Counted from the stretch's first letter, positions 1-64,000 are shown. The stretch: DNA of 64,000 nucleotides from an uncultured Dehalococcoidaceae bacterium (GCA_964493435.1 CAZBMB010000003.1:194016-258015); one strand, 5' to 3'. The notes: generated by a model not told the origin, from the letters alone. Program-made: numbers and translations.

Positions 1-609
1 GGTCCTGCGCGCCGCCAATCACCAGGAGAGGGCAGGTAATACTGGAGGCGTCAACCTCGGTAACTCTATTGCGGTCAAGAATCCAGAGACCGATTTCAAA
101 CACCGTCCGCCCTGACTCAAATACCAGCTTGTCATACGTTGTTTTACGCTCCTCGGCAGGGAGCAGGTTCATCGTTGAGTAAGCAGCTTCCTTATAAGTC
201 TGCCGGCAGGGTTTGTGCCAGAAGCCCCACGTGGTCAGCACGCTCCAGACGCCTTTGAGGGAAGAAAGCTTTATGGCCAGAATGCCTCTCGGTGGTGCTG
301 GCGTCAGCAGAACCAGCGCTCTGGCCAGGCCCCGACTGCCCAGCATCTGGGCAAGCAGCCCGCCCATGGAGTGCCCCATGATAATCGGTGGCTGGTCGAG
401 TTTTTTGAGCTCATTCTCTAGGTCAGCGGCATAATCAAGCAGGCTGGTGCTGCCGAGCTTGGGATGTGGAGGTTCTTTCGGGTCCACGTCATGGAAGCGC
501 AGTGTCGGGGCGATACAGTGATATCCCCGGTCCTCAAAAAATCGCTGGTAATTTTCCCAGTACCAGCCGCCGCTCCACATCCCGTGAATCATAAAAATGG
601 TATGGCTCA
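1..609 (-). CDS. alpha/beta-fold hydrolase (C-terminus cut by window edge)
   Basis: Not in the ORF track because it runs off the window. Hand translation of the reverse strand from ATG at 609 gives MSHTIFMIHGMWSGGWYWENY...IIMGHSMGGLLAQ. It contains a GHSMGG nucleophile elbow. Confidence 0.75.
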
Positions 610-711
610 TTGTGCTTCAAGCGTTTTTTTATTATATTCGCCCGACGCATTATAATACAAGATGGTTAGCCGAAATGCCGCCCTTTTGAGTGTTAAGAAA
701 AAGGAGGAGAT

Positions 712-1122
712 ATGTCGGTAAAGGTCTATAATGGATGGGAATTTCCCGCGGTGAAGGTGGATCCACCGAGGGAGCGATACCTGAAGCTTATTGCCTGCCC
801 GGAGACGACAGGCTATGAGACGGCAACCGTGCTCTTTTCCCACATACCAGCCGGCAGCGGTACCGGCGCTCATACCCACCCTGACAGCGACGAGATAATG
901 TACTTTATCGGGCGCGGCGAGTGCCTGATGAACGGCAAAACGGTCAAGCTGGAGACGGACTCGGTCATCATCGCCCCCAAGGGCGTGGAGCATGAGTGCC
1001 GCAATACCAGCGAGACCGAAACGCTCAAAATATTCTGCGTTTACGTACCGCCGCTGAAGTTGAACGAGCTGTTAACCGGCCTGGCCTGGGAAACGAAGAA
1101 ATACCTGGGCGCTAAAAAATAG
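712..1122 (+). CDS. cupin-domain protein
   Basis: 136 aa. Two-motif cupin signature (GAHTHPDSDEIMYFIGRGE ... APKGVEHECRN). AAGGAGGAG RBS lies upstream of the ATG. Confidence 0.8.
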   Translation: MSVKVYNGWEFPAVKVDPPRERYLKLIACPETTGYETATVLFSHIPAGSGTGAHTHPDSDEIMYFIGRGECLMNGKTVKLETDSVIIAPKGVEHECRNTSETETLKIFCVYVPPLKLNELLTGLAWETKKYLGAKK

Positions 1123-1145
1123 AATAAAAAACTGTTGGTATAATT

Positions 1146-1598
1146 TCAGGCTTTAAGCGCTTCCGCCAGCCGCTCCAGGAAGAGCTCGCGGTTGTCCGGG
1201 GAGATGACGAAGTTCCAGCCGCGGTGGCGCACGATTTCCACGACGGTTCTTGTGGAAGTGGCGAAGCGGAGGCCATGATAGCCTAGGGCTTTTACCCCTG
1301 CCGCCGGGCGCGCCTCCTTTATCGTCAGTAGCGGAATATTCACGCTGAAAGGTCGCCCTAGGACGATTCTCATCCGGTCCGTCCATATCTGGTAGCGCTG
1401 CGGCAGGATGGCATAGAAGAGGAGGGCATCAAAGACGGTCACGCCGAAGCAAATCAGTGCCCCGGCCCAGTCAACGTAAAGCAGGTATACACCGAGGACC
1501 AGCGTGAGACCCAGAATACTGCCCAGGAGAAGCTTGAACCAAGGGTCATATCTGGCGGTATCTTCGTGTATAAGCTGGCTGTATTTGTCGTCGACCAT
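1146..1598 (-). CDS. small membrane protein with PH-like C-terminal domain (hypothetical)
   Basis: 150 aa. Two hydrophobic helices are followed by a soluble domain. Family assignment is from general resemblance only. Confidence 0.5.
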   Translation of the reverse strand: MVDDKYSQLIHEDTARYDPWFKLLLGSILGLTLVLGVYLLYVDWAGALICFGVTVFDALLFYAILPQRYQIWTDRMRIVLGRPFSVNIPLLTIKEARPAAGVKALGYHGLRFATSTRTVVEIVRHRGWNFVISPDNRELFLERLAEALKA

Positions 1599-1717
1599 TT
1601 TTTCTCAGATTAGTTTAACCTTACTGATGTTCCATGTCCAGTCTCGGCTTGACGGCCTTAATTCAATCGCATTACAATCAAGAGGTTTATTCCTTTAGTA
1701 GCAGTAAAGGAGGTAGT

Positions 1718-2830
1718 ATGGCAAGCGAAGTGCGAGTTGCCTGGGAGCCTTTGAAGGATTTTACCAGAGAGGTCTTCATCAAGATGGGCATGCCGCCGGA
1801 AGATGCCGAAACGGAGGCATTGGTGCTGAGCTGGGCTAACCGCCGGGGAGTTGACTCCCATGGTGTAGGGCTGATTCCTTGGTATGTGGAGAATATCGAC
1901 CGGGGGATAATGAACCCCAGGCCCGATATTAAGGTCTTGAAGGAGTCGCCGGCAACCCTATTCATTGAGGCTGACCGCTCTTTCGGGCCGGTGGTCACCG
2001 TTTTCGTGGTCAAGAAGGCGATAGAAAAGGCGAAGCGGGTGGGAGTATGCTGGGCAGCCATCCGCAATACCACCCATCAGGGTGCCATGGGCTACTACAC
2101 ACTGATGGCGGCGGAACAGGGAATGGCGGGAATAACCTGGGTATGCAATCCGCCGAATATGGCGCCGTTTGGCGCCAAAGCCGCTGGCATACATAACAGC
2201 CCTATAGCCATAACGGTACCGGCGAAACGGCATCGCCCACTGATGCTGGACATGGCTACCAGCATGGTCGCGGCGGGTAAAATCAACGTTGCCCTGGATA
2301 AGGGAATTCCGATACCTCAGGGCTGGGCGATTGACAAGGACGGCAACCCGGCTACCGACCCCAAAAAGGCGGCCGTGTTGCTCCCCTTCGGTGGTGCCAA
2401 GGGTTCCGGCCTGTCAATGATGTTTGAATGCCTCTCCAGCGTGATGATGGGTAATCCGATGCTGGGTCCAACACTGCAGGGTCGGGAACCAGGTCCGCCG
2501 CTGAAAGAGAAAAAAGTGAAGATAATCGGTGAGCGTCCGGGGCATGTTGTCCGCCATATCCAGAACAGCATTTTCATCGCTGTCGATATCGGCCAGTTCA
2601 CCGACCTGGAGCAGTATAAAGAGGATATCGACGAGATGATTGACGGTATCAAGGCGTTGCCCAAAGCCGATGGGTTTGATGAGATACTGGTACCCGGCGA
2701 GCCAGAATGTCGGACATACGAAGAGCGCTCCAAAAATGGGGTGCCATTGCCGACGCGCACCGCTCAGAATCTGCGTGAGGTCGCCAAACGACTCAGCGTT
2801 AAACTGCCGCGCGACCTTGAGGTAGGGTAA
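1718..2830 (+). CDS. Ldh_2-family (malate/L-lactate/sulfolactate-type) NAD(P)H 2-hydroxyacid dehydrogenase
   Basis: Start refined from 1634 to the ATG at 1718, preceded by AAAGGAGG. The N-terminus MASEVRV...ANRRGVDSHGVG is typical of the Ldh_2 family, which includes ComC, AllD and YiaK. Confidence 0.8.
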   Translation: MASEVRVAWEPLKDFTREVFIKMGMPPEDAETEALVLSWANRRGVDSHGVGLIPWYVENIDRGIMNPRPDIKVLKESPATLFIEADRSFGPVVTVFVVKKAIEKAKRVGVCWAAIRNTTHQGAMGYYTLMAAEQGMAGITWVCNPPNMAPFGAKAAGIHNSPIAITVPAKRHRPLMLDMATSMVAAGKINVALDKGIPIPQGWAIDKDGNPATDPKKAAVLLPFGGAKGSGLSMMFECLSSVMMGNPMLGPTLQGREPGPPLKEKKVKIIGERPGHVVRHIQNSIFIAVDIGQFTDLEQYKEDIDEMIDGIKALPKADGFDEILVPGEPECRTYEERSKNGVPLPTRTAQNLREVAKRLSVKLPRDLEVG

Positions 2831-2872
2831 TCTATCTGCCATTATGAATGGCAGCCGTCAGGATCAGGTGGT

Positions 2873-3181
2873 ATGGAAGCAAAAGAAAAGGCAGTGGTAC
2901 TGAACGAAAAGGACAACGTGGCCACCGCTCTGGCTGATTTGGAGTCGGGAAGCAGCGTCAAGGTTGATGCCGGCGGCAAAATGCTGACCGTGAAGCTGGC
3001 ATCGCGAATACCGTTTGGCCACAAGTTCAGTATAGCCCGCATGGAGGCTGGTGCTCCGGTAATCAAGTACGGTGAAGCCATCGGCAATGCCACCACCGTG
3101 ATTGACGCCGGCGACTATGTTCATGTGCACAACGTGGCGAGCACCAGGGGCAGCACCGGAAGCAAAAGGAGTGCCGGATGA
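2873..3181 (+). CDS. UxaA/SuyA-type dehydratase small (SAF-domain) subunit
   Basis: 102 aa. GHKFSIARMEAGAPVIKYGEAIGNATTVIDAGDYVHVHN matches the N-terminal SAF module of altronate dehydratase. It overlaps the next ORF by 4 nt. Confidence 0.8.
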   Translation: MEAKEKAVVLNEKDNVATALADLESGSSVKVDAGGKMLTVKLASRIPFGHKFSIARMEAGAPVIKYGEAIGNATTVIDAGDYVHVHNVASTRGSTGSKRSAG

Positions 3182-4335
3182 GTTTCTTGGGTTATCCCCG
3201 TGCCGATGGTTCGGTAGGGGTGCGCAATTACGTTGGCGTTATCTCCACCGTCGGCTGTGCCAATGACGTGGCTCACTGGATTGCGCGGCAAATCAAGGGG
3301 ACGGCGCCTCTTCTCCACCAGGCCGGCTGCGGTCAGCTGCTGCCGGACCTTGAAATCGCCACGCGCACGCTCAGTTCCGTCGGCCAGAACCCCAATCTGG
3401 CTGGCGTCCTGCTGGTCAGTCTGGGCTGCGAAGGGACTGATGTTGAGCGTGTTGAGAAGGAGATTGCCGCCACCGGCAGGCCGGTGAAGAAGGTGGTCAT
3501 TCAGAAGGCCGGGGCAACGGTGGCTCTGAATGAGGGGCTGCTTATCGCTCAGGAGCTGGTCAGCGAGGCTTCTCAAGTAAAGCCCCGGGAATTTGATGAT
3601 TCCCAGCTCGTTATCGGCGTGAAGTGCGGCGGCTCGGATACCACCTCGGGACTGGCTTCAAATCCGGCGGCTGGTGCTGCCTGCGACATAGTGGTTGATA
3701 ACGGCGGCACCTGCATTTTCGGTGAGACAACGGAGTTCCTTGGTGCCGAGCATATTCTGGCGCGGCGCGCGGTCAATAAGAAAGTGGCGGATAAAATACT
3801 CAAAATCGTTGATGAAATGGAAAAGCGGGCGAAGGCGAGCGGGGGCGATATGCGTGGGGGTAACCCGAGTGCCGGCAATATCGCTGGTGGGCTGAGCTCT
3901 ATTGAGGAAAAATCGCTGGGCGCCATTGTCAAGGGTGGTACCAGACCGATACAGGACGTCTATAACTATGGGGAGCGAGTCAGGGGAAAGGGGCTGTTCA
4001 TCGTCGATTCTCCGGGGCGCGAGCCAGAGTTCCTGACCGCGCTGGCCGCTGCCGGCGCCCAGGTTGCCCTTTTCTCAACGGGCCTGGGAGTGCCTCAGGG
4101 GTTTCCCTTTATGCCGGTAATCAAGATAACGGGCAATCCGGTTACCTTCCAGCGCCTGCCCGACCATATCGATATGCTGGTTGATATGACGGCGGGGAAA
4201 GGCTCCGGGCTTAAAGCCAGCGGTGAAAAACTATACCGGGAAGTGCTGGCGGTTGCCTCCGGCAAGCAGACCAAGGCGGAGATACTGGGCTACGGCAACT
4301 TCTGCGGCCTCTACACGCTCGGCCCGATTGTCTAG
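3178..4335 (+). CDS. UxaA/SuyB-type dehydratase large subunit
   Basis: 385 aa. Motifs GVRNYVGVIS, VKCGGSDTTSG and GNIAGGLSSIEEKSLGA match the UxaA C-terminal catalytic region. Confidence 0.8.
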   Translation: MSFLGYPRADGSVGVRNYVGVISTVGCANDVAHWIARQIKGTAPLLHQAGCGQLLPDLEIATRTLSSVGQNPNLAGVLLVSLGCEGTDVERVEKEIAATGRPVKKVVIQKAGATVALNEGLLIAQELVSEASQVKPREFDDSQLVIGVKCGGSDTTSGLASNPAAGAACDIVVDNGGTCIFGETTEFLGAEHILARRAVNKKVADKILKIVDEMEKRAKASGGDMRGGNPSAGNIAGGLSSIEEKSLGAIVKGGTRPIQDVYNYGERVRGKGLFIVDSPGREPEFLTALAAAGAQVALFSTGLGVPQGFPFMPVIKITGNPVTFQRLPDHIDMLVDMTAGKGSGLKASGEKLYREVLAVASGKQTKAEILGYGNFCGLYTLGPIV

Positions 4336-4811
4336 ACGAGCCCGATATTCAGGCCGAGTATACTCCACACCAGCGTCAGAACGATGCCCACTCCCAGCAG
4401 GCAGCCGCTCATTTTACCCATGGAAGCGCTCAGCGGCGTTCTGGCCTCTTCAATACCGTACTTCCGCAAATACTGGGCCACTTTACCTTCGCCGAGACCG
4501 GCGAAACCATCGGTGATGGCATCACCCACCGCCCCGCCCACAATTGCCCCCAGCACACCGGCGAAGCTGGCGCCGACCAGTGCCGCGATGCCCAGTATGC
4601 CGGTATCAATGGCACCGAAGACAATATCGGCGCCCACCGACTTTATCGGCCGGCCGGACAATTTCAGTGGCGCCCAGGGTAAAAAGCCGAGCAGAATGAT
4701 GGCCGGGCCGATAAAGCGCACGTGGTAAATGGTGAACGCTATGACGCCCACAATGACAATGGAAATGACGAGGACGCTGACAAACGCGGGCATGAATTTC
4801 TGGTCTCTCAT
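4332..4811 (-). CDS. small polytopic membrane protein (hypothetical)
   Basis: The track ORF 4332..5435 is over-extended; its N-terminal 200 aa are low-complexity antisense of the OFOR gamma gene. A plausible start is the ATG at 4811 (MRDQKFMPAFVSVLV...), with AAAGGAG upstream. The product is Gly-rich with TM helices. Confidence 0.55.
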   Translation of the reverse strand: MRDQKFMPAFVSVLVISIVIVGVIAFTIYHVRFIGPAIILLGFLPWAPLKLSGRPIKSVGADIVFGAIDTGILGIAALVGASFAGVLGAIVGGAVGDAITDGFAGLGEGKVAQYLRKYGIEEARTPLSASMGKMSGCLLGVGIVLTLVWSILGLNIGLV

Positions 4812-4941
4812 TTTAATCAACACTCCTTTCGCTGCCGTCAGACGGTGGTATCGGGGACCCTTCCCAGAGTGTAAAACATATCCGTATTGATGGCAACACC
4901 ACTTTTTGCTGACCGGCGACGCTGTGCTATAATGGGCTGGA

Positions 4942-5508
4942 ATGAACCAGAAAGGGCATCTTGAAGAGGTGCGCTGGCACGGGCGGGGCGGGCAGGGGGC
5001 GGTCCTTGGCGCCAGTATGCTGGGCTGCGCCGCCGCCCTGTATGAAGGCAAATACGCGGTATCATTCCCCAGCTTTGGCGCGGAACGTCGTGGTGCTCCC
5101 GTGCAGGCATTCACCCGCATCAGCGACCGTGCCATACGGACCCGCAGCCAGATATACCACCCGACGATAATAATTGTGCTTGATGATAGTCTGCTTGATG
5201 TGGTTAACATAACGGATGGCGCCCGCGATGGGACCACCATTCTTATCAACACGCGTAAAGCCAGAGGGCAGTTAAAAAAGATTCCGGATAATCTCAATGT
5301 TGCCTGCGTGGATGCTACGGCAATAGCGCGGGAGCATATCGGGGTGGCCATCGTCAATACCGCTATGCTGGGTGCTCTGGCCGGCGTTACCGGCATCGTG
5401 AGCCTGGATTCGATAAAGAAAGCCATCGCCGGCACGTTGCCGCAGAGGGTTGTCGAGCGTAATATCGCCGCCGCTGAGGCTGCCTACCAGAAAGCAAAGG
5501 GTAAATGA
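4942..5508 (+). CDS. 2-oxoacid:ferredoxin oxidoreductase, gamma subunit
   Basis: 188 aa. RWHGRGGQGAV...SFPSFGAERRGAP is typical of POR/VOR gamma. It is the first of four overlapping genes. Confidence 0.85.
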   Translation: MNQKGHLEEVRWHGRGGQGAVLGASMLGCAAALYEGKYAVSFPSFGAERRGAPVQAFTRISDRAIRTRSQIYHPTIIIVLDDSLLDVVNITDGARDGTTILINTRKARGQLKKIPDNLNVACVDATAIAREHIGVAIVNTAMLGALAGVTGIVSLDSIKKAIAGTLPQRVVERNIAAAEAAYQKAKGK

Positions 5509-5777
5509 AGAAGGAAAAGTCAATCCCGGGGCCGGTACAGAAAGCCGGGACCAGACCAACCAGAATGGGCACCTGGAGCACAGTCAAGCCCGTGCTGAAG
5601 GGGAAGTGCACCTTCTGTCTGTTCTGCTGGGTCTTTTGCCCCGAGGGGGCTATCATCCAGGACGAGGCAAACCGTAAGGTGCGGTTCGATTTTGAGGACT
5701 GCAAGGGCTGCGGTATCTGCGCTAGGGAATGTCCCACCAAAGCCATAGAGATGGTCGAACCGGAAGGTGACAGTTAA
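5505..5777 (+). CDS. 2-oxoacid:ferredoxin oxidoreductase, delta (2x[4Fe-4S] ferredoxin) subunit
   Basis: 90 aa. Two CxxCxxCxxxCP motifs (CTFCLFCWVFCP, CKGCGICARECP). Confidence 0.85.
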   Translation: MKKEKSIPGPVQKAGTRPTRMGTWSTVKPVLKGKCTFCLFCWVFCPEGAIIQDEANRKVRFDFEDCKGCGICARECPTKAIEMVEPEGDS

Positions 5778-6955
5778 TGACGGCCAAAATGCCGGTTAAG
5801 AAATACATAACGGCCAATGAGGCGGTCGCCCAGGCGGCCAAACTGGCCCACGTTGATGTGGTCGCGGCTTATCCCATTACCCCGCAGACCAGCATCGTGG
5901 AGAAGATAGCCCAGTATATCGCCGATGGTGAAATGGACGCTGACTACCTCAAGGTGGAGTCAGAACACTCGGCGCTGACGGCATGCATGGGGGCCCGGAT
6001 GGCGGGAGTACGCGCCTTCACCTCCACTTCATCCCAGGGCCTGGAGTATATGCATGAGATGCTGGCCTACGTCGCCGGTGGGCGGTATCCGCTGGTTCTG
6101 GTCAACGTCTGTCGCTCGGTGGCGCTGCCCTGGAGTATCTGGGGAGACCAGCAGGACGCCATCCAGCAGCGGGATACGGGCTGGATTCAAATTTTCACCG
6201 AGACCGGTCAGGAAGCACTGGACATGGTGCTTCAGGCGTACCGTATCGCTGAGGACCACCGTGTACTGCTGCCGGTGATGGTCTGCCTGGACGCGTTCAT
6301 CCAGTCGCACACCGAGGAGCTGGTGGAAATTCCCGACCAGAAAATGGTGGACTCTTTCCTGCCGCCATATGATGCAGTGGTTACCCTGGACGTGGACAAT
6401 CCTCACTCAATATCCGTCGGAGGCTTCGGCCGGCAATATGCGCACTGGCGCGCGGAACAGCAGGAGGCGGCGGAGAAGGCGCAGGAGATAATCGTTGAGG
6501 TGGGAGATGAATTTGCCCGTGTCTTCGGTCGCCATTACGGTGGGCTGATTGAGGAATATCGCTGCGACGGTGCGGAGGCGCTGCTGGTGGCCCTGGGGGC
6601 GTGCACTGGCACCGCCCGCGACGTGGTTGATGAAATGCGTGACGAGGGAAAATCAGTAGGTCTGGTCAAGGTAAGAGCATACCGACCCTTCCCCGTGGAG
6701 TCTTTGCGGAAGGCCATCTCGCCGGTGAAAGCGGCGGCGGTTCTGGACCGAGACTGTTCCTGGGGCTATGAAGGGGCGCTGGCCACCGATTTGAAAGGCG
6801 CCCTGTATGGCCTGTCGGACCCGCCGGCGGTGCTCAACTTCATCGGCGGGCTGGGCGGGGCTGATGTGCCGCCGGAGCGGATGAGATACATGCTGGAGAA
6901 GGCGTTGGCAGCGAAAAGAGGAGACACACCGCATCTGGAGTTTATTGACCGATGA
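5777..6955 (+). CDS. 2-oxoacid:ferredoxin oxidoreductase, alpha subunit
   Basis: 392 aa. The N-terminus ...GNEAVAQAA..VDVVAAYPITPQT is typical of POR/VOR alpha. Confidence 0.85.
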   Translation: MTAKMPVKKYITANEAVAQAAKLAHVDVVAAYPITPQTSIVEKIAQYIADGEMDADYLKVESEHSALTACMGARMAGVRAFTSTSSQGLEYMHEMLAYVAGGRYPLVLVNVCRSVALPWSIWGDQQDAIQQRDTGWIQIFTETGQEALDMVLQAYRIAEDHRVLLPVMVCLDAFIQSHTEELVEIPDQKMVDSFLPPYDAVVTLDVDNPHSISVGGFGRQYAHWRAEQQEAAEKAQEIIVEVGDEFARVFGRHYGGLIEEYRCDGAEALLVALGACTGTARDVVDEMRDEGKSVGLVKVRAYRPFPVESLRKAISPVKAAAVLDRDCSWGYEGALATDLKGALYGLSDPPAVLNFIGGLGGADVPPERMRYMLEKALAAKRGDTPHLEFIDR

Positions 6956-7803
6956 AGCTTAAGGATATAGACAAGAAGGAATATTACCAGTCTGCCTATG
7001 GCTGTGCCGGCTGTGGTTCCGTCCTGGCGGCGCGCCTGACCATAAAAGTGCTGGGCAGGAACAGCGTTTATGTGGTACCGGCCAACTGTATCAGCACCGT
7101 GTCCTGCTATTACCCGCAGGCTCCGTTCTTCGTGCCGTTCACGGTGATGGCCTTTGCCGCCACCGGGGCCGCCTGTTCCGGCATCAGCGCTGGCTTCAAG
7201 AGAAGGGGGCGGGAGGATATCCATGTCGTCGGTTTCTCCGGAGATGGCGGTACCGCGGACATCGGTATTCAGGCGTTATCTGGCGCCATTGATTGCGGCA
7301 CCAAGTTCATCTACATCTGCTATGATAATGAGGCTTACATGAACACCGGCATCCAGAGGAGCGGCCTGACTCCTTATGGAGCTACCACCAGCACCACCCC
7401 GAGCTCGTGCTTTGAAAACAGGCCCAAGAAAGACATGCTGCGCATCGTGGCGGCGCATGATATCCCCTATGCCGCCACCGCCTGCACTTCCTACCCGCTG
7501 GACTACATGGAAAAGGTGGTCAAGGCGAGCCGGGTAAACGGCCCCACTTATATTCATGTTTTAACGCCGTGCCCCACAGGCTGGGGTTTTGCCCCTGATG
7601 AGACGATTGAAATCGGGCGCATGGCGGTGGAGAGCGGTGTCTGGAAGCTGGTGGAGTTTGAAAATGGCCAGTTCCACACCACCTATACCCCGAAGCGCAC
7701 GGTACCGGTATCTGAATACCTGGCTGCCCAGACCAGATTCCGCCACCTCAGCCCGGAGCAAATTGCCGCCATCCAGAAAGAGATAGACGCCTCCCGCGGT
7801 TAA
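6952..7803 (+). CDS. 2-oxoacid:ferredoxin oxidoreductase, beta (TPP/FeS) subunit
   Basis: 283 aa. CAGCG motif and TPP-binding GFSGDGGTADIG...YDNEAYMNTG. Confidence 0.85.
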   Translation: MKLKDIDKKEYYQSAYGCAGCGSVLAARLTIKVLGRNSVYVVPANCISTVSCYYPQAPFFVPFTVMAFAATGAACSGISAGFKRRGREDIHVVGFSGDGGTADIGIQALSGAIDCGTKFIYICYDNEAYMNTGIQRSGLTPYGATTSTTPSSCFENRPKKDMLRIVAAHDIPYAATACTSYPLDYMEKVVKASRVNGPTYIHVLTPCPTGWGFAPDETIEIGRMAVESGVWKLVEFENGQFHTTYTPKRTVPVSEYLAAQTRFRHLSPEQIAAIQKEIDASRG

Positions 7804-7837
7804 ATTCAGAACATTCTAGCGCTAAAGGAGCCATCAT

Positions 7838-8347
7838 ATGGACGCTATGGAAGCTATTTTATCCCGGAGAAGCATTCGCCGTTATACTGATAAACCAGTT
7901 CCGGAGGAAGTCATCACCGAGCTTTTGAAAGCGGCGATGAGTGCGCCCTCGGCCAGTAATGAGCAGCCGTGGCAGTTCGTAATTATAGATGACCGCCGCA
8001 TCCTTGATGAAATCCCCAAGTTTCATCCCTATGCTCATATGCTGAAGGAGGCTTCATGGGCAATCGCTGTCTGCGGGGACTTGAACCAGGAAATGGTAAG
8101 CGGCTACTGGGTACAGGACTGCTCCGCCGCCACGCAGAATATTCTGGTTGCGGCCAATGCCATGGGGTTGGGGGCGGTGTGGCTGGGCGTTTTCCCCCGC
8201 GAAGAAAGAGCGAAGACAGCGCAGAAACTGCTCGGGCTTCCCGAGCACGTGATGCCTCTGTGTTTCATATCAATCGGCTATCCAGCCGAGAAAAAACCGC
8301 CGTCCAATCGGTACGACGAGTCAAGAGTCCACCGCAACCACTGGTGA
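7838..8347 (+). CDS. nitroreductase-family flavoprotein
   Basis: 169 aa. RRSIRRYTDKPV...APSASNEQPW signature. Confidence 0.8.
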   Translation: MDAMEAILSRRSIRRYTDKPVPEEVITELLKAAMSAPSASNEQPWQFVIIDDRRILDEIPKFHPYAHMLKEASWAIAVCGDLNQEMVSGYWVQDCSAATQNILVAANAMGLGAVWLGVFPREERAKTAQKLLGLPEHVMPLCFISIGYPAEKKPPSNRYDESRVHRNHW

Positions 8348-8357
8348 ACCTGCCTGA

Positions 8358-9572
8358 CTATGAAATCAGATTGACCGGGTCTTCGGCATATTCCTTCACT
8401 GTCTGCAGAAACTGAGCGCCGAGGGCGCCATCCAGAACGCGGTGGTCAATGCTCAAGGTCAGGTTCATAATCGGCCTGATGACCATCTCGCCTTTGTGCG
8501 CCACTACTTTCTCGGTAATTCGGCCCACGGCCAGAATCGCCGCCTCCGGCGGCTGGATGATGGCGCTGAACTGGTCAATATTGTACATGCCCATATTGGA
8601 GATGGTGAAAGTGCTGCCGGTCATCTCTTCTTTGGCGAGGCTGCGGTCTCTTGCCTTCTGCACCAGTTCGGCACGGACCTGAGCGATTTCAGCCAGAGAC
8701 TTCCTGTTGGCATCCCTGACGACGGGCACCATCAGGCCGCCTTCCACCGATGTCACCAGACCGATGTCAATCCGCTTGAGCAGTTTCATCGAGCCGTCGG
8801 CGTAGGCACAGTTAATGGCCGGATTTCTCTCCAGCGCTTTGGCGGCAATCTTGATAATCAGGTCGGTCAGTGTCAGCCTGACCCCGGCCTTGCTCTCAAT
8901 TATCGGCAGCAACTGCTGACGGGTTTTCTGCAATTCCTGAGTATCGACTTCTACGGTGAGGTAGAAATGTGGCGTCTGGAAGCTCTCCACCATACGGCGG
9001 GCGATTACCTCACGCATGGTGGACAGGGGGACAATCTCTTCCTCGCCTTTCGCTGCGACCTCAACGGGAGCTGGTGCCGCAGGAGTTTTACCTTCTTCGG
9101 CAAACTTGAGCACGTCTTCCCTGGTGATTCTGCCGCCCGGTCCGGTCCCGGTTACCAGGCTCAGGTCAACATTATGCTCTCTGGCGATGTTTCTGGCCAG
9201 CGGTGAGGCTTTAACCTCCTTCGGTTCCCTGGCCGCTTTCGGCGCTGCCGCTTTGGCTTCAGCCTCCGGCTTTACCTCTTTCGTCTCTTTTGCTTCCGCT
9301 TTGACCGGTGTCTCAGCCTCGGGTGCTTCCTCACCGGGCTGCAGGATATAGGCGATGGTGGTGCCGATTGGCACCTCATCACCCGCCTGGGCCGTGACCT
9401 TGCTCAGGATACCTGAGGCCTCGGCTTCAAGCTCAAAGGAGGTCTTTTCGCTCTCAATCTCAAGAATGATTTCGCCTTTCTCCACGCGGTCGCCCTCATT
9501 CTTGAGCCAGCGGACGATTTTACCGCTGGTCATTGCCTCATCAAGTTTAGGGAAGATTATGGCCACAGCCAT
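8358..9572 (-). CDS. dihydrolipoamide acyltransferase (E2) of a 2-oxoacid dehydrogenase complex
   Basis: 404 aa. Lipoyl domain (EIESEKTSFELEA), Ala/Pro/Glu/Lys linker, E3-binding segment and catalytic DHRVLDG. Confidence 0.9.
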   Translation of the reverse strand: MAVAIIFPKLDEAMTSGKIVRWLKNEGDRVEKGEIILEIESEKTSFELEAEASGILSKVTAQAGDEVPIGTTIAYILQPGEEAPEAETPVKAEAKETKEVKPEAEAKAAAPKAAREPKEVKASPLARNIAREHNVDLSLVTGTGPGGRITREDVLKFAEEGKTPAAPAPVEVAAKGEEEIVPLSTMREVIARRMVESFQTPHFYLTVEVDTQELQKTRQQLLPIIESKAGVRLTLTDLIIKIAAKALERNPAINCAYADGSMKLLKRIDIGLVTSVEGGLMVPVVRDANRKSLAEIAQVRAELVQKARDRSLAKEEMTGSTFTISNMGMYNIDQFSAIIQPPEAAILAVGRITEKVVAHKGEMVIRPIMNLTLSIDHRVLDGALGAQFLQTVKEYAEDPVNLIS

Positions 9573-9608
9573 ACTATTACCTCCGATATTGCTCCGTAGC
9601 TGGATAGC

Positions 9609-10586
9609 CTATTTACCCATCATCTCAAGGATGGCCGCCTTGATTTTTTCCGGGTTGACCAGTATATACTGCTCCTGTCCGGGGTTGAAGGAGACCGGCG
9701 AGTCAAGCGAGGCCACGCGCCTGATGGGCGCGTCCAGGTAATCGAATGCCTTCTCGCCGATGAGGGCGGCAATCTCGGCGCCAAAGCCGCCGGTGCGGCA
9801 GGCCTCGTAGACCACCATCGCCTTGCCCGTCTTCTGCACAGATTTTATTATGATGTCCTCATCAAGTGGCTTCAGCGTCCTGATGTCGACTACCTCGACA
9901 TCTACGCCATCCTTGGAGAGTTCCTCTGCGGCTTCTAGGGCGAAGTTCACACAGCGGGAGTAGGTGATAATGCTGACATCGCTGCCTTCGCGCTTCACTT
10001 CGCCTTTGCCCAGCGGTATGATGTACTCTTTCTCCGGCACCTCGCACGATTCGCCATATAGCTTCTTATGCTCGATGAAGATAACCGGGTTGTCCTCCCT
10101 GATGCTTGATTTAAGCAGGCCCTTGGCGTCGTAGGCGTTGGAGGGCATGACCACGTAGAGGCCCGGGATATGGGCGAAGATGGCCTCCAGGGACTGGGAG
10201 TGATGGGGCCCGGCGGCCACCCCGCCGCCCCCCTGCGTCCGGATGACCAGCGGTACCTTGACCATGCCGCCGGTCATGTAGCGCAGCTTGGCTATCTGGT
10301 TGATAATCTGGTCGGCGGCGATGAAGGAGAAGTCAATGTACATGATTTCGGCCACCGGCCGCATGCCGACCAGTGAGGCACCCAGCGCAGCCCCGGCGAT
10401 GGCTGCCTCTGCCAGGGGCGTGTTCCTGATGCGCTCGTGGCCGAACTCTTCCAGTAATCCCTGGCTTACCTTATAGGAACCGCCGTACTCGGCGATTTCT
10501 TCTCCCATCATGAAAACTTTGGGGTCGCGCTTCATCTCTTCGCGGAGCGCTCCCCGCACGGCTTCTCGAAAGGTTAACTCTGGCAT
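9609..10586 (-). CDS. 2-oxoacid dehydrogenase E1 beta subunit
   Basis: 325 aa. Transketolase-like pyrimidine-binding and C-terminal domains; typical MPELTFREA... start. Confidence 0.9.
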   Translation of the reverse strand: MPELTFREAVRGALREEMKRDPKVFMMGEEIAEYGGSYKVSQGLLEEFGHERIRNTPLAEAAIAGAALGASLVGMRPVAEIMYIDFSFIAADQIINQIAKLRYMTGGMVKVPLVIRTQGGGGVAAGPHHSQSLEAIFAHIPGLYVVMPSNAYDAKGLLKSSIREDNPVIFIEHKKLYGESCEVPEKEYIIPLGKGEVKREGSDVSIITYSRCVNFALEAAEELSKDGVDVEVVDIRTLKPLDEDIIIKSVQKTGKAMVVYEACRTGGFGAEIAALIGEKAFDYLDAPIRRVASLDSPVSFNPGQEQYILVNPEKIKAAILEMMGK

Positions 10587-10603
10587 GCTTCCCCCCTTTT
10601 ATA

Positions 10604-11566
10604 TCAGGCGTAAATATCTTCCAGTGCTTCTTCCGGCGTGGGCTCCGGGCTTTCCTGGGCGAACTTGACCGCTTCGTCCAGTTCCCGCAGCACATTCTGC
10701 TCGATTTCATCAAGCTCGGCGTCCGTGGCCATCTTGTTCTGTACCATCTGCTGGCGCAGTCGTTTAATCGGGTCTTTCTTCTTCCACTCCTCAACTTCCT
10801 CCTTGGGCCGGTAACTGGTGCCGGGGTCACCCATGTGGTGGCCGACGGTCCGGTAGGTGTTGGCGACGATGAGTATGGGCCCCTCACCTTTACGGCACTT
10901 CTCAATGGCCTCTATGGCTACTTCGGCAACAGCGATGGCGTCGTTGCCATCAACGCTTATCCCGGGAATACCGTAGCCTTTGGCGCGGTCGGCGATGTCG
11001 GTAAGGCGGGTGTAATCACGGGTGGGAGTGCTCTGCTGGTACTGGTTGTTCTGGCAGACGAAGAGTACAGGCAGGCTCCAGGCTGTCGCCAGCCCGATGC
11101 CTTCATGGAAAGCGCCTGAATTGGTCGCGCCGTCGCCAAAGAAAGCGACCATTATGCTGTCTTTGCCCTGCATCTTGAGGGCGGCGCCGACGCCGGCGGC
11201 GATGGGAAGGCCGTCGCCGACGATACCGGTGGCACCGAGGATATTGCGTGACACATCGGCGATGTGCATTGAGCCGCCCTTGCCCTTGCAGTAGCCGGTC
11301 TTCCTGGCGAAGAGCTCGGCCATCATGCGGTCAAGCTGGGCGCCCTTGGCGATGATATCACCGTGGCCGCGATGTGTGGTTATCGTATAGTCATCCTCGC
11401 GGAGAAAGGCGCAGACTCCCGCCGGTGTGGCTTCCTGGCCGATTGACGGATGGACAAAGCCGGGCAGCCCCTTGCGGTACTCGGTTATCGCCCTCTCTTC
11501 AAAGAAGCGGATTTTCACCATGATGGTGTACATTTCCTTGAGTTTGGCAGCGTCTATTTCCGGCAT
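10604..11566 (-). CDS. 2-oxoacid dehydrogenase E1 alpha (TPP) subunit
   Basis: Start refined to the ATG at 11566 (MPEIDAAKL), 7 nt after GGAGG. TPP motif GDGATNSGAFHE...CQNNQY. Confidence 0.88.
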   Translation of the reverse strand: MPEIDAAKLKEMYTIMVKIRFFEERAITEYRKGLPGFVHPSIGQEATPAGVCAFLREDDYTITTHRGHGDIIAKGAQLDRMMAELFARKTGYCKGKGGSMHIADVSRNILGATGIVGDGLPIAAGVGAALKMQGKDSIMVAFFGDGATNSGAFHEGIGLATAWSLPVLFVCQNNQYQQSTPTRDYTRLTDIADRAKGYGIPGISVDGNDAIAVAEVAIEAIEKCRKGEGPILIVANTYRTVGHHMGDPGTSYRPKEEVEEWKKKDPIKRLRQQMVQNKMATDAELDEIEQNVLRELDEAVKFAQESPEPTPEEALEDIYA

Positions 11567-11635
11567 AGGTAACCTCCTCTGAAGTCGCGATTGGGACAAA
11601 ATTCCAGAGTAAGATTACCATACCGCCGCTTCTGC

Positions 11636-11649
11636 GGTCAAGATTGACC
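11636..11649. promoter_or_regulatory. palindrome GGTCAA-GA-TTGACC in the divergent E1alpha/enolase intergenic region
   Basis: Perfect 6-bp arms read directly. Each arm reads TTGACC (-35-like) toward one of the divergent genes. A TATAAT at 11674-11679 with TTGCAG 18 nt upstream is a candidate plus-strand promoter. Confidence 0.35.
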
Positions 11650-11725
11650 TTGCAGACATTTCACCGGGGAGAGTATAATCCTTGTAACCCATTTTGATTT
11701 AAGCAGTTGCGAAGGAGGCACGTTG

Positions 11726-12880
11726 ATGAAAATCACTGACCTGCGCGTTTTCCAGACCCAGGGGGCCCATGCCAACTGGACATTTGTGAAGATATATACC
11801 GATGAAGGTCTTACCGGCGTCGGCGAGGCCAGCCTGGAGCGCTTCAACGACGTGGTGGCCAAGGCGGTCGAGTCATTGAAGGACTATATCATTGGCAAGG
11901 ACCCTTTCCAGATTGAACATATCTGGAACTCGATTTATAAAAGTACCTTCTGGCACGGCGGCGTAATCATACTCAGCGCGCTCAGCGGGATTGAGCAGGC
12001 GCTGTGGGACATAAAGGGGAAGGCGCTCGGCGTGCCCATTTACGAGTTCCTGGGGGGCAAGCTCAGGGATAAGGTGAGAGCCTACGCCAATGCCTGGGCT
12101 TTCCAGAAAATAGTAACCCAGGTGACGGCCGAGGATACCCCGGAATCAATCGCCGAGAATGCCCTGAAAATGGTGGCCGAAGGCTTTACCGCCATGAAGT
12201 GGGACCCGTTCCGTGAGGGAGGACAGGTCATTCCCAAGTCGGAGGAGGAATACGCCATCGCCTGCGTCAAGGCGGTGCGGGAGGCGGTGGGGCCGTCTGT
12301 GGACATACTCGTTGAATGCCACGGACGCTTCAACATGCACAGCGCCGTCCGCATGGCGCAGAAGCTGGAACCCTATGACCCGTTCTTCTATGAGGAACCG
12401 ATACCGCCGGATAACATAGATGCCATGGCTGAAGTCCAGCGGTCGATAAACCTGCCCGTGGCCACGGGCGAGCGCCTCTTCACTCGCTGGGAATTCCGCT
12501 CCCTTTTGGAGAAACAGGCGGCGCGCATTATCCAGCCTGACATCTGTCACGTGGGCGGTTTTATGGAGTTGAAAAAGGTGGCGGCTATGGCTGAATCCTA
12601 CTACGTATCCGTCCAGCCCCATAACTCCAACGGCCCCATCTGCGTGCTGGCGAGTTTGCATTTTGATGCCAGCATCCCCAATGTGCAGTTCCAGGAATTC
12701 TTCTACCCCTATCTTGACCTTTACAATGAGATGCTCACCGAGCCCATCAGGTATAAGGACGGCTATCTGGAAATACCCACCGGCCCCGGTCTGGGCTCGG
12801 ACATAAATGAGAAGTTCATCCTCAAACGGCCTCCGGTACCCCAGCCTCAATTAGCCACTTGGATAGGTTCGTACTGGTAG
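11726..12880 (+). CDS. enolase-superfamily (mandelate racemase/galactonate dehydratase-like) acid-sugar dehydratase
   Basis: About 384 aa. MKITDLRVF...ASLERF N-terminal capping domain, then a barrel with KWDPF, EEP and ATGERLFTRWEF. GAAGGAGG RBS. Confidence 0.85.
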   Translation: MKITDLRVFQTQGAHANWTFVKIYTDEGLTGVGEASLERFNDVVAKAVESLKDYIIGKDPFQIEHIWNSIYKSTFWHGGVIILSALSGIEQALWDIKGKALGVPIYEFLGGKLRDKVRAYANAWAFQKIVTQVTAEDTPESIAENALKMVAEGFTAMKWDPFREGGQVIPKSEEEYAIACVKAVREAVGPSVDILVECHGRFNMHSAVRMAQKLEPYDPFFYEEPIPPDNIDAMAEVQRSINLPVATGERLFTRWEFRSLLEKQAARIIQPDICHVGGFMELKKVAAMAESYYVSVQPHNSNGPICVLASLHFDASIPNVQFQEFFYPYLDLYNEMLTEPIRYKDGYLEIPTGPGLGSDINEKFILKRPPVPQPQLATWIGSYW

Positions 12881-12901
12881 CCTTGGCGAAAGGAGTTTGC
12901 T

Positions 12902-14416
12902 ATGTTAACACAGGGGAATTACCGCTGGGATGAGACCACGGAGATACTCGTCATCGGGTACGGGCTATCCGGTGCCGTGGCGGCGATAACCGCCCATGAC
13001 CTGGGCGCGCGCGTTACGCTGCTTGAGAAGCAGCCTGCCGAGACACACAACACCTGCAGTAGCCTTGCCATGGGCGTGTTTTTATCTATCTCAAACGTTA
13101 AGCGAGCTACCGAGTATATGACTGCCCTGAACCAGGCCGGCAGCTATCCAGAGCTGCCGTGGACGGATGCGGAGACGGTGAAGGCCTGGATAACCTATAC
13201 TGCCCAGAATAAGGACTGGATCGTTCGGCTTGGTGGCAATGTCAAGCTTGTATCCAAGCTCGTCGAGTTTCCCGGGCTCCCCGGAGCTGACTGCATGGAG
13301 CTGTGGAAGTACCAGGGCAACGGCCTGCGCATGATGAAGTTCATGTATGAACAGGTGGCCTCGCGGAGGATAGACGTGCGCTACCAGACATCGGCGGCAC
13401 GGTTGTTGACCGACAACATGGGCCGGGTGGTGGGGGCGCAGGTGCTAGATTGTCGCGGAAGCGCTCCGCAGGAGGTTAACATCAGGGCCACCAAAGCGGT
13501 GCTTCTGTGCAGCGGCGGCTTTGAAGAAAACGAGGAGATGAAGCTGCAGTACCTCCGCGTCTCCCCGATGTACTTCGCCGGCGGCACCGGCAATACCGGC
13601 GACGGCATCAGGATGGCCCAGGAGGTCGGTGCCGACCTCTGGCATATGAACTGCGTCTCGGCACGACTCTGCGCCAAGTTCCCCGATTTCTACATGGGCG
13701 TTTTCATCGACTTCAGCGGCGGTGGCTGGAGCCAGAGCACGATGAAAGCGGAGAAGGCGAAGGCACCGGCCGGGTTCATCATCGTTGATAAGTATGGCCG
13801 CCGCTACATGACCGAGGAATTGAAGCCGCATACGGCTTCGTATGAATGCGGCTGGTTTGACTCCTATAAACTGGAGTACCCGCGGGTGCCCAGCTACCAC
13901 GTATTCGACCAGAGAAGGATTAAATATGGTGCCCTGGCGCAGCTGGTCAGCGGGCCCACCGGCCCGCACCGACTCTACACGTGGAGTCGGGACAACTTGG
14001 TTGAGCTGCGGAAGGGGTGGATTATAAAGGGCGATACGGTGGCCGAGCTTGCCGCCAATCTCAATATGCCACCGGAAAATCTGGCCAGCACTATCAATAC
14101 CTGGAACAAGTGCTGTCAGGCTGGCGGCGACCCCGACTTTGGCCGCAATCCGCTGGAGCTGGTGCCGCTGGACGAGCCGCCGTTCTTCGCCATCAGGTTA
14201 TTCCCCGGCGGTTCCAATACGCTCGGCGGCCCGCGACGAAACAGTCGGGCGCAGGTGCTCAATCCATTCGGTGAGCCGATTCGGGGCCTTTATGCGGCCG
14301 GCGAGTGCGGTTCGGTATTCGGCCTGCTGTATCCTGCGGGCGGCGGCAACCTGGCGGAGTGCATCGCCTTCGGCCGCATCGCTGCTGAGAGTGCGGTGAA
14401 AGAAAAAGCCGGCTAA
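12902..14416 (+). CDS. FAD-dependent oxidoreductase (FAD_binding_2; fumarate reductase/KstD-like flavoprotein)
   Basis: 504 aa. N-terminal VIGYGLSGAVAA dinucleotide fold; C-terminal GLYAAGECG motif. Confidence 0.75.
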   Translation: MLTQGNYRWDETTEILVIGYGLSGAVAAITAHDLGARVTLLEKQPAETHNTCSSLAMGVFLSISNVKRATEYMTALNQAGSYPELPWTDAETVKAWITYTAQNKDWIVRLGGNVKLVSKLVEFPGLPGADCMELWKYQGNGLRMMKFMYEQVASRRIDVRYQTSAARLLTDNMGRVVGAQVLDCRGSAPQEVNIRATKAVLLCSGGFEENEEMKLQYLRVSPMYFAGGTGNTGDGIRMAQEVGADLWHMNCVSARLCAKFPDFYMGVFIDFSGGGWSQSTMKAEKAKAPAGFIIVDKYGRRYMTEELKPHTASYECGWFDSYKLEYPRVPSYHVFDQRRIKYGALAQLVSGPTGPHRLYTWSRDNLVELRKGWIIKGDTVAELAANLNMPPENLASTINTWNKCCQAGGDPDFGRNPLELVPLDEPPFFAIRLFPGGSNTLGGPRRNSRAQVLNPFGEPIRGLYAAGECGSVFGLLYPAGGGNLAECIAFGRIAAESAVKEKAG

Positions 14417-14442
14417 TACATAGAAACTGAAAGGAGAAAAAC

Positions 14443-15507
14443 GTGAAACAGGCAGAGCTTAAAGGAAAGATACAGACAGTATTGGGGTTGATAGCACCAG
14501 CAGAAATGGGCATCACCCTGCCACATGAGCACCTCATCTGCGATGCGACTACCTGGCATTATGCCCCGGACGAAGCCACGGAGCGGAAATGGGCCAGTCA
14601 CCCGGTGACCATCGATACCCTGTGGTGGATACGCTATCATCCTTTCCAGAACCTGGATGACCTGCAGCTGATGGATGAGGAGTTGGTGATAGATGAGGTC
14701 ATGCGTTACAAGGCGCTGGGTGGGGAAACGATTGTGGAACTTACCGTGCGCGGACTTTACCCTGACCCGAAGGCGGTGGCCCGCATCGCCCGCAGCACCG
14801 GTGTGAATATCATCATGGGCACCGCTTACTATGTGGAGTCTTCGTATCCGGCGACTGGCGTCGATGTCAATGCCAAGAGTGAGGAAGAAATCGCCGAGGA
14901 GTTCGTCAAAGATATTTTTGAAGGTTTCGGCAGCACCGGGATACATGCCGGGCTTATCGGTGAGATAGGCTGCTCCTGGCCTTTCACCGCCAATGAGCAG
15001 AAGGTGGTGCGGGCCGGAGCACGTGCTCAGAAAGTCACCGGCGCTGCGGTTAACATTCACCCCGGCCAGAACGAGATGGCGGCTATGGAGTGCATCAAGG
15101 TACTGGACAAAGCAGGCGCTGACCTGAGCCGCGTGGTTATGAGCCACTGTGACCGTGCGGTGCGAGAGCCGGCAAATCGCATTGAGCTGGCCAAGACCGG
15201 CTGTACCATTGAGTATGACCTGTTCGGAAGAGAAGGCTACTATCCCACACGCTTCCGTGTGCTGGATATTCCCAATGACGCCCAGCGTATCAACGAGATA
15301 AAAGAACTGGCCGATAAAGGTTTTGAGAAGCAGATTTTCGTTTCGCACGATAATTACACAAAAAGCGCGCTCTGCCGCTACGGCGGCTGGGGCTACGGAC
15401 ACATCCTGCGGGATACCGTGCCGGTGATGAAAATCAAAGGCCTCTCGCAGGGGCTTATCGATACTATAATGATTGAAAATCCAAAGCGGATGTTCACCTT
15501 TGTGTGA
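14443..15507 (+). CDS. phosphotriesterase-family (PTE/PHP-like) amidohydrolase, possible lactonase
   Basis: 354 aa with a GTG start. GITLPHEHLICD metal-binding motif typical of PTE homology proteins. Confidence 0.8.
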   Translation: MKQAELKGKIQTVLGLIAPAEMGITLPHEHLICDATTWHYAPDEATERKWASHPVTIDTLWWIRYHPFQNLDDLQLMDEELVIDEVMRYKALGGETIVELTVRGLYPDPKAVARIARSTGVNIIMGTAYYVESSYPATGVDVNAKSEEEIAEEFVKDIFEGFGSTGIHAGLIGEIGCSWPFTANEQKVVRAGARAQKVTGAAVNIHPGQNEMAAMECIKVLDKAGADLSRVVMSHCDRAVREPANRIELAKTGCTIEYDLFGREGYYPTRFRVLDIPNDAQRINEIKELADKGFEKQIFVSHDNYTKSALCRYGGWGYGHILRDTVPVMKIKGLSQGLIDTIMIENPKRMFTFV

Positions 15508-15527
15508 ATATATAAGGAGGCAGGCTT

Positions 15528-16802
15528 ATGAGCAACAGGCAAAAAACAAAGGTGCCGGTGCTGGCCTGGTACGGTGACGAGGAACTGGAGATAGATTTTC
15601 CGGAAGCCTGGGACGTCACCGTCTGCAAAATGAAGGGGCACGATGCACCACCCCTCTCCGATGCCCAGATACGGAAGGCTTTCGCCAATCCCGTTGGCAC
15701 CAGGACGGTAAAGGAGCTGGCCAGGGGCAAAAAGGAGGTGGCCATCCTCTTTGATGACCTTTCCCGGCCAACGCCGTCAGCCATGCTGATACCATACATT
15801 CTAGAAGAGCTCAAGGCGGCGGGTATTCCCGATGACAACATCCGTTTCATTGCCGCCATCGGCGCTCACGGCACCATGAATGGTATCGACTTTCGGAAGA
15901 AGCTGGGCGATGATGTCATGTCGCGGTTCCTGTTCTACAACCATAATCCGTATGAGAACTGCACCCCGCTGGGGGTCAGCAAGTATGGAACACCAATGGA
16001 GGTTAACAGCGAGTTCATGGCCTGCGACCTTAAAATAGGCATCGGCGTCATCGTGCCGCATCCCTATGGCTTTGGCGGTGGCTGCAAAATCATCCTGCCC
16101 GGCGTCGCCTCCATGCAGACGATTGCCTCAAACCACAACCGGCTGGTGTTTGACCCCTCGGTGGCCATCGGCAAGCTGCGCGAAAACGTTATCCTTGAAG
16201 ACATCATTGAAGCTGCCCGTATGGCCCGGCTTGATGTCAAGGTGGACGCCATCGTCAACCTGAAAAGGGAAGTGACTGCGCTATTCGTGGGCGACCCGGT
16301 TGAAGAGCACAAGGCAGGCGTTGAGGTTGCCAAAAAACATTACGCTACGGATATGGTGCACAATGCCGATATTGTGGTGGCCAACTGCTTCTCCAAGGCG
16401 AATGAAATGACCCTGGCGCCGCCGGTGGTCTCACCGCTGCTGGCTGAAGACGGAGGTGGCGATATGGTGCTGGTAGTGGTGACGCCGGAAGGGCAGATAC
16501 ACCACTATTTCGACCGCAGTTTCGGCAAGAACTACGGCGGGCTGGGATGGGGACCACTAATCCGCAAGAGTACGCTACCAGATAGAACGAAGAAGCTGTC
16601 CATTCTAGCGCCGTATTCGGATAAGGTCGGTGCCGACTGGGTGGCGCCGTATGAGATGGTTCACCAGGCCAGGAACTGGCCGGAGGTAATTAAAGACTTG
16701 GAGCGGCGGTACGGCAATAAAGCTAAAGTAGCCGTGGTGCCTGACGCCACCGTCCAGTATTTCCCGGAAGCGGTACCGAAGTGTGACGTCTGCTCCGGCT
16801 AG
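15528..16802 (+). CDS. LarA-like nickel-pincer-nucleotide-dependent 2-hydroxyacid racemase/epimerase homologue (paralogue 1)
   Basis: 424 aa. Motifs ILFDDLSRPTP, AAIGAHG, VPHPYGFGGGCKIILPGV and ASNHN parallel the LarA cofactor and catalytic motifs. Confidence 0.8.
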   Translation: MSNRQKTKVPVLAWYGDEELEIDFPEAWDVTVCKMKGHDAPPLSDAQIRKAFANPVGTRTVKELARGKKEVAILFDDLSRPTPSAMLIPYILEELKAAGIPDDNIRFIAAIGAHGTMNGIDFRKKLGDDVMSRFLFYNHNPYENCTPLGVSKYGTPMEVNSEFMACDLKIGIGVIVPHPYGFGGGCKIILPGVASMQTIASNHNRLVFDPSVAIGKLRENVILEDIIEAARMARLDVKVDAIVNLKREVTALFVGDPVEEHKAGVEVAKKHYATDMVHNADIVVANCFSKANEMTLAPPVVSPLLAEDGGGDMVLVVVTPEGQIHHYFDRSFGKNYGGLGWGPLIRKSTLPDRTKKLSILAPYSDKVGADWVAPYEMVHQARNWPEVIKDLERRYGNKAKVAVVPDATVQYFPEAVPKCDVCSG

Positions 16803-16825
16803 GCCGAAAAGGGAGGACATAAATA

Positions 16826-16866
16826 AAGCAGGGTGTCGGCTGTATTATTATGTCGGCACCCTGCTT
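16826..16866. terminator. bidirectional intrinsic terminator between the convergent larA-like genes
   Basis: A 15-bp stem (AAGCAGGGTGTCGGC / GTCGGCACCCTGCTT, with two G:U pairs), an 11-nt loop, and T-rich tracts on both sides. Confidence 0.7.
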
Positions 16867-16892
16867 CTTATTTAAGTTGAGACTCTGATGTT

Positions 16893-18170
16893 TTAGTCGC
16901 CGGGAACGGTGGGACCTTTGGGCATACTGCTGTGCGGGAAGTATTGCAGCGTGCCGTCGGGCACGACCACCGCTTTGGCTTTAGCGCCGTGGTTCTTTTT
17001 CAGCGCGGCCAGTATCTCAGCCCAGCTGTTAAGTATGGTTATCTTGTCAATGGCGCCGATCCAGTCAAGCCCGGCCTTGTCAATGTACGGTCCGAGGGCA
17101 TACATTCTTTTCACCCGTGCCGGCAGTTTCTTATGGGCGCCATAGAGCTTGCCGCCGATTGTCTTGCCAAAGCTGCGGGCAAGGTAGTGGCATATCTGGC
17201 CCTCGGGGATGTTGCCGATGATGACGAGGTCGCCGCCGGACTCTTTAAGCATTTTACTGCCCAGCCCGGCCACCAGTGCCGACTCGTTGGCTTTGGCATA
17301 GGAATTGGCCACGACAATATCAGCATCACTCGGTGCCTCGCAGGCGTAGACTTTGCGGCCCATCTTCACGCCCTCGCGCTGGGCTTCAACAAGGTCGCCG
17401 CAGAAGAGAGCAATGGTGTCGCGGTCGATGTTCACCAGGGCGTTGATGGAGAAATCAAGCCCCGCCATGCGCGCAATTTCCTCCATGTCCAGCCTCTGAA
17501 CGTTATCGTCCACTCTGCCCCAGGTATCCAGTATAATGGTGCCAGTTTCGGAAATGGTGCACAACTTGCCGTGGTTGGTGGCAATGGACTTGGCGCTCGA
17601 CACGCCCGGTAGAATCATCTTACCCCCGCCGCCGAAACCGGCGGTGGGGTGGGGCACCAGCGACCCGATGGATACCTTCAGGTCGCAGGCCATGAACTCG
17701 CTGTTCACCTCGACCGGGACGCCGCGCGAAGTGTCACCCAGGTAGGTGCAGTTCTCATACGGGTTGTGGTTGAAGACCAGGTACTTTTGAGGAATTTCCA
17801 TCCCCAGCTTTTTCTGGAAGTCCATGAGTTTCATGGCGCCGTGCAGGCCGAGGGCGGCGATAAATCTGATGTTCTCATCCTTGATACCTCCCTCGTGCAG
17901 CTCATCCAGAACGTGCGGCACAATCTGGTCGGCCTTGGTGGGGCGGGTAAGGTCATCAAAGATAATGCATACCTCTTTTTTTCCTTTGGCCATTTCGGCG
18001 AGTCGCGGCGTGCCAATGGGCTTGCGAAGGGCGTCCCGTATCTGTTGGGCAGTCAGTTTGGGGGCTTTCTCCCCGGCCATTCTGGGTATAATCACCTCCC
18101 AGGAATCGGGAAGCTCAAGCTCCAGTTCAGTGTCACCATACCAGGGGAACTGCGGCACTTTGACAATCAT
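16893..18170 (-). CDS. LarA-like nickel-pincer-nucleotide-dependent 2-hydroxyacid racemase/epimerase homologue (paralogue 2)
   Basis: 425 aa. Motifs IIFDDLTRPTK, AALGLHG, VPHPTAGFGGGGKMILPGV and ATNHG. AAGGAGG RBS. Confidence 0.8.
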   Translation of the reverse strand: MIVKVPQFPWYGDTELELELPDSWEVIIPRMAGEKAPKLTAQQIRDALRKPIGTPRLAEMAKGKKEVCIIFDDLTRPTKADQIVPHVLDELHEGGIKDENIRFIAALGLHGAMKLMDFQKKLGMEIPQKYLVFNHNPYENCTYLGDTSRGVPVEVNSEFMACDLKVSIGSLVPHPTAGFGGGGKMILPGVSSAKSIATNHGKLCTISETGTIILDTWGRVDDNVQRLDMEEIARMAGLDFSINALVNIDRDTIALFCGDLVEAQREGVKMGRKVYACEAPSDADIVVANSYAKANESALVAGLGSKMLKESGGDLVIIGNIPEGQICHYLARSFGKTIGGKLYGAHKKLPARVKRMYALGPYIDKAGLDWIGAIDKITILNSWAEILAALKKNHGAKAKAVVVPDGTLQYFPHSSMPKGPTVPGD

Positions 18171-18268
18171 GCTATACCTCCTTAACCTTGTTATGTAGCC
18201 GATATTATCTGCTTATCTTCTAATAAAGCGCCTTGGTGTGTCAAGCGAGATTGACCATTATAACTGCC

Positions 18269-19468
18269 TTACAGTATCGGCCCAAGCTTGTACAGGACGA
18301 TTGGTTCACGGTAGCCCCGGCGCATCTCGCGCTTGGTCTGCTTGCCGGAGGCAACCGCAATGACCTCGTCTAAAAGACGGTCGGCCACCTGTTCAACCGA
18401 TTCCGCCCCCTCCACAATTGTGTCGGCGTAAATATCAAAGAAATTTTTTTCCTGGCTGTCCCGCGGCTTGCTCTGTCGGCTGACCACGGAAATCTGGGGA
18501 ACAATCGGCATCTCACCGCCCCAGCCTGCCACACAGCGGAAGCTGGAGGTAATGCCGCCTCCTGTAGAATAGAGATGGATGTGCGCGCCGGCAGCTATTT
18601 CGCCGCTTACCAGCTCGCTGGTCTGGGCCGAGCCGTCCATGAAGTACAGGCCCTTGCCATCTGGTTTCTCACCATGTTCCAGCGCGCCCTGCAGCGGCGA
18701 TTTCCCGGTCTTGGCCATCGCCCCCAGTGATTTATCCTCAATGGTGGTCAAGCCCTCGGCGATATTGCCGCGGGTGGGCTGGGTGCCCCTGATGTCCTCG
18801 CCGGTGGCCTTAATCATCGCTTCCTGTCGTTCTACCAAGCTGCGAAACTTTCTGGCTACCTCTTCATTAACCGCCCTTTTGGCTATAAGATGGTCAGCAC
18901 CGATGACCTCGGTGGTCTCGGAGAAGATGGCGGTGCCGCCTTCGGCTATCAGGCGGTCAAATACCATGCCGATAACCGCATTGCCGGCTATGCCTGATAT
19001 GGCACTGGAGCCGCCACATTTCACGCCCAGAGTAAGATAGCTGAGAGGAAAAGGTTTCCTCTGCATCCGGGACGCCTCGGCGACCATGCGGCGGGCGGTG
19101 GTCAGAGCCCGGTCAAGGAGGCTCTGGTAACCATCGCTCTCCATTATGGTGAGGACTTCCACCGGCTTCTTCGTCTTGGTAATGCCCTCGGCAATCTTGG
19201 CTGGTGATGGGTTCTCGCAGCCAACGCCCACTATAAGGACGGCGGCCGCGTTGGGGTTGCTGCCCATGCCGGAGAGTACCCGCGACGCCTTCTCGTTATC
19301 GTCCTTGAGGTTGGCACAGGAGTGGGTAGTAATAACGGGTATGGCACCTGGCACGGCATCGGCGATGGCGGCGGCCATTTCGTTGGCGCAGCGATTGGCT
19401 GCGATGATGACCACGTGGTTGCGTATGCCGACGGAACCGTCAGGCCTTTCATAACCCATAAATTCCAT
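18269..19468 (-). CDS. UxaA/SuyB-type dehydratase large subunit (second copy)
   Basis: 399 aa. Motifs GIRNHVVII, VKCGGSSAISG and GNIAEGLTTIEDKSLGA. Confidence 0.8.
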   Translation of the reverse strand: MEFMGYERPDGSVGIRNHVVIIAANRCANEMAAAIADAVPGAIPVITTHSCANLKDDNEKASRVLSGMGSNPNAAAVLIVGVGCENPSPAKIAEGITKTKKPVEVLTIMESDGYQSLLDRALTTARRMVAEASRMQRKPFPLSYLTLGVKCGGSSAISGIAGNAVIGMVFDRLIAEGGTAIFSETTEVIGADHLIAKRAVNEEVARKFRSLVERQEAMIKATGEDIRGTQPTRGNIAEGLTTIEDKSLGAMAKTGKSPLQGALEHGEKPDGKGLYFMDGSAQTSELVSGEIAAGAHIHLYSTGGGITSSFRCVAGWGGEMPIVPQISVVSRQSKPRDSQEKNFFDIYADTIVEGAESVEQVADRLLDEVIAVASGKQTKREMRRGYREPIVLYKLGPIL

Positions 19469-19767
19469 TACTTTGCCTCCTTGGCGCCGGGAAGGAGGGC
19501 GCTGACGACGTTTTGCGTGTGAACATGCTCGCCTTTGCTTATTGGCTGGCTGGCCAGGCCAATAACCTCCCCGTACTTCAGAATTTTTTCGCCCTTCTTG
19601 ATATCAACAACAGCCAGTTTGTGCCCGAATGGTACCGCCTGCTTGGCGGTCATTTCCCCAACCGGCCCCGATTTTGAGACCAGACCGATGCTTTCACCAG
19701 CCTCAATGTCACTCAGGGCAGTGGCGGTATTATCGTCGGGGTTGATCCTCATTGCTCTTTTCATCAT
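19468..19767 (-). CDS. UxaA/SuyA-type dehydratase small (SAF) subunit (second copy)
   Basis: 99 aa. GHKLAVVDIKKGEKILKYGEVIGLASQPISKGEHVHTQN. Its stop overlaps the large-subunit start. Confidence 0.8.
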   Translation of the reverse strand: MMKRAMRINPDDNTATALSDIEAGESIGLVSKSGPVGEMTAKQAVPFGHKLAVVDIKKGEKILKYGEVIGLASQPISKGEHVHTQNVVSALLPGAKEAK

Positions 19768-19981
19768 ATAGCATCCTCCTTAAGGCTGATATTTTGGGGG
19801 CCGGCGCTTTTTGGCTACGTTGCTGTCTCAAGAGCATTGCCCGTGACCCAGCACAAGCATTCAGCCAATATAAATTTGTCTAAGGGGAAAAGCAAGGTGC
19901 CCCCTGGCCGACAGATATATCGGCTAAATGCTAAATTAAATTTCAAATGATTGTCAAGTTTACCCGAGCCTTACTATCAAA

Positions 19982-20010
19982 TTGACAGCGCTTCTTTATC
20001 AAATTACAAT
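19982..20010 (+). promoter_or_regulatory. near-consensus sigma70-type promoter (TTGACA-17-TACAAT) for the 2-hydroxyacid dehydrogenase gene
   Basis: TTGACA at 19982-19987 and TACAAT at 20005-20010. A 9-bp direct repeat TATCAAATT at 19975 and 19997 overlaps both boxes. Confidence 0.55.
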
Positions 20011-20051
20011 GAGCAGCGGAGATAATCAGAAAAAGGAGGCTTGATATCGAT

Positions 20052-21056
20052 ATGGAGGGCAGACCAAAAGTGGTTCGTGTGGATAAGGTGATTGATCGCG
20101 ATGTCATCAAGGAGGAGCGCGAGGAACTGGCCAAGGTCAATGCCGAACTGGTGCTGGCCGAGTGTCAGACCGAAGAGGAGACAATTGCCGCTACCAGGGA
20201 CGCTGACGCCGTGCTCACGTTCTTTGGCCAGATGACGCGCCGGGTCATTGAGTCCAGCCCGAAACTGAGGGTAATCGTGCGCTACGGCATCGGCTATGAT
20301 ACGGTGGATGTTGATGCCGCCACCGACAACGGTGTGCTGGTGGTGAACCTCCCCGGCTTCTGCCTTGATGAAGTCGCTGACCACGCGATTGCGCTGATGT
20401 TGGCCTGTGTCCGGAAGCTGGTCTACTACAATAACCTGACCAAATCGGGCTACTGGGCGAAGTACAGTGAAATGTCAATGTATTCCTTCACCGACCGGAC
20501 GCTGGGGCTTGTTGGCTGCGGCACCATCGGGCAGGCAGTGGCCAGGAGAGCGAAGGGTTTTAACCTGAAAATTCTGGGCACTGACCCTTACGTGAAAGAG
20601 TCCGTGGCCAGGGAGCATGGCATAACGCTGGTGAGTATGCCGGAGTTGCTCGGTAAATCTGATTTCGTTTCCGTGCACTCGCTTCTGGGTAAAGAGACAC
20701 ACCACCTGATTGGTGAAAAAGAGTTCAGGCAGATGAAACCCAGCGCTTACTTCGTCAATACGTCACGCGGCCCGGTGGTTGATGAAAAGGCGCTGATTAA
20801 GGCGCTGCGGGAGAAGTGGATTGCCGGTGCCGGGATAGATGTCTTTGAACAGGAGCCGGTTGCTCCCGATAATCCTCTGCTCAAAATGGACAACGTGGTG
20901 GTTACCCCGCATAATGCCGGCTGGTCTGATGCTGCGGGGCAGCGGGCAAGATTGTGGGTAGGGCAGGAAGCGGTCCGGGTTCTTAGTGGTAAATGGCCCA
21001 AAAACTGTGTAAATAAAGACGTCAAGCCGAAGGTCGCACTAGAAAAGGGGGACTAA
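20052..21056 (+). CDS. D-isomer-specific 2-hydroxyacid dehydrogenase (PGDH/CtBP family)
   Basis: 334 aa. NAD fold GLVGCGTIGQAV, plus RGPVVDE and VTPHNAG. Confidence 0.85.
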   Translation: MEGRPKVVRVDKVIDRDVIKEEREELAKVNAELVLAECQTEEETIAATRDADAVLTFFGQMTRRVIESSPKLRVIVRYGIGYDTVDVDAATDNGVLVVNLPGFCLDEVADHAIALMLACVRKLVYYNNLTKSGYWAKYSEMSMYSFTDRTLGLVGCGTIGQAVARRAKGFNLKILGTDPYVKESVAREHGITLVSMPELLGKSDFVSVHSLLGKETHHLIGEKEFRQMKPSAYFVNTSRGPVVDEKALIKALREKWIAGAGIDVFEQEPVAPDNPLLKMDNVVVTPHNAGWSDAAGQRARLWVGQEAVRVLSGKWPKNCVNKDVKPKVALEKGD

Positions 21057-21065
21057 CAGTCCCCC
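21047..21065 (+). terminator. intrinsic terminator hairpin
   Basis: GGGGGAC-TAACA-GTCCCCC (7-bp stem; the stop codon sits in the loop), followed by TTCCCTTTGTTT. Confidence 0.55.
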
Positions 21066-21105
21066 TTCCCTTTGTTTCCCTAAAGAGCGAGGTAGCGATA
21101 AGTTA

Positions 21106-22041
21106 TCAGGCCTTGCGGGCGAACTTCTGGATTGCCCTCGGTCCTTTGTCTATTTTGAAGCCGGTGTAGGCGACCTCGCCAACGTAGATACTGCCCTGTG
21201 AATCAGCGGCAATGGCGTGTGGGGCGGTGAACAGGGCTTTTTCCCGGTCCTTTCCTTCCGCAGCCCATTCGGTTAGCAGCTTACCGTCGATGGTGTAAAT
21301 GCGGACCCTATCCGCCAGGTCAGAGATATAGACGATATCATCGTCGTCGATGAAAAGGTCGGTGGGACGGAGCTGGTCGGTCCACATATTGAGCAGCTTC
21401 CCCTCACTGTCAAATATCTGAATACGGCTGTTTTCACGGTCGGGAATCCAGACCCGCTCCTTTTTATCCACCCAGATGTTGTGGGGCAGGCGGAACTGGC
21501 TGGGGCCGGTGCCCGGTCCGCCCCAGGAGAACAGGTATTTGCCGTCATTGCTGAACTTATGTACCTGGGCGTTCCCATAGCCGTCGGCGACATAGATGTT
21601 TCCTGAGGGGCCAACGGCGACGCCGGTGGGTCGGTTGAAGGGCCCACCACCCCTGGTGATGGTCACCAGGCTGGCGAAGAAGTCGAACATATTGACGTAG
21701 CCGGTGTCCGATGGTTTGTCCTCGGTGCCGAGGGTCATGAGCAGCTTGCCATCGGCCGTGAATTTGCGCACGGTGTGATTGAAATCATCAGTGCAGAAGA
21801 TGTTCCCATCCTTATCAACGCAGCTGCCGTGTGCCCGCTTGAATATGCCTTCTCCCCAGGTGGACTGCATCTTTCCTCCGCGGTCAAAAATCATCAGGGG
21901 ATGAGGACTGCGGTTGAAAACATATACCCTATCCTGCTGGTCAATGGCGATGCCGCCAACGTCAAGTATCGACCAGCCTTCGGGATACTTCGCCCACCCA
22001 TCAACCAGTTCATACGTGTATTTACCGGAACCATAAGACAT
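21106..22041 (-). CDS. NHL-repeat six-bladed beta-propeller protein (lyase/lactonase-like)
   Basis: 311 aa. Repeated ...P.GIA.D..G.IYV.D... blades. No signal peptide seen. Confidence 0.7.
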   Translation of the reverse strand: MSYGSGKYTYELVDGWAKYPEGWSILDVGGIAIDQQDRVYVFNRSPHPLMIFDRGGKMQSTWGEGIFKRAHGSCVDKDGNIFCTDDFNHTVRKFTADGKLLMTLGTEDKPSDTGYVNMFDFFASLVTITRGGGPFNRPTGVAVGPSGNIYVADGYGNAQVHKFSNDGKYLFSWGGPGTGPSQFRLPHNIWVDKKERVWIPDRENSRIQIFDSEGKLLNMWTDQLRPTDLFIDDDDIVYISDLADRVRIYTIDGKLLTEWAAEGKDREKALFTAPHAIAADSQGSIYVGEVAYTGFKIDKGPRAIQKFARKA

Positions 22042-22128
22042 GCAACATTACCTCCTTATGCTTACTATACTCTGGAACTATCGTGGTTACACCGAATGGG
22101 CAACTCGCATCACGAGAACCCGCTGCAT

Positions 22129-22157
22129 TATATACATTTAAGGTTATTATCTGTCAA
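22129..22157 (-). promoter_or_regulatory. candidate promoter for the NHL gene (TTGACA-17-TATATA)
   Basis: Reverse strand reads cTTGACAgataataaccttaaatgTATATAat. The -35 box overlaps the stop codon of the upstream ThrC-like gene. Confidence 0.45.
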
Positions 22158-23287
22158 GGCGAAATCAGTTTCATTATCTTATCCGTGGCCTTAAGGCCAT
22201 GGCCGGTGAATACGGAAACGATGACTTCATCTGGACTTGAGCCAGGAAGGTATTTCTTTACGCCGGCGATGGTCGCCGCCGACGTGGGCTCAATGCAGTA
22301 GCCCATGCATCCCATCTCCACCAGCGACTTTTTTATCTCGTCCTCGCTTACCGTTAAAAATTCACCGCCGGTCTGCCGGACGGCATCAATGATTTGCCGG
22401 CCTCTTATCGGTTTGGCAATGGCGATGCCTTCGGCCAGTGTTTCCTTAGTTTCCGCTGGCGGGACTTCTGTCAGGTTTTCCCGGTGGGCACGGTAAAGCG
22501 GGGCGCAGTTCGCCGCCTGCACGCCGATTATCTTGGGCATGCGGGCGGTGATTCCCGCCCGCAGTAGCTCCTTGAAGCCGATACAGGCACCGAGCAGGAG
22601 CGTGCCATTGCCAACGGGAAGGATAACGGTGTCAGGAGGTTTCCAGCCAAGCTGCTCGCACACCTCGTAGGCGAAGGTCTTGGTCCCCTGGAAGAAAAAG
22701 GGATTTCGGGCATGGCTGGCATAATATGTCCTGGCGGCAGCCATCAGGGCTGCCTGTGCCGTGTCCTCCCTGGTGCCGGGTATCTGGTGCAGTTCGGCGC
22801 CGTACAGCCGTATCTGAACCAGCTTGCCGGCGGAAGTATTTTCTGGTACATAAATGTGGCATTTGATGTCAGCGCGGGCGCAGTAGGCGGCGATGGCCGC
22901 GCCGGCATTTCCCGAGGAGTCCTCAACTACCTCTTTTATGCCCAGCTCCTTTACCTTGCTGATGAGGGCGGAGGCCCCTCTATCTTTGTAGGAGCCGGTT
23001 GGGGACAACTGGTCCTGCTTTACCAAAATAATTCTGCCGTCAATCAAGACTTCGGACAGTGGGGTGAATCCTTCATCAAGGGAAACGATATTTTCGTCTT
23101 TCTCCAGGGGGATGGCCTCGCGGTAGCGCCACATGTTTGGCTTTCTCCCTTTTATCCTGACCGGGTCAAATGCGGGCGGAAAGTCAATATCCAGAATGCC
23201 GCCGCAGTCGCACCGCCATCGCGGTTCATCCAGCGGATATGATTTTCGGCACTCATTGCAGGTGAGCTGGCGCATGATAAGCCTCAT
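22154..23287 (-). CDS. threonine synthase-like PLP enzyme with N-terminal zinc ribbon
   Basis: 377 aa. CNEC...CDCGG ribbon and PLP-lysine motif SPTGSYKDRGA. Function (ThrC versus another beta-replacement/elimination enzyme) is not resolvable by eye. Confidence 0.75.
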   Translation of the reverse strand: MRLIMRQLTCNECRKSYPLDEPRWRCDCGGILDIDFPPAFDPVRIKGRKPNMWRYREAIPLEKDENIVSLDEGFTPLSEVLIDGRIILVKQDQLSPTGSYKDRGASALISKVKELGIKEVVEDSSGNAGAAIAAYCARADIKCHIYVPENTSAGKLVQIRLYGAELHQIPGTREDTAQAALMAAARTYYASHARNPFFFQGTKTFAYEVCEQLGWKPPDTVILPVGNGTLLLGACIGFKELLRAGITARMPKIIGVQAANCAPLYRAHRENLTEVPPAETKETLAEGIAIAKPIRGRQIIDAVRQTGGEFLTVSEDEIKKSLVEMGCMGYCIEPTSAATIAGVKKYLPGSSPDEVIVSVFTGHGLKATDKIMKLISP

Positions 23288-23679
23288 TTCTTTTTCATGG
23301 CGGCAATGGCGTCAATCTCAACCTGGAAACCATAGTGCAAATTCGGTGTCGGCACCACGGTGCGTGCCGGTCGGTGCTCGTCGAAGAATCGGGCATACAC
23401 CGCGTTCAATCGTTCCCAGAGCGACATATCGGCGATGTAAACGGTTACCTTCAGTACCTGGTCCATATCGCTGCCGGCGGCTCGCAATACCTCGGCGAGG
23501 TTCTTCAGCACCTGTTCCGTCTGTTCTTCAATAGAGCCGGTCTTTTTCTCTCCGGATACCGGGTCAATCGGCAGCTGACCGCATGCGTAAACGGTATCGT
23601 TGTGGACGATGGCCTGGGAATAGTGCCCGGCCGGTTCGGGTGCGCTTTTGGTAAGTATTATCTTCATTTTCCTCGGCAC
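23284..23679 (-). CDS. ridA: RidA/YjgF/TdcF-family reactive enamine/imine deaminase
   Basis: 131 aa. APEPAGHYSQA...GQLPIDP...ARTVVPT...EIDAIA. Its stop overlaps the ThrC-like start (ATGA). Confidence 0.85.
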   Translation of the reverse strand: MPRKMKIILTKSAPEPAGHYSQAIVHNDTVYACGQLPIDPVSGEKKTGSIEEQTEQVLKNLAEVLRAAGSDMDQVLKVTVYIADMSLWERLNAVYARFFDEHRPARTVVPTPNLHYGFQVEIDAIAAMKKK

Positions 23680-23751
23680 CTCCTTAACCGCTGCTGGTGC
23701 TATTCTGTATTAATGATAGTTGGCTGTCAATGGCTGGTGTTATAAAAAGAG

Positions 23752-23777
23752 AAGGCATGGAACCTGCTCCATGCCTT
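23752..23777 (-). terminator. intrinsic terminator after degV (end of the lipid operon)
   Basis: 10-bp stem AAGGCATGGA/TCCATGCCTT with a 6-nt loop. The reverse strand continues TCTCTTTTTAT. Confidence 0.65.
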
Positions 23778-23846
23778 ACCCTTTATGTGGCGTCCTATGT
23801 CGCTTACGCCTCATGCCGAAAACAAAACGGTAAAAGCCGACCGGTT

Positions 23847-24701
23847 CTATTCCGTATAGAAGGCGAGCGCTACCACCGGGCCGGTTGCCGAGGCCATGAC
23901 CGGAGTATATGGTGTTAAGTATACCTCGTCACAGTCTACCTGCGAGGTGACAATATCCCGCAGTGTCTCACCGGCAGCTATGCCATCGGTATAGTGAAAC
24001 ATGGCGTGCACCTTTTTACCGGGCTCGATGTGCTGCCTGGCCAGTTCCGTTATTTTAACCATGGCTTTCTGCTTGCCCCTCGCCCGGCCCAGGTTCTCCA
24101 CCAGGCCGGTATTGCTGACCATGCCGATGATTGGCTTCACCCCCAGCAAATCGCCGATAACCGCTGTCTTTGGTGCGCGCCCGGTTCTGATGAGATACTT
24201 GAGCGTGTCCATGGCGGTGACGAATTTTACCCGCGGAATCATACTGTTTGCGACTTGGACAACTTCTTGGAGGTTCTTGCCGGCTTTAGCGGCGCGGGCT
24301 GCCTCCAATACGATGAAGCCGAGAGCGCCGGCCGAAGTCCGGCTGTCTACAATCTCAATATTGGCCTTGGGATTTTTCTCCAGTACCAGCTTCTTGCCCT
24401 GCGTGGCGGCTTCAAAGGTGGCGCTCAGCGCCTTGGAAACAACGATGCAGACAATGCTGTCGGTCGACTTGCCCAACTCCTCAAAAATGCTGGCGAAATC
24501 GCCCGGACTGGCAGCGGCGGTGCTGCTTGAACCGTTGGCGGCATAGAAAAGCCGCCAGAACTCATCGTTGGTCAACTCCGTGTCCTTGTAGTGCTGGCCG
24601 CCGATGACCAAGCCCACCGGGGCAATGCGGATACCATACTCCTTGACCAGTTCCGGAGGCAGACAGCTGGTGGTGTCAGTGGCGATGCCTACTTTAGACA
24701 T
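23847..24701 (-). CDS. DegV-family fatty-acid-binding protein
   Basis: 284 aa. SKVGIATDTTSCLP...; typical DegV length and pattern. Confidence 0.85.
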   Translation of the reverse strand: MSKVGIATDTTSCLPPELVKEYGIRIAPVGLVIGGQHYKDTELTNDEFWRLFYAANGSSSTAAASPGDFASIFEELGKSTDSIVCIVVSKALSATFEAATQGKKLVLEKNPKANIEIVDSRTSAGALGFIVLEAARAAKAGKNLQEVVQVANSMIPRVKFVTAMDTLKYLIRTGRAPKTAVIGDLLGVKPIIGMVSNTGLVENLGRARGKQKAMVKITELARQHIEPGKKVHAMFHYTDGIAAGETLRDIVTSQVDCDEVYLTPYTPVMASATGPVVALAFYTE

Positions 24702-24722
24702 GATAGAACCTCCTTTCCGTAT

Positions 24723-25472
24723 TTAAATAACTCCGCCATCTATACAGATGACCTGTGCGGTAATATAACTCGCCCGCTCGCTGGCCAGGAAGGCAGCCAG
24801 TTCGGCGACATCGTCTGGCCTGCCGAACCGTTTCAGCGGAATGCGGGATAGAATAATGTCCTTGGTCTCCTGGGGCAGTTTGTCGGTCATCTCGGTGGTG
24901 ATGAACCCGGGGGCAATGGCATTTACCGTTATATTCCTTGAACCGAGCTCGCGGGCAACGCTCTTGGTGAAGGCAATCAGCCCTCCCTTGGCTGCCGAGT
25001 AATTTGCCTGCCCCATATTCCCCACGATGCCGGCGAGGGAAGCGATGTTTATAACCCTGCCCCAGAGCTGTTCCATCATGGAGCGCACCGCGAATTTGGT
25101 GCAGAGGTAAGCGCCGCGCAGGTTGGTGTTTATCACCTCGTCCCACGCTTCATCAGCCATCCTGGGCAGCAGGTCGTCCTTGACTATACCGGCGTTGTTC
25201 ACCAGAATATCGATTTTCCCCCATCGGTCCACGACTTCACGAACCATGGCCCTGACCTCTTTGGCTTCAGCTACGTTCGCCTTAACCAGCATTGCCTCAC
25301 CGCCGGCCTTTTCTATTTCCTTCAGCAGGCTGGCGGCCGCCGGCTCGCTGGTCAGGTAGTTGATGGCTATTTTTGAACCCAGGCTGGCCAGCCTGAGGGC
25401 GATTGTCCTGCCCAGTCCCCGGGAAGCACCGGTAACCAGTGATACTTTTCCTGCCAGTTCTTTCGGTTCCAT
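24723..25472 (-). CDS. fabG: 3-oxoacyl-ACP reductase
   Basis: Start refined to the ATG at 25472 (MEPKELAGKVSLVTGASRGLGR). The track ORF is extended into fabF. Contains NYSAAKGG (YxxxK). Confidence 0.88.
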   Translation of the reverse strand: MEPKELAGKVSLVTGASRGLGRTIALRLASLGSKIAINYLTSEPAAASLLKEIEKAGGEAMLVKANVAEAKEVRAMVREVVDRWGKIDILVNNAGIVKDDLLPRMADEAWDEVINTNLRGAYLCTKFAVRSMMEQLWGRVINIASLAGIVGNMGQANYSAAKGGLIAFTKSVARELGSRNITVNAIAPGFITTEMTDKLPQETKDIILSRIPLKRFGRPDDVAELAAFLASERASYITAQVICIDGGVI

Positions 25473-25480
25473 CTGTCGCT

Positions 25481-26722
25481 CTAAGGAAAGCGTTTTATTA
25501 TCAGGCTGCAGTTCTGGCCGCCCATGCCGAACGAGTTGGAAAGGCAGACATTTACCGGCTGGCGTCTCGCCTTGTTGGGCACATAGTCCAGGTCGCATTC
25601 CGGGTCGGGCGTTTCATAATGGATGGTGGGCGGAATGATTTCATCCCTGATGGTCATTACCGCGGCTATCGCTTCAATTGCGCCGGCAGCGCAGGCGAGG
25701 TGCCCTATCATGGATTTGTTGGAGCTGACCGGTATCTTATAGGCTCTATCCCCGAAGACTATCTTAATCGCTCTTGTCTCGGCGGCGTCGTTAAGACGGG
25801 TACTGGTGCCGTGAGCGTTTATATGGTCTATCTCTTTAATGGTAACGCCGGCATCCTGCAGTGCCATGCGCATGGCGATGGCCTGCGTCTCGGCGTCAGG
25901 TGCCGTCTCGTTGTAGGCGTCAAAGGACCAGCCAGCACTGGCCAGTTCCGCCATGATGGGAGCATTGCGCTCCTGGGCATGCGCCAGCGTTTCCATTACC
26001 AGTAATGCCGCCCCTTCGCCGAAAACAAAACCGTCGCGGTTGAGGTCAAAGGGGCGGCTGGCCCTGTTGGGGTCTGGTTCCCGGGACAGCGCTCCCACCC
26101 GGGCGGTGCTGGCAATGGATATCGGGTTGACATTGGCTTCGGCGCCGCCGGCAACGATTACGTCAGCATGCCCCAACCGCAGGTGGTTGAGGGCAATGCC
26201 CAGCGCATCGCTGCCGCTGGCGCAGGCGCTGTTCAGGCTGGTATTGGGCCCTTTGGCACCAATTTCCAGAGCAACCTGGGCCGTGACCATGCTCGGTGCC
26301 GTTTTGGTAATGGCTAGGGGGTCAACGCGCATCGGCCCCCGCTTCTTTATCAGCTCGCCCTCGTCAGCTATTTTGTCCATCGAACCGCTGGTGGCGATAA
26401 TCACCCCGACCTTCTCCGGTTTTTCCCGTGACATATCCAGCCGGGCCGATTCAATAGCCATATTCGCCGCCGCTATGGCGAACTGGGTGCAGCGTGATGT
26501 CCGGTCGACCCGCTTGGGCGGCATGTATTTTCCCGGGTCGAAGTTCTTCACCTCGGCGGCCACGCTGACCGGATAGGCGCTGGCATCAAACAGGGTGATG
26601 GGGCCAAATCCCGACCGGCCGTTTATCAACCCCTGCCAGTGCTCTTCAGCCGATAAGCCCAGGGGGGTGATGGCGCCCAGTCCAGTGATGACGATTCTCG
26701 GCAGGGTTGACGTTCTGCTCAT
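25481..26722 (-). CDS. fabF: 3-oxoacyl-ACP synthase II
   Basis: Start refined to the ATG at 26722 (MSRTSTLPRIVITGLG), overlapping the fabL stop. Active-site motifs ACASGS, HGTSTRLND and GHLACAAG. Confidence 0.9.
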   Translation of the reverse strand: MSRTSTLPRIVITGLGAITPLGLSAEEHWQGLINGRSGFGPITLFDASAYPVSVAAEVKNFDPGKYMPPKRVDRTSRCTQFAIAAANMAIESARLDMSREKPEKVGVIIATSGSMDKIADEGELIKKRGPMRVDPLAITKTAPSMVTAQVALEIGAKGPNTSLNSACASGSDALGIALNHLRLGHADVIVAGGAEANVNPISIASTARVGALSREPDPNRASRPFDLNRDGFVFGEGAALLVMETLAHAQERNAPIMAELASAGWSFDAYNETAPDAETQAIAMRMALQDAGVTIKEIDHINAHGTSTRLNDAAETRAIKIVFGDRAYKIPVSSNKSMIGHLACAAGAIEAIAAVMTIRDEIIPPTIHYETPDPECDLDYVPNKARRQPVNVCLSNSFGMGGQNCSLIIKRFP

Positions 26723-27507
26723 CAATCTCCCTCGGTCTCGGGATTTAGCAGCGTCAGTGATAAGCCGCCGTCTATCACAATCGTCTGTCCCTGAATCATT
26801 TCTGACTGCTGGCTGCAAAGAAAGGCGACCAGGTTGGCGATATCCTCTGGTTTGACCATCCTGCCGGCGGGTGTGGTCTGCCATACGGACTTTGGCAGGT
26901 TCGGGTCGGCGGTGTACAGTTTCAAAGCTTCCGATTCCACAGCGCCGGGAGCGACGCTGTTGACACAGATGCCACGGGGCGCCAGCTCAACGGCTAGGTA
27001 ACGGGTGAGGGCCTCCAGAGCCGCTTTGGACACGCCAACCGCAGTGTAGGCGGGCAGTACCAGGCGCGAGCCGAGACTGGAGATGCTCACCATCTTGCCG
27101 CCGCTTTTCATTAACCCGGCGGCTCGCCGGGCGCACAGTAAAAAGGCACGCGCGTTGATATTCATGGTCCAGTCCCAGCCGCGGTCGTCCAGTTCAATGG
27201 CAGACCGTGCCACACCGGAGGCGGCGTTATTCACCAGTATATCCAGGCGGCCGAACTCCGACTCTATCTCATCAAACATGCTATCTATCTGCTCCGGCTC
27301 GCCGACGTTGGCCTTAATGATGTGGGCTTTGACGCCCTTGGCCAGCACTTCCTGAGCCGTGCTCTCGGCGGTGCCTTTCTTGCGGAAAAAATTGATGATG
27401 ATATCGGCGCCTTCCTCGGCCAGTTTCAGCGTGATGGCACGCCCGATGCCCCGCGAACCGCCGGTAATCAACGCTACTTTACCGCTGAGCGCTTTTCCAT
27501 TGCCCAT
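26722..27507 (-). CDS. fabL: SDR-type enoyl-ACP reductase, FabL-like
   Basis: 261 aa. Strong resemblance, from memory, to Bacillus FabL (NNAASGV...WDWTMNINA...VGVSKAALEALTRYLAVEL...TPAGRMV...GQTI). Confidence 0.7.
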   Translation of the reverse strand: MGNGKALSGKVALITGGSRGIGRAITLKLAEEGADIIINFFRKKGTAESTAQEVLAKGVKAHIIKANVGEPEQIDSMFDEIESEFGRLDILVNNAASGVARSAIELDDRGWDWTMNINARAFLLCARRAAGLMKSGGKMVSISSLGSRLVLPAYTAVGVSKAALEALTRYLAVELAPRGICVNSVAPGAVESEALKLYTADPNLPKSVWQTTPAGRMVKPEDIANLVAFLCSQQSEMIQGQTIVIDGGLSLTLLNPETEGD

Positions 27508-27515
27508 AATTATGC

Positions 27516-27758
27516 TTATTTCCCTTTTTCGTCTATCTTACGCTCAATATAGGCGATAAAGTCTTTCATATTCTTGATTTGCTGCAGTTCTTCGTCCTGT
27601 ATCTCAATGTCGTAGGTATCTTCCAGTGCTACCAGTATCTGGACGATATCAAGGGAATCGGCATCCAGGTCTTCAAACGAGGTCTCGGGCGAGAAGGCGG
27701 TTTCCGGCTTGCGGGTAACTCTGGTTACTATCTTTTTCAGCGTTTCTTCGACTGACAT
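27516..27758 (-). CDS. acpP: acyl carrier protein
   Basis: 80 aa. Phosphopantetheine site LDADSLDIV. Confidence 0.9.
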   Translation of the reverse strand: MSVEETLKKIVTRVTRKPETAFSPETSFEDLDADSLDIVQILVALEDTYDIEIQDEELQQIKNMKDFIAYIERKIDEKGK

Positions 27759-27774
27759 CTGGGTCTCCTTTACC

Positions 27775-28809
27775 TCATTGCGTTTCAGAACTGGGAATTG
27801 CTCCGAAGCCAGCTTCTTTCAGTTTCTGGCGGGCTGCGGCCAGCTCTGTTTTCAGCGTGCCGACCAGGTCCTGCTCCACGGCCATCTTGGCCTGTTCAAT
27901 GGTCTTGGCAATTTCCTCATGGCGGCTGCGCCCGTGAGAAACACAGGCCACGCCGTTGACCGCCCAGAGCGGCCCGCCACCGCTGACTTCGGCGGCATTG
28001 GTGGCCCGCAGCAGGCCTTCAGTGATGGCTTTTATCTCATTTTCAGCCAGCTTACCTCTGACTTTTTCCTCAAGCCAGCCGGCGAATGTCTTGCCCAGCG
28101 ATTCGCAGAACTTGACCACAATATTGCCGACGAAGCCATCGCAGATGATGACATTGGCCTTCCCCGCAGGTATGTCATAGCCTTCCACGTTGCCGATGAA
28201 GTTCAGCCCGCAGCTCTGGAAGAGGGGATAGCTTTCCTTGACCACTTCGTTGCCTTTGCCCTCTTCGGTGCCAACGCTGAGCAGCGCCACAGTCGGATTG
28301 GCGATACCCAGCATTTTCCGGGCGTAAACCGTGCCCACGATGGCAAAGTCGAGCAGCTGGTATGGCTGGCAGTCCACATTGGTGCCCAGGTCCAGCATGA
28401 TGGTGTTGGGGGCAAAGCCGAGAAAAGGACCACCCGCCACCGGGCGGGACATCCCCTCGATGGTGCCCAGGATATACATGGCGGCGGCGACCACGCCGCC
28501 GGTGGGGCCAGCACTGACCACGGCATCGGCTTTACCTTCGCGTACCAGTTTGGTGGCCACGGCAATTGAGGCATCCCGTTTCTGTCGCAGTGCGTAGGCA
28601 GGGGGTTCACCTTCGACCAGATACTCGCCGGCATGAATGACTTCAATCTCAGCGCCGGACAGGTCATGCTTGGCCAGCTCCTGATTCATCCGGTCGGACG
28701 GGCCAACCAGGGCAATCTGCACGTTGTATTCTCTGGCACCGATAACAGTGCCTTTCACAATCTCTTCGGGGGCGTAATCGCCGCCCATGCCATCAACTGC
28801 AATCCTCAT
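27775..28809 (-). CDS. plsX: phosphate acyltransferase PlsX
   Basis: 344 aa. MRIAVDGMGGDYAPEEIV. Confidence 0.9.
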   Translation of the reverse strand: MRIAVDGMGGDYAPEEIVKGTVIGAREYNVQIALVGPSDRMNQELAKHDLSGAEIEVIHAGEYLVEGEPPAYALRQKRDASIAVATKLVREGKADAVVSAGPTGGVVAAAMYILGTIEGMSRPVAGGPFLGFAPNTIMLDLGTNVDCQPYQLLDFAIVGTVYARKMLGIANPTVALLSVGTEEGKGNEVVKESYPLFQSCGLNFIGNVEGYDIPAGKANVIICDGFVGNIVVKFCESLGKTFAGWLEEKVRGKLAENEIKAITEGLLRATNAAEVSGGGPLWAVNGVACVSHGRSRHEEIAKTIEQAKMAVEQDLVGTLKTELAAARQKLKEAGFGAIPSSETQ

Positions 28810-29234
28810 TTTACTTCAACCTCTACCTTAGCATCACCGGTAATCACCGGTTCGTCGTTCTGATTGCTGCAGAGTACGTCGCAGTCAATTGTCTGATAGC
28901 CGTCACCTTTTTCTATCCGGCGTATGCTGCCGCTGACGGTGATGACATCGCCGGGACGGGCCGGCGCGCGGAACCGCACGTTTAGTTTGCCGCTGGTGAG
29001 CCATTGCTGGCCAAAGGCATTGGTCAGCATCTGCGAGATATAAGCGAGGATGAGCATACCGTGGGCAATCGTCCCGCCAAGGGGAGTCTGACGCGCATAG
29101 TCAGCATCAATGTGAATGGGATTGAAATCACCGCTGGCTTTGGCGTAGAGATTGATATTATCCTGAACAATATTCTTTATTATTTTGGGCAGGGGACTGC
29201 CTTCTGTGAGTTCAAACGAAGTTGACATAATCAT
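28806..29234 (-). CDS. MaoC-like (R)-specific hydratase/dehydratase hotdog protein
   Basis: Start refined to 29234 or 29228 (MIMSTSFEL...). Contains SGDFNPIHID...IAHG hydratase motif. Confidence 0.75.
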   Translation of the reverse strand: MIMSTSFELTEGSPLPKIIKNIVQDNINLYAKASGDFNPIHIDADYARQTPLGGTIAHGMLILAYISQMLTNAFGQQWLTSGKLNVRFRAPARPGDVITVSGSIRRIEKGDGYQTIDCDVLCSNQNDEPVITGDAKVEVEVK

Positions 29235-29256
29235 TCCCCATCCTTGCTTCATGAAG

Positions 29257-29661
29257 TTACGGTACAGGTAAAATAAAGCCCGTTTTACCCAACAGCACTG
29301 GCTTGTTCGCCTGGTTGAGAACACTGGTATCTACGGTTATCAGGTGCAGCTTGCCTCGCTCCTGTACCCGGCCCACCCTGGCGTGACTGGTCAGGCTGTC
29401 CTCTGTTTTAACGGTGGCCAGGAATTCAAAATCCTGTGAAACATGTATAGTTCCGGGCGGCATTGAGATGGCACTTATCAAAGCCTTCAGCGACAGGGCG
29501 GCCACTGCCATGGGGGGCACCAGTCCCGTATTTTCATACAGGCCGTTATCTTCTGCCACTGCCTTCAGGTAATCGGCCACAGTTGTTGCGTCTACCTGAA
29601 ATGCCGCGGGAGGGAACTCCTGACCCTCTTTCAAGTCCTGATATTCAGTCTTATCTACCAT
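29257..29661 (-). CDS. MaoC-N-type hotdog protein (non-catalytic partner-like)
   Basis: 134 aa. Hotdog fold pattern without the D-x-N-x2-H hydratase motif. It is adjacent to the catalytic MaoC gene. Confidence 0.6.
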   Translation of the reverse strand: MVDKTEYQDLKEGQEFPPAAFQVDATTVADYLKAVAEDNGLYENTGLVPPMAVAALSLKALISAISMPPGTIHVSQDFEFLATVKTEDSLTSHARVGRVQERGKLHLITVDTSVLNQANKPVLLGKTGFILPVP

Positions 29662-29725
29662 CGCGTTTTAACGAGATAATCGGTCTCCTAAATACCTCGA
29701 TACTCAAGGTATTCGGTTAATGTTA

Positions 29726-29754
29726 ATGATATTCAGCAAGCTGGCCTTTGTCAA
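29726..29754 (-). promoter_or_regulatory. candidate promoter of the lipid operon (TTGACA-17-TATCAT)
   Basis: Reverse strand reads TTGACAaaggccagcttgctgaaTATCAT. A 7-bp inverted repeat AATACCT-N9-AGGTATT (29691-29713) lies between it and the first start codon. Confidence 0.5.
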
Positions 29755-29820
29755 GACGTTCGGAAAAGAAAAGTCCCCCGATGACAGTGATATTTCCCGG
29801 TCTGCCGGAGTTCTTTTACT

Positions 29821-30849
29821 TTAATCCGCAGGGATACGAAAACTCGGTTCAACAGGCAGGGATTTGGGCTTTTGTACCGGCTCCCAGACACAGTGCAATT
29901 CCGGGATATCAATGTAGTTAAATCCCCCGGCCTTTTCCTTGGGGTCGCCGAAGTGCCCGCATTGCAGGCTGGGAAATCCCTGCTCAATCAGTGAATTTGA
30001 GACCTCATCAATATCGTCGCACAGGAATTTGAGGTGCTGGATTCCCTCACCTTTTTCGTCTATCCAGTCCTTGTAAAAGGAATCTCCTTCTACGTACTGC
30101 ACCAGTTCCAGTTCCACATCACCGATATAGGCATGGCCGAGTCTTTCTCTGCCCCAGCCTGGCTTTCCGTGGTAATAGCGGTCAAAGAGGACGTGAGAAC
30201 CCCATTCCCTGATTTCCCAGGGCCCGATGCCCAGTATATTCCAGTAATTTTCTGCGGTCTGCATCACGTCTTTCACACAAACTCCCACCTGCTTGATTCC
30301 GGCAACTTTCACTCTGGCCGGACTCGCTGCTTTCGGGTCTTCAGGAAACATGGTAGCTCCCATGGGTTTGCCACCGGTTCGATTGCTTGTCTCCCAGATG
30401 GCCTTCAGCGGTTTCCTCATATCAAAGTAGGCGAACTGATTTTTCAGTTCCGGCCCAAAGTGCCCGTTCATAATGGGAGGGAAACCCAGCTTCTCCATTT
30501 CCCGGCTCACCCGGTCGATATTCAGGTCTTCCACCAGGAATTTCATATGGTGCAGTCCCTCGCCAAATTCATCTATCCAGTCCTGATAAACGGAATCACC
30601 TTCGGTGGTTTCAAAAAGTTCCAGTTCCAATGGCCCTACCTGTGTTACAGCACCGATAAACCTTCCCCAGCCGGGCTTACCATAATATTTCAGGTCGGGT
30701 ATGCGGAGGGAGCCAAATTCAAAAACTGCCCAGGGACCGATGCCCAGAATATTCCAGTAGGCTTCCATTGTCTTCTTTATATCTTTACAGACGATGCATA
30801 CCTGCTGGATTTGCGTGACCTTTACCCTGGCGGGACTTTGCGCTTTCAT
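29821..30849 (-). CDS. tandem-duplicated VOC (glyoxalase/dioxygenase/epimerase-fold) protein
   Basis: 342 aa. Two roughly 170-aa halves are clearly homologous (SPARVKVTQIQQVCIVCKD...YWNILGIGPW versus SPARVKVAGIKQVGVCVKD...YWNILGIGPW). Confidence 0.75.
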   Translation of the reverse strand: MKAQSPARVKVTQIQQVCIVCKDIKKTMEAYWNILGIGPWAVFEFGSLRIPDLKYYGKPGWGRFIGAVTQVGPLELELFETTEGDSVYQDWIDEFGEGLHHMKFLVEDLNIDRVSREMEKLGFPPIMNGHFGPELKNQFAYFDMRKPLKAIWETSNRTGGKPMGATMFPEDPKAASPARVKVAGIKQVGVCVKDVMQTAENYWNILGIGPWEIREWGSHVLFDRYYHGKPGWGRERLGHAYIGDVELELVQYVEGDSFYKDWIDEKGEGIQHLKFLCDDIDEVSNSLIEQGFPSLQCGHFGDPKEKAGGFNYIDIPELHCVWEPVQKPKSLPVEPSFRIPAD

Positions 30850-31026
30850 GCTTACGACCTCCTGTACAATATTATTACTATGGAATTCTATGGTGCTGCA
30901 TCATATACTGTCAAGGATTGACATCGTTCAACGGGGTTTTTAATTGTAAAATGATAACGGATGGTGGCGCTTGACTTTGCCTGGCGAACTTGCATTTACT
31001 ATGGAAAAGGTTGGAGGTGTTCTGCC

Positions 31027-31806
31027 ATGTTAGGTGAACTGCTGGCTAAAGACAAATTACAGATTATAGACCTCACTTTGCCGCTTAAAAATGGCCTCAG
31101 ATACCGCACGGCTCCGGAGATTGTTTATGAGAACCACCGTCAGGGTGCGGAGGCCTTTCGTCGACGCTGGGATATACCGGAAGATGACCTCGAGGAGTAT
31201 GCTGCCAGTGAGACCGTCACTCTGTGCTCCCATTCCGGTACTCATATGGATGCCCCCTGGCACTACGGCCCGACGTCAGAAGGAAAACCCGCCATGACGA
31301 TTGACCAGGTACCCCTTGATTGGTGTTGTGGGGATGGTGTACTGCTGGACTTCACGCATCGTAAAAAGGGGGAGGTCATTAGCCGGGAAGACGTAGTTGA
31401 AGCGCTTAACAAGATTAACTACACACTGAAACCGCGGGACATCGTTCTCATACGGACAGACTGCTGCCGGCATTTTGAAGAAGAACGGTATCAGTATATG
31501 CATCCCGGGATGAGCCGGGAGGCAACGCTGTGGTTGATTGACCAGGGAATCAAAGTAATGGGCACGGACGCCTGGGGGTGGGATGCGTCGCTTGATGTGC
31601 TGGTGGCGGAGTTCAAGCAGGGCGTGATAGGCAGATTGTGGGCGTCACATTATGCCGGAAAAGAGAGAGCGTACTGCCACATGGAAAAACTGTGTAATCT
31701 GGATAAGATTCCCAGCCCCTACGGTTTTCTCATCTTCGCCTTCCCGATGAAGATTGAAAAGGCAAGCGGCGGCTGGGTGCGGGTGGTGGCTATCGTGGGG
31801 AAATAG
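31027..31806 (+). CDS. cyclase-family (kynurenine formamidase-like) metal hydrolase
   Basis: Start refined to the ATG at 31027 after GGAGGTG. Contains the HSGTHMDAPWH motif. Confidence 0.8.
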   Translation: MLGELLAKDKLQIIDLTLPLKNGLRYRTAPEIVYENHRQGAEAFRRRWDIPEDDLEEYAASETVTLCSHSGTHMDAPWHYGPTSEGKPAMTIDQVPLDWCCGDGVLLDFTHRKKGEVISREDVVEALNKINYTLKPRDIVLIRTDCCRHFEEERYQYMHPGMSREATLWLIDQGIKVMGTDAWGWDASLDVLVAEFKQGVIGRLWASHYAGKERAYCHMEKLCNLDKIPSPYGFLIFAFPMKIEKASGGWVRVVAIVGK

Positions 31807-31815
31807 CTGTTCTCG

Positions 31816-33153
31816 TTATCTTATCATTTGCCCTGGCAGCCAGAGGATGAGTTCGGGGAAAATGGCGCACAGCAAAAGCCCGATCATAATCAGGAGAACA
31901 AAGGGGATTACCCCTCTGATTACCTCTGCCATGGTCAGCCCAAATTCCTTGGGCGCGGCACCCCGGACGATGAAGATAGCCATGGCAAAGGGTGGAGTCA
32001 TAAAAGACATCTGCAGGTTAACGCAGACCATGATGGCAAACCAGATGGGGTCAAACCCAAGGGCAGCACCGATGGGGGTTATGATTGGCACCATGATGAA
32101 GACGATGCCTATCCAGTCGATGAACATGCCCAGGATGAAGCAGATGAACATGATAACGCCAAAAGCGCCCCATTTACCTCCGGGGGTACTCAGAATAACA
32201 TCGGTGACCACTTTATCACCACCGGCCCCGATAAATACGCCGACGAAGGCAAAGGCCATGGAAACGATGAGGATAATAAAACCGGCGAGCCTGAGCGTTT
32301 CCAGCGAGACCTCGTATAAAACGCGCCAGTTGAAGCGGCGGTAGGCAATGACCAGTATCACTGACGCCAGACCACCAATAGCGGCAGCTTCGGTGGGAGG
32401 AGCGATACCTAAGAAGATGGTGCCCAGCACGGAAAGGATGAGAAAAGCCGCCGGGAGCAGGGAGGTAGCCAGCATCCAGCTCTTTTTCCAGAAGGATACT
32501 CGCCTCTGTTCCAGAGGCACCGGTGGCGCAATAGTTGGCTGGAGTAAGCTGCGAATAGCAATGTAGCTGATATACAGGCCAGACAGGATGAAGCCCGGAA
32601 TAAAAGCCCCGAAGAATAGCCTGCCCACGGATAGGGAAGCCATTGGCCCGTAAAGAACCAGCATAATGCTAGGCGGGATAAGTATGCCCAAAGTGCCTCC
32701 GGCACAGATGGAGCCGCTGGCCAGGCTCTTATCATAACCTCGCCTCATCATAGAGGGCAGCGCTACCACAGCGAGCATGGTGATTGAGGCGGCGATGATG
32801 CCCACGCAGGCCGCCATAATGGTGCCAATTAAAACGGTGACAATGGCCAGGCCACCCCTGAGCCCACCCAGCCAGACATATAACGCATCATACAGCCTTT
32901 CCGCAATTCCGGAGCGCTCCAGCATGAGACCCATAAAGATAAACAGAGGAGCGGCGAGGAGGGGATAGTTCATCAGGATGCCGCTCACGGCACGTGGGTA
33001 GAGCACCTCACCGACATTAAGGCCAAATCTCAAAAAGCCAAATATTAATCCTAGAAACCCTATGACAATAGCCAGCGGGTAGCCGGTCAGGACGCCAACG
33101 AAGACGCCTCCCAGCATGAGCCCGGCAATAAGTTCTGGACTTATATCAATCAT
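31816..33153 (-). CDS. dctM: TRAP transporter large permease
   Basis: 445 aa, polytopic, with DctM-like pattern. Overlaps dctQ by 8 nt. Confidence 0.85.
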   Translation of the reverse strand: MIDISPELIAGLMLGGVFVGVLTGYPLAIVIGFLGLIFGFLRFGLNVGEVLYPRAVSGILMNYPLLAAPLFIFMGLMLERSGIAERLYDALYVWLGGLRGGLAIVTVLIGTIMAACVGIIAASITMLAVVALPSMMRRGYDKSLASGSICAGGTLGILIPPSIMLVLYGPMASLSVGRLFFGAFIPGFILSGLYISYIAIRSLLQPTIAPPVPLEQRRVSFWKKSWMLATSLLPAAFLILSVLGTIFLGIAPPTEAAAIGGLASVILVIAYRRFNWRVLYEVSLETLRLAGFIILIVSMAFAFVGVFIGAGGDKVVTDVILSTPGGKWGAFGVIMFICFILGMFIDWIGIVFIMVPIITPIGAALGFDPIWFAIMVCVNLQMSFMTPPFAMAIFIVRGAAPKEFGLTMAEVIRGVIPFVLLIMIGLLLCAIFPELILWLPGQMIR

Positions 33154-33655
33154 AGGCTTTTCCCTTTACGAAGTAGTAAACATCGCGGACAAACTGGGCG
33201 GTACCCTGAAGGAAGAAAAGGAGGAACCCGATGGCCACCCAGGTTCGGAATGGACCCATCGGCGGGTACCAGTATGTCTCCACCGATTTTTCGGCCACTT
33301 TCCAGCTGGTTATTGTCCAGGCAACGGAACTGCTGACGAACATGGCCATCAGTGGCAGGAACAGAAGCAGGTAGCCAAAGGTATCAATGCCGGCTCTGGC
33401 TCTGGGCGAAAGGTGGGTATAAATTACGTCAATCCTGACATGGGAGTGATGACGCATGGCATATGACCAGCCTGCGGCGAAGAGACCCCCGCCTATCATC
33501 ATGCTCGTTTCATAGTTCCACATGGTGGGGTCATTGAAGATATAGCGCATGATTACCTCAAGCGAGATGAGGCCGACTAGGAGAGCCGCCAGCCAGCAGG
33601 CAATTTTGCCAGTTCGGTCGCTGATGTTATCAATAAGGTGTACTATCTTTTTCAT
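33146..33655 (-). CDS. dctQ: TRAP transporter small permease
   Basis: 169 aa with 4 TM helices, positioned between the P and M components. Confidence 0.8.
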   Translation of the reverse strand: MKKIVHLIDNISDRTGKIACWLAALLVGLISLEVIMRYIFNDPTMWNYETSMMIGGGLFAAGWSYAMRHHSHVRIDVIYTHLSPRARAGIDTFGYLLLFLPLMAMFVSSSVAWTITSWKVAEKSVETYWYPPMGPFRTWVAIGFLLFFLQGTAQFVRDVYYFVKGKAYD

Positions 33656-33727
33656 GCTGAATAATGTTTGGGAGAAGCTCCCCTCCCCTTGTCGAAATTA
33701 TATTGGGGGAGGGGAGCAAAGTCAATA

Positions 33728-34885
33728 CTAGAACAGGCCAGGATAGGTGTCCTCCATGCCCTTCTTGAAGGAGCGTGCTGATTCAAGCACTTTGGCATAG
33801 AAGGCATCCTCGGTTGCCTTTTCGTCGTAGAACGCTTTTGCTTCGGTCATAAGCGCATCGATAATGGACTGAGAGGCAGGTGCAACAGTGGTGCCATAGT
33901 CCTGATAGAAGGCTATGGCTATCATGTCTTTTCTGGTGATCTCAGAAAGATAGTCGATGCACTCCTGCCAGGCCACGGCTTGGAAAACTTTCTGGTATTC
34001 GGGTGGCAGCTCTGCCCACTTGTCCTTGTTAACCGAGTAGGTGAGGTATTCGCAGGGCTGGCGAGCCGCTGAAAGATACATATAGTCGATAATCTCATAG
34101 CTGGCAATGGTGTAGTCCACCGCTGGAGAACTGAACTGGAAGCAATCCACCACGCCGCGCTGTACGGCTTCGTAGAGTTCACCACCGGGCACTGACATGA
34201 CCGAGACGCCCATTCTGGCGAAGATCTCTCCATCATCACCGGCGGTTCTCATTTTGATTCCCTTGAGGTCAGCGGGTGTATCCAAGGGTACTGTGGAACT
34301 GAGGAAAATTTCCGGAGTACCTGTCCAGCCGGGGATAACTTTCACGTTCATATCGGCGCCATCGAGCATCTCCTGAAGCATCGCGGTGCCCTCGTCATGC
34401 ATCCAGAAGAGCATTGCCATTGGTGATAGTCCACCGACGTAGAAGTTAAATAGACCAGCAGCGGGGAACCTCTCCCGCCACCAAGATGTGGCGTCGTAGC
34501 TGAAATCCAGAGTGCCGCTGTCCACCGCGTAGACCTCATCGGAGGCGGGGACGATGGCGCCACCCGGGTGCGGTTCCAGGACCCAGTTGCCGCCGGTGGC
34601 GTCAGTTACTTTGCCACAGAACCTGGCGAAACCTTCGTACATCGCCTGGCCGGCCGGGTTTATGTGCTGCCCGGTCCATTTGATTGGAGCCGCTGGCTGC
34701 GCTGGCGCGGGAGCTGGGGATGGTGCTGGTGTCGGTGCTGGTGCTGGTGCTGGAGCCGGAGCTGGCGCTGGTGCCGGAGCCGGCGCTGGTGCCGGAGCCG
34801 GAGCTGGTGCCGGAGCCGCACAGGCGGCGACCAAGCTTACCACTAACAGCAGAGCAAATGTTAAGAAAATGCCTTTCTGTTTCAC
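33728..34885 (-). CDS. dctP: TRAP transporter substrate-binding lipoprotein with long Pro-Ala tether
   Basis: 385 aa, GTG start after AAGGAGG. Signal peptide with lipobox LVAAC, then a roughly 45-residue (PA)n linker and a DctP-like domain. Confidence 0.8.
   Translation of the reverse strand: MKQKGIFLTFALLLVVSLVAACAAPAPAPAPAPAPAPAPAPAPAPAPAPAPTPAPSPAPAPAQPAAPIKWTGQHINPAGQAMYEGFARFCGKVTDATGGNWVLEPHPGGAIVPASDEVYAVDSGTLDFSYDATSWWRERFPAAGLFNFYVGGLSPMAMLFWMHDEGTAMLQEMLDGADMNVKVIPGWTGTPEIFLSSTVPLDTPADLKGIKMRTAGDDGEIFARMGVSVMSVPGGELYEAVQRGVVDCFQFSSPAVDYTIASYEIIDYMYLSAARQPCEYLTYSVNKDKWAELPPEYQKVFQAVAWQECIDYLSEITRKDMIAIAFYQDYGTTVAPASQSIIDALMTEAKAFYDEKATEDAFYAKVLESARSFKKGMEDTYPGLF
34688..34819. repeat. 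hexanucleotide tandem repeat (GCYGGW)n encoding the (Pro-Ala)n linker
   Basis: Read directly: ggtgctggtgctggtgctggagccggagctggcgctggtgccggagccggcgctggtgccggagccggagctggtgccggagcc. Confidence 0.9.
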
Positions 34886-34982
34886 TAACTTACCTCCTTG
34901 TTTTTAATACCTCTCGGGATAACATTGCAACCTCTTCTCCGAAAACAATCACCCCCTTTACTTTAATTTAAATGTATTGCAT

Positions 34983-35879
34983 TTACAGGGGCTTTTGCTT
35001 GGTGTCAAGCATCGCCCCAGCAGATTGTCTATTTTGTCTGTTTTCCCACCAGGCACGTATCTCTTCAAGGCTGCGCACCGTGTATTCTTCGTCTCGATAA
35101 CCAAGCCGATAACTGATGAGGCTGGCTCCCATCTTGTTTAGTGTTCCCAGCCGATGCTTTCGTTCCTCGGTGAACGTGTTTGCATCTACGCCAATTGACA
35201 TGGCGGCTATTACTTTGCCGATGGCGTCATGGATAACGCAACCAACGCCGCTTAGTCCTTCCGTGTTTCCCTCTATATCGACAGAGAAGCCATTTTCCCG
35301 TGCCTGTTTAAGCTCCTCTTTCAGCTGTGTCTTGGTGGCGGTGGTCTTGCTGGTCAGCGGTTTCAATATCTCGCTGGGGTATATGCTTTCCAGTTCGATT
35401 TCGGACAGCTCGCTCAGAAAAGCCTTGCCCATGCCGGATGCGTAGGCAGGCAGTATCGAGCCAACAGCATGCTGGTAACGGAAGGGCTTTCTGGCCTCCT
35501 CCTTCTTGATAACGATGACGTTACCTCTGTCAAAAACAGAAATTTTTATGGCCTCACCGGTAAGTTCGTTAAGCAATTCCGTAACCGGCTCGGCGGCGGA
35601 CAGGATATCCGTGGTGACCAGATATAGACTGCCCATCGTGTATAGTGCCGGGCCAATGCGGTATTTTCCGGTGTTATTTTTGCGAATCAATAGTCCCGCG
35701 CGGAGCAGTGTTGACAGTATACGGTGCACCGTGGTTCTGGGAAATTCAACCTTGCCTACAATATCAGAAATGCTCAGCTCTGGTTCATCATAGGAAAAGC
35801 ACTGCAGGATGGAGACTGCTTTCAGCAGCGAAGTTATGGGGCTGGTGGTATTGGAGGGTTTTCTTCGGGTAATGTCCAT
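34983..35879 (-). CDS. IclR-family transcriptional regulator
   Basis: 298 aa. N-terminal wHTH (SISDIVGKVEFPRTTVHRILSTL) and C-terminal IclR effector domain. Confidence 0.85.
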   Translation of the reverse strand: MDITRRKPSNTTSPITSLLKAVSILQCFSYDEPELSISDIVGKVEFPRTTVHRILSTLLRAGLLIRKNNTGKYRIGPALYTMGSLYLVTTDILSAAEPVTELLNELTGEAIKISVFDRGNVIVIKKEEARKPFRYQHAVGSILPAYASGMGKAFLSELSEIELESIYPSEILKPLTSKTTATKTQLKEELKQARENGFSVDIEGNTEGLSGVGCVIHDAIGKVIAAMSIGVDANTFTEERKHRLGTLNKMGASLISYRLGYRDEEYTVRSLEEIRAWWENRQNRQSAGAMLDTKQKPL

Positions 35880-35911
35880 ATAGTGGACATCCTTTCCAAA
35901 ATATGGTTAGT

Positions 35912-35943
35912 TAATATTAATATTACAGATACTTCGCTGTCAA
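35912..35943 (-). promoter_or_regulatory. candidate iclR promoter (TTGACA-18-TAATAT) with a 14-bp perfect palindrome over the -10 box
   Basis: -35 at 35938-35943 (reverse strand); -10 at 35914-35919. The palindrome TAATATTAATATTA spans 35912-35925. Confidence 0.5.
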
Positions 35944-35970
35944 GAGCTTGTCCAAGAAATTTGTTAGAAT

Positions 35971-36714
35971 TCAGAGCATCTCGTTGCCGCCATCTACCCC
36001 CAGGCTCTGGCCAACCATGTATGATGCTTCGTCAGAACATAGAAACAGCACTATGGCAGCCACTTCCTCGGGCTTTCCCAGTCTCCCCAGCGCGCAGCGT
36101 TTCAGCGCTGTCGCCAGCGATTCTGGGACGAGGAGTTTCAAGGCCTCGGTATCAATGGTGCCAGGGACAACGCAGTTGACCATGATGTTATGGGGGGCCA
36201 TGGCCACAGCCAGCGATTTCGTCATGGAAATCACGCCGGCTTTAGCCGCTCCATAAGCAGTGCCAAAGGGGCGGGGCTGTCGGCCGGCGATAGAAGCTAC
36301 ATTAACCACCCGGCCGTACCGCTGTTTCACCATGTAGGGCAGGACATAGCGACAGAAATTCATCGGCACAATAAGGTTGAGATCAATGACGCGTCGCCAG
36401 ACTGATTCATCGGCGTCCAGAAAAGCGATTGCCTCGCTACCACCAATATTGTTCACCAGGATGTCAATCCGCCCCAGTTCCTGGGCCACCTTCTCCACCG
36501 CATGCTCTACTTTCTCTCCATTGGTGGCATCGATGATTACGGACATGGAGTGCCTGCCCCGTGATTGTATTTCCTTGGCCGCGGCTTCAGCTTTATTCTT
36601 ATTGATATCCAGAATGGCAACGGTGCTTCCCTCGCTAGCAAATGCGCTGGCAACCGCCCTACCGATGCCAGAAGCGGCACCGGTTACTATGGCTACTTTA
36701 TCTTTGAATCTCAT
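35971..36714 (-). CDS. short-chain dehydrogenase/reductase
   Basis: 247 aa. TGAASGIGR and YGAAKAG motifs. Confidence 0.85.
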   Translation of the reverse strand: MRFKDKVAIVTGAASGIGRAVASAFASEGSTVAILDINKNKAEAAAKEIQSRGRHSMSVIIDATNGEKVEHAVEKVAQELGRIDILVNNIGGSEAIAFLDADESVWRRVIDLNLIVPMNFCRYVLPYMVKQRYGRVVNVASIAGRQPRPFGTAYGAAKAGVISMTKSLAVAMAPHNIMVNCVVPGTIDTEALKLLVPESLATALKRCALGRLGKPEEVAAIVLFLCSDEASYMVGQSLGVDGGNEML

Positions 36715-36727
36715 TCTTCACGACCTC

Positions 36728-37477
36728 TTACAGCATGCAATTCCCGCCATCAACGGCCAGCGTCTGCCCGGTGATATATGACACGTCATCAGAGGCTAGG
36801 AAGAGCACGGCCCGCGCCACTTCCTCAGGCTGCGACGCTCTCTCCAGTGCTACCTGCTCCAGAATCGGCTGTATGTGCTCCGGGCTGAGCCTCTTGAGAA
36901 GCGGCGTATCCATCGCTCCCGGAGCGACACAGTTGACCCTGATGTTATGTGGTGCCATGGCCACGGCCAGCGACCGTGTTACCGAAATAACTCCTGCCTT
37001 GGCCGCGGCATAGGCCACGGCAAGTGGCCGGGCCTGCCGACCGGCAATGGACGCGATGTTGACGATGCGCCCGTATTGTCTCTCTATCATGTGGGGGAGC
37101 ACGACATGGCAGAAATTCATGGTGCATATCAGATTCATATCTATAACACGCCGCCAGTTTTTTTCATCGGTCTCCAGAAACGGCAGGGTATCGGTCCAGC
37201 CGACGTTGTTCACCAGGATATCGATTTTCTGCTCCCGCTTCATAACCTCATTGACGGTGGTTTCTATTTTCTGCCGCCGGGACACGTCCACTTCAAGTGC
37301 GGTGGCTTTTCCTCCAGGAGCGATGATATCGCCTGCTGTCTTGGTCGCCTCCCCTATATCGATATCACAGACATAGACCATCGCCCCTTCTTCGCCGAAG
37401 CCCAGTGAGATGGCTCTCCCCAGCCCAACCGCACCACCGGAAACAATAACTACTTTATCTTTGAACCTCATATCCAT
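36728..37477 (-). CDS. short-chain dehydrogenase/reductase (tandem paralogue)
   Basis: 249 aa. SGGAVGLGR and YAAAKAG motifs. The C-terminal half is closely parallel to the neighbouring SDR. Confidence 0.85.
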   Translation of the reverse strand: MDMRFKDKVVIVSGGAVGLGRAISLGFGEEGAMVYVCDIDIGEATKTAGDIIAPGGKATALEVDVSRRQKIETTVNEVMKREQKIDILVNNVGWTDTLPFLETDEKNWRRVIDMNLICTMNFCHVVLPHMIERQYGRIVNIASIAGRQARPLAVAYAAAKAGVISVTRSLAVAMAPHNIRVNCVAPGAMDTPLLKRLSPEHIQPILEQVALERASQPEEVARAVLFLASDDVSYITGQTLAVDGGNCML

Positions 37478-37495
37478 TCCTCACCATAGCCTGTG

Positions 37496-38515
37496 TTATG
37501 GTTTCAGCACTATCTTAAGCTGGTCCGGGTCTTCATCGGCCAGTTTGAAGGCCTCCGCCACCTTTTCCAGAGGAAAAGTTGATGTTATCAGTGGCTCTAT
37601 CTGTATCAGTCCATGATGCGTGACCTTCAGGCAGTCGGGAGTCCAGACCTGGACCTGCTGGGGTGTGTAGTGGCGGAAGGCAACGGAGCGTATATCCAGG
37701 GATTCATGGTGCCAGCGCTGGAAATTATCTATCGTTATGGAGTGCAGGAAATCGCCCTGGAAGACCATGATGCCCATTGGTTTTACGATATTTGTAGCCA
37801 GATTCATGTACTCTTCCACGGTGGGGTCAATGTAGGCGGCGGTCTGCGCCACCAGGTCAAACCCTTTGCCTTCAGTCAGTTCCATGGCCACGTCATAGGC
37901 GTTAACCTTGGTCGTGTTGAACACATTATCGGCACCCAATTTTTTGGCCATGTTGAGTCGGAAATCGCGGTTGTCAAAGACGGTGACGGAGAGGGCGCCG
38001 CTTTTCTTCAGGCCCTGGGCGACAATCTGGCCGATGAAATTGGCGCCGGTGACGGCCACCGCGTCGCCGAGCTTGATGCCGGAGCGAAATACCACGTAAA
38101 CGAACGGGCAGGTTGTCTCTCCCAGCGACGCCAGTTCCATGTCCATTTCCTCGGGTACAGGCACCACATCCATGGGGTGTGCCACCCAGTAGTCTGACAT
38201 GCCTCCCGGTGTGATAGTCCCGGAAACGCGAGGGCTGTGCATCAGAATAACGCGGTCACCTTTCTTGTACTCATGGACTCTGGCACCGACGGCGACCACG
38301 GTGCCGCCGGCCTCATGGCCGACAAACATGGGGTAATTTGGTTTTTCGTGGCGCTTGGCGTGGAAGTAATACCCCTTGCGGTACATCTGGACATCGGCCA
38401 GGCAGATTGACGCCGAGTGAGTCTTGACCAGAATCTGGTCGGGCGCCGGTTCGATATCCCTCTCAATCAGGTTTATCTTTTTAATGCCTTCCAGCACGGT
38501 GGAACGAACTTTCAT
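37496..38515 (-). CDS. zinc-type medium-chain alcohol/polyol dehydrogenase
   Basis: 339 aa. GHEAGGTVVAVG and the VTGANFIGQ Rossmann motif. Confidence 0.85.
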   Translation of the reverse strand: MKVRSTVLEGIKKINLIERDIEPAPDQILVKTHSASICLADVQMYRKGYYFHAKRHEKPNYPMFVGHEAGGTVVAVGARVHEYKKGDRVILMHSPRVSGTITPGGMSDYWVAHPMDVVPVPEEMDMELASLGETTCPFVYVVFRSGIKLGDAVAVTGANFIGQIVAQGLKKSGALSVTVFDNRDFRLNMAKKLGADNVFNTTKVNAYDVAMELTEGKGFDLVAQTAAYIDPTVEEYMNLATNIVKPMGIMVFQGDFLHSITIDNFQRWHHESLDIRSVAFRHYTPQQVQVWTPDCLKVTHHGLIQIEPLITSTFPLEKVAEAFKLADEDPDQLKIVLKP

Positions 38516-38536
38516 AAGTCCTCCTTTTATTTTGAT

Positions 38537-39559
38537 TTATAATTCTAACGTTATGGGCTGGTGGGTGGCGGCGGATTGCTTGGCGGCATCAATGATGGCC
38601 AGCTGAGTCAGTATCTGGAAATAGGTGACGATGGGCTCACGCTTCTGCGCGATGGCGCTCAGGAATTCCTGCATCTGGGCGGCAAACTGGTGAAAACGGG
38701 GAGTGTCACTTTTTACCACTTCGCCGTTGACCAGCAGGTCGCCGCTGAAAACGCCCACCATCTGTCCCGGAATATGACCGCCGCGCTGGACGATGTCTAT
38801 TCTACCCCTGGGGCCGGCAATCCAGCACTCGTGCTTTGTGGGCCTGTTATTGACAGAAAGGATATTAGTCGCCATGGAATCATCGTCAAAGCGCATGGTA
38901 ATGGTAATCTCGTCCATGCCTTCGAAATCGGGGTTAATGGAGCGGGCCTCAGCATAGATGCGCACCGGTTTTCTGCCCTCGTAAATCCATAGCGTGTAGT
39001 CAATGGTATGGGCGCCATACATGGTGAAGGCCATGCCACCGGTCTTGGCCTCATCCTTCCACCAGGGTGGGGCGGTATCTCTGGTAAAGGGGGCGGCGAA
39101 GATATAGAGCAGGTCAAAAGGCTGGCCGATTTCACCGTTTGCCACCCTCTGCTTGGCCTCCCACAGCGCCCACATGAAGCGGAACGACTGGCCGGCCATG
39201 AGGACCACCCCTTTTTCCTGGGCTTTGGCAAGCGTCTTCTTGCCCTCGGCCAGACTTAGCGCCCAAGGCTTCTCGATAAGGACGTGACGGCCGGCATCCA
39301 TGACCTGGCAGGCTACCGGGTGGTGGAGGTGGTGGGGCAGGCAGACAACGCATGCCTGTATCTCCGGGTCCTGTAACGCTTTTTCAACGCTGAGGTAATA
39401 TTTCGTCTTATGCCGCTCGGCCGTGGCACGGGCGCGCGTCTCATCGATGTCTACCACGGCGGCGACAAATGCCCGCTCTGAGTTCTGGCTGATGCCGTCC
39501 AGGTGGCTCTCGCCAATTCTGCCCAGCCCAATAACCGCAACGCCGATTTTATCCTGCAT
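38537..39559 (-). CDS. Gfo/Idh/MocA-family oxidoreductase
   Basis: Start refined to the ATG at 39559 (MQDKIGVAVIGLGRIG). A TATAAT (reverse strand) at 39602-39607 would put the track's upstream TTG start in the 5' UTR. Confidence 0.8.
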   Translation of the reverse strand: MQDKIGVAVIGLGRIGESHLDGISQNSERAFVAAVVDIDETRARATAERHKTKYYLSVEKALQDPEIQACVVCLPHHLHHPVACQVMDAGRHVLIEKPWALSLAEGKKTLAKAQEKGVVLMAGQSFRFMWALWEAKQRVANGEIGQPFDLLYIFAAPFTRDTAPPWWKDEAKTGGMAFTMYGAHTIDYTLWIYEGRKPVRIYAEARSINPDFEGMDEITITMRFDDDSMATNILSVNNRPTKHECWIAGPRGRIDIVQRGGHIPGQMVGVFSGDLLVNGEVVKSDTPRFHQFAAQMQEFLSAIAQKREPIVTYFQILTQLAIIDAAKQSAATHQPITLEL

Positions 39560-39712
39560 ACCTGATATAATTTCCTTTCCTGTTTTCCTGGTATCAGCCA
39601 ATTATAGAACAAAACGGCGCTGCAATAAAAAATTTCTACGATTTGAAGGACGGAAGTGGTTTGTAACACTTGAGGAAACTGAGGTTAGAAGAGAGATAAT
39701 TGGAAGTAGAGC

Positions 39713-39790
39713 AAGCTGTACAATAGACAGAACTTTTTGCCTTGCTTTTAGTATTACATAGCTGGATTGGTTCGAATCCCCTCAGCTTGG
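39713..39790 (+). other. tRNA-like relic (acceptor stem plus T-loop only)
   Basis: CAAGCTG (39713-39719) pairs perfectly with CAGCTTG (39783-39789) at tRNA-like spacing, and GGTTCGAATCC sits at 39769-39779. The D and anticodon arms do not fold and the T stem is only 3/5 paired. Confidence 0.3.
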
Positions 39791-39825
39791 GGATGAGCCC
39801 AAGTCGCTACCTAATTTTATGACTT

Positions 39826-39887
39826 TTGACATAGGGTGACTCACTGTTGTAGTATGTAGTATACGATACGTCGTATACTACATACTA
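39826..39887 (+). promoter_or_regulatory. candidate promoter (TTGACA-18-TAGTAT) overlapped by a 38-bp perfect palindrome abutting the tauE start codon
   Basis: -35 at 39826-39831; -10 at 39850-39855. The inverted repeat has 17-bp arms (39850-39866 / 39871-39887) and a 4-nt spacer. Each arm contains tandem GTAGTAT heptamers. Confidence 0.6.
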
Positions 39888-40639
39888 TGGATGCACTAAA
39901 ACTAATTGAGGTTGCTGCACTGGCATTCCCTGCCGGTATGCTGATGGGGGTTATTGGGGGTGGAGGGGGTGGTTTCTATGTTATTATATTAACCTTTGTA
40001 TTCAATCTGCCCATTAAGCAGGCGATTGGTACAGCTTTAGCTACCAGCACGGTGACGGCACTGTCTGGAGTTATCGGGCACTGGCGTCACGGGAACCTAG
40101 AAAAAGAAAGTACCGTTTATCTTGGTGTCACCGGAGTATTGGGCGCTGTAGGTGGCGCTATTTTGGTCCAATATTTATCCTCCACCCTTTTAAAGTATAT
40201 GGTTGTAGTGTTTTTTGCCGTCATCGGTCTGCTGGGCCTCATTCGAACTAACCGTTGGCAATCGGGAAGTAAATTAACCCGGAAGAATAAGGTTACTTTA
40301 CTCATCCCGGCTGGTCTTATCTCGGGAATAGTAAGTGGTGCTTTCGGGTTGAGTGGTTCCACACCGCTGTCCTCTTATTTAATCTCTTTTACTTACCTAT
40401 CACCCCCGGTTGCCGTCGGCACGACGCTGACAGCAGTGCTAGCCACAAGTTTGGCCGGTGCTGTTGTCCATTATCAGCAGCAGGCTATAGATTTTAAGCT
40501 GGTACTGGTTATGAGTGCCGGGTCAGTTATCGGTGCTTACCTGGGGGCAAAACTAACTGCTGTCATAAATAAAAAAGTGCTGGCAATCGTCCTTGCCATA
40601 CTGGCTCTGGCATTCGCCGTTTATCTGGCATTACATTAA
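39887..40639 (+). CDS. TauE/SafE-family (sulfite/anion exporter-type) membrane protein
   Basis: 250 aa with about 8 TM helices, Gly-rich; typical TauE pattern. Confidence 0.75.
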   Translation: MDALKLIEVAALAFPAGMLMGVIGGGGGGFYVIILTFVFNLPIKQAIGTALATSTVTALSGVIGHWRHGNLEKESTVYLGVTGVLGAVGGAILVQYLSSTLLKYMVVVFFAVIGLLGLIRTNRWQSGSKLTRKNKVTLLIPAGLISGIVSGAFGLSGSTPLSSYLISFTYLSPPVAVGTTLTAVLATSLAGAVVHYQQQAIDFKLVLVMSAGSVIGAYLGAKLTAVINKKVLAIVLAILALAFAVYLALH

Positions 40640-40655
40640 CAATAAGGAGGGACTG

Positions 40656-41126
40656 ATGTCTGCAGAAAATGATGAGCTCATAGTAGCTGCCAGAGAAATC
40701 GTTGATAATCTTAAGGTCGTGGGCCAATTCTTGCGTCGCGTCACCGATGCCGACATCGCCCGCAGCGGTCTTACCGCCCCGCAAATAAGCGTTCTGGATG
40801 TGCTTGCTGAAACTGATGGCCTGAGCCTAAAAGAACTCAGCGATCGTGTAGCCTTGTCCCACAGTACCGTATCAGGCATCGTGGACCGCCTTCAACGCCG
40901 GGGGCTGGTACACAGACAACAAGATGCCATAGACCGCCGTTTTACCCGTATTTTCTTGGCGGAAAGAGTGAAAAATTACCTCCAAAATAAGATGCCTAGC
41001 TTCAAGCTAAATCCGCCAATTTTGGAAGCATTTCGCCCCGCTAATCCGGAAGAGAGAAGCCAAATTCAAGAAGGGCTAGCCACACTGCGCCGCCTCTTGG
41101 AAGAATATACTAAGCCTGCAAAATGA
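40656..41126 (+). CDS. MarR-family transcriptional regulator
   Basis: Start refined to the ATG at 40656 after AAGGAGGG. wHTH sequence LTAPQISVLDVLAETDGLSLKELSDRVALSHSTVSGIVDRLQRRGLV. Confidence 0.85.
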   Translation: MSAENDELIVAAREIVDNLKVVGQFLRRVTDADIARSGLTAPQISVLDVLAETDGLSLKELSDRVALSHSTVSGIVDRLQRRGLVHRQQDAIDRRFTRIFLAERVKNYLQNKMPSFKLNPPILEAFRPANPEERSQIQEGLATLRRLLEEYTKPAK

Positions 41127-41202
41127 TATAATTCGAATAGTCGGACGAGCATAATCAGTAGAGATAACCTCAAGCCTGTTACTAAGAAGGAAATTGAAAT
41201 AG

Positions 41203-41781
41203 ATGATTATAAATACGATTGCAGCCGTCGTGGTTATTATCACTGTCCAACTTTATTACGTGATATCGGAAACCAGGATGACCAAGCGCACTACACGGGG
41301 AATGGACAACTCGGCCGATAGGGGAACACGTAAGCTAGTGTGGATACTTAGTGCTATAGCTTTCGATGGCGCATGGCTCCCGGTAATATTTGGTTTCGGC
41401 AAACTGTTTGTTCTTGGTGCTTGGCTGACTTGGGTCGGTGTAGTTGTCATGATATCCGGAGTTGCCTTCCGGCAGTATGCAATCAATTCTCTGGGGAAGT
41501 TTTTTACGGCGACAGTTCAGATTCGTAAGAATCACCAATTGATCAAGGATGGCCCTTATCACCATATTCGGCATCCGTCATATTTAGGGCTCCTCATCTT
41601 AGCCCTGGGGAACGGTGTTGCTCTAGCCAACTGGATTTCCCTGCTGCTGTGCATCGCACTTCCGACAATCGGGATAATACGGCGAATTAAGGTAGAGGAG
41701 AAAGAATTGTACCGCCACTTCGGCGAGCAATATCAAGACTACCGGAAAAGCACCTGGCGTCTTATACCGCACGTATATTAA
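41203..41781 (+). CDS. isoprenylcysteine carboxyl methyltransferase (ICMT/PEMT)-family membrane methyltransferase
   Basis: 192 aa. Contains GPYHHIRHPSYLG...EEKEL. Confidence 0.75.
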   Translation: MIINTIAAVVVIITVQLYYVISETRMTKRTTRGMDNSADRGTRKLVWILSAIAFDGAWLPVIFGFGKLFVLGAWLTWVGVVVMISGVAFRQYAINSLGKFFTATVQIRKNHQLIKDGPYHHIRHPSYLGLLILALGNGVALANWISLLLCIALPTIGIIRRIKVEEKELYRHFGEQYQDYRKSTWRLIPHVY

Positions 41782-42097
41782 AAAGTCTGGCACATTGTCG
41801 ATTTTACAATTAAGTAGGTTGTTGACCAGGCATCATTGCACAATTTAGCGAATTGTTAAACCATGTAACATTTGCCCAAATTGTTAAATCACACAATCTG
41901 ACGCTTTGTTGCATAAGTCTTGTTTAAGCTGATTCATTTGCTAAATTAGCATCAACCGTTGTATCCATAATTAGATGCCAAGGAAATAGAAGAGACAAGA
42001 AGCTCTCTTACGATTATAACCGCACTTAAACAGAGCCTGTTGCCGTTTGACAAGAGCAGGTTATTGATATATTTTATTTCTATTGGGTGAGGGAGAA

Positions 42098-43753
42098 ATG
42101 GTTAGGAAGAAGGAAGAAGGGCAGCAAGTTAAGTACAGTGAAGACCTAGATTTATCCTTTCAGGCCATAGTTGATGGCATAGAAGATGAACTCATCGTTA
42201 TCGATAGAAAACACCGAGTCATATTTGCCAATGCAGCCGCACGCGGTAAATTACCTAAGGTAAGCGAGTCTCCCATTGGGGAGTTTTGCTATAAGATTCT
42301 GTATGGCAGATACAAACCTTGCACTACACCTCTTTGGGAGTGTCCTTTAAATAAAGTCCTGGAAAGCGGCAGGATAGTAACAGTCATCCACCCATCTCAC
42401 AACCTTGGCAATGATACATTTCTCGAGATCAGTGCCTATCCTGTTCATGACAGCAATGGTGATATCAAAGGCATAGTAGAGCTTAGGAGAGATGTTACTG
42501 CTTCTAAAGAGCTAGAAAGCCAAGTACTCAGGCAGCATCATGAGCTTTTAGCTTTGAGTCGGGTCTCGGCGGCACTGAGCGGGTTGTGGGACTTGGACGC
42601 TATCCTCAGGGTGGCCCTCAACAGTGTGTTGGATATCATGAATGGCAATATTGGGGGAATACTACTTTTTGATGAGCAGAAAAAGACGCTATCATATCGT
42701 GTCCACCAGGGTCTGAGCGCGAGATATGTTGAGGGTATACATCTCAATCCTGGGGAGGGGGTTGCAGGCAGGGTCGCTCAGACAGGTAAATCGCTTCTCT
42801 TGGAGGATATTTCAGCCGATCCTCGCCCCGCCAACCCCGACCTTATAAGTACGGAGGGCCTAAAAGCTTTTATCAGTGTTCCCCTCAGAGCGAAAGACAT
42901 GGTTCTAGGTGTTCTAAATGTTGCCAGCAAAATGCCACGTCAATTCACCGAAAACGACATGCACCTGCTAAATTCGATTGGGGACCAGGTCGGTGTTGCT
43001 ATTGAAGAGGCAAGTCTACACGAACGGCTGAGGAGGGCCAGGGAAAGGTACCAGAAGCTGGCGCGACAGACATTAATGGTGCAAGAGGAAGAACGCAAAA
43101 GACTAGCGGGTGAGCTGCACGATGAAACCAGCCAGGCGCTTTCCGGCATAGAACTCCAGTTGCAGGCATTAATAGATTCGCATGAGATGTCCGGCAGCAA
43201 AGACACCAGATTCGTTGCTGGATTGAAGAAGGTACAATCCTTAGCCATCCAAGTACATGGTGAGATAAGCCGGCTAATAGCTGCCCTCCGCCCTGCCCTT
43301 ATAGATACATTGGGACTAGTACCTGCTATCCGCCAGTATGCCGAGAACAGTCTCCGTCCTTTAGACATTAACCTGTCGGTGGAATCCGAGGGTATGGATA
43401 ACCGCTTGCCACCTGAGATTGAAGCCGGAATTTTCCGTTGGGCGCAGGGCGCCATCGGCAATATTGCTCAACATTCCAAAGCATTAAATGTGCGCATCAT
43501 TCTTAGATGTAAGGATAATGAGCTTTACATCGAGATAGCAGATGATGGTGTCGGCTTTGATGTTTCCAAAATCACTGATATTGAAGAAAGCGGACGTGGC
43601 CGGGGAGTATTCGGTATGAAAGAAAGGATTGGACTGCTCGGTGGTTCCTGTGGAATCAAGTCCAAACCCGGTCAGGGAACCATTGTCCGAGGCAGGGTGC
43701 CGATAAGCTTGGATGCTGAAAATGAAGCCAATAAAAGTAATAGTAGTAGATGA
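42098..43753 (+). CDS. cytoplasmic PAS-GAF sensor histidine kinase (HisKA_3/NarL-partner type)
   Basis: Start probably the ATG at 42098 after GAGGGAG. PAS domain with a Cys-rich insert, GAF domain, H-box AGELHDETSQ, and HATPase GRGVFGMKERIGLLGG. Confidence 0.85.
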   Translation: MVRKKEEGQQVKYSEDLDLSFQAIVDGIEDELIVIDRKHRVIFANAAARGKLPKVSESPIGEFCYKILYGRYKPCTTPLWECPLNKVLESGRIVTVIHPSHNLGNDTFLEISAYPVHDSNGDIKGIVELRRDVTASKELESQVLRQHHELLALSRVSAALSGLWDLDAILRVALNSVLDIMNGNIGGILLFDEQKKTLSYRVHQGLSARYVEGIHLNPGEGVAGRVAQTGKSLLLEDISADPRPANPDLISTEGLKAFISVPLRAKDMVLGVLNVASKMPRQFTENDMHLLNSIGDQVGVAIEEASLHERLRRARERYQKLARQTLMVQEEERKRLAGELHDETSQALSGIELQLQALIDSHEMSGSKDTRFVAGLKKVQSLAIQVHGEISRLIAALRPALIDTLGLVPAIRQYAENSLRPLDINLSVESEGMDNRLPPEIEAGIFRWAQGAIGNIAQHSKALNVRIILRCKDNELYIEIADDGVGFDVSKITDIEESGRGRGVFGMKERIGLLGGSCGIKSKPGQGTIVRGRVPISLDAENEANKSNSSR

Positions 43754-44372
43754 CCATACCATTGTCCGAGACGGCATTTGTGCCCTGCTGGCGCTTGTAC
43801 AGGACATTGAAGTTATTGGCGAAGCAAGTGGCGGAACTGAAGCGCTGAAGCTGGTCAAGAACTTGGCGCCAGATGTCGTGCTCATGGATATAGCCATGCC
43901 GGACATGGGTGGATTGGAAGCTACCCGTCGGATATGTAAAGAATTCCCCAAAACAAATGTGATCGTCCTGACGCAGCATGACGATAAGGAGTTCGTATTA
44001 CCCATTATCGAGGCCGGAGCCTTAGGGTTTATTAGCAAAATCGCCGCATCTTCCGAGCTTGCTTCAGGGATCAGGTCTGTCTTCCGCGGGGATTCCTATC
44101 TTTCTCCCTCGGTTGCCAAAGTTTTAATTGAAGATTATAAACAAAAAGGCAGCCGGGGTAGTTCTGACACCTACACCCAGTTAACCGAACGGGAGCGAGA
44201 AGTACTCCGATTAGCAGCGGAGGGACACACTACTCAGGAGATTGCGGACACATTAGTGATCAGTCCCAAAACAGTGGAAGGCCACAAGACGAGCCTCATG
44301 GCTAAGCTTGATATCCATAACCGTACTGAATTAATCAAATATGCCTTGCGCAAGGGCATCATTAGCGTTTAA
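43713..44372 (+). CDS. NarL/FixJ-family response regulator (REC + LuxR HTH)
   Basis: 219 aa. VVDDH...PDVVLMDIAMP...LTQH, then LTEREREVLRLAAEGHTTQEIA. Overlaps the end of the kinase gene. Confidence 0.9.
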   Translation: MLKMKPIKVIVVDDHTIVRDGICALLALVQDIEVIGEASGGTEALKLVKNLAPDVVLMDIAMPDMGGLEATRRICKEFPKTNVIVLTQHDDKEFVLPIIEAGALGFISKIAASSELASGIRSVFRGDSYLSPSVAKVLIEDYKQKGSRGSSDTYTQLTEREREVLRLAAEGHTTQEIADTLVISPKTVEGHKTSLMAKLDIHNRTELIKYALRKGIISV

Positions 44373-44642
44373 ACTCTGGCACACCTCTTGATTGCAATAT
44401 CAAGCTTCCGCGGAATATCCCCCCATGTCTATATGCACACTGCGGTTGAACGCTTTTCACAAGCCTGTCCAAGGGCAGGACTCCAGAGCGTGTGCAGGGG
44501 AAATTCCATCGAAATTCGAGAGTTAATACCTATTCACTTTGAGGGACAAACCGCTTTCCTGCCTATCTGAACTCAGTCTATTCTTACAGTAGTGGCTTAG
44601 AATATCCAGATGGCTGAAAATATGGGCAACAGGAGGCCCGAG

Positions 44643-45446
44643 ATGAGCATGAAAGCTAAAATTCTAATTGTCGATGATGATGTTGATTTTATAGAAGCGC
44701 TGAAGAAATCCTTGGAGACCAAGGGCTGTCAGGTGGTAATCGCGGGAAGCAAGGATGAGGCCACAGAAGTGGTTAACGACCAGAAGCTTGATATGGTCAT
44801 CGTGGGCACAATCAGACCTCGAGGCGCTGCATTTCAACTTCACGTTTGGCTGAAAGATACCCCGCAGTTCAGCGATATACCACTCCTTGTTATCGATGCC
44901 CCAGTAGAAGAGCGCTTAATCAAAGGGTGGCTCATGGATGAAGGCTTGGAGCTTCGGGCGGAAGATTATGTAAGTAAACCGATCAAATCGGCTTCACTTG
45001 TACCACGGATTGAAAAATTATTGGTTAAAGCAATCCACATGATCAAGGTGCTGGTGGTAGATGACCACGCGGTCGTCAGGGAAGGAATCCGCGCTTTGCT
45101 GGCCCTGCAAAAAGATATGGAAGTAATTGGTGAAGCTGAGAACGGGAAAGAAGCGATTGATAAAGTGCAGCAGTTACTTCCAGATGTGGTCTTAATGGAT
45201 ATCGTCATGCCCGTGATGAGCGGTTTAGATGCCACAAAGCGAATAAATAAAGATTGCCCTCAAACAAAGATTTTGATGCTAACTCAGTACGATGATAAAG
45301 AGAACATGTTTGTTGCCAAGCAGTCGGGAGCATACGGATTTGTCGCCAAAAAGGCTGCCAGTTCCGACCTTCTGACTGGTATTAGAACGGTCAGTGCTGG
45401 TAGATATTTCCCTCGAGCTTTTGCTTACGTAACCGCAAACTGGTGA
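44643..45446 (+). CDS. tandem receiver protein (pseudo-REC + NarL-type REC, no output domain)
   Basis: Start refined to the ATG at 44643, 6 nt after AGGAGG. REC1 has Gly where the phospho-Asp is expected (KLDMVIVGT). REC2 is canonical (PDVVLMDIVMP, LTQ, AKK). Confidence 0.8.
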   Translation: MSMKAKILIVDDDVDFIEALKKSLETKGCQVVIAGSKDEATEVVNDQKLDMVIVGTIRPRGAAFQLHVWLKDTPQFSDIPLLVIDAPVEERLIKGWLMDEGLELRAEDYVSKPIKSASLVPRIEKLLVKAIHMIKVLVVDDHAVVREGIRALLALQKDMEVIGEAENGKEAIDKVQQLLPDVVLMDIVMPVMSGLDATKRINKDCPQTKILMLTQYDDKENMFVAKQSGAYGFVAKKAASSDLLTGIRTVSAGRYFPRAFAYVTANW

Positions 45447-45458
45447 CAAGGCGCTCAT

Positions 45459-48152
45459 ATGGAAACGATAACTATCACGCTTGACGGAGTTGAAGTAAGC
45501 GGCCGTTCCGGGATGACCATCCTGGAGTTAGCTCAGGAATCAGGGATAGACATCCCAACTCTCTGTTACGACCCCTGTCTTATACCAACCGGCGCCTGTC
45601 GTGTCTGCTTGGTTGAGGATGAAAGTTCGGCAGCACTGCTAGCCTCTTGTGTCACCCCCATCAGAAGCGGAATGGTAATTAATACCCGGTCGGAGCGGGT
45701 AGTAGAGCGACGAAAGATAATCGTCCAACTCCTGCTGGCCAGCCATCCTGATTCCTGTCTGGTGTGTGACAAGGGTAACCGCTGTCAATTACGGGAATTA
45801 GCCTCCGAGATGGGTATAGGACTACTGGATTTCCCGCGAATCTCCCAACTGCATACTATCGAAGAAGTCAATCCATATATTGAACGAGACCTCTCCAAAT
45901 GTATCCTCTGCGCCAAATGTATTCGCTCTGACCACGAACTGGTTGTTGAAGGCGCTATCGATTATATCGGCCGTGGATTCAGTTCCAAACCGGCAACAAT
46001 TGATGATTTACCACTGGAGAAGTCTGAGTGCACCTTTTGCGGCACTTGCGTGGCCCTATGCCCTACTGGCGCTCTAATCGAAAAGGAGAGGACATATCGT
46101 GGTACAACTACATCTAGTGTAGAGACGGTGTGCCCTTTTTGTGGTTGCGGATGTGGCCTTCGCCTGGAAACTAAAGGTAACCGCCTAGTACGTGTAAGTC
46201 CAAATGCCAAGAGTCCCGTGAATCGCAATACTCTTTGTGTAAGAGGGAGTTACGGCTTTGACTTTGTGCATAGTCCGGATAGATTGACCAGTCCTTTAAT
46301 CAGGTCGGGTGACGACTTCCAAACGGCATCATGGGAGCAAGCTTTAAATTTGATATCGGATGAATTCAAGCGCATAAAGGAGCGGCATGGTCCCGATAGC
46401 CTAGCTATTCTTGGCTCTTCCAAGTGCACCAATGAGGAAAACTATTTGCTGCAGAGATTCGCAAGGGCAGCACTGGGTACCAACAACATCGATAACGGCA
46501 GCCGAATGTATAACCCGCCAACCAGAATCGGGCTGGGATGGACCATTGGAATTCCAGGGACCACAAACGAGCTGGATGATTTGGAAAAGTCAGAGGTGGT
46601 AATGGTTGTTGGCGCCAATCCAGCGGTCTCTGCCCCGGCTGTGGGCTACGCCATAAAGCGCGCTGTTAAGTATAAGGGGGCCAAGCTGGTACTCGTTGAT
46701 CCAAGAGAAACCAGCCTGGCGCCGTTCGCACATCTATGGCTGAGGCCACTGGTCGGAACTGATGCCGTATTGCTGAGTGCTATGTCAAGGGTGATAGTTG
46801 AGGAAAGACTATTCGACGAGGAGTTTATCACCCGCAGAGCAGACAACTATGCGGAATTTGAAATAAGCTTGCAGTTATATACTCCGAAAAAGGTGGAGGA
46901 AATAACCGGTGTCTTCTGTGAAGATGTACAACTTGCTGCCCGCCTCTTTGCTGCGGCGGAGAGTGCTTCTATAGTTTACGGCAATGGAATCGCCCAGCAA
47001 GCCAACGCCATCAGCAGCGTCATGGCCTTAGCGAACCTTGCGATGTTAACTGGGAACATCGGTCATCGGGGAGGGGGTATCTTTGCCCTGCAGCGGGAGA
47101 ACAATGCCCAAGGAGCCTGTGATATGGGTAGTTTACCTGATTTCCTTCCCGGATATCAGGGTTTGGAGGAGGCTGAGGCGAAACAGAAATTCGAGGCAAG
47201 GTGGAAAGTTTCTTTGCCAACCAGCGCCGGGCTTAACGCTTTAGAAATGATGGAAGAAGTAAAAAAAGGGAAGATCAAGGGAATGTTAATCGTAGGGGAA
47301 AATCCAGTTTCAAGTTTTCCTTGCCCTTCACGGGTTAGGGAAGCGCTATCCTCTCTTGAATTTTGCGCCGTATCCGATCTTTTCCCTACCGAAACGGTGA
47401 AATTAGCTGACGTGGTTCTGCCTACCGCCAGTTTTGCCGAGAAAGAGGGAACATTCACCAACTTTGAAGGCAGGGTTCAGCACCTAGGCAAGGCCATTGA
47501 GCCCCTTGGCGATAGCCTGCCGGATTGGAGGATTGTCCTTCAATTGGCCAACCGGATGGGCCACCAAATGCCTTATGCCTCCCCACAGGAGGTTACGGAT
47601 GAGATTAAGGAATTGGTTCCCCTGTACCGGCACCTGGGCTATACCGATATAAATAATCGAGAGCTCGATTTGACTGATTTGGAAAATGACCGTTTAGGTG
47701 TAAAGCGTTTGCACAAAGGACCTTTTCCAAGTGGATTCGGGCGGTTTGCCCAAGTGGATTATAGCCCTACGCCAGATGGTCTCGGTAAGGAATATCCCTT
47801 TACTCTCATAGTGGGATCAATACTGCATCATTTTGGCAGTGGCACCAGGAGTTTTAGAGCATCACGTTTGAAAAAATTTTCGTCACATGCCTGGCTGGAA
47901 ATCGGTGGGGCTGATGCTAAAGCTTTTGGTTTTCACGATGGTGATAGAGTTAAAATCGTCTCACCATGTGGTGAAATAACTGCCATCTTGAGGTTAACGG
48001 AAACACTACCACTAAGAACGCTTTTTCTGCCGATGTCATTTCCGGAGAGTCCTTCAAATGAGCTTTTCAGTGTTACTCCAGATCTTCAGGATAAAATCCC
48101 TTCATTTAAAAGCTGTCTGGTAAGACTGGAAAGGGTTGATAGGAATGGTTAA
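45459..48152 (+). CDS. FdhA/NuoG-like FeS + molybdopterin-fold subunit with substituted formate dehydrogenase active-site residues
   Basis: 897 aa. 2Fe-2S (CYDPC...CRVC), H-x3-C-x2-C-x5-C, two ferredoxin motifs, and a MopB 4Fe-4S (CPFCGCGC...LCVRG). The Sec/Cys-His position reads GSRMYNPPT. Confidence 0.85.
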   Translation: METITITLDGVEVSGRSGMTILELAQESGIDIPTLCYDPCLIPTGACRVCLVEDESSAALLASCVTPIRSGMVINTRSERVVERRKIIVQLLLASHPDSCLVCDKGNRCQLRELASEMGIGLLDFPRISQLHTIEEVNPYIERDLSKCILCAKCIRSDHELVVEGAIDYIGRGFSSKPATIDDLPLEKSECTFCGTCVALCPTGALIEKERTYRGTTTSSVETVCPFCGCGCGLRLETKGNRLVRVSPNAKSPVNRNTLCVRGSYGFDFVHSPDRLTSPLIRSGDDFQTASWEQALNLISDEFKRIKERHGPDSLAILGSSKCTNEENYLLQRFARAALGTNNIDNGSRMYNPPTRIGLGWTIGIPGTTNELDDLEKSEVVMVVGANPAVSAPAVGYAIKRAVKYKGAKLVLVDPRETSLAPFAHLWLRPLVGTDAVLLSAMSRVIVEERLFDEEFITRRADNYAEFEISLQLYTPKKVEEITGVFCEDVQLAARLFAAAESASIVYGNGIAQQANAISSVMALANLAMLTGNIGHRGGGIFALQRENNAQGACDMGSLPDFLPGYQGLEEAEAKQKFEARWKVSLPTSAGLNALEMMEEVKKGKIKGMLIVGENPVSSFPCPSRVREALSSLEFCAVSDLFPTETVKLADVVLPTASFAEKEGTFTNFEGRVQHLGKAIEPLGDSLPDWRIVLQLANRMGHQMPYASPQEVTDEIKELVPLYRHLGYTDINNRELDLTDLENDRLGVKRLHKGPFPSGFGRFAQVDYSPTPDGLGKEYPFTLIVGSILHHFGSGTRSFRASRLKKFSSHAWLEIGGADAKAFGFHDGDRVKIVSPCGEITAILRLTETLPLRTLFLPMSFPESPSNELFSVTPDLQDKIPSFKSCLVRLERVDRNG

Positions 48153-48630
48153 AGCAAAGAAAATCACGAAAGCCGATCTCAAGCGAATAGGCAAAATCGT
48201 AGCTGAATACCGGGAGCAAAAATGGTCGCTGATTCCGCTTTTGCAGGAGGTTCAAGATACACTGGGCTATATACCCTCGGAGGCGATTCCGCGCATTGCG
48301 AGGAGTCTGGGGCTGTTTCCCAGCCAAGTCCAGGGGGTGATAACTTTCTACTCCCAGCTCTATACAGAACCACGAGGGAAAAACGTTGTCAGGGTGTGTC
48401 GGGGGACCGCTTGCCACGTGCGTGGCGGTAAGACAATACTGAAACTTGTCAAGCAGCAGCTTGGCATTGAAGAGGGAGAAACGACGCCAGATATGGAATA
48501 TACCCTAGAGACAGTTGCCTGCATCGGCGTCTGCGCGCTGGCACCGAACATAGTCGTTAATCAGGCTACGCACGGTCACATGAACCCCAAGAAAGTGGCC
48601 TATTTATTCAGCAGGAAGGAAGAGGCCTAA
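48136..48630 (+). CDS. NuoE/HydC-like thioredoxin-fold [2Fe-2S] subunit
   Basis: 164 aa (start at 48136 or 48145). Contains VCRGTACHVRG...VACIGVCALAP. Confidence 0.85.
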   Translation: MIGMVKAKKITKADLKRIGKIVAEYREQKWSLIPLLQEVQDTLGYIPSEAIPRIARSLGLFPSQVQGVITFYSQLYTEPRGKNVVRVCRGTACHVRGGKTILKLVKQQLGIEEGETTPDMEYTLETVACIGVCALAPNIVVNQATHGHMNPKKVAYLFSRKEEA

Positions 48631-48633
48631 AAC

Positions 48634-51600
48634 ATGTTGCAGCATCGCACCATTTATGTCTGTCGAGGCACCGGATGCGTCTCCGGTGGTGGCGACGCCG
48701 TTTTTCAGGCACTCAGTACTGAAGTGCTCAAGCAGCAAGTGAAGAATATTGCTGTAGACTTCACCGGTTGCCATGGCTTTTGCCAGCAGGGACCAAATGT
48801 CATCGTTGAGCCGGAGGGTATTTTTTATACCCACGTAGCGCCGGGGGATGCCGCCGAGATAGTAACCTCGCATCTAAAGAACGGAAAACCAGTGGAGCGA
48901 CTTTTCTACCGCGATCCGATGACCGACGAGGCGGTACCACACTACGCTGATATCAATTTCTACCAGAAACAGGAGCGCGTTATTCTGCGCCATTGCGGGC
49001 ATATTAATCCAGAGAAAATCGATGATTACCTTGCCGGTGACGGATATCAAGCTTTACGCAAGGTCCTGTTCCATATGACGCCAGAACAGGTGATTGAGGA
49101 GATTCAAAAATCTGGACTTCGGGGCCGCGGCGGTGCCGGATTTCCAACCGGACGCAAATGGGAGTTCTGTCGCAATGCTGCCGGTTCACAAAAGTACGTT
49201 ATCTGCAATGCCGATGAAGGCGACCCCGGTGCTTTTATGGACCGGTCCATACTTGAGGCTGACCCTCATGCTGTTATCGAAGGCCTGACTATCGCCGCTT
49301 ATGCAGTCGGTGCGGCCGAGGGCTATATCTACGTCCGTGCCGAGTATCCTCTTGCCGTGTCCCGACTTCACACCGCCCTCGCTCAGGCCCGGGAAAGGGG
49401 ATATCTGGGGGATAATATACTGGACTCCGGCTTCAATTTCACCGTACACCTCAAGGAAGGCGCCGGGGCCTTTGTCTGCGGGGAGGAAACGGCGCTGATT
49501 GCCTCCATTGAGAGCCTCCGCGGTATGCCCCGCCCCCGCCCGCCGTTTCCCGCTCAGTCAGGTCTGGATGGTAAACCCACCATCATCAACAACGTAAAAA
49601 CGCTGGCTTCCATCCCGGTCATCATTGAACATGGCGCCGATTGGTTTGCAGACATTGGTACGGAGAAAAGCAAGGGCACGGTGGTATTTGCCCTTACCGG
49701 CAAGATTGCCAATAGCGGTCTGGTAGAGGTACCTATGGGCACCCCGTTGTCTCATATTATCTATGATGTTGGCGGCGGTATTCCTCGAGACAAGCGTCTC
49801 AAAGCGGTGCAAACCGGTGGCCCGTCAGGTGGCTGCATTCCGGCCCGCTTCATTGACCTGCCCGTAGACTACGAATCGTTAAAAGGGCTGGGCTCAATAA
49901 TGGGGTCTGGCGGCATGGTGGTGATGGATGAGACCACCTGTATGGTCGAGATAGCGAGATACTTTCTCAGTTTCACCCAGGATGAGTCCTGCGGTAAATG
50001 TACCCCGTGCCGCTTGGGTACCAAACAGATGCTGGAAATCCTGACCCGAATCACGGAAGGAAAAGGGCAGGAAGAAGACATTGACACATTGCTTACCATT
50101 GCGGCTACGGTCAAAGAGTGCTCATTATGCGGCCTCGGTCAGACTTCGCCTAACCCGGTACTGACCACCATCAATTATTTCCGGGATGAATATGAAGCAC
50201 ACATCAGAGAAAAAAGGTGTCCGGCCGCTGTTTGCGATGCTCTGATGATCTCACCATGCCAGCATACCTGTCCGGTGGGCGTCAATATTCCAAAGTATGT
50301 GGCTCATATCGCCGCTGGCGAATATCGGGAGGCAATTAACACCATCAGAGAGCGCAATCCCTTTCCCGCTATCTGTGGCCGTATATGCCATCACCCCTGC
50401 GAATCCAGGTGTCGCCGTGGAGAGCTGGATGATCCGGTAGCCATAAGAGAACTCAAGCGTTTTGCCTCCGACTGGTCTTTCAAGCATGTAAAAGAAGATC
50501 CTATACCATTTCCACAGACAAAAGGCCAGCATGTAGCAGTGGTCGGGGCCGGCCCCACGGGTTTATCTTGCGCCTACTTTCTGGCACAGATGGGCTATCC
50601 GGTGACCGTTTTTGAAGCCCTCCCCATAGGCGGTGGCATGCTGTCGGTGGCGATACCTGAATTTAGATTGCCTCACGAGATAATTCAAAAGGAGATAGAT
50701 TTCATTGCCAAGAAAGGAGTAGAGATAAGGTACAATACTCCCATAAACGTCAATTTCACGGTGGAAGACCTCAGAAAAGACGGTTATGATGCCGTCTTTA
50801 TCGCTTCTGGTGCCCAGAGAAGTCAGCGCATCGGAATTCCCGGTGAACTAGAGGATGCCGCCGGTTTCTATTACGGGCTGCGGTTCCTGAGAGATATCAA
50901 ACTGGGCAGGCAGGTTGATATTGGCCATCGGGTAGTGATTATCGGCGGTGGCAACGTAGCTCTGGATACGGCTCGCTCGTCACTTCGGCTTGGCGCTGAT
51001 GAAGTGAGTATCTTTTACCGTCGGTCGCGTGAGGAAATGCCAGTTACCGAGGTGGAATACGACCAAGCTATCGCCGAAGGTATAAAAGTCAATTATCTGG
51101 TCAGTCCGACCAGAATCGAAAGCGAGAACTGGAAGGTAACCGGCCTGCAGTGTATCCGGATGAGCCTCGGGGAACCTGACGAGAGCGGTCGCCGACGGCC
51201 AATCCCAATCGCTGGCTCGGAATTCTTTGTCCCGGCAGATACCGTGATTGCTGCCGTCGGCCAAGCCCCTGACCTGTCCTTTCTGCCCGCCGATAGCGCG
51301 CTGGAACGCACCCGCTGGGAGACCCTGGTTGTAGATAGCAATTCCCTAGCGACAAATGTTAGCGGTATTTTCGCCGGTGGCGATTTTGTTACCGGGCCGG
51401 CTATGGTGATAGACGCCATTGCTGCGGGGAGAAGAGGGGCTATCGCCATCGACAAATACCTGAAAGGCGATGTTTCCAAGGTCCAGATTTACGACCTGAA
51501 AACGAAAATTGTCAGTGCAGCACCCGAACAGGAAGTTGAAGAATCCTGGGAAGAACAGCCAAGGGTTTCTGCACCAACACTTCCTGTTCAGAGAAGAAAG

Positions 51601-51690
51601 GCGAGCTTTGATGAAGTTGAACTTGCTTTTTCGGCAAAGAAGGCCGCGCAGGAGGCTAAACGCTGTCTAAGATGTGACTTAGAGGGGTAA
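48634..51690 (+). CDS. NuoF/HydB-like FMN/NADH subunit fused to a GltD/NfnB-like FAD/NADPH domain
   Basis: 1018 aa. N-terminal 2Fe-2S Trx-like domain, GLRGRGGAGFPTGRKWEF, and CGKCTPCRLGT. These are followed by a Cys-rich GltD N-terminal region, VAVVGAGPTGLSCAYFLA and VVIIGGGNVALDTA. Confidence 0.85.
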   Translation: MLQHRTIYVCRGTGCVSGGGDAVFQALSTEVLKQQVKNIAVDFTGCHGFCQQGPNVIVEPEGIFYTHVAPGDAAEIVTSHLKNGKPVERLFYRDPMTDEAVPHYADINFYQKQERVILRHCGHINPEKIDDYLAGDGYQALRKVLFHMTPEQVIEEIQKSGLRGRGGAGFPTGRKWEFCRNAAGSQKYVICNADEGDPGAFMDRSILEADPHAVIEGLTIAAYAVGAAEGYIYVRAEYPLAVSRLHTALAQARERGYLGDNILDSGFNFTVHLKEGAGAFVCGEETALIASIESLRGMPRPRPPFPAQSGLDGKPTIINNVKTLASIPVIIEHGADWFADIGTEKSKGTVVFALTGKIANSGLVEVPMGTPLSHIIYDVGGGIPRDKRLKAVQTGGPSGGCIPARFIDLPVDYESLKGLGSIMGSGGMVVMDETTCMVEIARYFLSFTQDESCGKCTPCRLGTKQMLEILTRITEGKGQEEDIDTLLTIAATVKECSLCGLGQTSPNPVLTTINYFRDEYEAHIREKRCPAAVCDALMISPCQHTCPVGVNIPKYVAHIAAGEYREAINTIRERNPFPAICGRICHHPCESRCRRGELDDPVAIRELKRFASDWSFKHVKEDPIPFPQTKGQHVAVVGAGPTGLSCAYFLAQMGYPVTVFEALPIGGGMLSVAIPEFRLPHEIIQKEIDFIAKKGVEIRYNTPINVNFTVEDLRKDGYDAVFIASGAQRSQRIGIPGELEDAAGFYYGLRFLRDIKLGRQVDIGHRVVIIGGGNVALDTARSSLRLGADEVSIFYRRSREEMPVTEVEYDQAIAEGIKVNYLVSPTRIESENWKVTGLQCIRMSLGEPDESGRRRPIPIAGSEFFVPADTVIAAVGQAPDLSFLPADSALERTRWETLVVDSNSLATNVSGIFAGGDFVTGPAMVIDAIAAGRRGAIAIDKYLKGDVSKVQIYDLKTKIVSAAPEQEVEESWEEQPRVSAPTLPVQRRKASFDEVELAFSAKKAAQEAKRCLRCDLEG

Positions 51691-51726
51691 CACCTTAGAC
51701 ATTACTAGCTTGATGGGAGGGCTATC

Positions 51727-52371
51727 ATGAAATCAATAACCAGACAGAAACCGCTGGAAGAAATACAGGAGCAATTGGCTAACCTTGATCATGTATTCAT
51801 TATTGGTTGCGGTACGTGCACGACTATGACTAAAACCGGCGGGATCGACCAAGTTCTGGAGATGAAGGATCATCTTTTGGAGATAGGTAAACGGGTCAGT
51901 GGCTGGACCGTTATCCCGACCGCCTGCGACGAGATGACCGAGGCAGCAATGAAGGAAAACAGGCGAGCGATTGAAAACGCAAATTGCATTCTGATAATGA
52001 CCTGTGCCTTGGGGGTACACCGGATAAATTCGTATATTGACCGGCCTGTAGTACCGGCACTGGATACTCTGTTCATAGCTGTAGAAGAGGCTCCGGGATA
52101 CTTCCGTGAGGTTTGCGTCCAGTGCGGTCAATGCGTCTTAGGTGAAACTGCTGGTATCTGCCCGATTACCAATTGCCACAAGGGACTGGTCAATGGCCCA
52201 TGTGGCGGCACCAATAACGGCAAGTGCGAGGTTGATAAGGAAAAAGATTGTGCCTGGACCCTTATCTACGAGCGTCTGAAAGCGCAGGGGCGTCTTGATT
52301 TGATGCGCAAGTATCAGCCTCCACATAATTACCAGGTAATGCCCCGGCCGAGAACCATCAAAATAGAATGA
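51727..52371 (+). CDS. metV: MetV (methylene-THF reductase C-terminal-domain FeS/zinc-ribbon subunit)
   Basis: 214 aa. Contains IIGCGTCTT...CVQCGQCVL...CPITNCHKGLVNGPCGG...GKCEVDKEKDCAW. Confidence 0.8.
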   Translation: MKSITRQKPLEEIQEQLANLDHVFIIGCGTCTTMTKTGGIDQVLEMKDHLLEIGKRVSGWTVIPTACDEMTEAAMKENRRAIENANCILIMTCALGVHRINSYIDRPVVPALDTLFIAVEEAPGYFREVCVQCGQCVLGETAGICPITNCHKGLVNGPCGGTNNGKCEVDKEKDCAWTLIYERLKAQGRLDLMRKYQPPHNYQVMPRPRTIKIE

Positions 52372-52388
52372 GCGAGGAGGTTAGGATA

Positions 52389-53279
52389 ATGGTGTCGCGC
52401 TTTCGAGATGCTTTAAACTCCGGAAAGTTCGTCATTACCAGTGAGGTGGCACCGCCAAAGGGAACCAACATCGATAAAATGCTCCACCATATTGACCTAC
52501 TTAAAGACAAGGTGGACGCCATTAACGTCACTGACCACCAGAGCTCGGTCATGCGTTTCCCTTCCCTTGGCGGTTGCCTCGCCATTAAGGAGCGGGGTGG
52601 TGAGCCTGTTTTACAGATGACCTGCCGGGATCGTAACCGCCTGGCACTTCAGGCTGAACTCCTGTTAGCGCATACACGGGGGATCAACAATGTCCTTTGC
52701 CTTACTGGTGATGCTATTCCTGTAGGGGACCACAAGGAAGCCAAAGGTGTCTTTGATTTCGATTCGGTTCAGTTATTAAAGGCCATCCGTGGCATGGAAT
52801 CGGGCCAGGATATGGGAAGTAATAGTCTCGATGGGTCTGTGGAATTTTGCGCTGGTGCCATTGTCACTCCGGAAGCCCAACCAATCGAGCCCCAGCTCAT
52901 CAAGTTTGAAAAAAAGGTTGAGGCAGGTGCCGAGTTCTTTCAAACCCAGGCCATCTATGACCTTGAGAATTTCGGCAAGTTCATGCAATACGCGCGACAG
53001 TTTCCAGTGAAAATACTGGCCGGCATCGTTCTATTGTCCTCCGCGAGAATGGCCAAGTACATGAATGAAAATGTTCCCGGTATCTTCGTGCCTCAAGACC
53101 TGGTTGATGAATTAGGTAGCGTTGCTAAGGAGGAGATGTTGACCAAAGGTATTGAGATTGCCGGGCGTATGATAGCCACATTGAAAAAGGAGGCCATCTG
53201 CGATGGCGTCCATATCATGGCTATTGCCAAAGAGGAAGTGGTCCCCGATATCCTTGTCGCTGCCGGACTCGAAGTTTGA
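52389..53279 (+). CDS. metF: 5,10-methylenetetrahydrofolate reductase MetF
   Basis: Start probably the ATG at 52389, 8 nt after GAGGAGG (alternative start 52368 overlaps the metV stop). Contains FVITSEVAPPKG...LTGD.... Confidence 0.8.
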   Translation: MVSRFRDALNSGKFVITSEVAPPKGTNIDKMLHHIDLLKDKVDAINVTDHQSSVMRFPSLGGCLAIKERGGEPVLQMTCRDRNRLALQAELLLAHTRGINNVLCLTGDAIPVGDHKEAKGVFDFDSVQLLKAIRGMESGQDMGSNSLDGSVEFCAGAIVTPEAQPIEPQLIKFEKKVEAGAEFFQTQAIYDLENFGKFMQYARQFPVKILAGIVLLSSARMAKYMNENVPGIFVPQDLVDELGSVAKEEMLTKGIEIAGRMIATLKKEAICDGVHIMAIAKEEVVPDILVAAGLEV

Positions 53280-53422
53280 TTGGGCTATTACTTGGATCAA
53301 AACAAGTTTCTAACAAAAAATTGCATCGTTGCCTATTTAACAAAAGTCTGTTTTGTATTATTCGGGTAATAACCGTTCCTTTTTTAATTTCATCATTTAG
53401 CTACAAGCATTTAGCTTTGGCA

Positions 53423-53450
53423 TTGACCGCACCTTTATTGGTGATATAAT
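53423..53450 (+). promoter_or_regulatory. strong promoter (TTGACC-16-TGaTATAAT, extended -10) giving a leaderless mRNA
   Basis: The -10 box ends at 53450 and the ATG of the next ORF is at 53457, which is the expected transcription start position. Confidence 0.6.
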
Positions 53451-53456
53451 TCGCAT

Positions 53457-53768
53457 ATGACCATTAATAAAGGATTAATAACCATAATTATTGCCTGCAT
53501 AACTTCAATACTTATTGTTCTAGCATTTATCAAAGACAGCTTGGTTAGTGTTTTTGTGGCTATTGGAACATTATCACTTGCTGCAATTACATGGTGGAGT
53601 ATTTCCAGTAGCGACCGCAGAGAGCGTCGCCGCACACAATCCGAGATAGATAAAGAAGACCGCGATAGAACCGAGCGATATTTAAATGAAATCATCAGCT
53701 GGTTAACAGCACTTGAAGGGCGAATATTCCAATCGGGAAAACCTATAGCTGAAGAGCATGGAGGATGA
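53457..53768 (+). CDS. small two-TM protein with highly charged C-terminal helix (hypothetical)
   Basis: 103 aa. Two hydrophobic helices, then SSSDRRERRRTQSEIDKEDRDRTERYL. Sits in an AT-rich context. Confidence 0.5.
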   Translation: MTINKGLITIIIACITSILIVLAFIKDSLVSVFVAIGTLSLAAITWWSISSSDRRERRRTQSEIDKEDRDRTERYLNEIISWLTALEGRIFQSGKPIAEEHGG

Positions 53769-54042
53769 GCAAGTTTTTGTTGATACAACGAGAGCTGAGT
53801 TTCTGTCGTTCTCATTTCTTGATGAGTTGATCTTTTGGCTTGCAGGTTCTCGCAATATGGGGAAAGCTGTGTTTATTATTGACAATACGGTTATTGAGGA
53901 TAAATTGTCACGTATTGCTGCTATTCGTGGTGTAGACGTTCACTATAAAACTGCCACGAGTAGTGAAATTGCACTATTATCTCCTACGGTCAGGTCAAAC
54001 GTAAATTCGCGGTTTGTACCAGTGAAAACTGCCCTAAAATAA
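53758..54042 (+). CDS. small soluble protein, possibly STAS-like (DUF4325-type) fold (hypothetical)
   Basis: 94 aa; overlaps the previous ORF by 11 nt. VFVDTTRAEFLSFSFLDELIFWL resembles the DUF4325 core, from memory only. Confidence 0.4.
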   Translation: MEDEQVFVDTTRAEFLSFSFLDELIFWLAGSRNMGKAVFIIDNTVIEDKLSRIAAIRGVDVHYKTATSSEIALLSPTVRSNVNSRFVPVKTALK

Positions 54043-54069
54043 TAAATATCGCCCGATTGACAGCAAATA

Positions 54070-54104
54070 AATGCCCACCGATTATAGTCGGTGGGCATTT
54101 TCTC
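54070..54104 (+). terminator. strong intrinsic terminator
   Basis: 12-bp perfect stem AATGCCCACCGA/TCGGTGGGCATT, 6-nt loop, then TTTCTCTCTC. Confidence 0.75.
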
Positions 54105-54246
54105 TCTCTCGATAAACGTTATTACTGGTAAAGGCGTTTTAAAGCTAACTTTTTTAATAGGCTTAAAAGATTAGTAGCAAATCAGTAAAAAGTAATCCCC
54201 TGTCTTGATAATTTAGCTTGAAAACAGGAGATTATTATTGTCTTAA

Positions 54247-54320
54247 TAGCGCATACCGGATTCGAACCGGTGATCTCCTCCTTGAGAGGGAGGTGTCCTA
54301 AACCCCTAGACGAATGCGCC
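54247..54320 (-). tRNA. tRNA-Glu (anticodon CTC)
   Basis: Hand-folded from GGCGCAT-TC-GTCTAGGGGTTTAGGAC-A-CCTCC-CTCTCAA-GGAGG-AGATC-ACCGG-TTCGAAT-CCGGT-ATGCGCT-A. CCA is not encoded. Confidence 0.9.
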
Positions 54321-54330
54321 ACCAGACTGG

Positions 54331-54401
54331 CTGGGGAAGAAGGATTCGAACCTTCGCTTACGGATCCAGAGTCCGCTGTCCTACCACTAGACGATTCCCC
54401 A
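54331..54401 (-). tRNA. tRNA-Gln (anticodon CTG)
   Basis: Hand-folded from TGGGGAA-TC-GTC-TAGTGGTAG-GAC-A-GCGGA-CTCTGGA-TCCGT-AAGC-GAAGG-TTCGAAT-CCTTC-TTCCCCA-G. U1:A72 is typical of tRNA-Gln. Confidence 0.9.
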
Positions 54402-54509
54402 GCACAAGTGAGATTATAACATGTGGACTCACAATCGGGCAATAAACGACCGGTTGACACACCGGGGCTTGATGTATATCCTTATATTCAACGGAAAGGC
54501 CATGCTGCG

Positions 54510-55211
54510 ATGTGTGATATCGGTGCGTTACAGAAGTTACTGAAGATCAAATTTAAAAACCCTCAATTGCTGGAGCAGTCCCTGGTCCACAGCTCATACC
54601 TCAATGAGTATCCCGGCTCGGCGCCGGCGGCCAATGAGCGGCTGGAGTTCCTCGGCGATGCTGTACTGGGCTTAATCGTGGCGGAAAAATTGTACCAGGA
54701 CTTCCCCGATATGCAGGAAGGGGAAATGACCCGAATCCGCTCGATTCTGGTGCGGCAGGAGACGCTGGCGCATATCGCCACCGGCCTGAAGCTTGGCGAT
54801 TGTCTATATCTGGGAAAGGGCGAGGAGGCGGGCGGTGGACGACGGAAACCGGCTAACCTGGCTGCCGCGTTGGAAGCGGTGATTGCGGCCATTTTTCTGG
54901 ATAGCGGCTTGGCGGCCGCCAGGAAAGCAGTGCTGGGGTGGCTCGATAAGGAGCTCGGGGAGGTAATCGGTCGGGGAAAAGGCGTTGACTACAAATCACG
55001 CCTGCAGGAACTGGTACAGTCAAAATACCGTTCCTCACCATCGTATCGGACGGTACAGGCGACTGGCCCTGACCACGATAAGCTGTTCACCGTTGAGGTA
55101 CGGCATGGGGATAGGGTGCTGGGAAGGGGCGCCGGTAAAAGCAGGAAGCTGGCCGAAACGGAGGCGGCGCGACAGGCACTGGAGCAGCCGGGAGGCATCT
55201 TTACACCGTAG
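54510..55211 (+). CDS. rnc: ribonuclease III
   Basis: Start refined to the ATG at 54510; the track start at 54423 overlaps the tRNA promoter region. Contains NERLEFLGDAVLG and a C-terminal dsRBD. Confidence 0.9.
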   Translation: MCDIGALQKLLKIKFKNPQLLEQSLVHSSYLNEYPGSAPAANERLEFLGDAVLGLIVAEKLYQDFPDMQEGEMTRIRSILVRQETLAHIATGLKLGDCLYLGKGEEAGGGRRKPANLAAALEAVIAAIFLDSGLAAARKAVLGWLDKELGEVIGRGKGVDYKSRLQELVQSKYRSSPSYRTVQATGPDHDKLFTVEVRHGDRVLGRGAGKSRKLAETEAARQALEQPGGIFTP

Positions 55212-55272
55212 TGGCTCTTTGCTAAACTGCAAATAAACACCGAAGTTCATTAATATAATCAGAGGGTCAGCG

Positions 55273-55428
55273 ATGGGAAGACGAGATTACCGACATAGAG
55301 AGCCAAAGAAGCACAAAAAAGATACCAGAAAAGTGGCACCGATAAATATCATACAGCCGCCGGCTCAGGTAGAAGTAATCGGGAAGGGAAAAAAGAAACG
55401 GGAAGAAGAGGGGGAGGAAGAGGCATAG
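55273..55428 (+). CDS. possible 51-aa Lys/Arg/Glu-rich small ORF (doubtful)
   Basis: ATG at 55273, TAG at 55426. Translation: MGRRDYRHREPKKHKKDTRKVAPINIIQPPAQVEVIGKGKKKREEEGEEEA. It lies in a purine-rich tract that also carries the SD of the next gene. Confidence 0.2.
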   Translation: MGRRDYRHREPKKHKKDTRKVAPINIIQPPAQVEVIGKGKKKREEEGEEEA

Positions 55429-56357
55429 CCGCTTATCGGCACTTTTATCGAACCGGGGAACTCAGTTCCAGGGTAGAAAAGGCCAGGTCACTACTGGCGC
55501 GGTGTCATCTCTGTGCCCGCGACTGCGGGGTCAATCGACTGAAGGGCGAAAGCGGAGAGTGCCGGACGACGGACAAGGCGCTGGTGTCCAGCTTTGGCCC
55601 GCACTTCGGGGAAGAGGCGCCGCTGGTCGGCAATCATGGCTCAGGCACCATCTTCTTTGCTTACTGCAATCTGCACTGCGTGTTCTGCCAGAATTACAGC
55701 ATCAGCCAGCTTGGCGAAGGCAGTGCCGTGGATAGCAAAGAACTGGCTGGCATGATGCTCTCCCTGCAGGCAAAAGGCTGTCATAACATCAACCTGGTAA
55801 GCCCAACGCATGTGGTGTCGTTCATTCTGGAAGCACTGCAGATGGCAGCAGGCAGGGGACTGCAGCTGCCCGTTGTCTACAATACCGGTGGCTATGACTC
55901 GATGGCAACGCTGCAATTGCTGGACGGGATTGTGGATATCTACATGCCGGATATGAAGTACTCCGAGGCGAAGGTCGGCGAGGAATTCTCCGGTATCAAG
56001 CGTTACCCTCAGGTGAACCGGGCGGCGGTAAAGGAGATGCACCGTCAGGTGGGCGACCTGCATATTGACGGGTCAGGTGTGGCCACGCGGGGATTGCTGG
56101 TGCGTCACCTCGTCCTGCCCCACAGGCTGGCCGGGACCGGGGCTGTGGTCAAGTTTCTTGCCGAGGAAATATCTGAAAACACTTACCTTAACGTCATGGC
56201 TCAGTATCACCCCTGCCATCACGCTTTCGACCATGCCGAGCTATCACGCCCCATAACCAGAGAGGAATTCTCAGAGGCTATTGAGCTGGCCCGGCAATAC
56301 GGACTAAATCGCCTTGATGAACGGGTTTCTCCATCCTTTAAGATTATTGACTGGTAG
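55425..56357 (+). CDS. PflX-type (COG1313) radical SAM protein; proposed non-canonical ATA start
   Basis: CNLHCVFC radical-SAM motif. Conserved family N-terminus (AAYRHFYRTGELSSRVE...CHLCARDCGVNRLKGESGEC) is encoded in frame upstream of the first canonical start (GTG at 55584). GGAGG lies 7 nt before the ATA at 55425. Confidence 0.8.
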   Translation: MAAYRHFYRTGELSSRVEKARSLLARCHLCARDCGVNRLKGESGECRTTDKALVSSFGPHFGEEAPLVGNHGSGTIFFAYCNLHCVFCQNYSISQLGEGSAVDSKELAGMMLSLQAKGCHNINLVSPTHVVSFILEALQMAAGRGLQLPVVYNTGGYDSMATLQLLDGIVDIYMPDMKYSEAKVGEEFSGIKRYPQVNRAAVKEMHRQVGDLHIDGSGVATRGLLVRHLVLPHRLAGTGAVVKFLAEEISENTYLNVMAQYHPCHHAFDHAELSRPITREEFSEAIELARQYGLNRLDERVSPSFKIIDW

Positions 56358-56371
56358 TATAATATTAATAA

Positions 56372-56656
56372 ATGATGAAGGATCTGGTTGCTGTTCACGC
56401 CATAGTATATGGTCGAGTGCAGGGAGTCTTCTTCCGCACTTTTGTGGAGGAGCAGGCACAATATCTCGACCTGAAAGGTTACGTGCGCAATCTCCCTGCT
56501 GGTGATGTGGAGGTGGTGGCTGAGGGTGAACGGGAGCGCGTGGAAAAGCTGATTGAATATCTAAAAGCGGGGCCACCGGCGGCCAAGGTTAAAAGGGTGG
56601 TCACCAAATGGTTCGAATATTCGGGTAAGTACCAGAGGTTCAGTGTCCGATATTAG
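56372..56656 (+). CDS. acyP: acylphosphatase
   Basis: 94 aa. Contains VYGRVQGVFFRTFV...GYVRNLPAGDVEVVAEG. Confidence 0.9.
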   Translation: MMKDLVAVHAIVYGRVQGVFFRTFVEEQAQYLDLKGYVRNLPAGDVEVVAEGERERVEKLIEYLKAGPPAAKVKRVVTKWFEYSGKYQRFSVRY

Positions 56657-57063
56657 GCAGCCGCCGGGCGAAAACCGTAGTACCGGTCGTTTTTAAGCAG
56701 GCGGAGCAGGACTTCCTCTGATGTACGGGAGAGGTCGCCGCCACGTCGTTCACTCAACTGTCTGCCCATTTCCTCTACTGTCATTGGCTCATTGCCGCCG
56801 GCAATGAAGAGCCGGAATAAGCTTTCCATAACGGGCATCTGACCGGTGATAAAACCGGCGCTCTGATGGCAGCATTCTCTGATTCGGCTGATAAATTCAG
56901 TTTCGGAAGTCGGGCTGTCCTCTTTGCTCAGCTTTTTACGACAATCATCACAGAGGCAGCCCCGGAGCAGGGCCGAGATGGAGCGACCGCGCTCCGAATA
57001 CCAGCCTGAGTCAATAAACCAGCGCGTTAACGGTTGGTCAGTGCTTATATCGTCTTTCGTCAT
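56653..57063 (-). CDS. hypothetical Cys-containing protein
   Basis: 136 aa. CLCDDC and CC motifs; no family recognised. It is the last gene of the mobA-moeA-mobB operon. Confidence 0.5.
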   Translation of the reverse strand: MTKDDISTDQPLTRWFIDSGWYSERGRSISALLRGCLCDDCRKKLSKEDSPTSETEFISRIRECCHQSAGFITGQMPVMESLFRLFIAGGNEPMTVEEMGRQLSERRGGDLSRTSEEVLLRLLKNDRYYGFRPAAA

Positions 57064-57083
57064 ACGGCTCGGAGTAAAATTAT

Positions 57084-57815
57084 TTAGGCTTCAAGTTCGA
57101 CTTTTGCGGTTTTAATTAAGTTCAGATGCGGTATCTTCAGTCCAAGTGTCTCGGAAACCTCGCGGTCTACCTCGTAGGGCTCGCCGACAAATATCTTACC
57201 ATATTCCTCAATCTCACTGCGAGAGGAGTCGTTTTTGCTGAGCAGCTTTTTCTGGGCTTCAATAATTCCCAGGTCGAAAGGAAGCGTGAAATAGAGGTCA
57301 GCAATTACCTTATCAATGCCCAGACTATAAAAAGTGTCCCACCCATTGGCAGATTTCTCTTGATATTTGCTGATGGGCAGCAGTGATAGCAGGTTCATGA
57401 TGCTGAGACAGCAACCACCATTGATGATTTTCAGGGGAGCCACGGATATCAGGTAATCACTGGAAAGGATTACATTTGGCACCCAGAACGTGGGTACGGC
57501 GAGGGGTTTGGGCAGGGGATTGTCTACCTCCACCCAGACGCAGTCCTTAACGTCCATGGCCAATACCCGTGGAAAGTCATAGCCCAGGGCCTGGTATACC
57601 GGATAAATCGGTTCGCTGTCAGGCGTACCGTCCAGAATAATAATATCAGCGTCACTGACCCGACGAATGCCCTTGATGATTGTCGCCAGCATACCTTTAC
57701 TCGTTGAAACCGGGTATGGAACCGCATGCGAGGCAGTCGGCTTGACTAAAATCCGACGCGCCCTTGATACCACGGCCGGCGGTTTAAAGGTAAATTCATC
57801 GGCCTCGAATATCAA
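57084..57815 (-). CDS. DUF362-like protein
   Basis: 243 aa. ILVKPTAS..., SDYLISVAPLKII and IFVGEPYEVD resemble the DUF362 pattern. Overlaps mobB by 4 nt. Confidence 0.55.
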   Translation of the reverse strand: MIFEADEFTFKPPAVVSRARRILVKPTASHAVPYPVSTSKGMLATIIKGIRRVSDADIIILDGTPDSEPIYPVYQALGYDFPRVLAMDVKDCVWVEVDNPLPKPLAVPTFWVPNVILSSDYLISVAPLKIINGGCCLSIMNLLSLLPISKYQEKSANGWDTFYSLGIDKVIADLYFTLPFDLGIIEAQKKLLSKNDSSRSEIEEYGKIFVGEPYEVDREVSETLGLKIPHLNLIKTAKVELEA

Positions 57816-58471
57816 GATTTCCTCCTCATAAAGACGCCCAGTGTTCTTAATCGCTCAGTCGCTTTCAGGCCAGCGGCAATAGCCATCAGGGTCCTGAGCA
57901 GCAGGTTTTTGCCTGGCCTGTCTAGGGGGACATATCGGCCATTGACGATTAGTTCAATGCTTTCTTCTGCGGCGGCCAGACATTTCTGTTCAATCAGATC
58001 GGCTATTTTATCAACTTCAGTTTTATTGAACTGCGGAACCTTGACATTTATTGGCCTATCGGTGACAATCGCCAGCAGCTGTTCCGGCGGGCTGACCAGG
58101 TCAGAGTCCTGCCCACTGCCAATGACCTCAATTTTAGGGTAGGCATACTGCTTGAATCCTTCAGTAAGAACCAGGTCGCAGTCCGCTCCAATGTACGGCA
58201 ACAGCGCCTGCGGGTCCGGGCCATTTTCCAGACGACGGATTACGGCCAGCCTGTCCTTTGAACTTATCGCTGATACCTGGCTGCCGGCCCGACTAAAGCG
58301 CCAGCTGTCTTTGTTTGGCGTATCAAGTTCAAAGTCATCAGCGGCGTGTTTGATAACCGCGACGCGGCGGCCACGCTGCCCGAGCACCTTTATCAGGGCT
58401 TCAAGCAGGGTCGTCTTGCCCGAGTCTGATTTTCCGACAATAGAAACAATTGGTGGCATGCTACAATTCAC
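57812..58471 (-). CDS. mobB: molybdopterin-guanine dinucleotide biosynthesis adapter MobB with C-terminal extension
   Basis: 219 aa. Contains IVGKSDSGKTTLLEALI...VAVIKH, plus a roughly 60-aa extra C-terminus. Confidence 0.8.
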   Translation of the reverse strand: MNCSMPPIVSIVGKSDSGKTTLLEALIKVLGQRGRRVAVIKHAADDFELDTPNKDSWRFSRAGSQVSAISSKDRLAVIRRLENGPDPQALLPYIGADCDLVLTEGFKQYAYPKIEVIGSGQDSDLVSPPEQLLAIVTDRPINVKVPQFNKTEVDKIADLIEQKCLAAAEESIELIVNGRYVPLDRPGKNLLLRTLMAIAAGLKATERLRTLGVFMRRKS

Positions 58472-58477
58472 CAGCGG

Positions 58478-59746
58478 TCAGATATTGTTTTCCTCATCCC
58501 AGCCCAGCATTATTACCTTGACCATTTCACCGGCTTTGGCATCGGCGGTGTCCTCGGGAATGACCACCAGACCATTGGCCAGGCTCATTGAAGTGAGAAT
58601 TCCAGAGCCCTGGGGACCGGTGAGGCGCGCATAGTACTTGTTTTTGCGCCTGGTGACAATTGCTCTGATATACATACGGCGGTCATCGGTATTGACCACC
58701 GGCTCTTCCAGTACGGCTTCAATTACCGGTTTGGCCAGGTTCTTCTTCCCCATCATTTTTAATATCGCCGGGCGGGCAAATAGCTCAAAGGTGACCATGG
58801 AGCTGACCGGGTTGCCGGGGAGACCGAGGTGGGGTACCCTGCGGGGACTGCCATCTTTAGCAACTCCATGGAAGGCGCCGAAAGCCAGCGGCTTGCCCGG
58901 CTTCATGCGTACCGTCCAGAAGCTTATTTCGCCTTCGCTGGCCAGGACATCTTTCACCATATCATAGTCACCGGCGGAGACACCGCCGCTGGTAATCAGC
59001 ATGTCGGCGTCAAGACCCTGGCGCAGCTTGGCTATCAGAGACTCCTCGCTATCAAGCGCGATGCCAAGTATTTTGGGGATGCCGCCATAGCGCCTGACCA
59101 GCGCGGCCACGCTGTAGGTATTGCTGTTGTATATTTTGCCCGCGGGCAATGGCTTGTTGATATCGACCAGCTCGTTGCCGGTGGCCAGAACGGCCACCAC
59201 CGGGCGGCGGATAACGTTCACCGTGCCCATGCCCAGTGAAGCCAGTACACCGACCTCAGACGGCCTGATAACAGTGCCTTTCTTGAACACCAGGGTACCC
59301 CGGGCGATGTCTTCTCCGGCGCGCCGAATGTTCAGGCCGGGCTTGACTTCACATAATATTCCTATTTCGTGGCTGTCAGAGCTCTGGCGAACTGCTTCGT
59401 CAGTATCTTCAAAGCGGATGACGCTATCGGCACCGGCCGGCACCGGCGCTCCGGTCATAATGCGGATGGCCGTGCCCGGTGTTACCTTTCGTTGGGAGAT
59501 GGCGCCGGCGATAACGGTATCAATGACGCGCAGCATGCGTGGCGGCTGTCCTCTGGCACCGCGCGTATCCTCGGCCCTCAACGCGTAACCGTCCATGGCG
59601 GCATTGTCCAGCGGCGGTATATCTATATGGGAGGCGATATCCTCCGCCAGTACCTGCCCCTGAGATTCCAGAATCGGGGCCGCCTCCACTTCAAGGACAT
59701 CAACATAGCTGAGCACTTTTTCCAGTGCTTCTTCAACGCTTATCAT
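58478..59746 (-). CDS. moeA: molybdopterin molybdenumtransferase MoeA
   Basis: 422 aa with MoeA domain order. Contains TSGGVSAGDYD. Confidence 0.88.
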   Translation of the reverse strand: MISVEEALEKVLSYVDVLEVEAAPILESQGQVLAEDIASHIDIPPLDNAAMDGYALRAEDTRGARGQPPRMLRVIDTVIAGAISQRKVTPGTAIRIMTGAPVPAGADSVIRFEDTDEAVRQSSDSHEIGILCEVKPGLNIRRAGEDIARGTLVFKKGTVIRPSEVGVLASLGMGTVNVIRRPVVAVLATGNELVDINKPLPAGKIYNSNTYSVAALVRRYGGIPKILGIALDSEESLIAKLRQGLDADMLITSGGVSAGDYDMVKDVLASEGEISFWTVRMKPGKPLAFGAFHGVAKDGSPRRVPHLGLPGNPVSSMVTFELFARPAILKMMGKKNLAKPVIEAVLEEPVVNTDDRRMYIRAIVTRRKNKYYARLTGPQGSGILTSMSLANGLVVIPEDTADAKAGEMVKVIMLGWDEENNI

Positions 59747-60351
59747 GGCCCTATGCCTCGGCTAATTTCTTCCGCTTTCAACAGGTCGGCCCGGGTATTG
59801 ATGTTGAAAAAACTGAGGTGCTCCGGGTCGAAACTTTCAATTTCTTCGGCGTCCACATATCTCGTCTTGACCATGGGGAAGAGACGGCGGACTGATAGTT
59901 CACCCTGATTAAGCAGGCTCTGCACGGATTCCAGACAGTTCTTGGTATAGATGGCATGCAGTGGTTCCGCCAGGTCGCCAACTCTGGGCACCGTAAGGTC
60001 GAAATCAGTTGAGACCTGCATCATATATTGCAATAATTCCTGATTCAGAAATGGCATATCGGAGGCGACAACCAGGTTATGCCATGATTTGGAGGCTAGC
60101 AAGCCCGTGTAAATTCCACCCAGCGGACCTTTGCCAGGCTGGACGTCGGTTACTATCTTTAACGCAGGATACCTATCCGAGCAGGCCAGGGTATTATTGC
60201 TGGCGGCTACCAATATCGTCTCCCGGGAGAGGGGGATTACGCAGTCTATTACCAGGTCCAGCAGATTACGGTCGCCAACAGTTTTGAAAACCTTATTGTG
60301 CCCCAGACGGGAACTCCTGCCACCGGCAAGAACAATACAGCTAATTTCCAA
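59743..60351 (-). CDS. mobA: molybdenum cofactor guanylyltransferase MobA
   Basis: 202 aa, TTG start. Contains IVLAGGRSSRLG. Confidence 0.85.
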   Translation of the reverse strand: MEISCIVLAGGRSSRLGHNKVFKTVGDRNLLDLVIDCVIPLSRETILVAASNNTLACSDRYPALKIVTDVQPGKGPLGGIYTGLLASKSWHNLVVASDMPFLNQELLQYMMQVSTDFDLTVPRVGDLAEPLHAIYTKNCLESVQSLLNQGELSVRRLFPMVKTRYVDAEEIESFDPEHLSFFNINTRADLLKAEEISRGIGP

Positions 60352-60477
60352 TGCAGTAAAAAAATCCCGGCAACCTCACCCCTGATTTATTATTTTACCA
60401 CGAACGTTGCAAAACTTCCAGAGGTGGAAGCTGGTTGCCGCATTATCTACGCCATGGTTTGCCGATGCCGGTGCCGT

Positions 60478-61119
60478 CTATCGTGCTGGCTTCAGCACGA
60501 TAATCTGAGTAGCCGGCGGCAATTCTGCAGCCTTGAACTCCACTTCACTGGCATCGGGCTGGCTGATATCTTTCTTGCCGCGCAGGAAGTCATCAACGCC
60601 AGCTATAGGGAAGTTGCATTTACTGTTCTTGAAGTGCATCGGGATGACCACTCTGGGCTTGAGCTGCTCAGCGACGTGGCTGGCAACGCTGGCGTCAATG
60701 GTATAAAAACCACCCACCGGCATGAGGAGCACGTCTACGGTGCCAATTGCCAACACCTGCTCGGTGGTCAGTTCGTGGCCGAGGTCGCCGAGGTGGCATA
60801 CCTTCACCCCATCGACATCAAAGCAGAACAGGGTATTTTTGCCCCGGTCCTTGCCTCCGGCCGCATCGTGGAAGGCGGGGATGCCCTTGAACCTGATACC
60901 TTTTATCTCGGCGTCGCCTTTGACTATCTGGGGACTGCCCTTTACGGTGGCAACACTGCCGTGGTCAGAATGGTCATGGCTCACGGTGACGATGTCAGCG
61001 GATTCATTTATTTCGCCATAGTGGAGCCTTTCGTCAGGAATGTAGGGGTCAGTTATAATCTTTACGCCGCTATTTGAGGTGATTAGAAAAGAAGCGTGTC
61101 CCAGCCACTTTATTTTCAT
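60478..61119 (-). CDS. MBL-fold metal-dependent hydrolase (UPF0173-like)
   Basis: 213 aa. Contains MKIKWLGHASFLI and SHDHSDHG. Confidence 0.85.
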   Translation of the reverse strand: MKIKWLGHASFLITSNSGVKIITDPYIPDERLHYGEINESADIVTVSHDHSDHGSVATVKGSPQIVKGDAEIKGIRFKGIPAFHDAAGGKDRGKNTLFCFDVDGVKVCHLGDLGHELTTEQVLAIGTVDVLLMPVGGFYTIDASVASHVAEQLKPRVVIPMHFKNSKCNFPIAGVDDFLRGKKDISQPDASEVEFKAAELPPATQIIVLKPAR

Positions 61120-61138
61120 TATTAATCGCCTCCTTATT

Positions 61139-62650
61139 TTATTTTGCCGATTCCTCTGTTAAAGAGAGGACAAGATTGACCAGCGTGCGTACCGGCACGC
61201 CGGTGGCTCCCTTTATCTGGTAGCCGCGCTCCTTGTCACTGAGGCTGGTGCCGGCGATGTCCAGGTGTACCCAGGGGGTGTCGTCAACAAATTCAGCTAA
61301 AAATTTGGCCGCGGTGATGGCTCCGCCAAGTCGGCCGCCAACGTTTTTGATATCGGCAATATCACTTTTATTTTGCTCCTTGTACTCGTCATACATCGGC
61401 ATCTGCCAGATGAGCTCGCCGGCTTCTTCGCCTGCGGCAAGGACGCGGTCGATTAGCTCCTGATTGTTGCCAAAGGCTCCGGTGCAGATATCGCCCAGTG
61501 CGATACGGCAGGCACCGGTCAGCGTGGCCGCGTCAACCATTTTTTTGGCGCCCTGCTTCTTGGCATAACTTAACGCGTCGGCCAGTATCAATCTTCCTTC
61601 AGCGTCGGTGGAGATGATTTCGATGGTCTTGCCGTTCATGGCGGTGAGGACATCACCCGGTTTGAGTGCCCTGCCATCAGGCAGGTTTTCCGTGGCCGGA
61701 ATGAGCGCCATCACGTTGACTTTGGGTTTGAGCCTGGCGATGGCGGCCATGGCCGCCATTACCGCCGCGCCGCCGGCCATATCCCCCTTCATTTCCTCGA
61801 GCTTCTCGGCAGGTTTTATGGAGATGCCGCCTGAGTCGAAAGTGATTCCCTTGCCCACCAGGGCGATGTCAGGCTCTCTGGCGGCGGTGCCTTTATAGTT
61901 CATTACCATGAATTTCGGTGGTTGCTGGCTTCCCTGTGCGACGCCCAGTATACCGCCCATGCCCATTTCCTTCATCTGCTCGGCGTCAAATACGGTGATT
62001 TCCAGACCGCGGCTTTCCGCTACTCTGGCGGCCATTTGCGCCATATCCGCCGGGGTCATGAAGTTGGCCGGCTCGTTTACCATATCGCGGGCGAGGTTGG
62101 TAGCCTCTGATATAATCTGTCCTTTATTGACTCCCCCTTCAAGTTGCGATTTTGAGCCATCAGCACCCGCGATGGAGAGCTGCTTGATTTCACCGGGCTT
62201 ATCCTCTTCCTTGGTTATGTGCTTGCGAAACGTATAAGTCCCGAGCAGTGCTCCTTCAGTAACGGCTTGGGCAGCAGCAGCAGGGTTGATATTGTTTATG
62301 TTTGCTCCCTGCGGAACGGTGGCGATGGTGCTGATTTCCCTGGCGCGCAGCCAGCGACAGGCCTCGGCCACGGCGACGCGCACTTTATTTATGGACAGCT
62401 CTGACGGCTTGCCCAGCCCGACTATCGCCACATGGGCGGCGGGCAGCTTGCCGAGGCTGTGTACCATCGTTATCTCGTTGGGTTTGCCCTTGATTTCCCC
62501 ACGCTTTATAAGCTGCGAAATGGCCCCATCCAACGCCCTGTCCACGGCGGCCGTTTCCCCTTCGGGGTTTTTAGCGCCTTCAAAGTGGTTGACGATAATG
62601 GCATCGGCCTCAATACTGGCGATATCACCGACGATGACTTTGATCTCCAT
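61139..62650 (-). CDS. pepA: leucyl aminopeptidase (M17)
   Basis: 503 aa. Contains VGKGITFDSGGISIKP and STDAEGRLILAD. Confidence 0.9.
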   Translation of the reverse strand: MEIKVIVGDIASIEADAIIVNHFEGAKNPEGETAAVDRALDGAISQLIKRGEIKGKPNEITMVHSLGKLPAAHVAIVGLGKPSELSINKVRVAVAEACRWLRAREISTIATVPQGANINNINPAAAAQAVTEGALLGTYTFRKHITKEEDKPGEIKQLSIAGADGSKSQLEGGVNKGQIISEATNLARDMVNEPANFMTPADMAQMAARVAESRGLEITVFDAEQMKEMGMGGILGVAQGSQQPPKFMVMNYKGTAAREPDIALVGKGITFDSGGISIKPAEKLEEMKGDMAGGAAVMAAMAAIARLKPKVNVMALIPATENLPDGRALKPGDVLTAMNGKTIEIISTDAEGRLILADALSYAKKQGAKKMVDAATLTGACRIALGDICTGAFGNNQELIDRVLAAGEEAGELIWQMPMYDEYKEQNKSDIADIKNVGGRLGGAITAAKFLAEFVDDTPWVHLDIAGTSLSDKERGYQIKGATGVPVRTLVNLVLSLTEESAK

Positions 62651-62665
62651 AGTTTGGTTCTCCTT

Positions 62666-63256
62666 TCAGCGGTTTACCTCTCGGACAATCTTATCCAGGA
62701 CCGGGGTTATGTCCCGCGAGGTATCAACGGCGAAATGGTTGTGGCGTATTCTCTGCGCCGAACTTTGCATCTTCTGGAATACTGCCCAGTCAGCTTCCGA
62801 GTGGTCTTCTGCCAAAGCAACTCCCTTGGTGCGGTTCCTGAGTCGCTCCTGTACCACCTCAAGCGGTGCTTCCACGCGCACCAGAATCAACCTGACGTTG
62901 CACTGGTAGGCAATATGGTGAAGGCGCTCGCGGTTCCGCTCCGAGAGGTTGGTGGCATCCAGAACCACGGATATCCCCTTTTTCAGCAGCTGCTCGATGA
63001 GATGATGGATGGCCTGGAAAAGCCGGGCGCTTTCCGCAGCGCTGTAGGTGGGCGATGGAAAAAGCGCCTTGCGCATCAAATCGCTTTCCAGGATAGTGAC
63101 GGGGATTTTATCCGCCAGCTGGCGGCAAAAGTGTGATTTGCCGGTCCCGGGCAGACCGCTGACCACGATGAAAGCTGGCTTCACCACCGGTTCCGGGAGA
63201 TGGCCCAGGCTTTCCAGAAGCTGCTCTGCGTCACTGACAACCTGCGTCTCGGTCAC
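62666..63256 (-). CDS. P-loop AAA_33/zeta-toxin-like kinase-fold ATPase
   Basis: 196 aa. Walker A motif SGLPGTGKSHF. Confidence 0.65.
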   Translation of the reverse strand: MTETQVVSDAEQLLESLGHLPEPVVKPAFIVVSGLPGTGKSHFCRQLADKIPVTILESDLMRKALFPSPTYSAAESARLFQAIHHLIEQLLKKGISVVLDATNLSERNRERLHHIAYQCNVRLILVRVEAPLEVVQERLRNRTKGVALAEDHSEADWAVFQKMQSSAQRIRHNHFAVDTSRDITPVLDKIVREVNR

Positions 63257-63322
63257 ACCCTGATTATAGGACGTTTTTCACGATTGTGCCAGATGGCTGG
63301 TTCTGTTTGCCCTTGTTGTCGG

Positions 63323-64000
63323 TCAGGTGCTTTCACCGTAGAAAGCGACGCCGAGTAGTCCGGGTCCGGTATGGACCCCCATTACCGGAGTGAATTCAGT
63401 GATAAAGAGCTCGGAACAATTGAACTGTGAGGCAATGCGATTTTTCAGAATGTTGGCGTTGTCCAGAGCATCGGCATGCATCACGGCAATGTGGAGTGGC
63501 TCTCCTTTCACTACATTTCGTTCCATCAGCTTCAGGATGCGCTTCATAGCGCTGGGGATAGTGCGCGGCAGTGCCACCGTGCGGGCATCAGCGTGATTGA
63601 GAGTAAACACCGGTTTAATCTGCAGAATGGTGTTGACCAGTGCCGCTGCCTGTGGTACCCGCCCGCTTTTCACCAGGTAATGCAGCGTATCCAGTGCGGC
63701 GAAAAGGTTGATGCGCTCCATGACACGCTCGGCTGCTGCCTTTACTTCTCCAAGGCTCTGCTCGGTAGCGGCTGCCTTGGCAGCAGCCAGCGTTACCAGT
63801 CCCTGCCCGGCGGCCGCTGTGGTGCAGTCGAGCACTTCCACGTTCACGTCGGGCGACATTTTTCCCAGCATCTCTTTGGCTACCGACGCTGAGTTGTACA
63901 TGGCGCTGAATTTAGACGGCTCGGTGACGCAAAAAATACTGGACGCTCTCTTGATAGCTTTCTGAAATGCCTCAAAGTAAAGTTCCGGCGATGAGCTGGC
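63323..64000 (-). CDS. DegV-family protein (N-terminus beyond window edge)
   Basis: The frame stays open from 63901 up to base 64000 (…ASSSPELYFEAFQKAIKRASSIFCVTEPSKFSAMYNSA…). DegV pattern. Confidence 0.8.
   Translation of the reverse strand, partial: ASSSPELYFEAFQKAIKRASSIFCVTEPSKFSAMYNSASVAKEMLGKMSPDVNVEVLDCTTAAAGQGLVTLAAAKAAATEQSLGEVKAAAERVMERINLFAALDTLHYLVKSGRVPQAAALVNTILQIKPVFTLNHADARTVALPRTIPSAMKRILKLMERNVVKGEPLHIAVMHADALDNANILKNRIASQFNCSELFITEFTPVMGVHTGPGLLGVAFYGEST

Follow-up and report, generated by a model that had tools for sequence, protein, structure and literature searches.

A formate dehydrogenase-like subunit with replaced catalytic residues, encoded with MetVF in an uncultured Dehalococcoidaceae bacterium

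The 64,000-nucleotide stretch of DNA from an uncultured Dehalococcoidaceae bacterium analysed here (the window) encodes an FdhA/FdsA-like pseudo-formate-dehydrogenase at 45459-48152 (+ strand; 897 aa, frame uninterrupted) that, in our alignments, is without the catalytic residues of formate dehydrogenases (FDHs). Its iron–sulfur ligands are invariant among relatives and its molybdenum-site residues vary, which argues from sequence that the protein is not a formate dehydrogenase. We suggest, with a probability of about 0.7, that it is a paralogue of the alpha subunit of NAD-dependent FDHs, no longer catalytic and kept as a NuoG/BfuA-type iron–sulfur subunit of a five-gene 'X-type' MetFV reductase. 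In such a complex, NADH would bind the FMN of NuoF and NADPH the FAD of a fused GltD-like domain, and electrons would run within the FdhA-like subunit from a [2Fe-2S] cluster through the pair of [4Fe-4S] clusters in the ferredoxin domain, of which the second has Asp158 or Cys as a ligand, to the MopB [4Fe-4S] cluster. From there they would reach the clusters of MetV and the flavin of MetF, where methylene-THF would be reduced; in reverse Wood–Ljungdahl organisms the flow would be in the opposite direction. Because the NuoE and NuoF parts belong to the bifurcating Bfu type, ferredoxin coupling by bifurcation or confurcation may apply as well.

The coupling of methylene-THF reduction (E0' -200 mV) to energy conservation is a question of long standing in organisms with this pathway. 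The FdhA-like-NuoE-NuoF::GltD-MetVF module is common in uncultured Dehalococcoidia and is a candidate for a further type of reductase, linked to NADH and NADPH and perhaps to ferredoxin; since it is widespread and its subunit list is defined, it is directly testable. The FdhA-like protein may also represent a halfway stage from molybdoenzyme to wire, in which the fold and most dinucleotide motifs are intact and the catalytic residues are lost.

Sequence, fold and cluster ligands of the FdhA-like protein

The uninterrupted frame encodes a full-length FDH-like subunit, as in the preliminary description; its Pfam domains are Fer2_4, NADH-G_4Fe-4S_3, Fer4_Nqo3, Molybdop_Fe4S4, Molybdopterin and Molydop_binding. 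Solved alpha subunits of NAD-dependent FDHs match it with E values of 1e-171 to 1e-175 (HMMER; 9wxb_B at 1e-174), and the NuoG model TIGR01973 scores 363, under its cut-off of 470. The Fdh-alpha model TIGR01591 scores 671.9 bits against a cut-off of 666.25, a margin of 5.6 bits, and it is because this cut-off is exceeded that NCBI and JGI automatically give homologues the name "formate dehydrogenase subunit alpha"; such naming by the NCBI model can mislead pathway reconstructions. An AF2 model built from a 94-sequence alignment (pLDDT 84.6) superimposes on holo-FDH structures with TM scores of 0.91-0.93, and together with Pfam it places the four-domain MopB fold and the N-terminal proximal [4Fe-4S] in the protein. 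An earlier structure prediction from a shallow alignment (30 sequences, 66-87% identity) was discarded, with a pLDDT of 59 and a pTM of 0.41.

The register of the active site was taken from a HMMER alignment to solved FDH alpha subunits and from an independent MAFFT alignment that included FdhF of E. coli MG1655, and the two agree. The Mo/W ligand position, Cys or Sec in FDHs, is U140 in FdhF and C386 in RcFdsA. Both alignments set NGSRMYNPPT of our protein against CCARVUHGPS of FdhF, such that U140 corresponds to Tyr351 and H141 to Asn352; the former Mo-ligand loop, G347-S-R-M-Y351-N352 (46497-46514, + strand), thus faces C136-A-R-V-U140-H141, an assignment drawn from the alignments, the codons and conservation in the clade. 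These are the two replacements previously read by eye against a quoted FdhF segment: the segment proves correct against MG1655, and Tyr rather than a Cys or Sec falls at the ligand position, upholding the by-eye register. The Tyr351 codon is TAT (46509-46511) in an open frame. Further on, LQRENNAQGACDMG aligns in both alignments with VRGQNNVQGACDMG of FdhF, placing Gln545 at R333 and Arg546 at G334; Q545-R546-E547 (47091-47099, + strand) thus stands in place of R333-G334-Q335, with the catalytic Arg gone and an Arg one residue on, the displacement that had been proposed. Roles of the active-site His (H141 in FdhF) and the substrate-positioning Arg (R333) in FDHs have been described (PMC7171172).

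Two departures closer to the clusters were likewise borne out. The protein has LCVRG where FdhF has LCLKG, so that Arg262 takes the place of K44, a Lys that lies between the pterin and the proximal cluster, and the ferredoxin motif CxxCxxCxxxC reads CILCAKCIRSD, with Asp158 (codon GAC, 45930-45932, + strand) at the position of the fourth Cys. The motifs GANPA, GENP and NAQGACDMG, cited beforehand as signs of a conserved molybdopterin fold, are all present.

We compared the protein with those of 80 species-representative genomes, a clade set of 81 sequences, and found Tyr at position 351 in 77 of them; two have Cys, one has His and one Ser. This agrees with a clade of Tyr-containing paralogues, for which a check had been suggested beforehand. 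Among 120 close homologues, 108 fitted the motif pattern, and of these 107 had Tyr and one Phe. Gln545 is kept in 79 of the 81 clade sequences, position 262 is Arg in 58 and Lys in 23, and position 158 is Asp in 49 and Cys in 31. The Tyr351 loop and the LQRENNAQGACDMG segment rank among the most conserved stretches of the clade. Sequence comparison therefore marks the Tyr substitution as a feature of the clade, neither a sequencing error nor chance. Selenocysteine recoding or a sequencing error at the ligand codon was ruled out by TAT in an open frame and Tyr in 77 of 81 species, and a pseudogene or decaying gene by conservation and intact synteny. Relatives of the protein are encoded in more than 560 species-representative genomes scanned.

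The protein is predicted to bind one [2Fe-2S] cluster (C36/C47/C50/C64) and four [4Fe-4S] clusters, with ligands H96/C100/C103/C109, C148/C151/C154/C201, C191/C194/C197 plus D158, and, in the MopB domain, C225/C228/C232/C260. By analogy with the R. capsulatus FDH (PMC7171172), Asp158 would coordinate the cluster linking the chain to the MopB [4Fe-4S], the equivalent of A2. All 19 Cys/His ligands are invariant across 94 sequences of 38-100% identity, whereas the Mo-ligand position across the whole operon family is occupied by Y, H, S, C, L, T or P, which suggests that the wire, rather than the active site, is under selection. For a protein that did no more than serve as a scaffold, the MopB domains are preserved to an unusual degree: 76% of FDH-conserved residues are retained in the clade against 33% in E. 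coli NuoG. On these comparisons, the protein is an intermediate, with true FDHs on one side and NuoG, in which degeneration is complete, on the other.

The NuoG-like half of the preliminary interpretation, a cofactor-less scaffold, finds partial support. An electron-transfer role is supported by the invariant ligands, the variable active site and the Bfu-type NuoE/NuoF and MetVF partners described below, and for function it is better supported by sequence than a molybdoenzyme with a novel ligand. The word 'cofactor-less' sits less easily with the retained residues and the TM scores; the well-kept MopB domains and the conserved Tyr351 loop leave room for a retained pterin or another role of the pocket.

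Operon context and the Bfu-type partners

The FdhA-like gene is the first of five, followed on the + strand by genes for a NuoE/BfuC-like [2Fe-2S] thioredoxin-like subunit (48136-48630; Pfam, NCBIfam), a NuoF/BfuB-like subunit fused to a GltD/NfnL-like module (48634-51690; Pfam, PDB matches), MetV (DUF5981; 51727-52371; Pfam, sequence, synteny), the Cys-rich small subunit of MetFV-type methylene-THF reductases, and MetF, their catalytic subunit (52368-53279; Pfam, PDB MTHFR matches, synteny). The genes are spaced by -17 (or -8), 3, 36 and -4 nt, the start of MetF overlapping the stop of MetV by 4 nt; the true NuoE-like start is likely the ATG at 48145, giving an 8-nt overlap with the FdhA-like stop. 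Upstream on the same strand lie a sensor histidine kinase (PAS, GAF, HisKA_3, HATPase_c in Pfam; 42083-43753), an upstream regulator with a homologue in most of 80 related loci, a LuxR/NarL-type response regulator (REC plus GerE in Pfam and NCBIfam; 43713-44372) that is syntenic in related loci, and a double receiver-domain protein without output domain (two Response_reg stretches in Pfam; 44610-45446), which is also upstream in related loci and leaves a gap of 12 nt to the start codon of the FdhA-like gene. A promoter and terminator scan of 41.7-54.6 kb gave no hit that settled the operon boundaries.

Among related loci, 39 extend 5.3 kb or more downstream, and all of these have NuoE, NuoF, GltD, MetV and MetF in this order after the FdhA-like gene. 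The same order was found in 7 of 7 homologues looked up (42-50% identical), one of them from a Syntrophobacteraceae MAG and one ended by its contig. The linkage of the FdhA-like gene to MetVF is strict and spans two phyla.

The partners are of Bfu-type affinity by sequence. The nearest solved relatives of the NuoE-like subunit are HydC and NfnC of bifurcating enzymes, and those of the NuoF part are HydB, NfnB and StnB (E 1e-239 to 1e-200), with Nqo1 and FdsB at about 1e-124. Within NuoF there are an N-terminal [2Fe-2S] domain, whose Cys motif is visible in the sequence, an FMN/NADH site and one [4Fe-4S], and the GltD part has two [4Fe-4S], the FAD motif GAGPTG and the NADPH-type motif GGGNVA; residues 6-538 match HydB/NfnB/StnB and residues 540-1015 match residues 102-567 of NfnA/StnC in the PDB. 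The operon thus holds the gene set of Bfu enzymes: next to the BfuA-type multi-cluster subunit it encodes a BfuB (NuoF-like, N-terminal [2Fe-2S]) and a BfuC (NuoE-like). The canonical C-terminal two-cluster domain of BfuB is absent, and from about residue 540 the GltD/NfnL-like module follows with two clusters of its own. The two-[4Fe-4S] domain (B3/B4) of BfuB has been reported as essential for bifurcation (PMC11829005), so its replacement by the GltD module gives no presumption of Bfu-type bifurcation.

A Pfam search of the neighbouring genes found no membrane nuo genes adjacent to the FdhA-like gene. An Rfam scan returned two tRNAs and nothing else. We also observed mobB, moeA and a mobA-like gene 4.5-7 kb downstream in the same window; Moco biosynthesis genes were found near only 1 of 83 related loci, and this linkage was rejected as a sign of cofactor binding.

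Relation to known methylene-THF reductases and transhydrogenases

Yi et al. 2021 (PMC8515935) noted an unstudied 'X type' of MTHFR in which genes for NuoEFG homologues precede metFV, and reported it as widespread in Desulfobacterales and Chloroflexi; Dethiosulfatarculus sandiegensis carries this arrangement, and its MetFV falls in phylogenetic group III. The operon described here agrees with it in taxa and in having NuoE/NuoF/NuoG-like genes directly 5' of metV-metF. The X type is known as a gene arrangement alone, without biochemistry, and the passages of Yi et al. on it speak of a NuoG homologue and do not mention a full-length FdhA with replaced catalytic residues or a GltD fusion of NuoF. 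A full-text literature search for biochemical or structural studies of the FdhA-like-NuoEF-MetVF arrangement found none, and the mentions it returned were Yi et al. 2021 and Frank et al. 2016 (PMC5080403), in which all products of a similar cluster were detected in a metaproteome.

The closest characterized relatives are StnABC and NfnABC (PDB 8oh5, 9bov, 9n5u), NADH-dependent ferredoxin:NADP+ oxidoreductases of the Bfu type, which share the NuoE, NuoF, GltD and Fdh/NuoG-like modules of the operon. Their Fdh/NuoG-like domain is without FDH activity and without pterin; that of NfnA was pterin-free in cryo-EM and termed an evolutionary remnant (PMC11829005). We weighed a reading in which the FdhA-like protein, NuoE and NuoF::GltD form a stand-alone Stn/NfnABC-type NADH/NADPH/ferredoxin transhydrogenase, with MetVF a separate and merely co-transcribed enzyme and the Fdh-like domain a remnant side branch as in NfnA. 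The stnABC genes of S. ovata adjoin metVF, but the Stn that was purified had three subunits and came without its MetVF neighbour (PMC7483475), so adjacency is no proof of a complex, and passages of PMC8515935 indicate that MetVF of C. ljungdahlii can by itself use reduced ferredoxin. Such a transhydrogenase is possible and in our judgement rather unlikely. Against it, MetV-MetF follows the trio at every locus examined, in Chloroflexota as in the Syntrophobacteraceae MAG, with short or overlapping junctions, and the same source places the MetFV of the NuoEFG-metFV arrangement in a phylogenetic group of its own (Yi et al.). The fusion also differs: GltD sits on the N-terminus of the NuoG-like subunit in StnABC/NfnABC, but on the C-terminus of NuoF here (on B, not A), replacing the two-cluster domain of BfuB. 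The Fdh-like part of StnABC/NfnABC is truncated, with the match ending near residue 557-570 of our protein, whereas the subunit here is complete including domain IV, and StnABC/NfnABC is a three-gene unit whereas the operon has five genes including metVF. For the preferred MetFV reductase, we infer the formation of a five-subunit complex, its electron path, its nucleotide specificity and possible bifurcation, and a pterin may be absent.

The pterin pocket and formate dehydrogenase readings

The preliminary description offered, as its second option, a molybdoenzyme with a novel ligand and substrate. In this form the clade's subunit would bind Mo/W-bis-pyranopterin, with Tyr351 as the metal ligand or a redox-active relay, or with no protein residue on the metal, and its pocket (NGSRLY / LQRENNAQGACDMG) would carry out a new reaction on a substrate other than formate, or pass electrons of the proximal cluster through a pterin relay to MetV. 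We regard this as improbable, and a Tyr-ligated metal site is unlikely on the sequence comparisons. The cluster chain is intact as far as the MopB [4Fe-4S], most dinucleotide-binding motifs are retained (GANP, DPR, GENP, DxFxTET...LP...AEKEGTFTN), the replaced pocket residues G347, R349, Y351, A392, Q545 and G671 are near-invariant in the clade, the rare clade alternatives at 351 (C, H, S) are all possible metal ligands, and the Moco genes downstream in the window would fit such an enzyme. However, some same-operon orthologues (e.g. P0138, P0127, P0135) have L, T, P or gaps at 351 and decayed GxNP/DPR motifs, so the site appears dispensable for the complex, and the one close homologue with Phe at 351 points the same way. 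Moreover, FDH-conserved residues that presumably form the pterin shell (K44, H181, R460, R581 and H655 in FdhF) are replaced in the clade, and the Moco genes lack synteny elsewhere. We know of no Tyr-ligated enzyme in the DMSO-reductase-type family; if the Tyr351 reading were true, the DMSO-reductase superfamily would gain its first Tyr-type site, within a new bifurcating methylene-THF reductase.

That the protein is a genuine FDH with non-canonical residues, coupling CO2 reduction to methylene-THF reduction, is highly improbable: its TIGR01591 score, the names of its homologues and the view of Frank et al. that a similar cluster links the first and last pathway steps (PMC5080403) speak for it, but the metal ligand, its neighbouring His and the substrate-positioning Arg are all gone, Dehalococcoidales have canonical FdhAs in a different gene context that keep C-H-R-K and an all-Cys ferredoxin motif, and Stn, also annotated as an FDH, was without formate activity (PMC7483475).

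The wire that we favor for the MetFV reductase has parallels in several families. FDH alpha subunits (R. capsulatus FdsA 6tg9, M. extorquens FDH1, YjgC of B. subtilis ForCE, E. coli FdhF) share its domain order, five iron–sulfur sites and fold, but our protein has other residues in place of their Cys/Sec, His and Arg, Arg in place of Lys44 and an Asp among its cluster ligands. NuoG/Nqo3 is likewise an FDH-derived wire beside NuoE and NuoF with a degenerate molybdopterin site, but it keeps far fewer FDH-conserved residues than our protein, which scores under the NuoG cut-off and has no membrane nuo neighbours; our protein also retains a further, bridging cluster, through which the MopB cluster is connected to the chain and which T. 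thermophilus complex I is without (PMC7171172). Another Chloroflexota case, as the relevant passages of PMC5736913 describe it, is the FDH-like subunit of Dehalococcoides organohalide respiration, which has Ser at the Cys/Sec site and no formate activity; that subunit is membrane-associated, FdnG-type and works with a hydrogenase and reductive dehalogenases, whereas ours appears cytoplasmic, FdsA-type and partnered with NuoEF and MetVF. A candidate Sec-type FDH beside the operon in one Dehalococcoidales genome (L001) was rejected: the truncated MopB gene 3' of MetF there is DmsA-like and N-interrupted.

Domain architecture, fold and replaced catalytic residues

The uninterrupted reading frame at 45459-48152 (+) encodes an FdhA-like protein of 897 aa with the complete Pfam architecture of the alpha subunit of NAD-dependent formate dehydrogenases (FDHs): from N to C terminus, a Fer2_4 [2Fe-2S] domain, a His-ligated NADH-G [4Fe-4S] domain, an Nqo3-type two-cluster ferredoxin domain, and Molybdop_Fe4S4, Molybdopterin and Molydop_binding domains. 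Its score against NCBIfam TIGR01591 "Fdh-alpha" (671.9 bits) is barely over the curated cut-off of 666.25, and NCBI and JGI accordingly label its homologues "formate dehydrogenase subunit alpha". The closest solved sequences were FdsA-type FDHs (9wxb_B, 1e-174; Rhodobacter capsulatus 6tg9_A, 3e-171), with B. subtilis ForCE/YjgC and E. coli FdhF (1e-129) as further relatives, and NuoG and NfnA/StnC scored much below these FDH matches. A second AlphaFold2 model, built from a 94-sequence alignment (pLDDT 84.6, pTM 0.88), gave query-normalised Foldseek TM-scores of 0.93 to ForCE1 and 0.91 to M. extorquens FDH1 and Rhodobacter FdsA, a target-length-normalised TM-score of 0.90 to FdhF, and 0.72-0.73 (rmsd 7.6-10 Å) to E. 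coli NuoG. The FDH fold is predicted to be kept far better here than in NuoG.

When FdhF and NuoG from E. coli MG1655 were aligned together with the family, Tyr351 (codon TAT, 46509-46511 (+)) stood at the molybdenum-ligand position U140 of FdhF and Asn352 at H141, while Gln545 and Arg546 lay opposite R333 and G334, which shifts the arginine by one position. Arg262 lies opposite K44, giving LCVRG instead of LCxKG, and Asp158 takes the place of the fourth Cys of the first ferredoxin motif. All of these replacements had been read by eye in the preliminary description, whose register the alignment upheld and whose FdhF strings proved exact. Judged by its sequence, the protein is no formate dehydrogenase; the preliminary description was right to see no ordinary FDH and plausible in proposing a NuoG-like role, but it missed the operon context. 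The systematic mis-annotation as FDH is one of the two chief reasons why this protein matters.

A conserved operon with MetVF

The FdhA-like gene is the first of five close-packed genes on the (+) strand, the others encoding a NuoE-like protein (48136-48630, likely start 48145), a 1018-aa NuoF fused to a GltD-like domain (48634-51690), MetV (DUF5981; 51727-52371) and MetF (52368-53279), with successive junctions of -17 (or -8), 3, 36 and -4 nt. A scan of GTDB with one genome per species turned up >560 stretches that encode relatives; nearly all of the best 80 come from Dehalococcoidia, Dehalococcoidales or Chloroflexota MAGs. Of these 80, 39 loci extend 5.3 kb or more downstream, and all 39 keep the five-gene order. 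The same operon accompanied all seven distant homologues that we looked up (42-50% identity; drawn among others from metagenome contigs, a Syntrophobacteraceae MAG and another MAG labelled Pseudomonadota), though one contig ends after NuoF::GltD. Median identity to the proteins described here was 61% for the FdhA-like subunit and 72-81% for NuoE, NuoF, GltD, MetV and MetF, so the former appears to be the fastest-evolving member, yet well conserved. An extra MetF paralogue without MetV lies directly 5' of the FdhA-like gene in several of the distant loci (L086, 7093-7968; L087, 7116-7988; L091, 5933-6811), and in the Syntrophobacteraceae locus L085 (3758-7552) the operon adjoins a gene for a GltD/FlpD-type flavoprotein that has a MetV-MetF pair of its own.

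NuoF residues 6-538 matched best to the B subunits of bifurcating Bfu enzymes (A. mobile NiFe-HydB, 7e-239; HydB 7q4v_B, 1e-220; NfnB, 3e-207; StnB, 5e-200), against about 1e-124 for Nqo1 and FdsB, and the best matches of NuoE were HydC and NfnC. From NuoF residue ~540 onwards, a GltD/NfnL-like module aligns to residues 102-567 of NfnA and StnC and also to NfnL and DPD-type proteins; its motifs are GAGPTG, of the FAD type, and GGGNVA, of the GxGxxA type tied to NADP(H) by Kremp et al. (PMC7483475). BfuB instead has a C-terminal two-cluster domain in this place, reported to be essential for HydABC bifurcation (PMC11829005). The fusion protein ends in a CxxC tail (…AKRCLRCDLEG, 51660-51690). MetF showed weak matches to solved methylene-THF reductases (MTHFRs), and MetV had no relative among solved structures.

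Related arrangements have been described previously. Yi et al. (2021; PMC8515935) reported that homologues of NuoEFG are encoded upstream of metFV in Dethiosulfatarculus sandiegensis, an arrangement found "widely in Desulfobacterales and Chloroflexi", and speculated on bifurcation by this unstudied "X type" MTHFR. Frank et al. (2016; PMC5080403) observed "a second formate dehydrogenase" adjoining nuoE, nuoF and a metVF pair, saw every product of the cluster in the metaproteome, and read it as connecting CO2 reduction with methylene-THF reduction. In the cryo-EM structure of NfnABC, the Fdh/NuoG-like domain has an incomplete pterin site without pterin density and was considered a dead-end remnant (PMC11829005). 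Full-text literature searches brought up neither biochemistry nor a structure for the FdhA-like/NuoE/NuoF::GltD/MetVF arrangement, which is already noted but uncharacterised; FDH-derived wire subunits are a known kind, of which this protein is a variant.

In the best explanation, the FdhA-like protein serves as a NuoG/BfuA-type subunit that transfers electrons within an NAD(P)H-linked MetVF reductase encoded by the five genes, and it offers a defined way into an untested type of methylene-THF reductase. Electrons would enter at the FMN of NuoF and the FAD of the GltD module, pass from these flavins into the FdhA-like cluster chain, and continue through MetV to MetF; the reductase may also be coupled to ferredoxin. 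As the main rival reading, the first three proteins would form a Stn-like transhydrogenase that stands alone and is merely co-transcribed with MetVF. [quoted passage not shown] 2020; PMC7483475). For the operon described here, the linkage to MetVF is invariant in two phyla, which argues against this rival.

Constraint on the cluster chain and probable origin of the Tyr clade

Across 94 family sequences (38-100% identity), all Cys/His ligands of the five predicted clusters are invariant (C36, C47, C50, C64, H96, C100, C103, C109, C148, C151, C154, C191, C194, C197, C201, C225, C228, C232 and C260), while the former metal-ligand position holds Y, H, S, C, L, T, P or a gap and the Arg333 position Q, D, G, L, V or A. 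The strongest constraint thus falls on the Fe-S wire, leaving the catalytic residues free to change. At 105 MopB columns at least 85% conserved among 45 canonical FDHs, the share of expected residues kept is 94% (mean) in those FDHs, 76% in the Tyr clade, 55-78% in other operon-family members and 33% in E. coli NuoG. Changes in the Tyr clade relative to true FDHs are concentrated around active-site motifs (in FdhF numbering including K44, C136, A137, U140, H141, H181, P331, R333, G334, Q335, V338, R460, R581 and H655), and the GxNP or DPR dinucleotide-binding motif has decayed in some other members (e.g., the homologues P0138, P0127 and P0135). A metallopterin held by the Tyr is unlikely because orthologues in the same kind of operon can have residues there that are no metal ligands, and binding motifs that have decayed, though the remodelled pocket is strongly conserved in the Dehalococcoidia clade.

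In R. capsulatus FDH, electrons run from bis-MGD through A1, A2, A3, A5 and B6 to FMN, with the His-ligated A4 off the path (PMC7171172). By the usual ferredoxin-fold rule, Asp158 would complete the A2-equivalent cluster, which would bridge to the MopB cluster and which T. thermophilus complex I lacks. Among our protein and its best 80 relatives, 49 have Asp and 31 have Cys at position 158, and this alternation suggests that the cluster is kept with either ligand.

In the same set of 81, 77 sequences have Tyr at the molybdenum-ligand position, two have Cys, one His and one Ser; Gln545 is kept in 79, and 58 share Arg262, the other 23 having Lys. Among database homologues, 108 of 120 (66-87% identity) fit the loop pattern, with Tyr in 107 and Phe in one, and almost every one carries LQRENNAQGACDMG and CILCAKCIRAD. 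The Tyr form thus marks a clade and is no isolated accident. A neighbour-joining tree built on the MopB part places this clade next to a block of degenerate FdhA-like proteins, most with the Asp marker, that holds the operon-verified distant proteins (for three, their nearest representatives), and canonical Cys-His-Arg enzymes come further down the order.

Dehalococcoidales also carry canonical FdhAs (Cys-His-Arg-Lys, all-Cys ferredoxin motif) in a different gene context that lacks MetVF: in the related loci L092 and L093 (2219-12000), these adjoin NuoE, NuoF with a C-terminal ferredoxin domain, a BfuA-N-terminus::GltD fusion and an NfnSL-like pair. The Tyr form is therefore a separate paralogue and no product of lineage-wide drift. 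The canonical cluster resembles an FDH linked to NAD(P)H and ferredoxin and could plausibly be ancestral to the five-gene module; the FdhA-like protein probably derives from a Bfu-type FDH resembling this one. The best match in the family-profile search, P0123 (1405 aa), shares 40% identity across the N-terminal ~700 residues, has additional ferredoxin-type domains and shows Glu-His-Arg where the three catalytic residues would stand.

Regulators and surrounding genes

Genes for a PAS-GAF histidine kinase, a LuxR-type response regulator and a double-receiver protein lie 5' of the operon (42083-45446 (+)). Two-component genes are usually found there in the best 80 loci, the three regulators keep this place in most Dehalococcoidia loci, and receiver-domain or kinase genes adjoin the distant operons L086, L087, L089, L090 and L091. 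Since regulators adjoin near and distant operons alike, the X-type reductase may be under dedicated two-component control.

Past MetF, ~0.8 kb (53280-54069) holds no Pfam-recognisable gene; ORFs at 53435-53815 (-) and 53758-54042 (+) had no matches, and a near-consensus sigma-70-like promoter (11/12 matches plus TG) lies at 53423-53450 (+). Tandem tRNA-Glu(CTC) and tRNA-Gln(CTG) genes (54246-54401 (-)), preceded by a promoter-like site (54442-54413) and followed by a terminator-like hairpin with a 13-bp stem (54069-54100 (-)), together delimit the MetF operon region on its downstream side. At 57084-60351 (-), behind a DUF362 gene, come mobB, moeA and a gene for a mobA-like NTP-transferase for molybdopterin guanine dinucleotide synthesis, the latter three 4.5-7 kb downstream of the FdhA-like gene, so the source organism can probably make bis-MGD. 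This linkage is not conserved, with a Moco gene nearby in only one of 83 related loci.

Upstream, a catabolic-looking block (29821-39601 (-)) encodes TRAP transporter components DctP/DctQ/DctM, an IclR regulator, two short-chain dehydrogenases, a Zn-alcohol dehydrogenase, a GFO/IDH/MocA oxidoreductase, a cyclase (on the + strand) and a double glyoxalase-fold protein, and appears unrelated to the FdhA-like protein. G+C is 0.47-0.52 over the regulator and operon region (40001-56000) and 0.55-0.58 in 1-28000.
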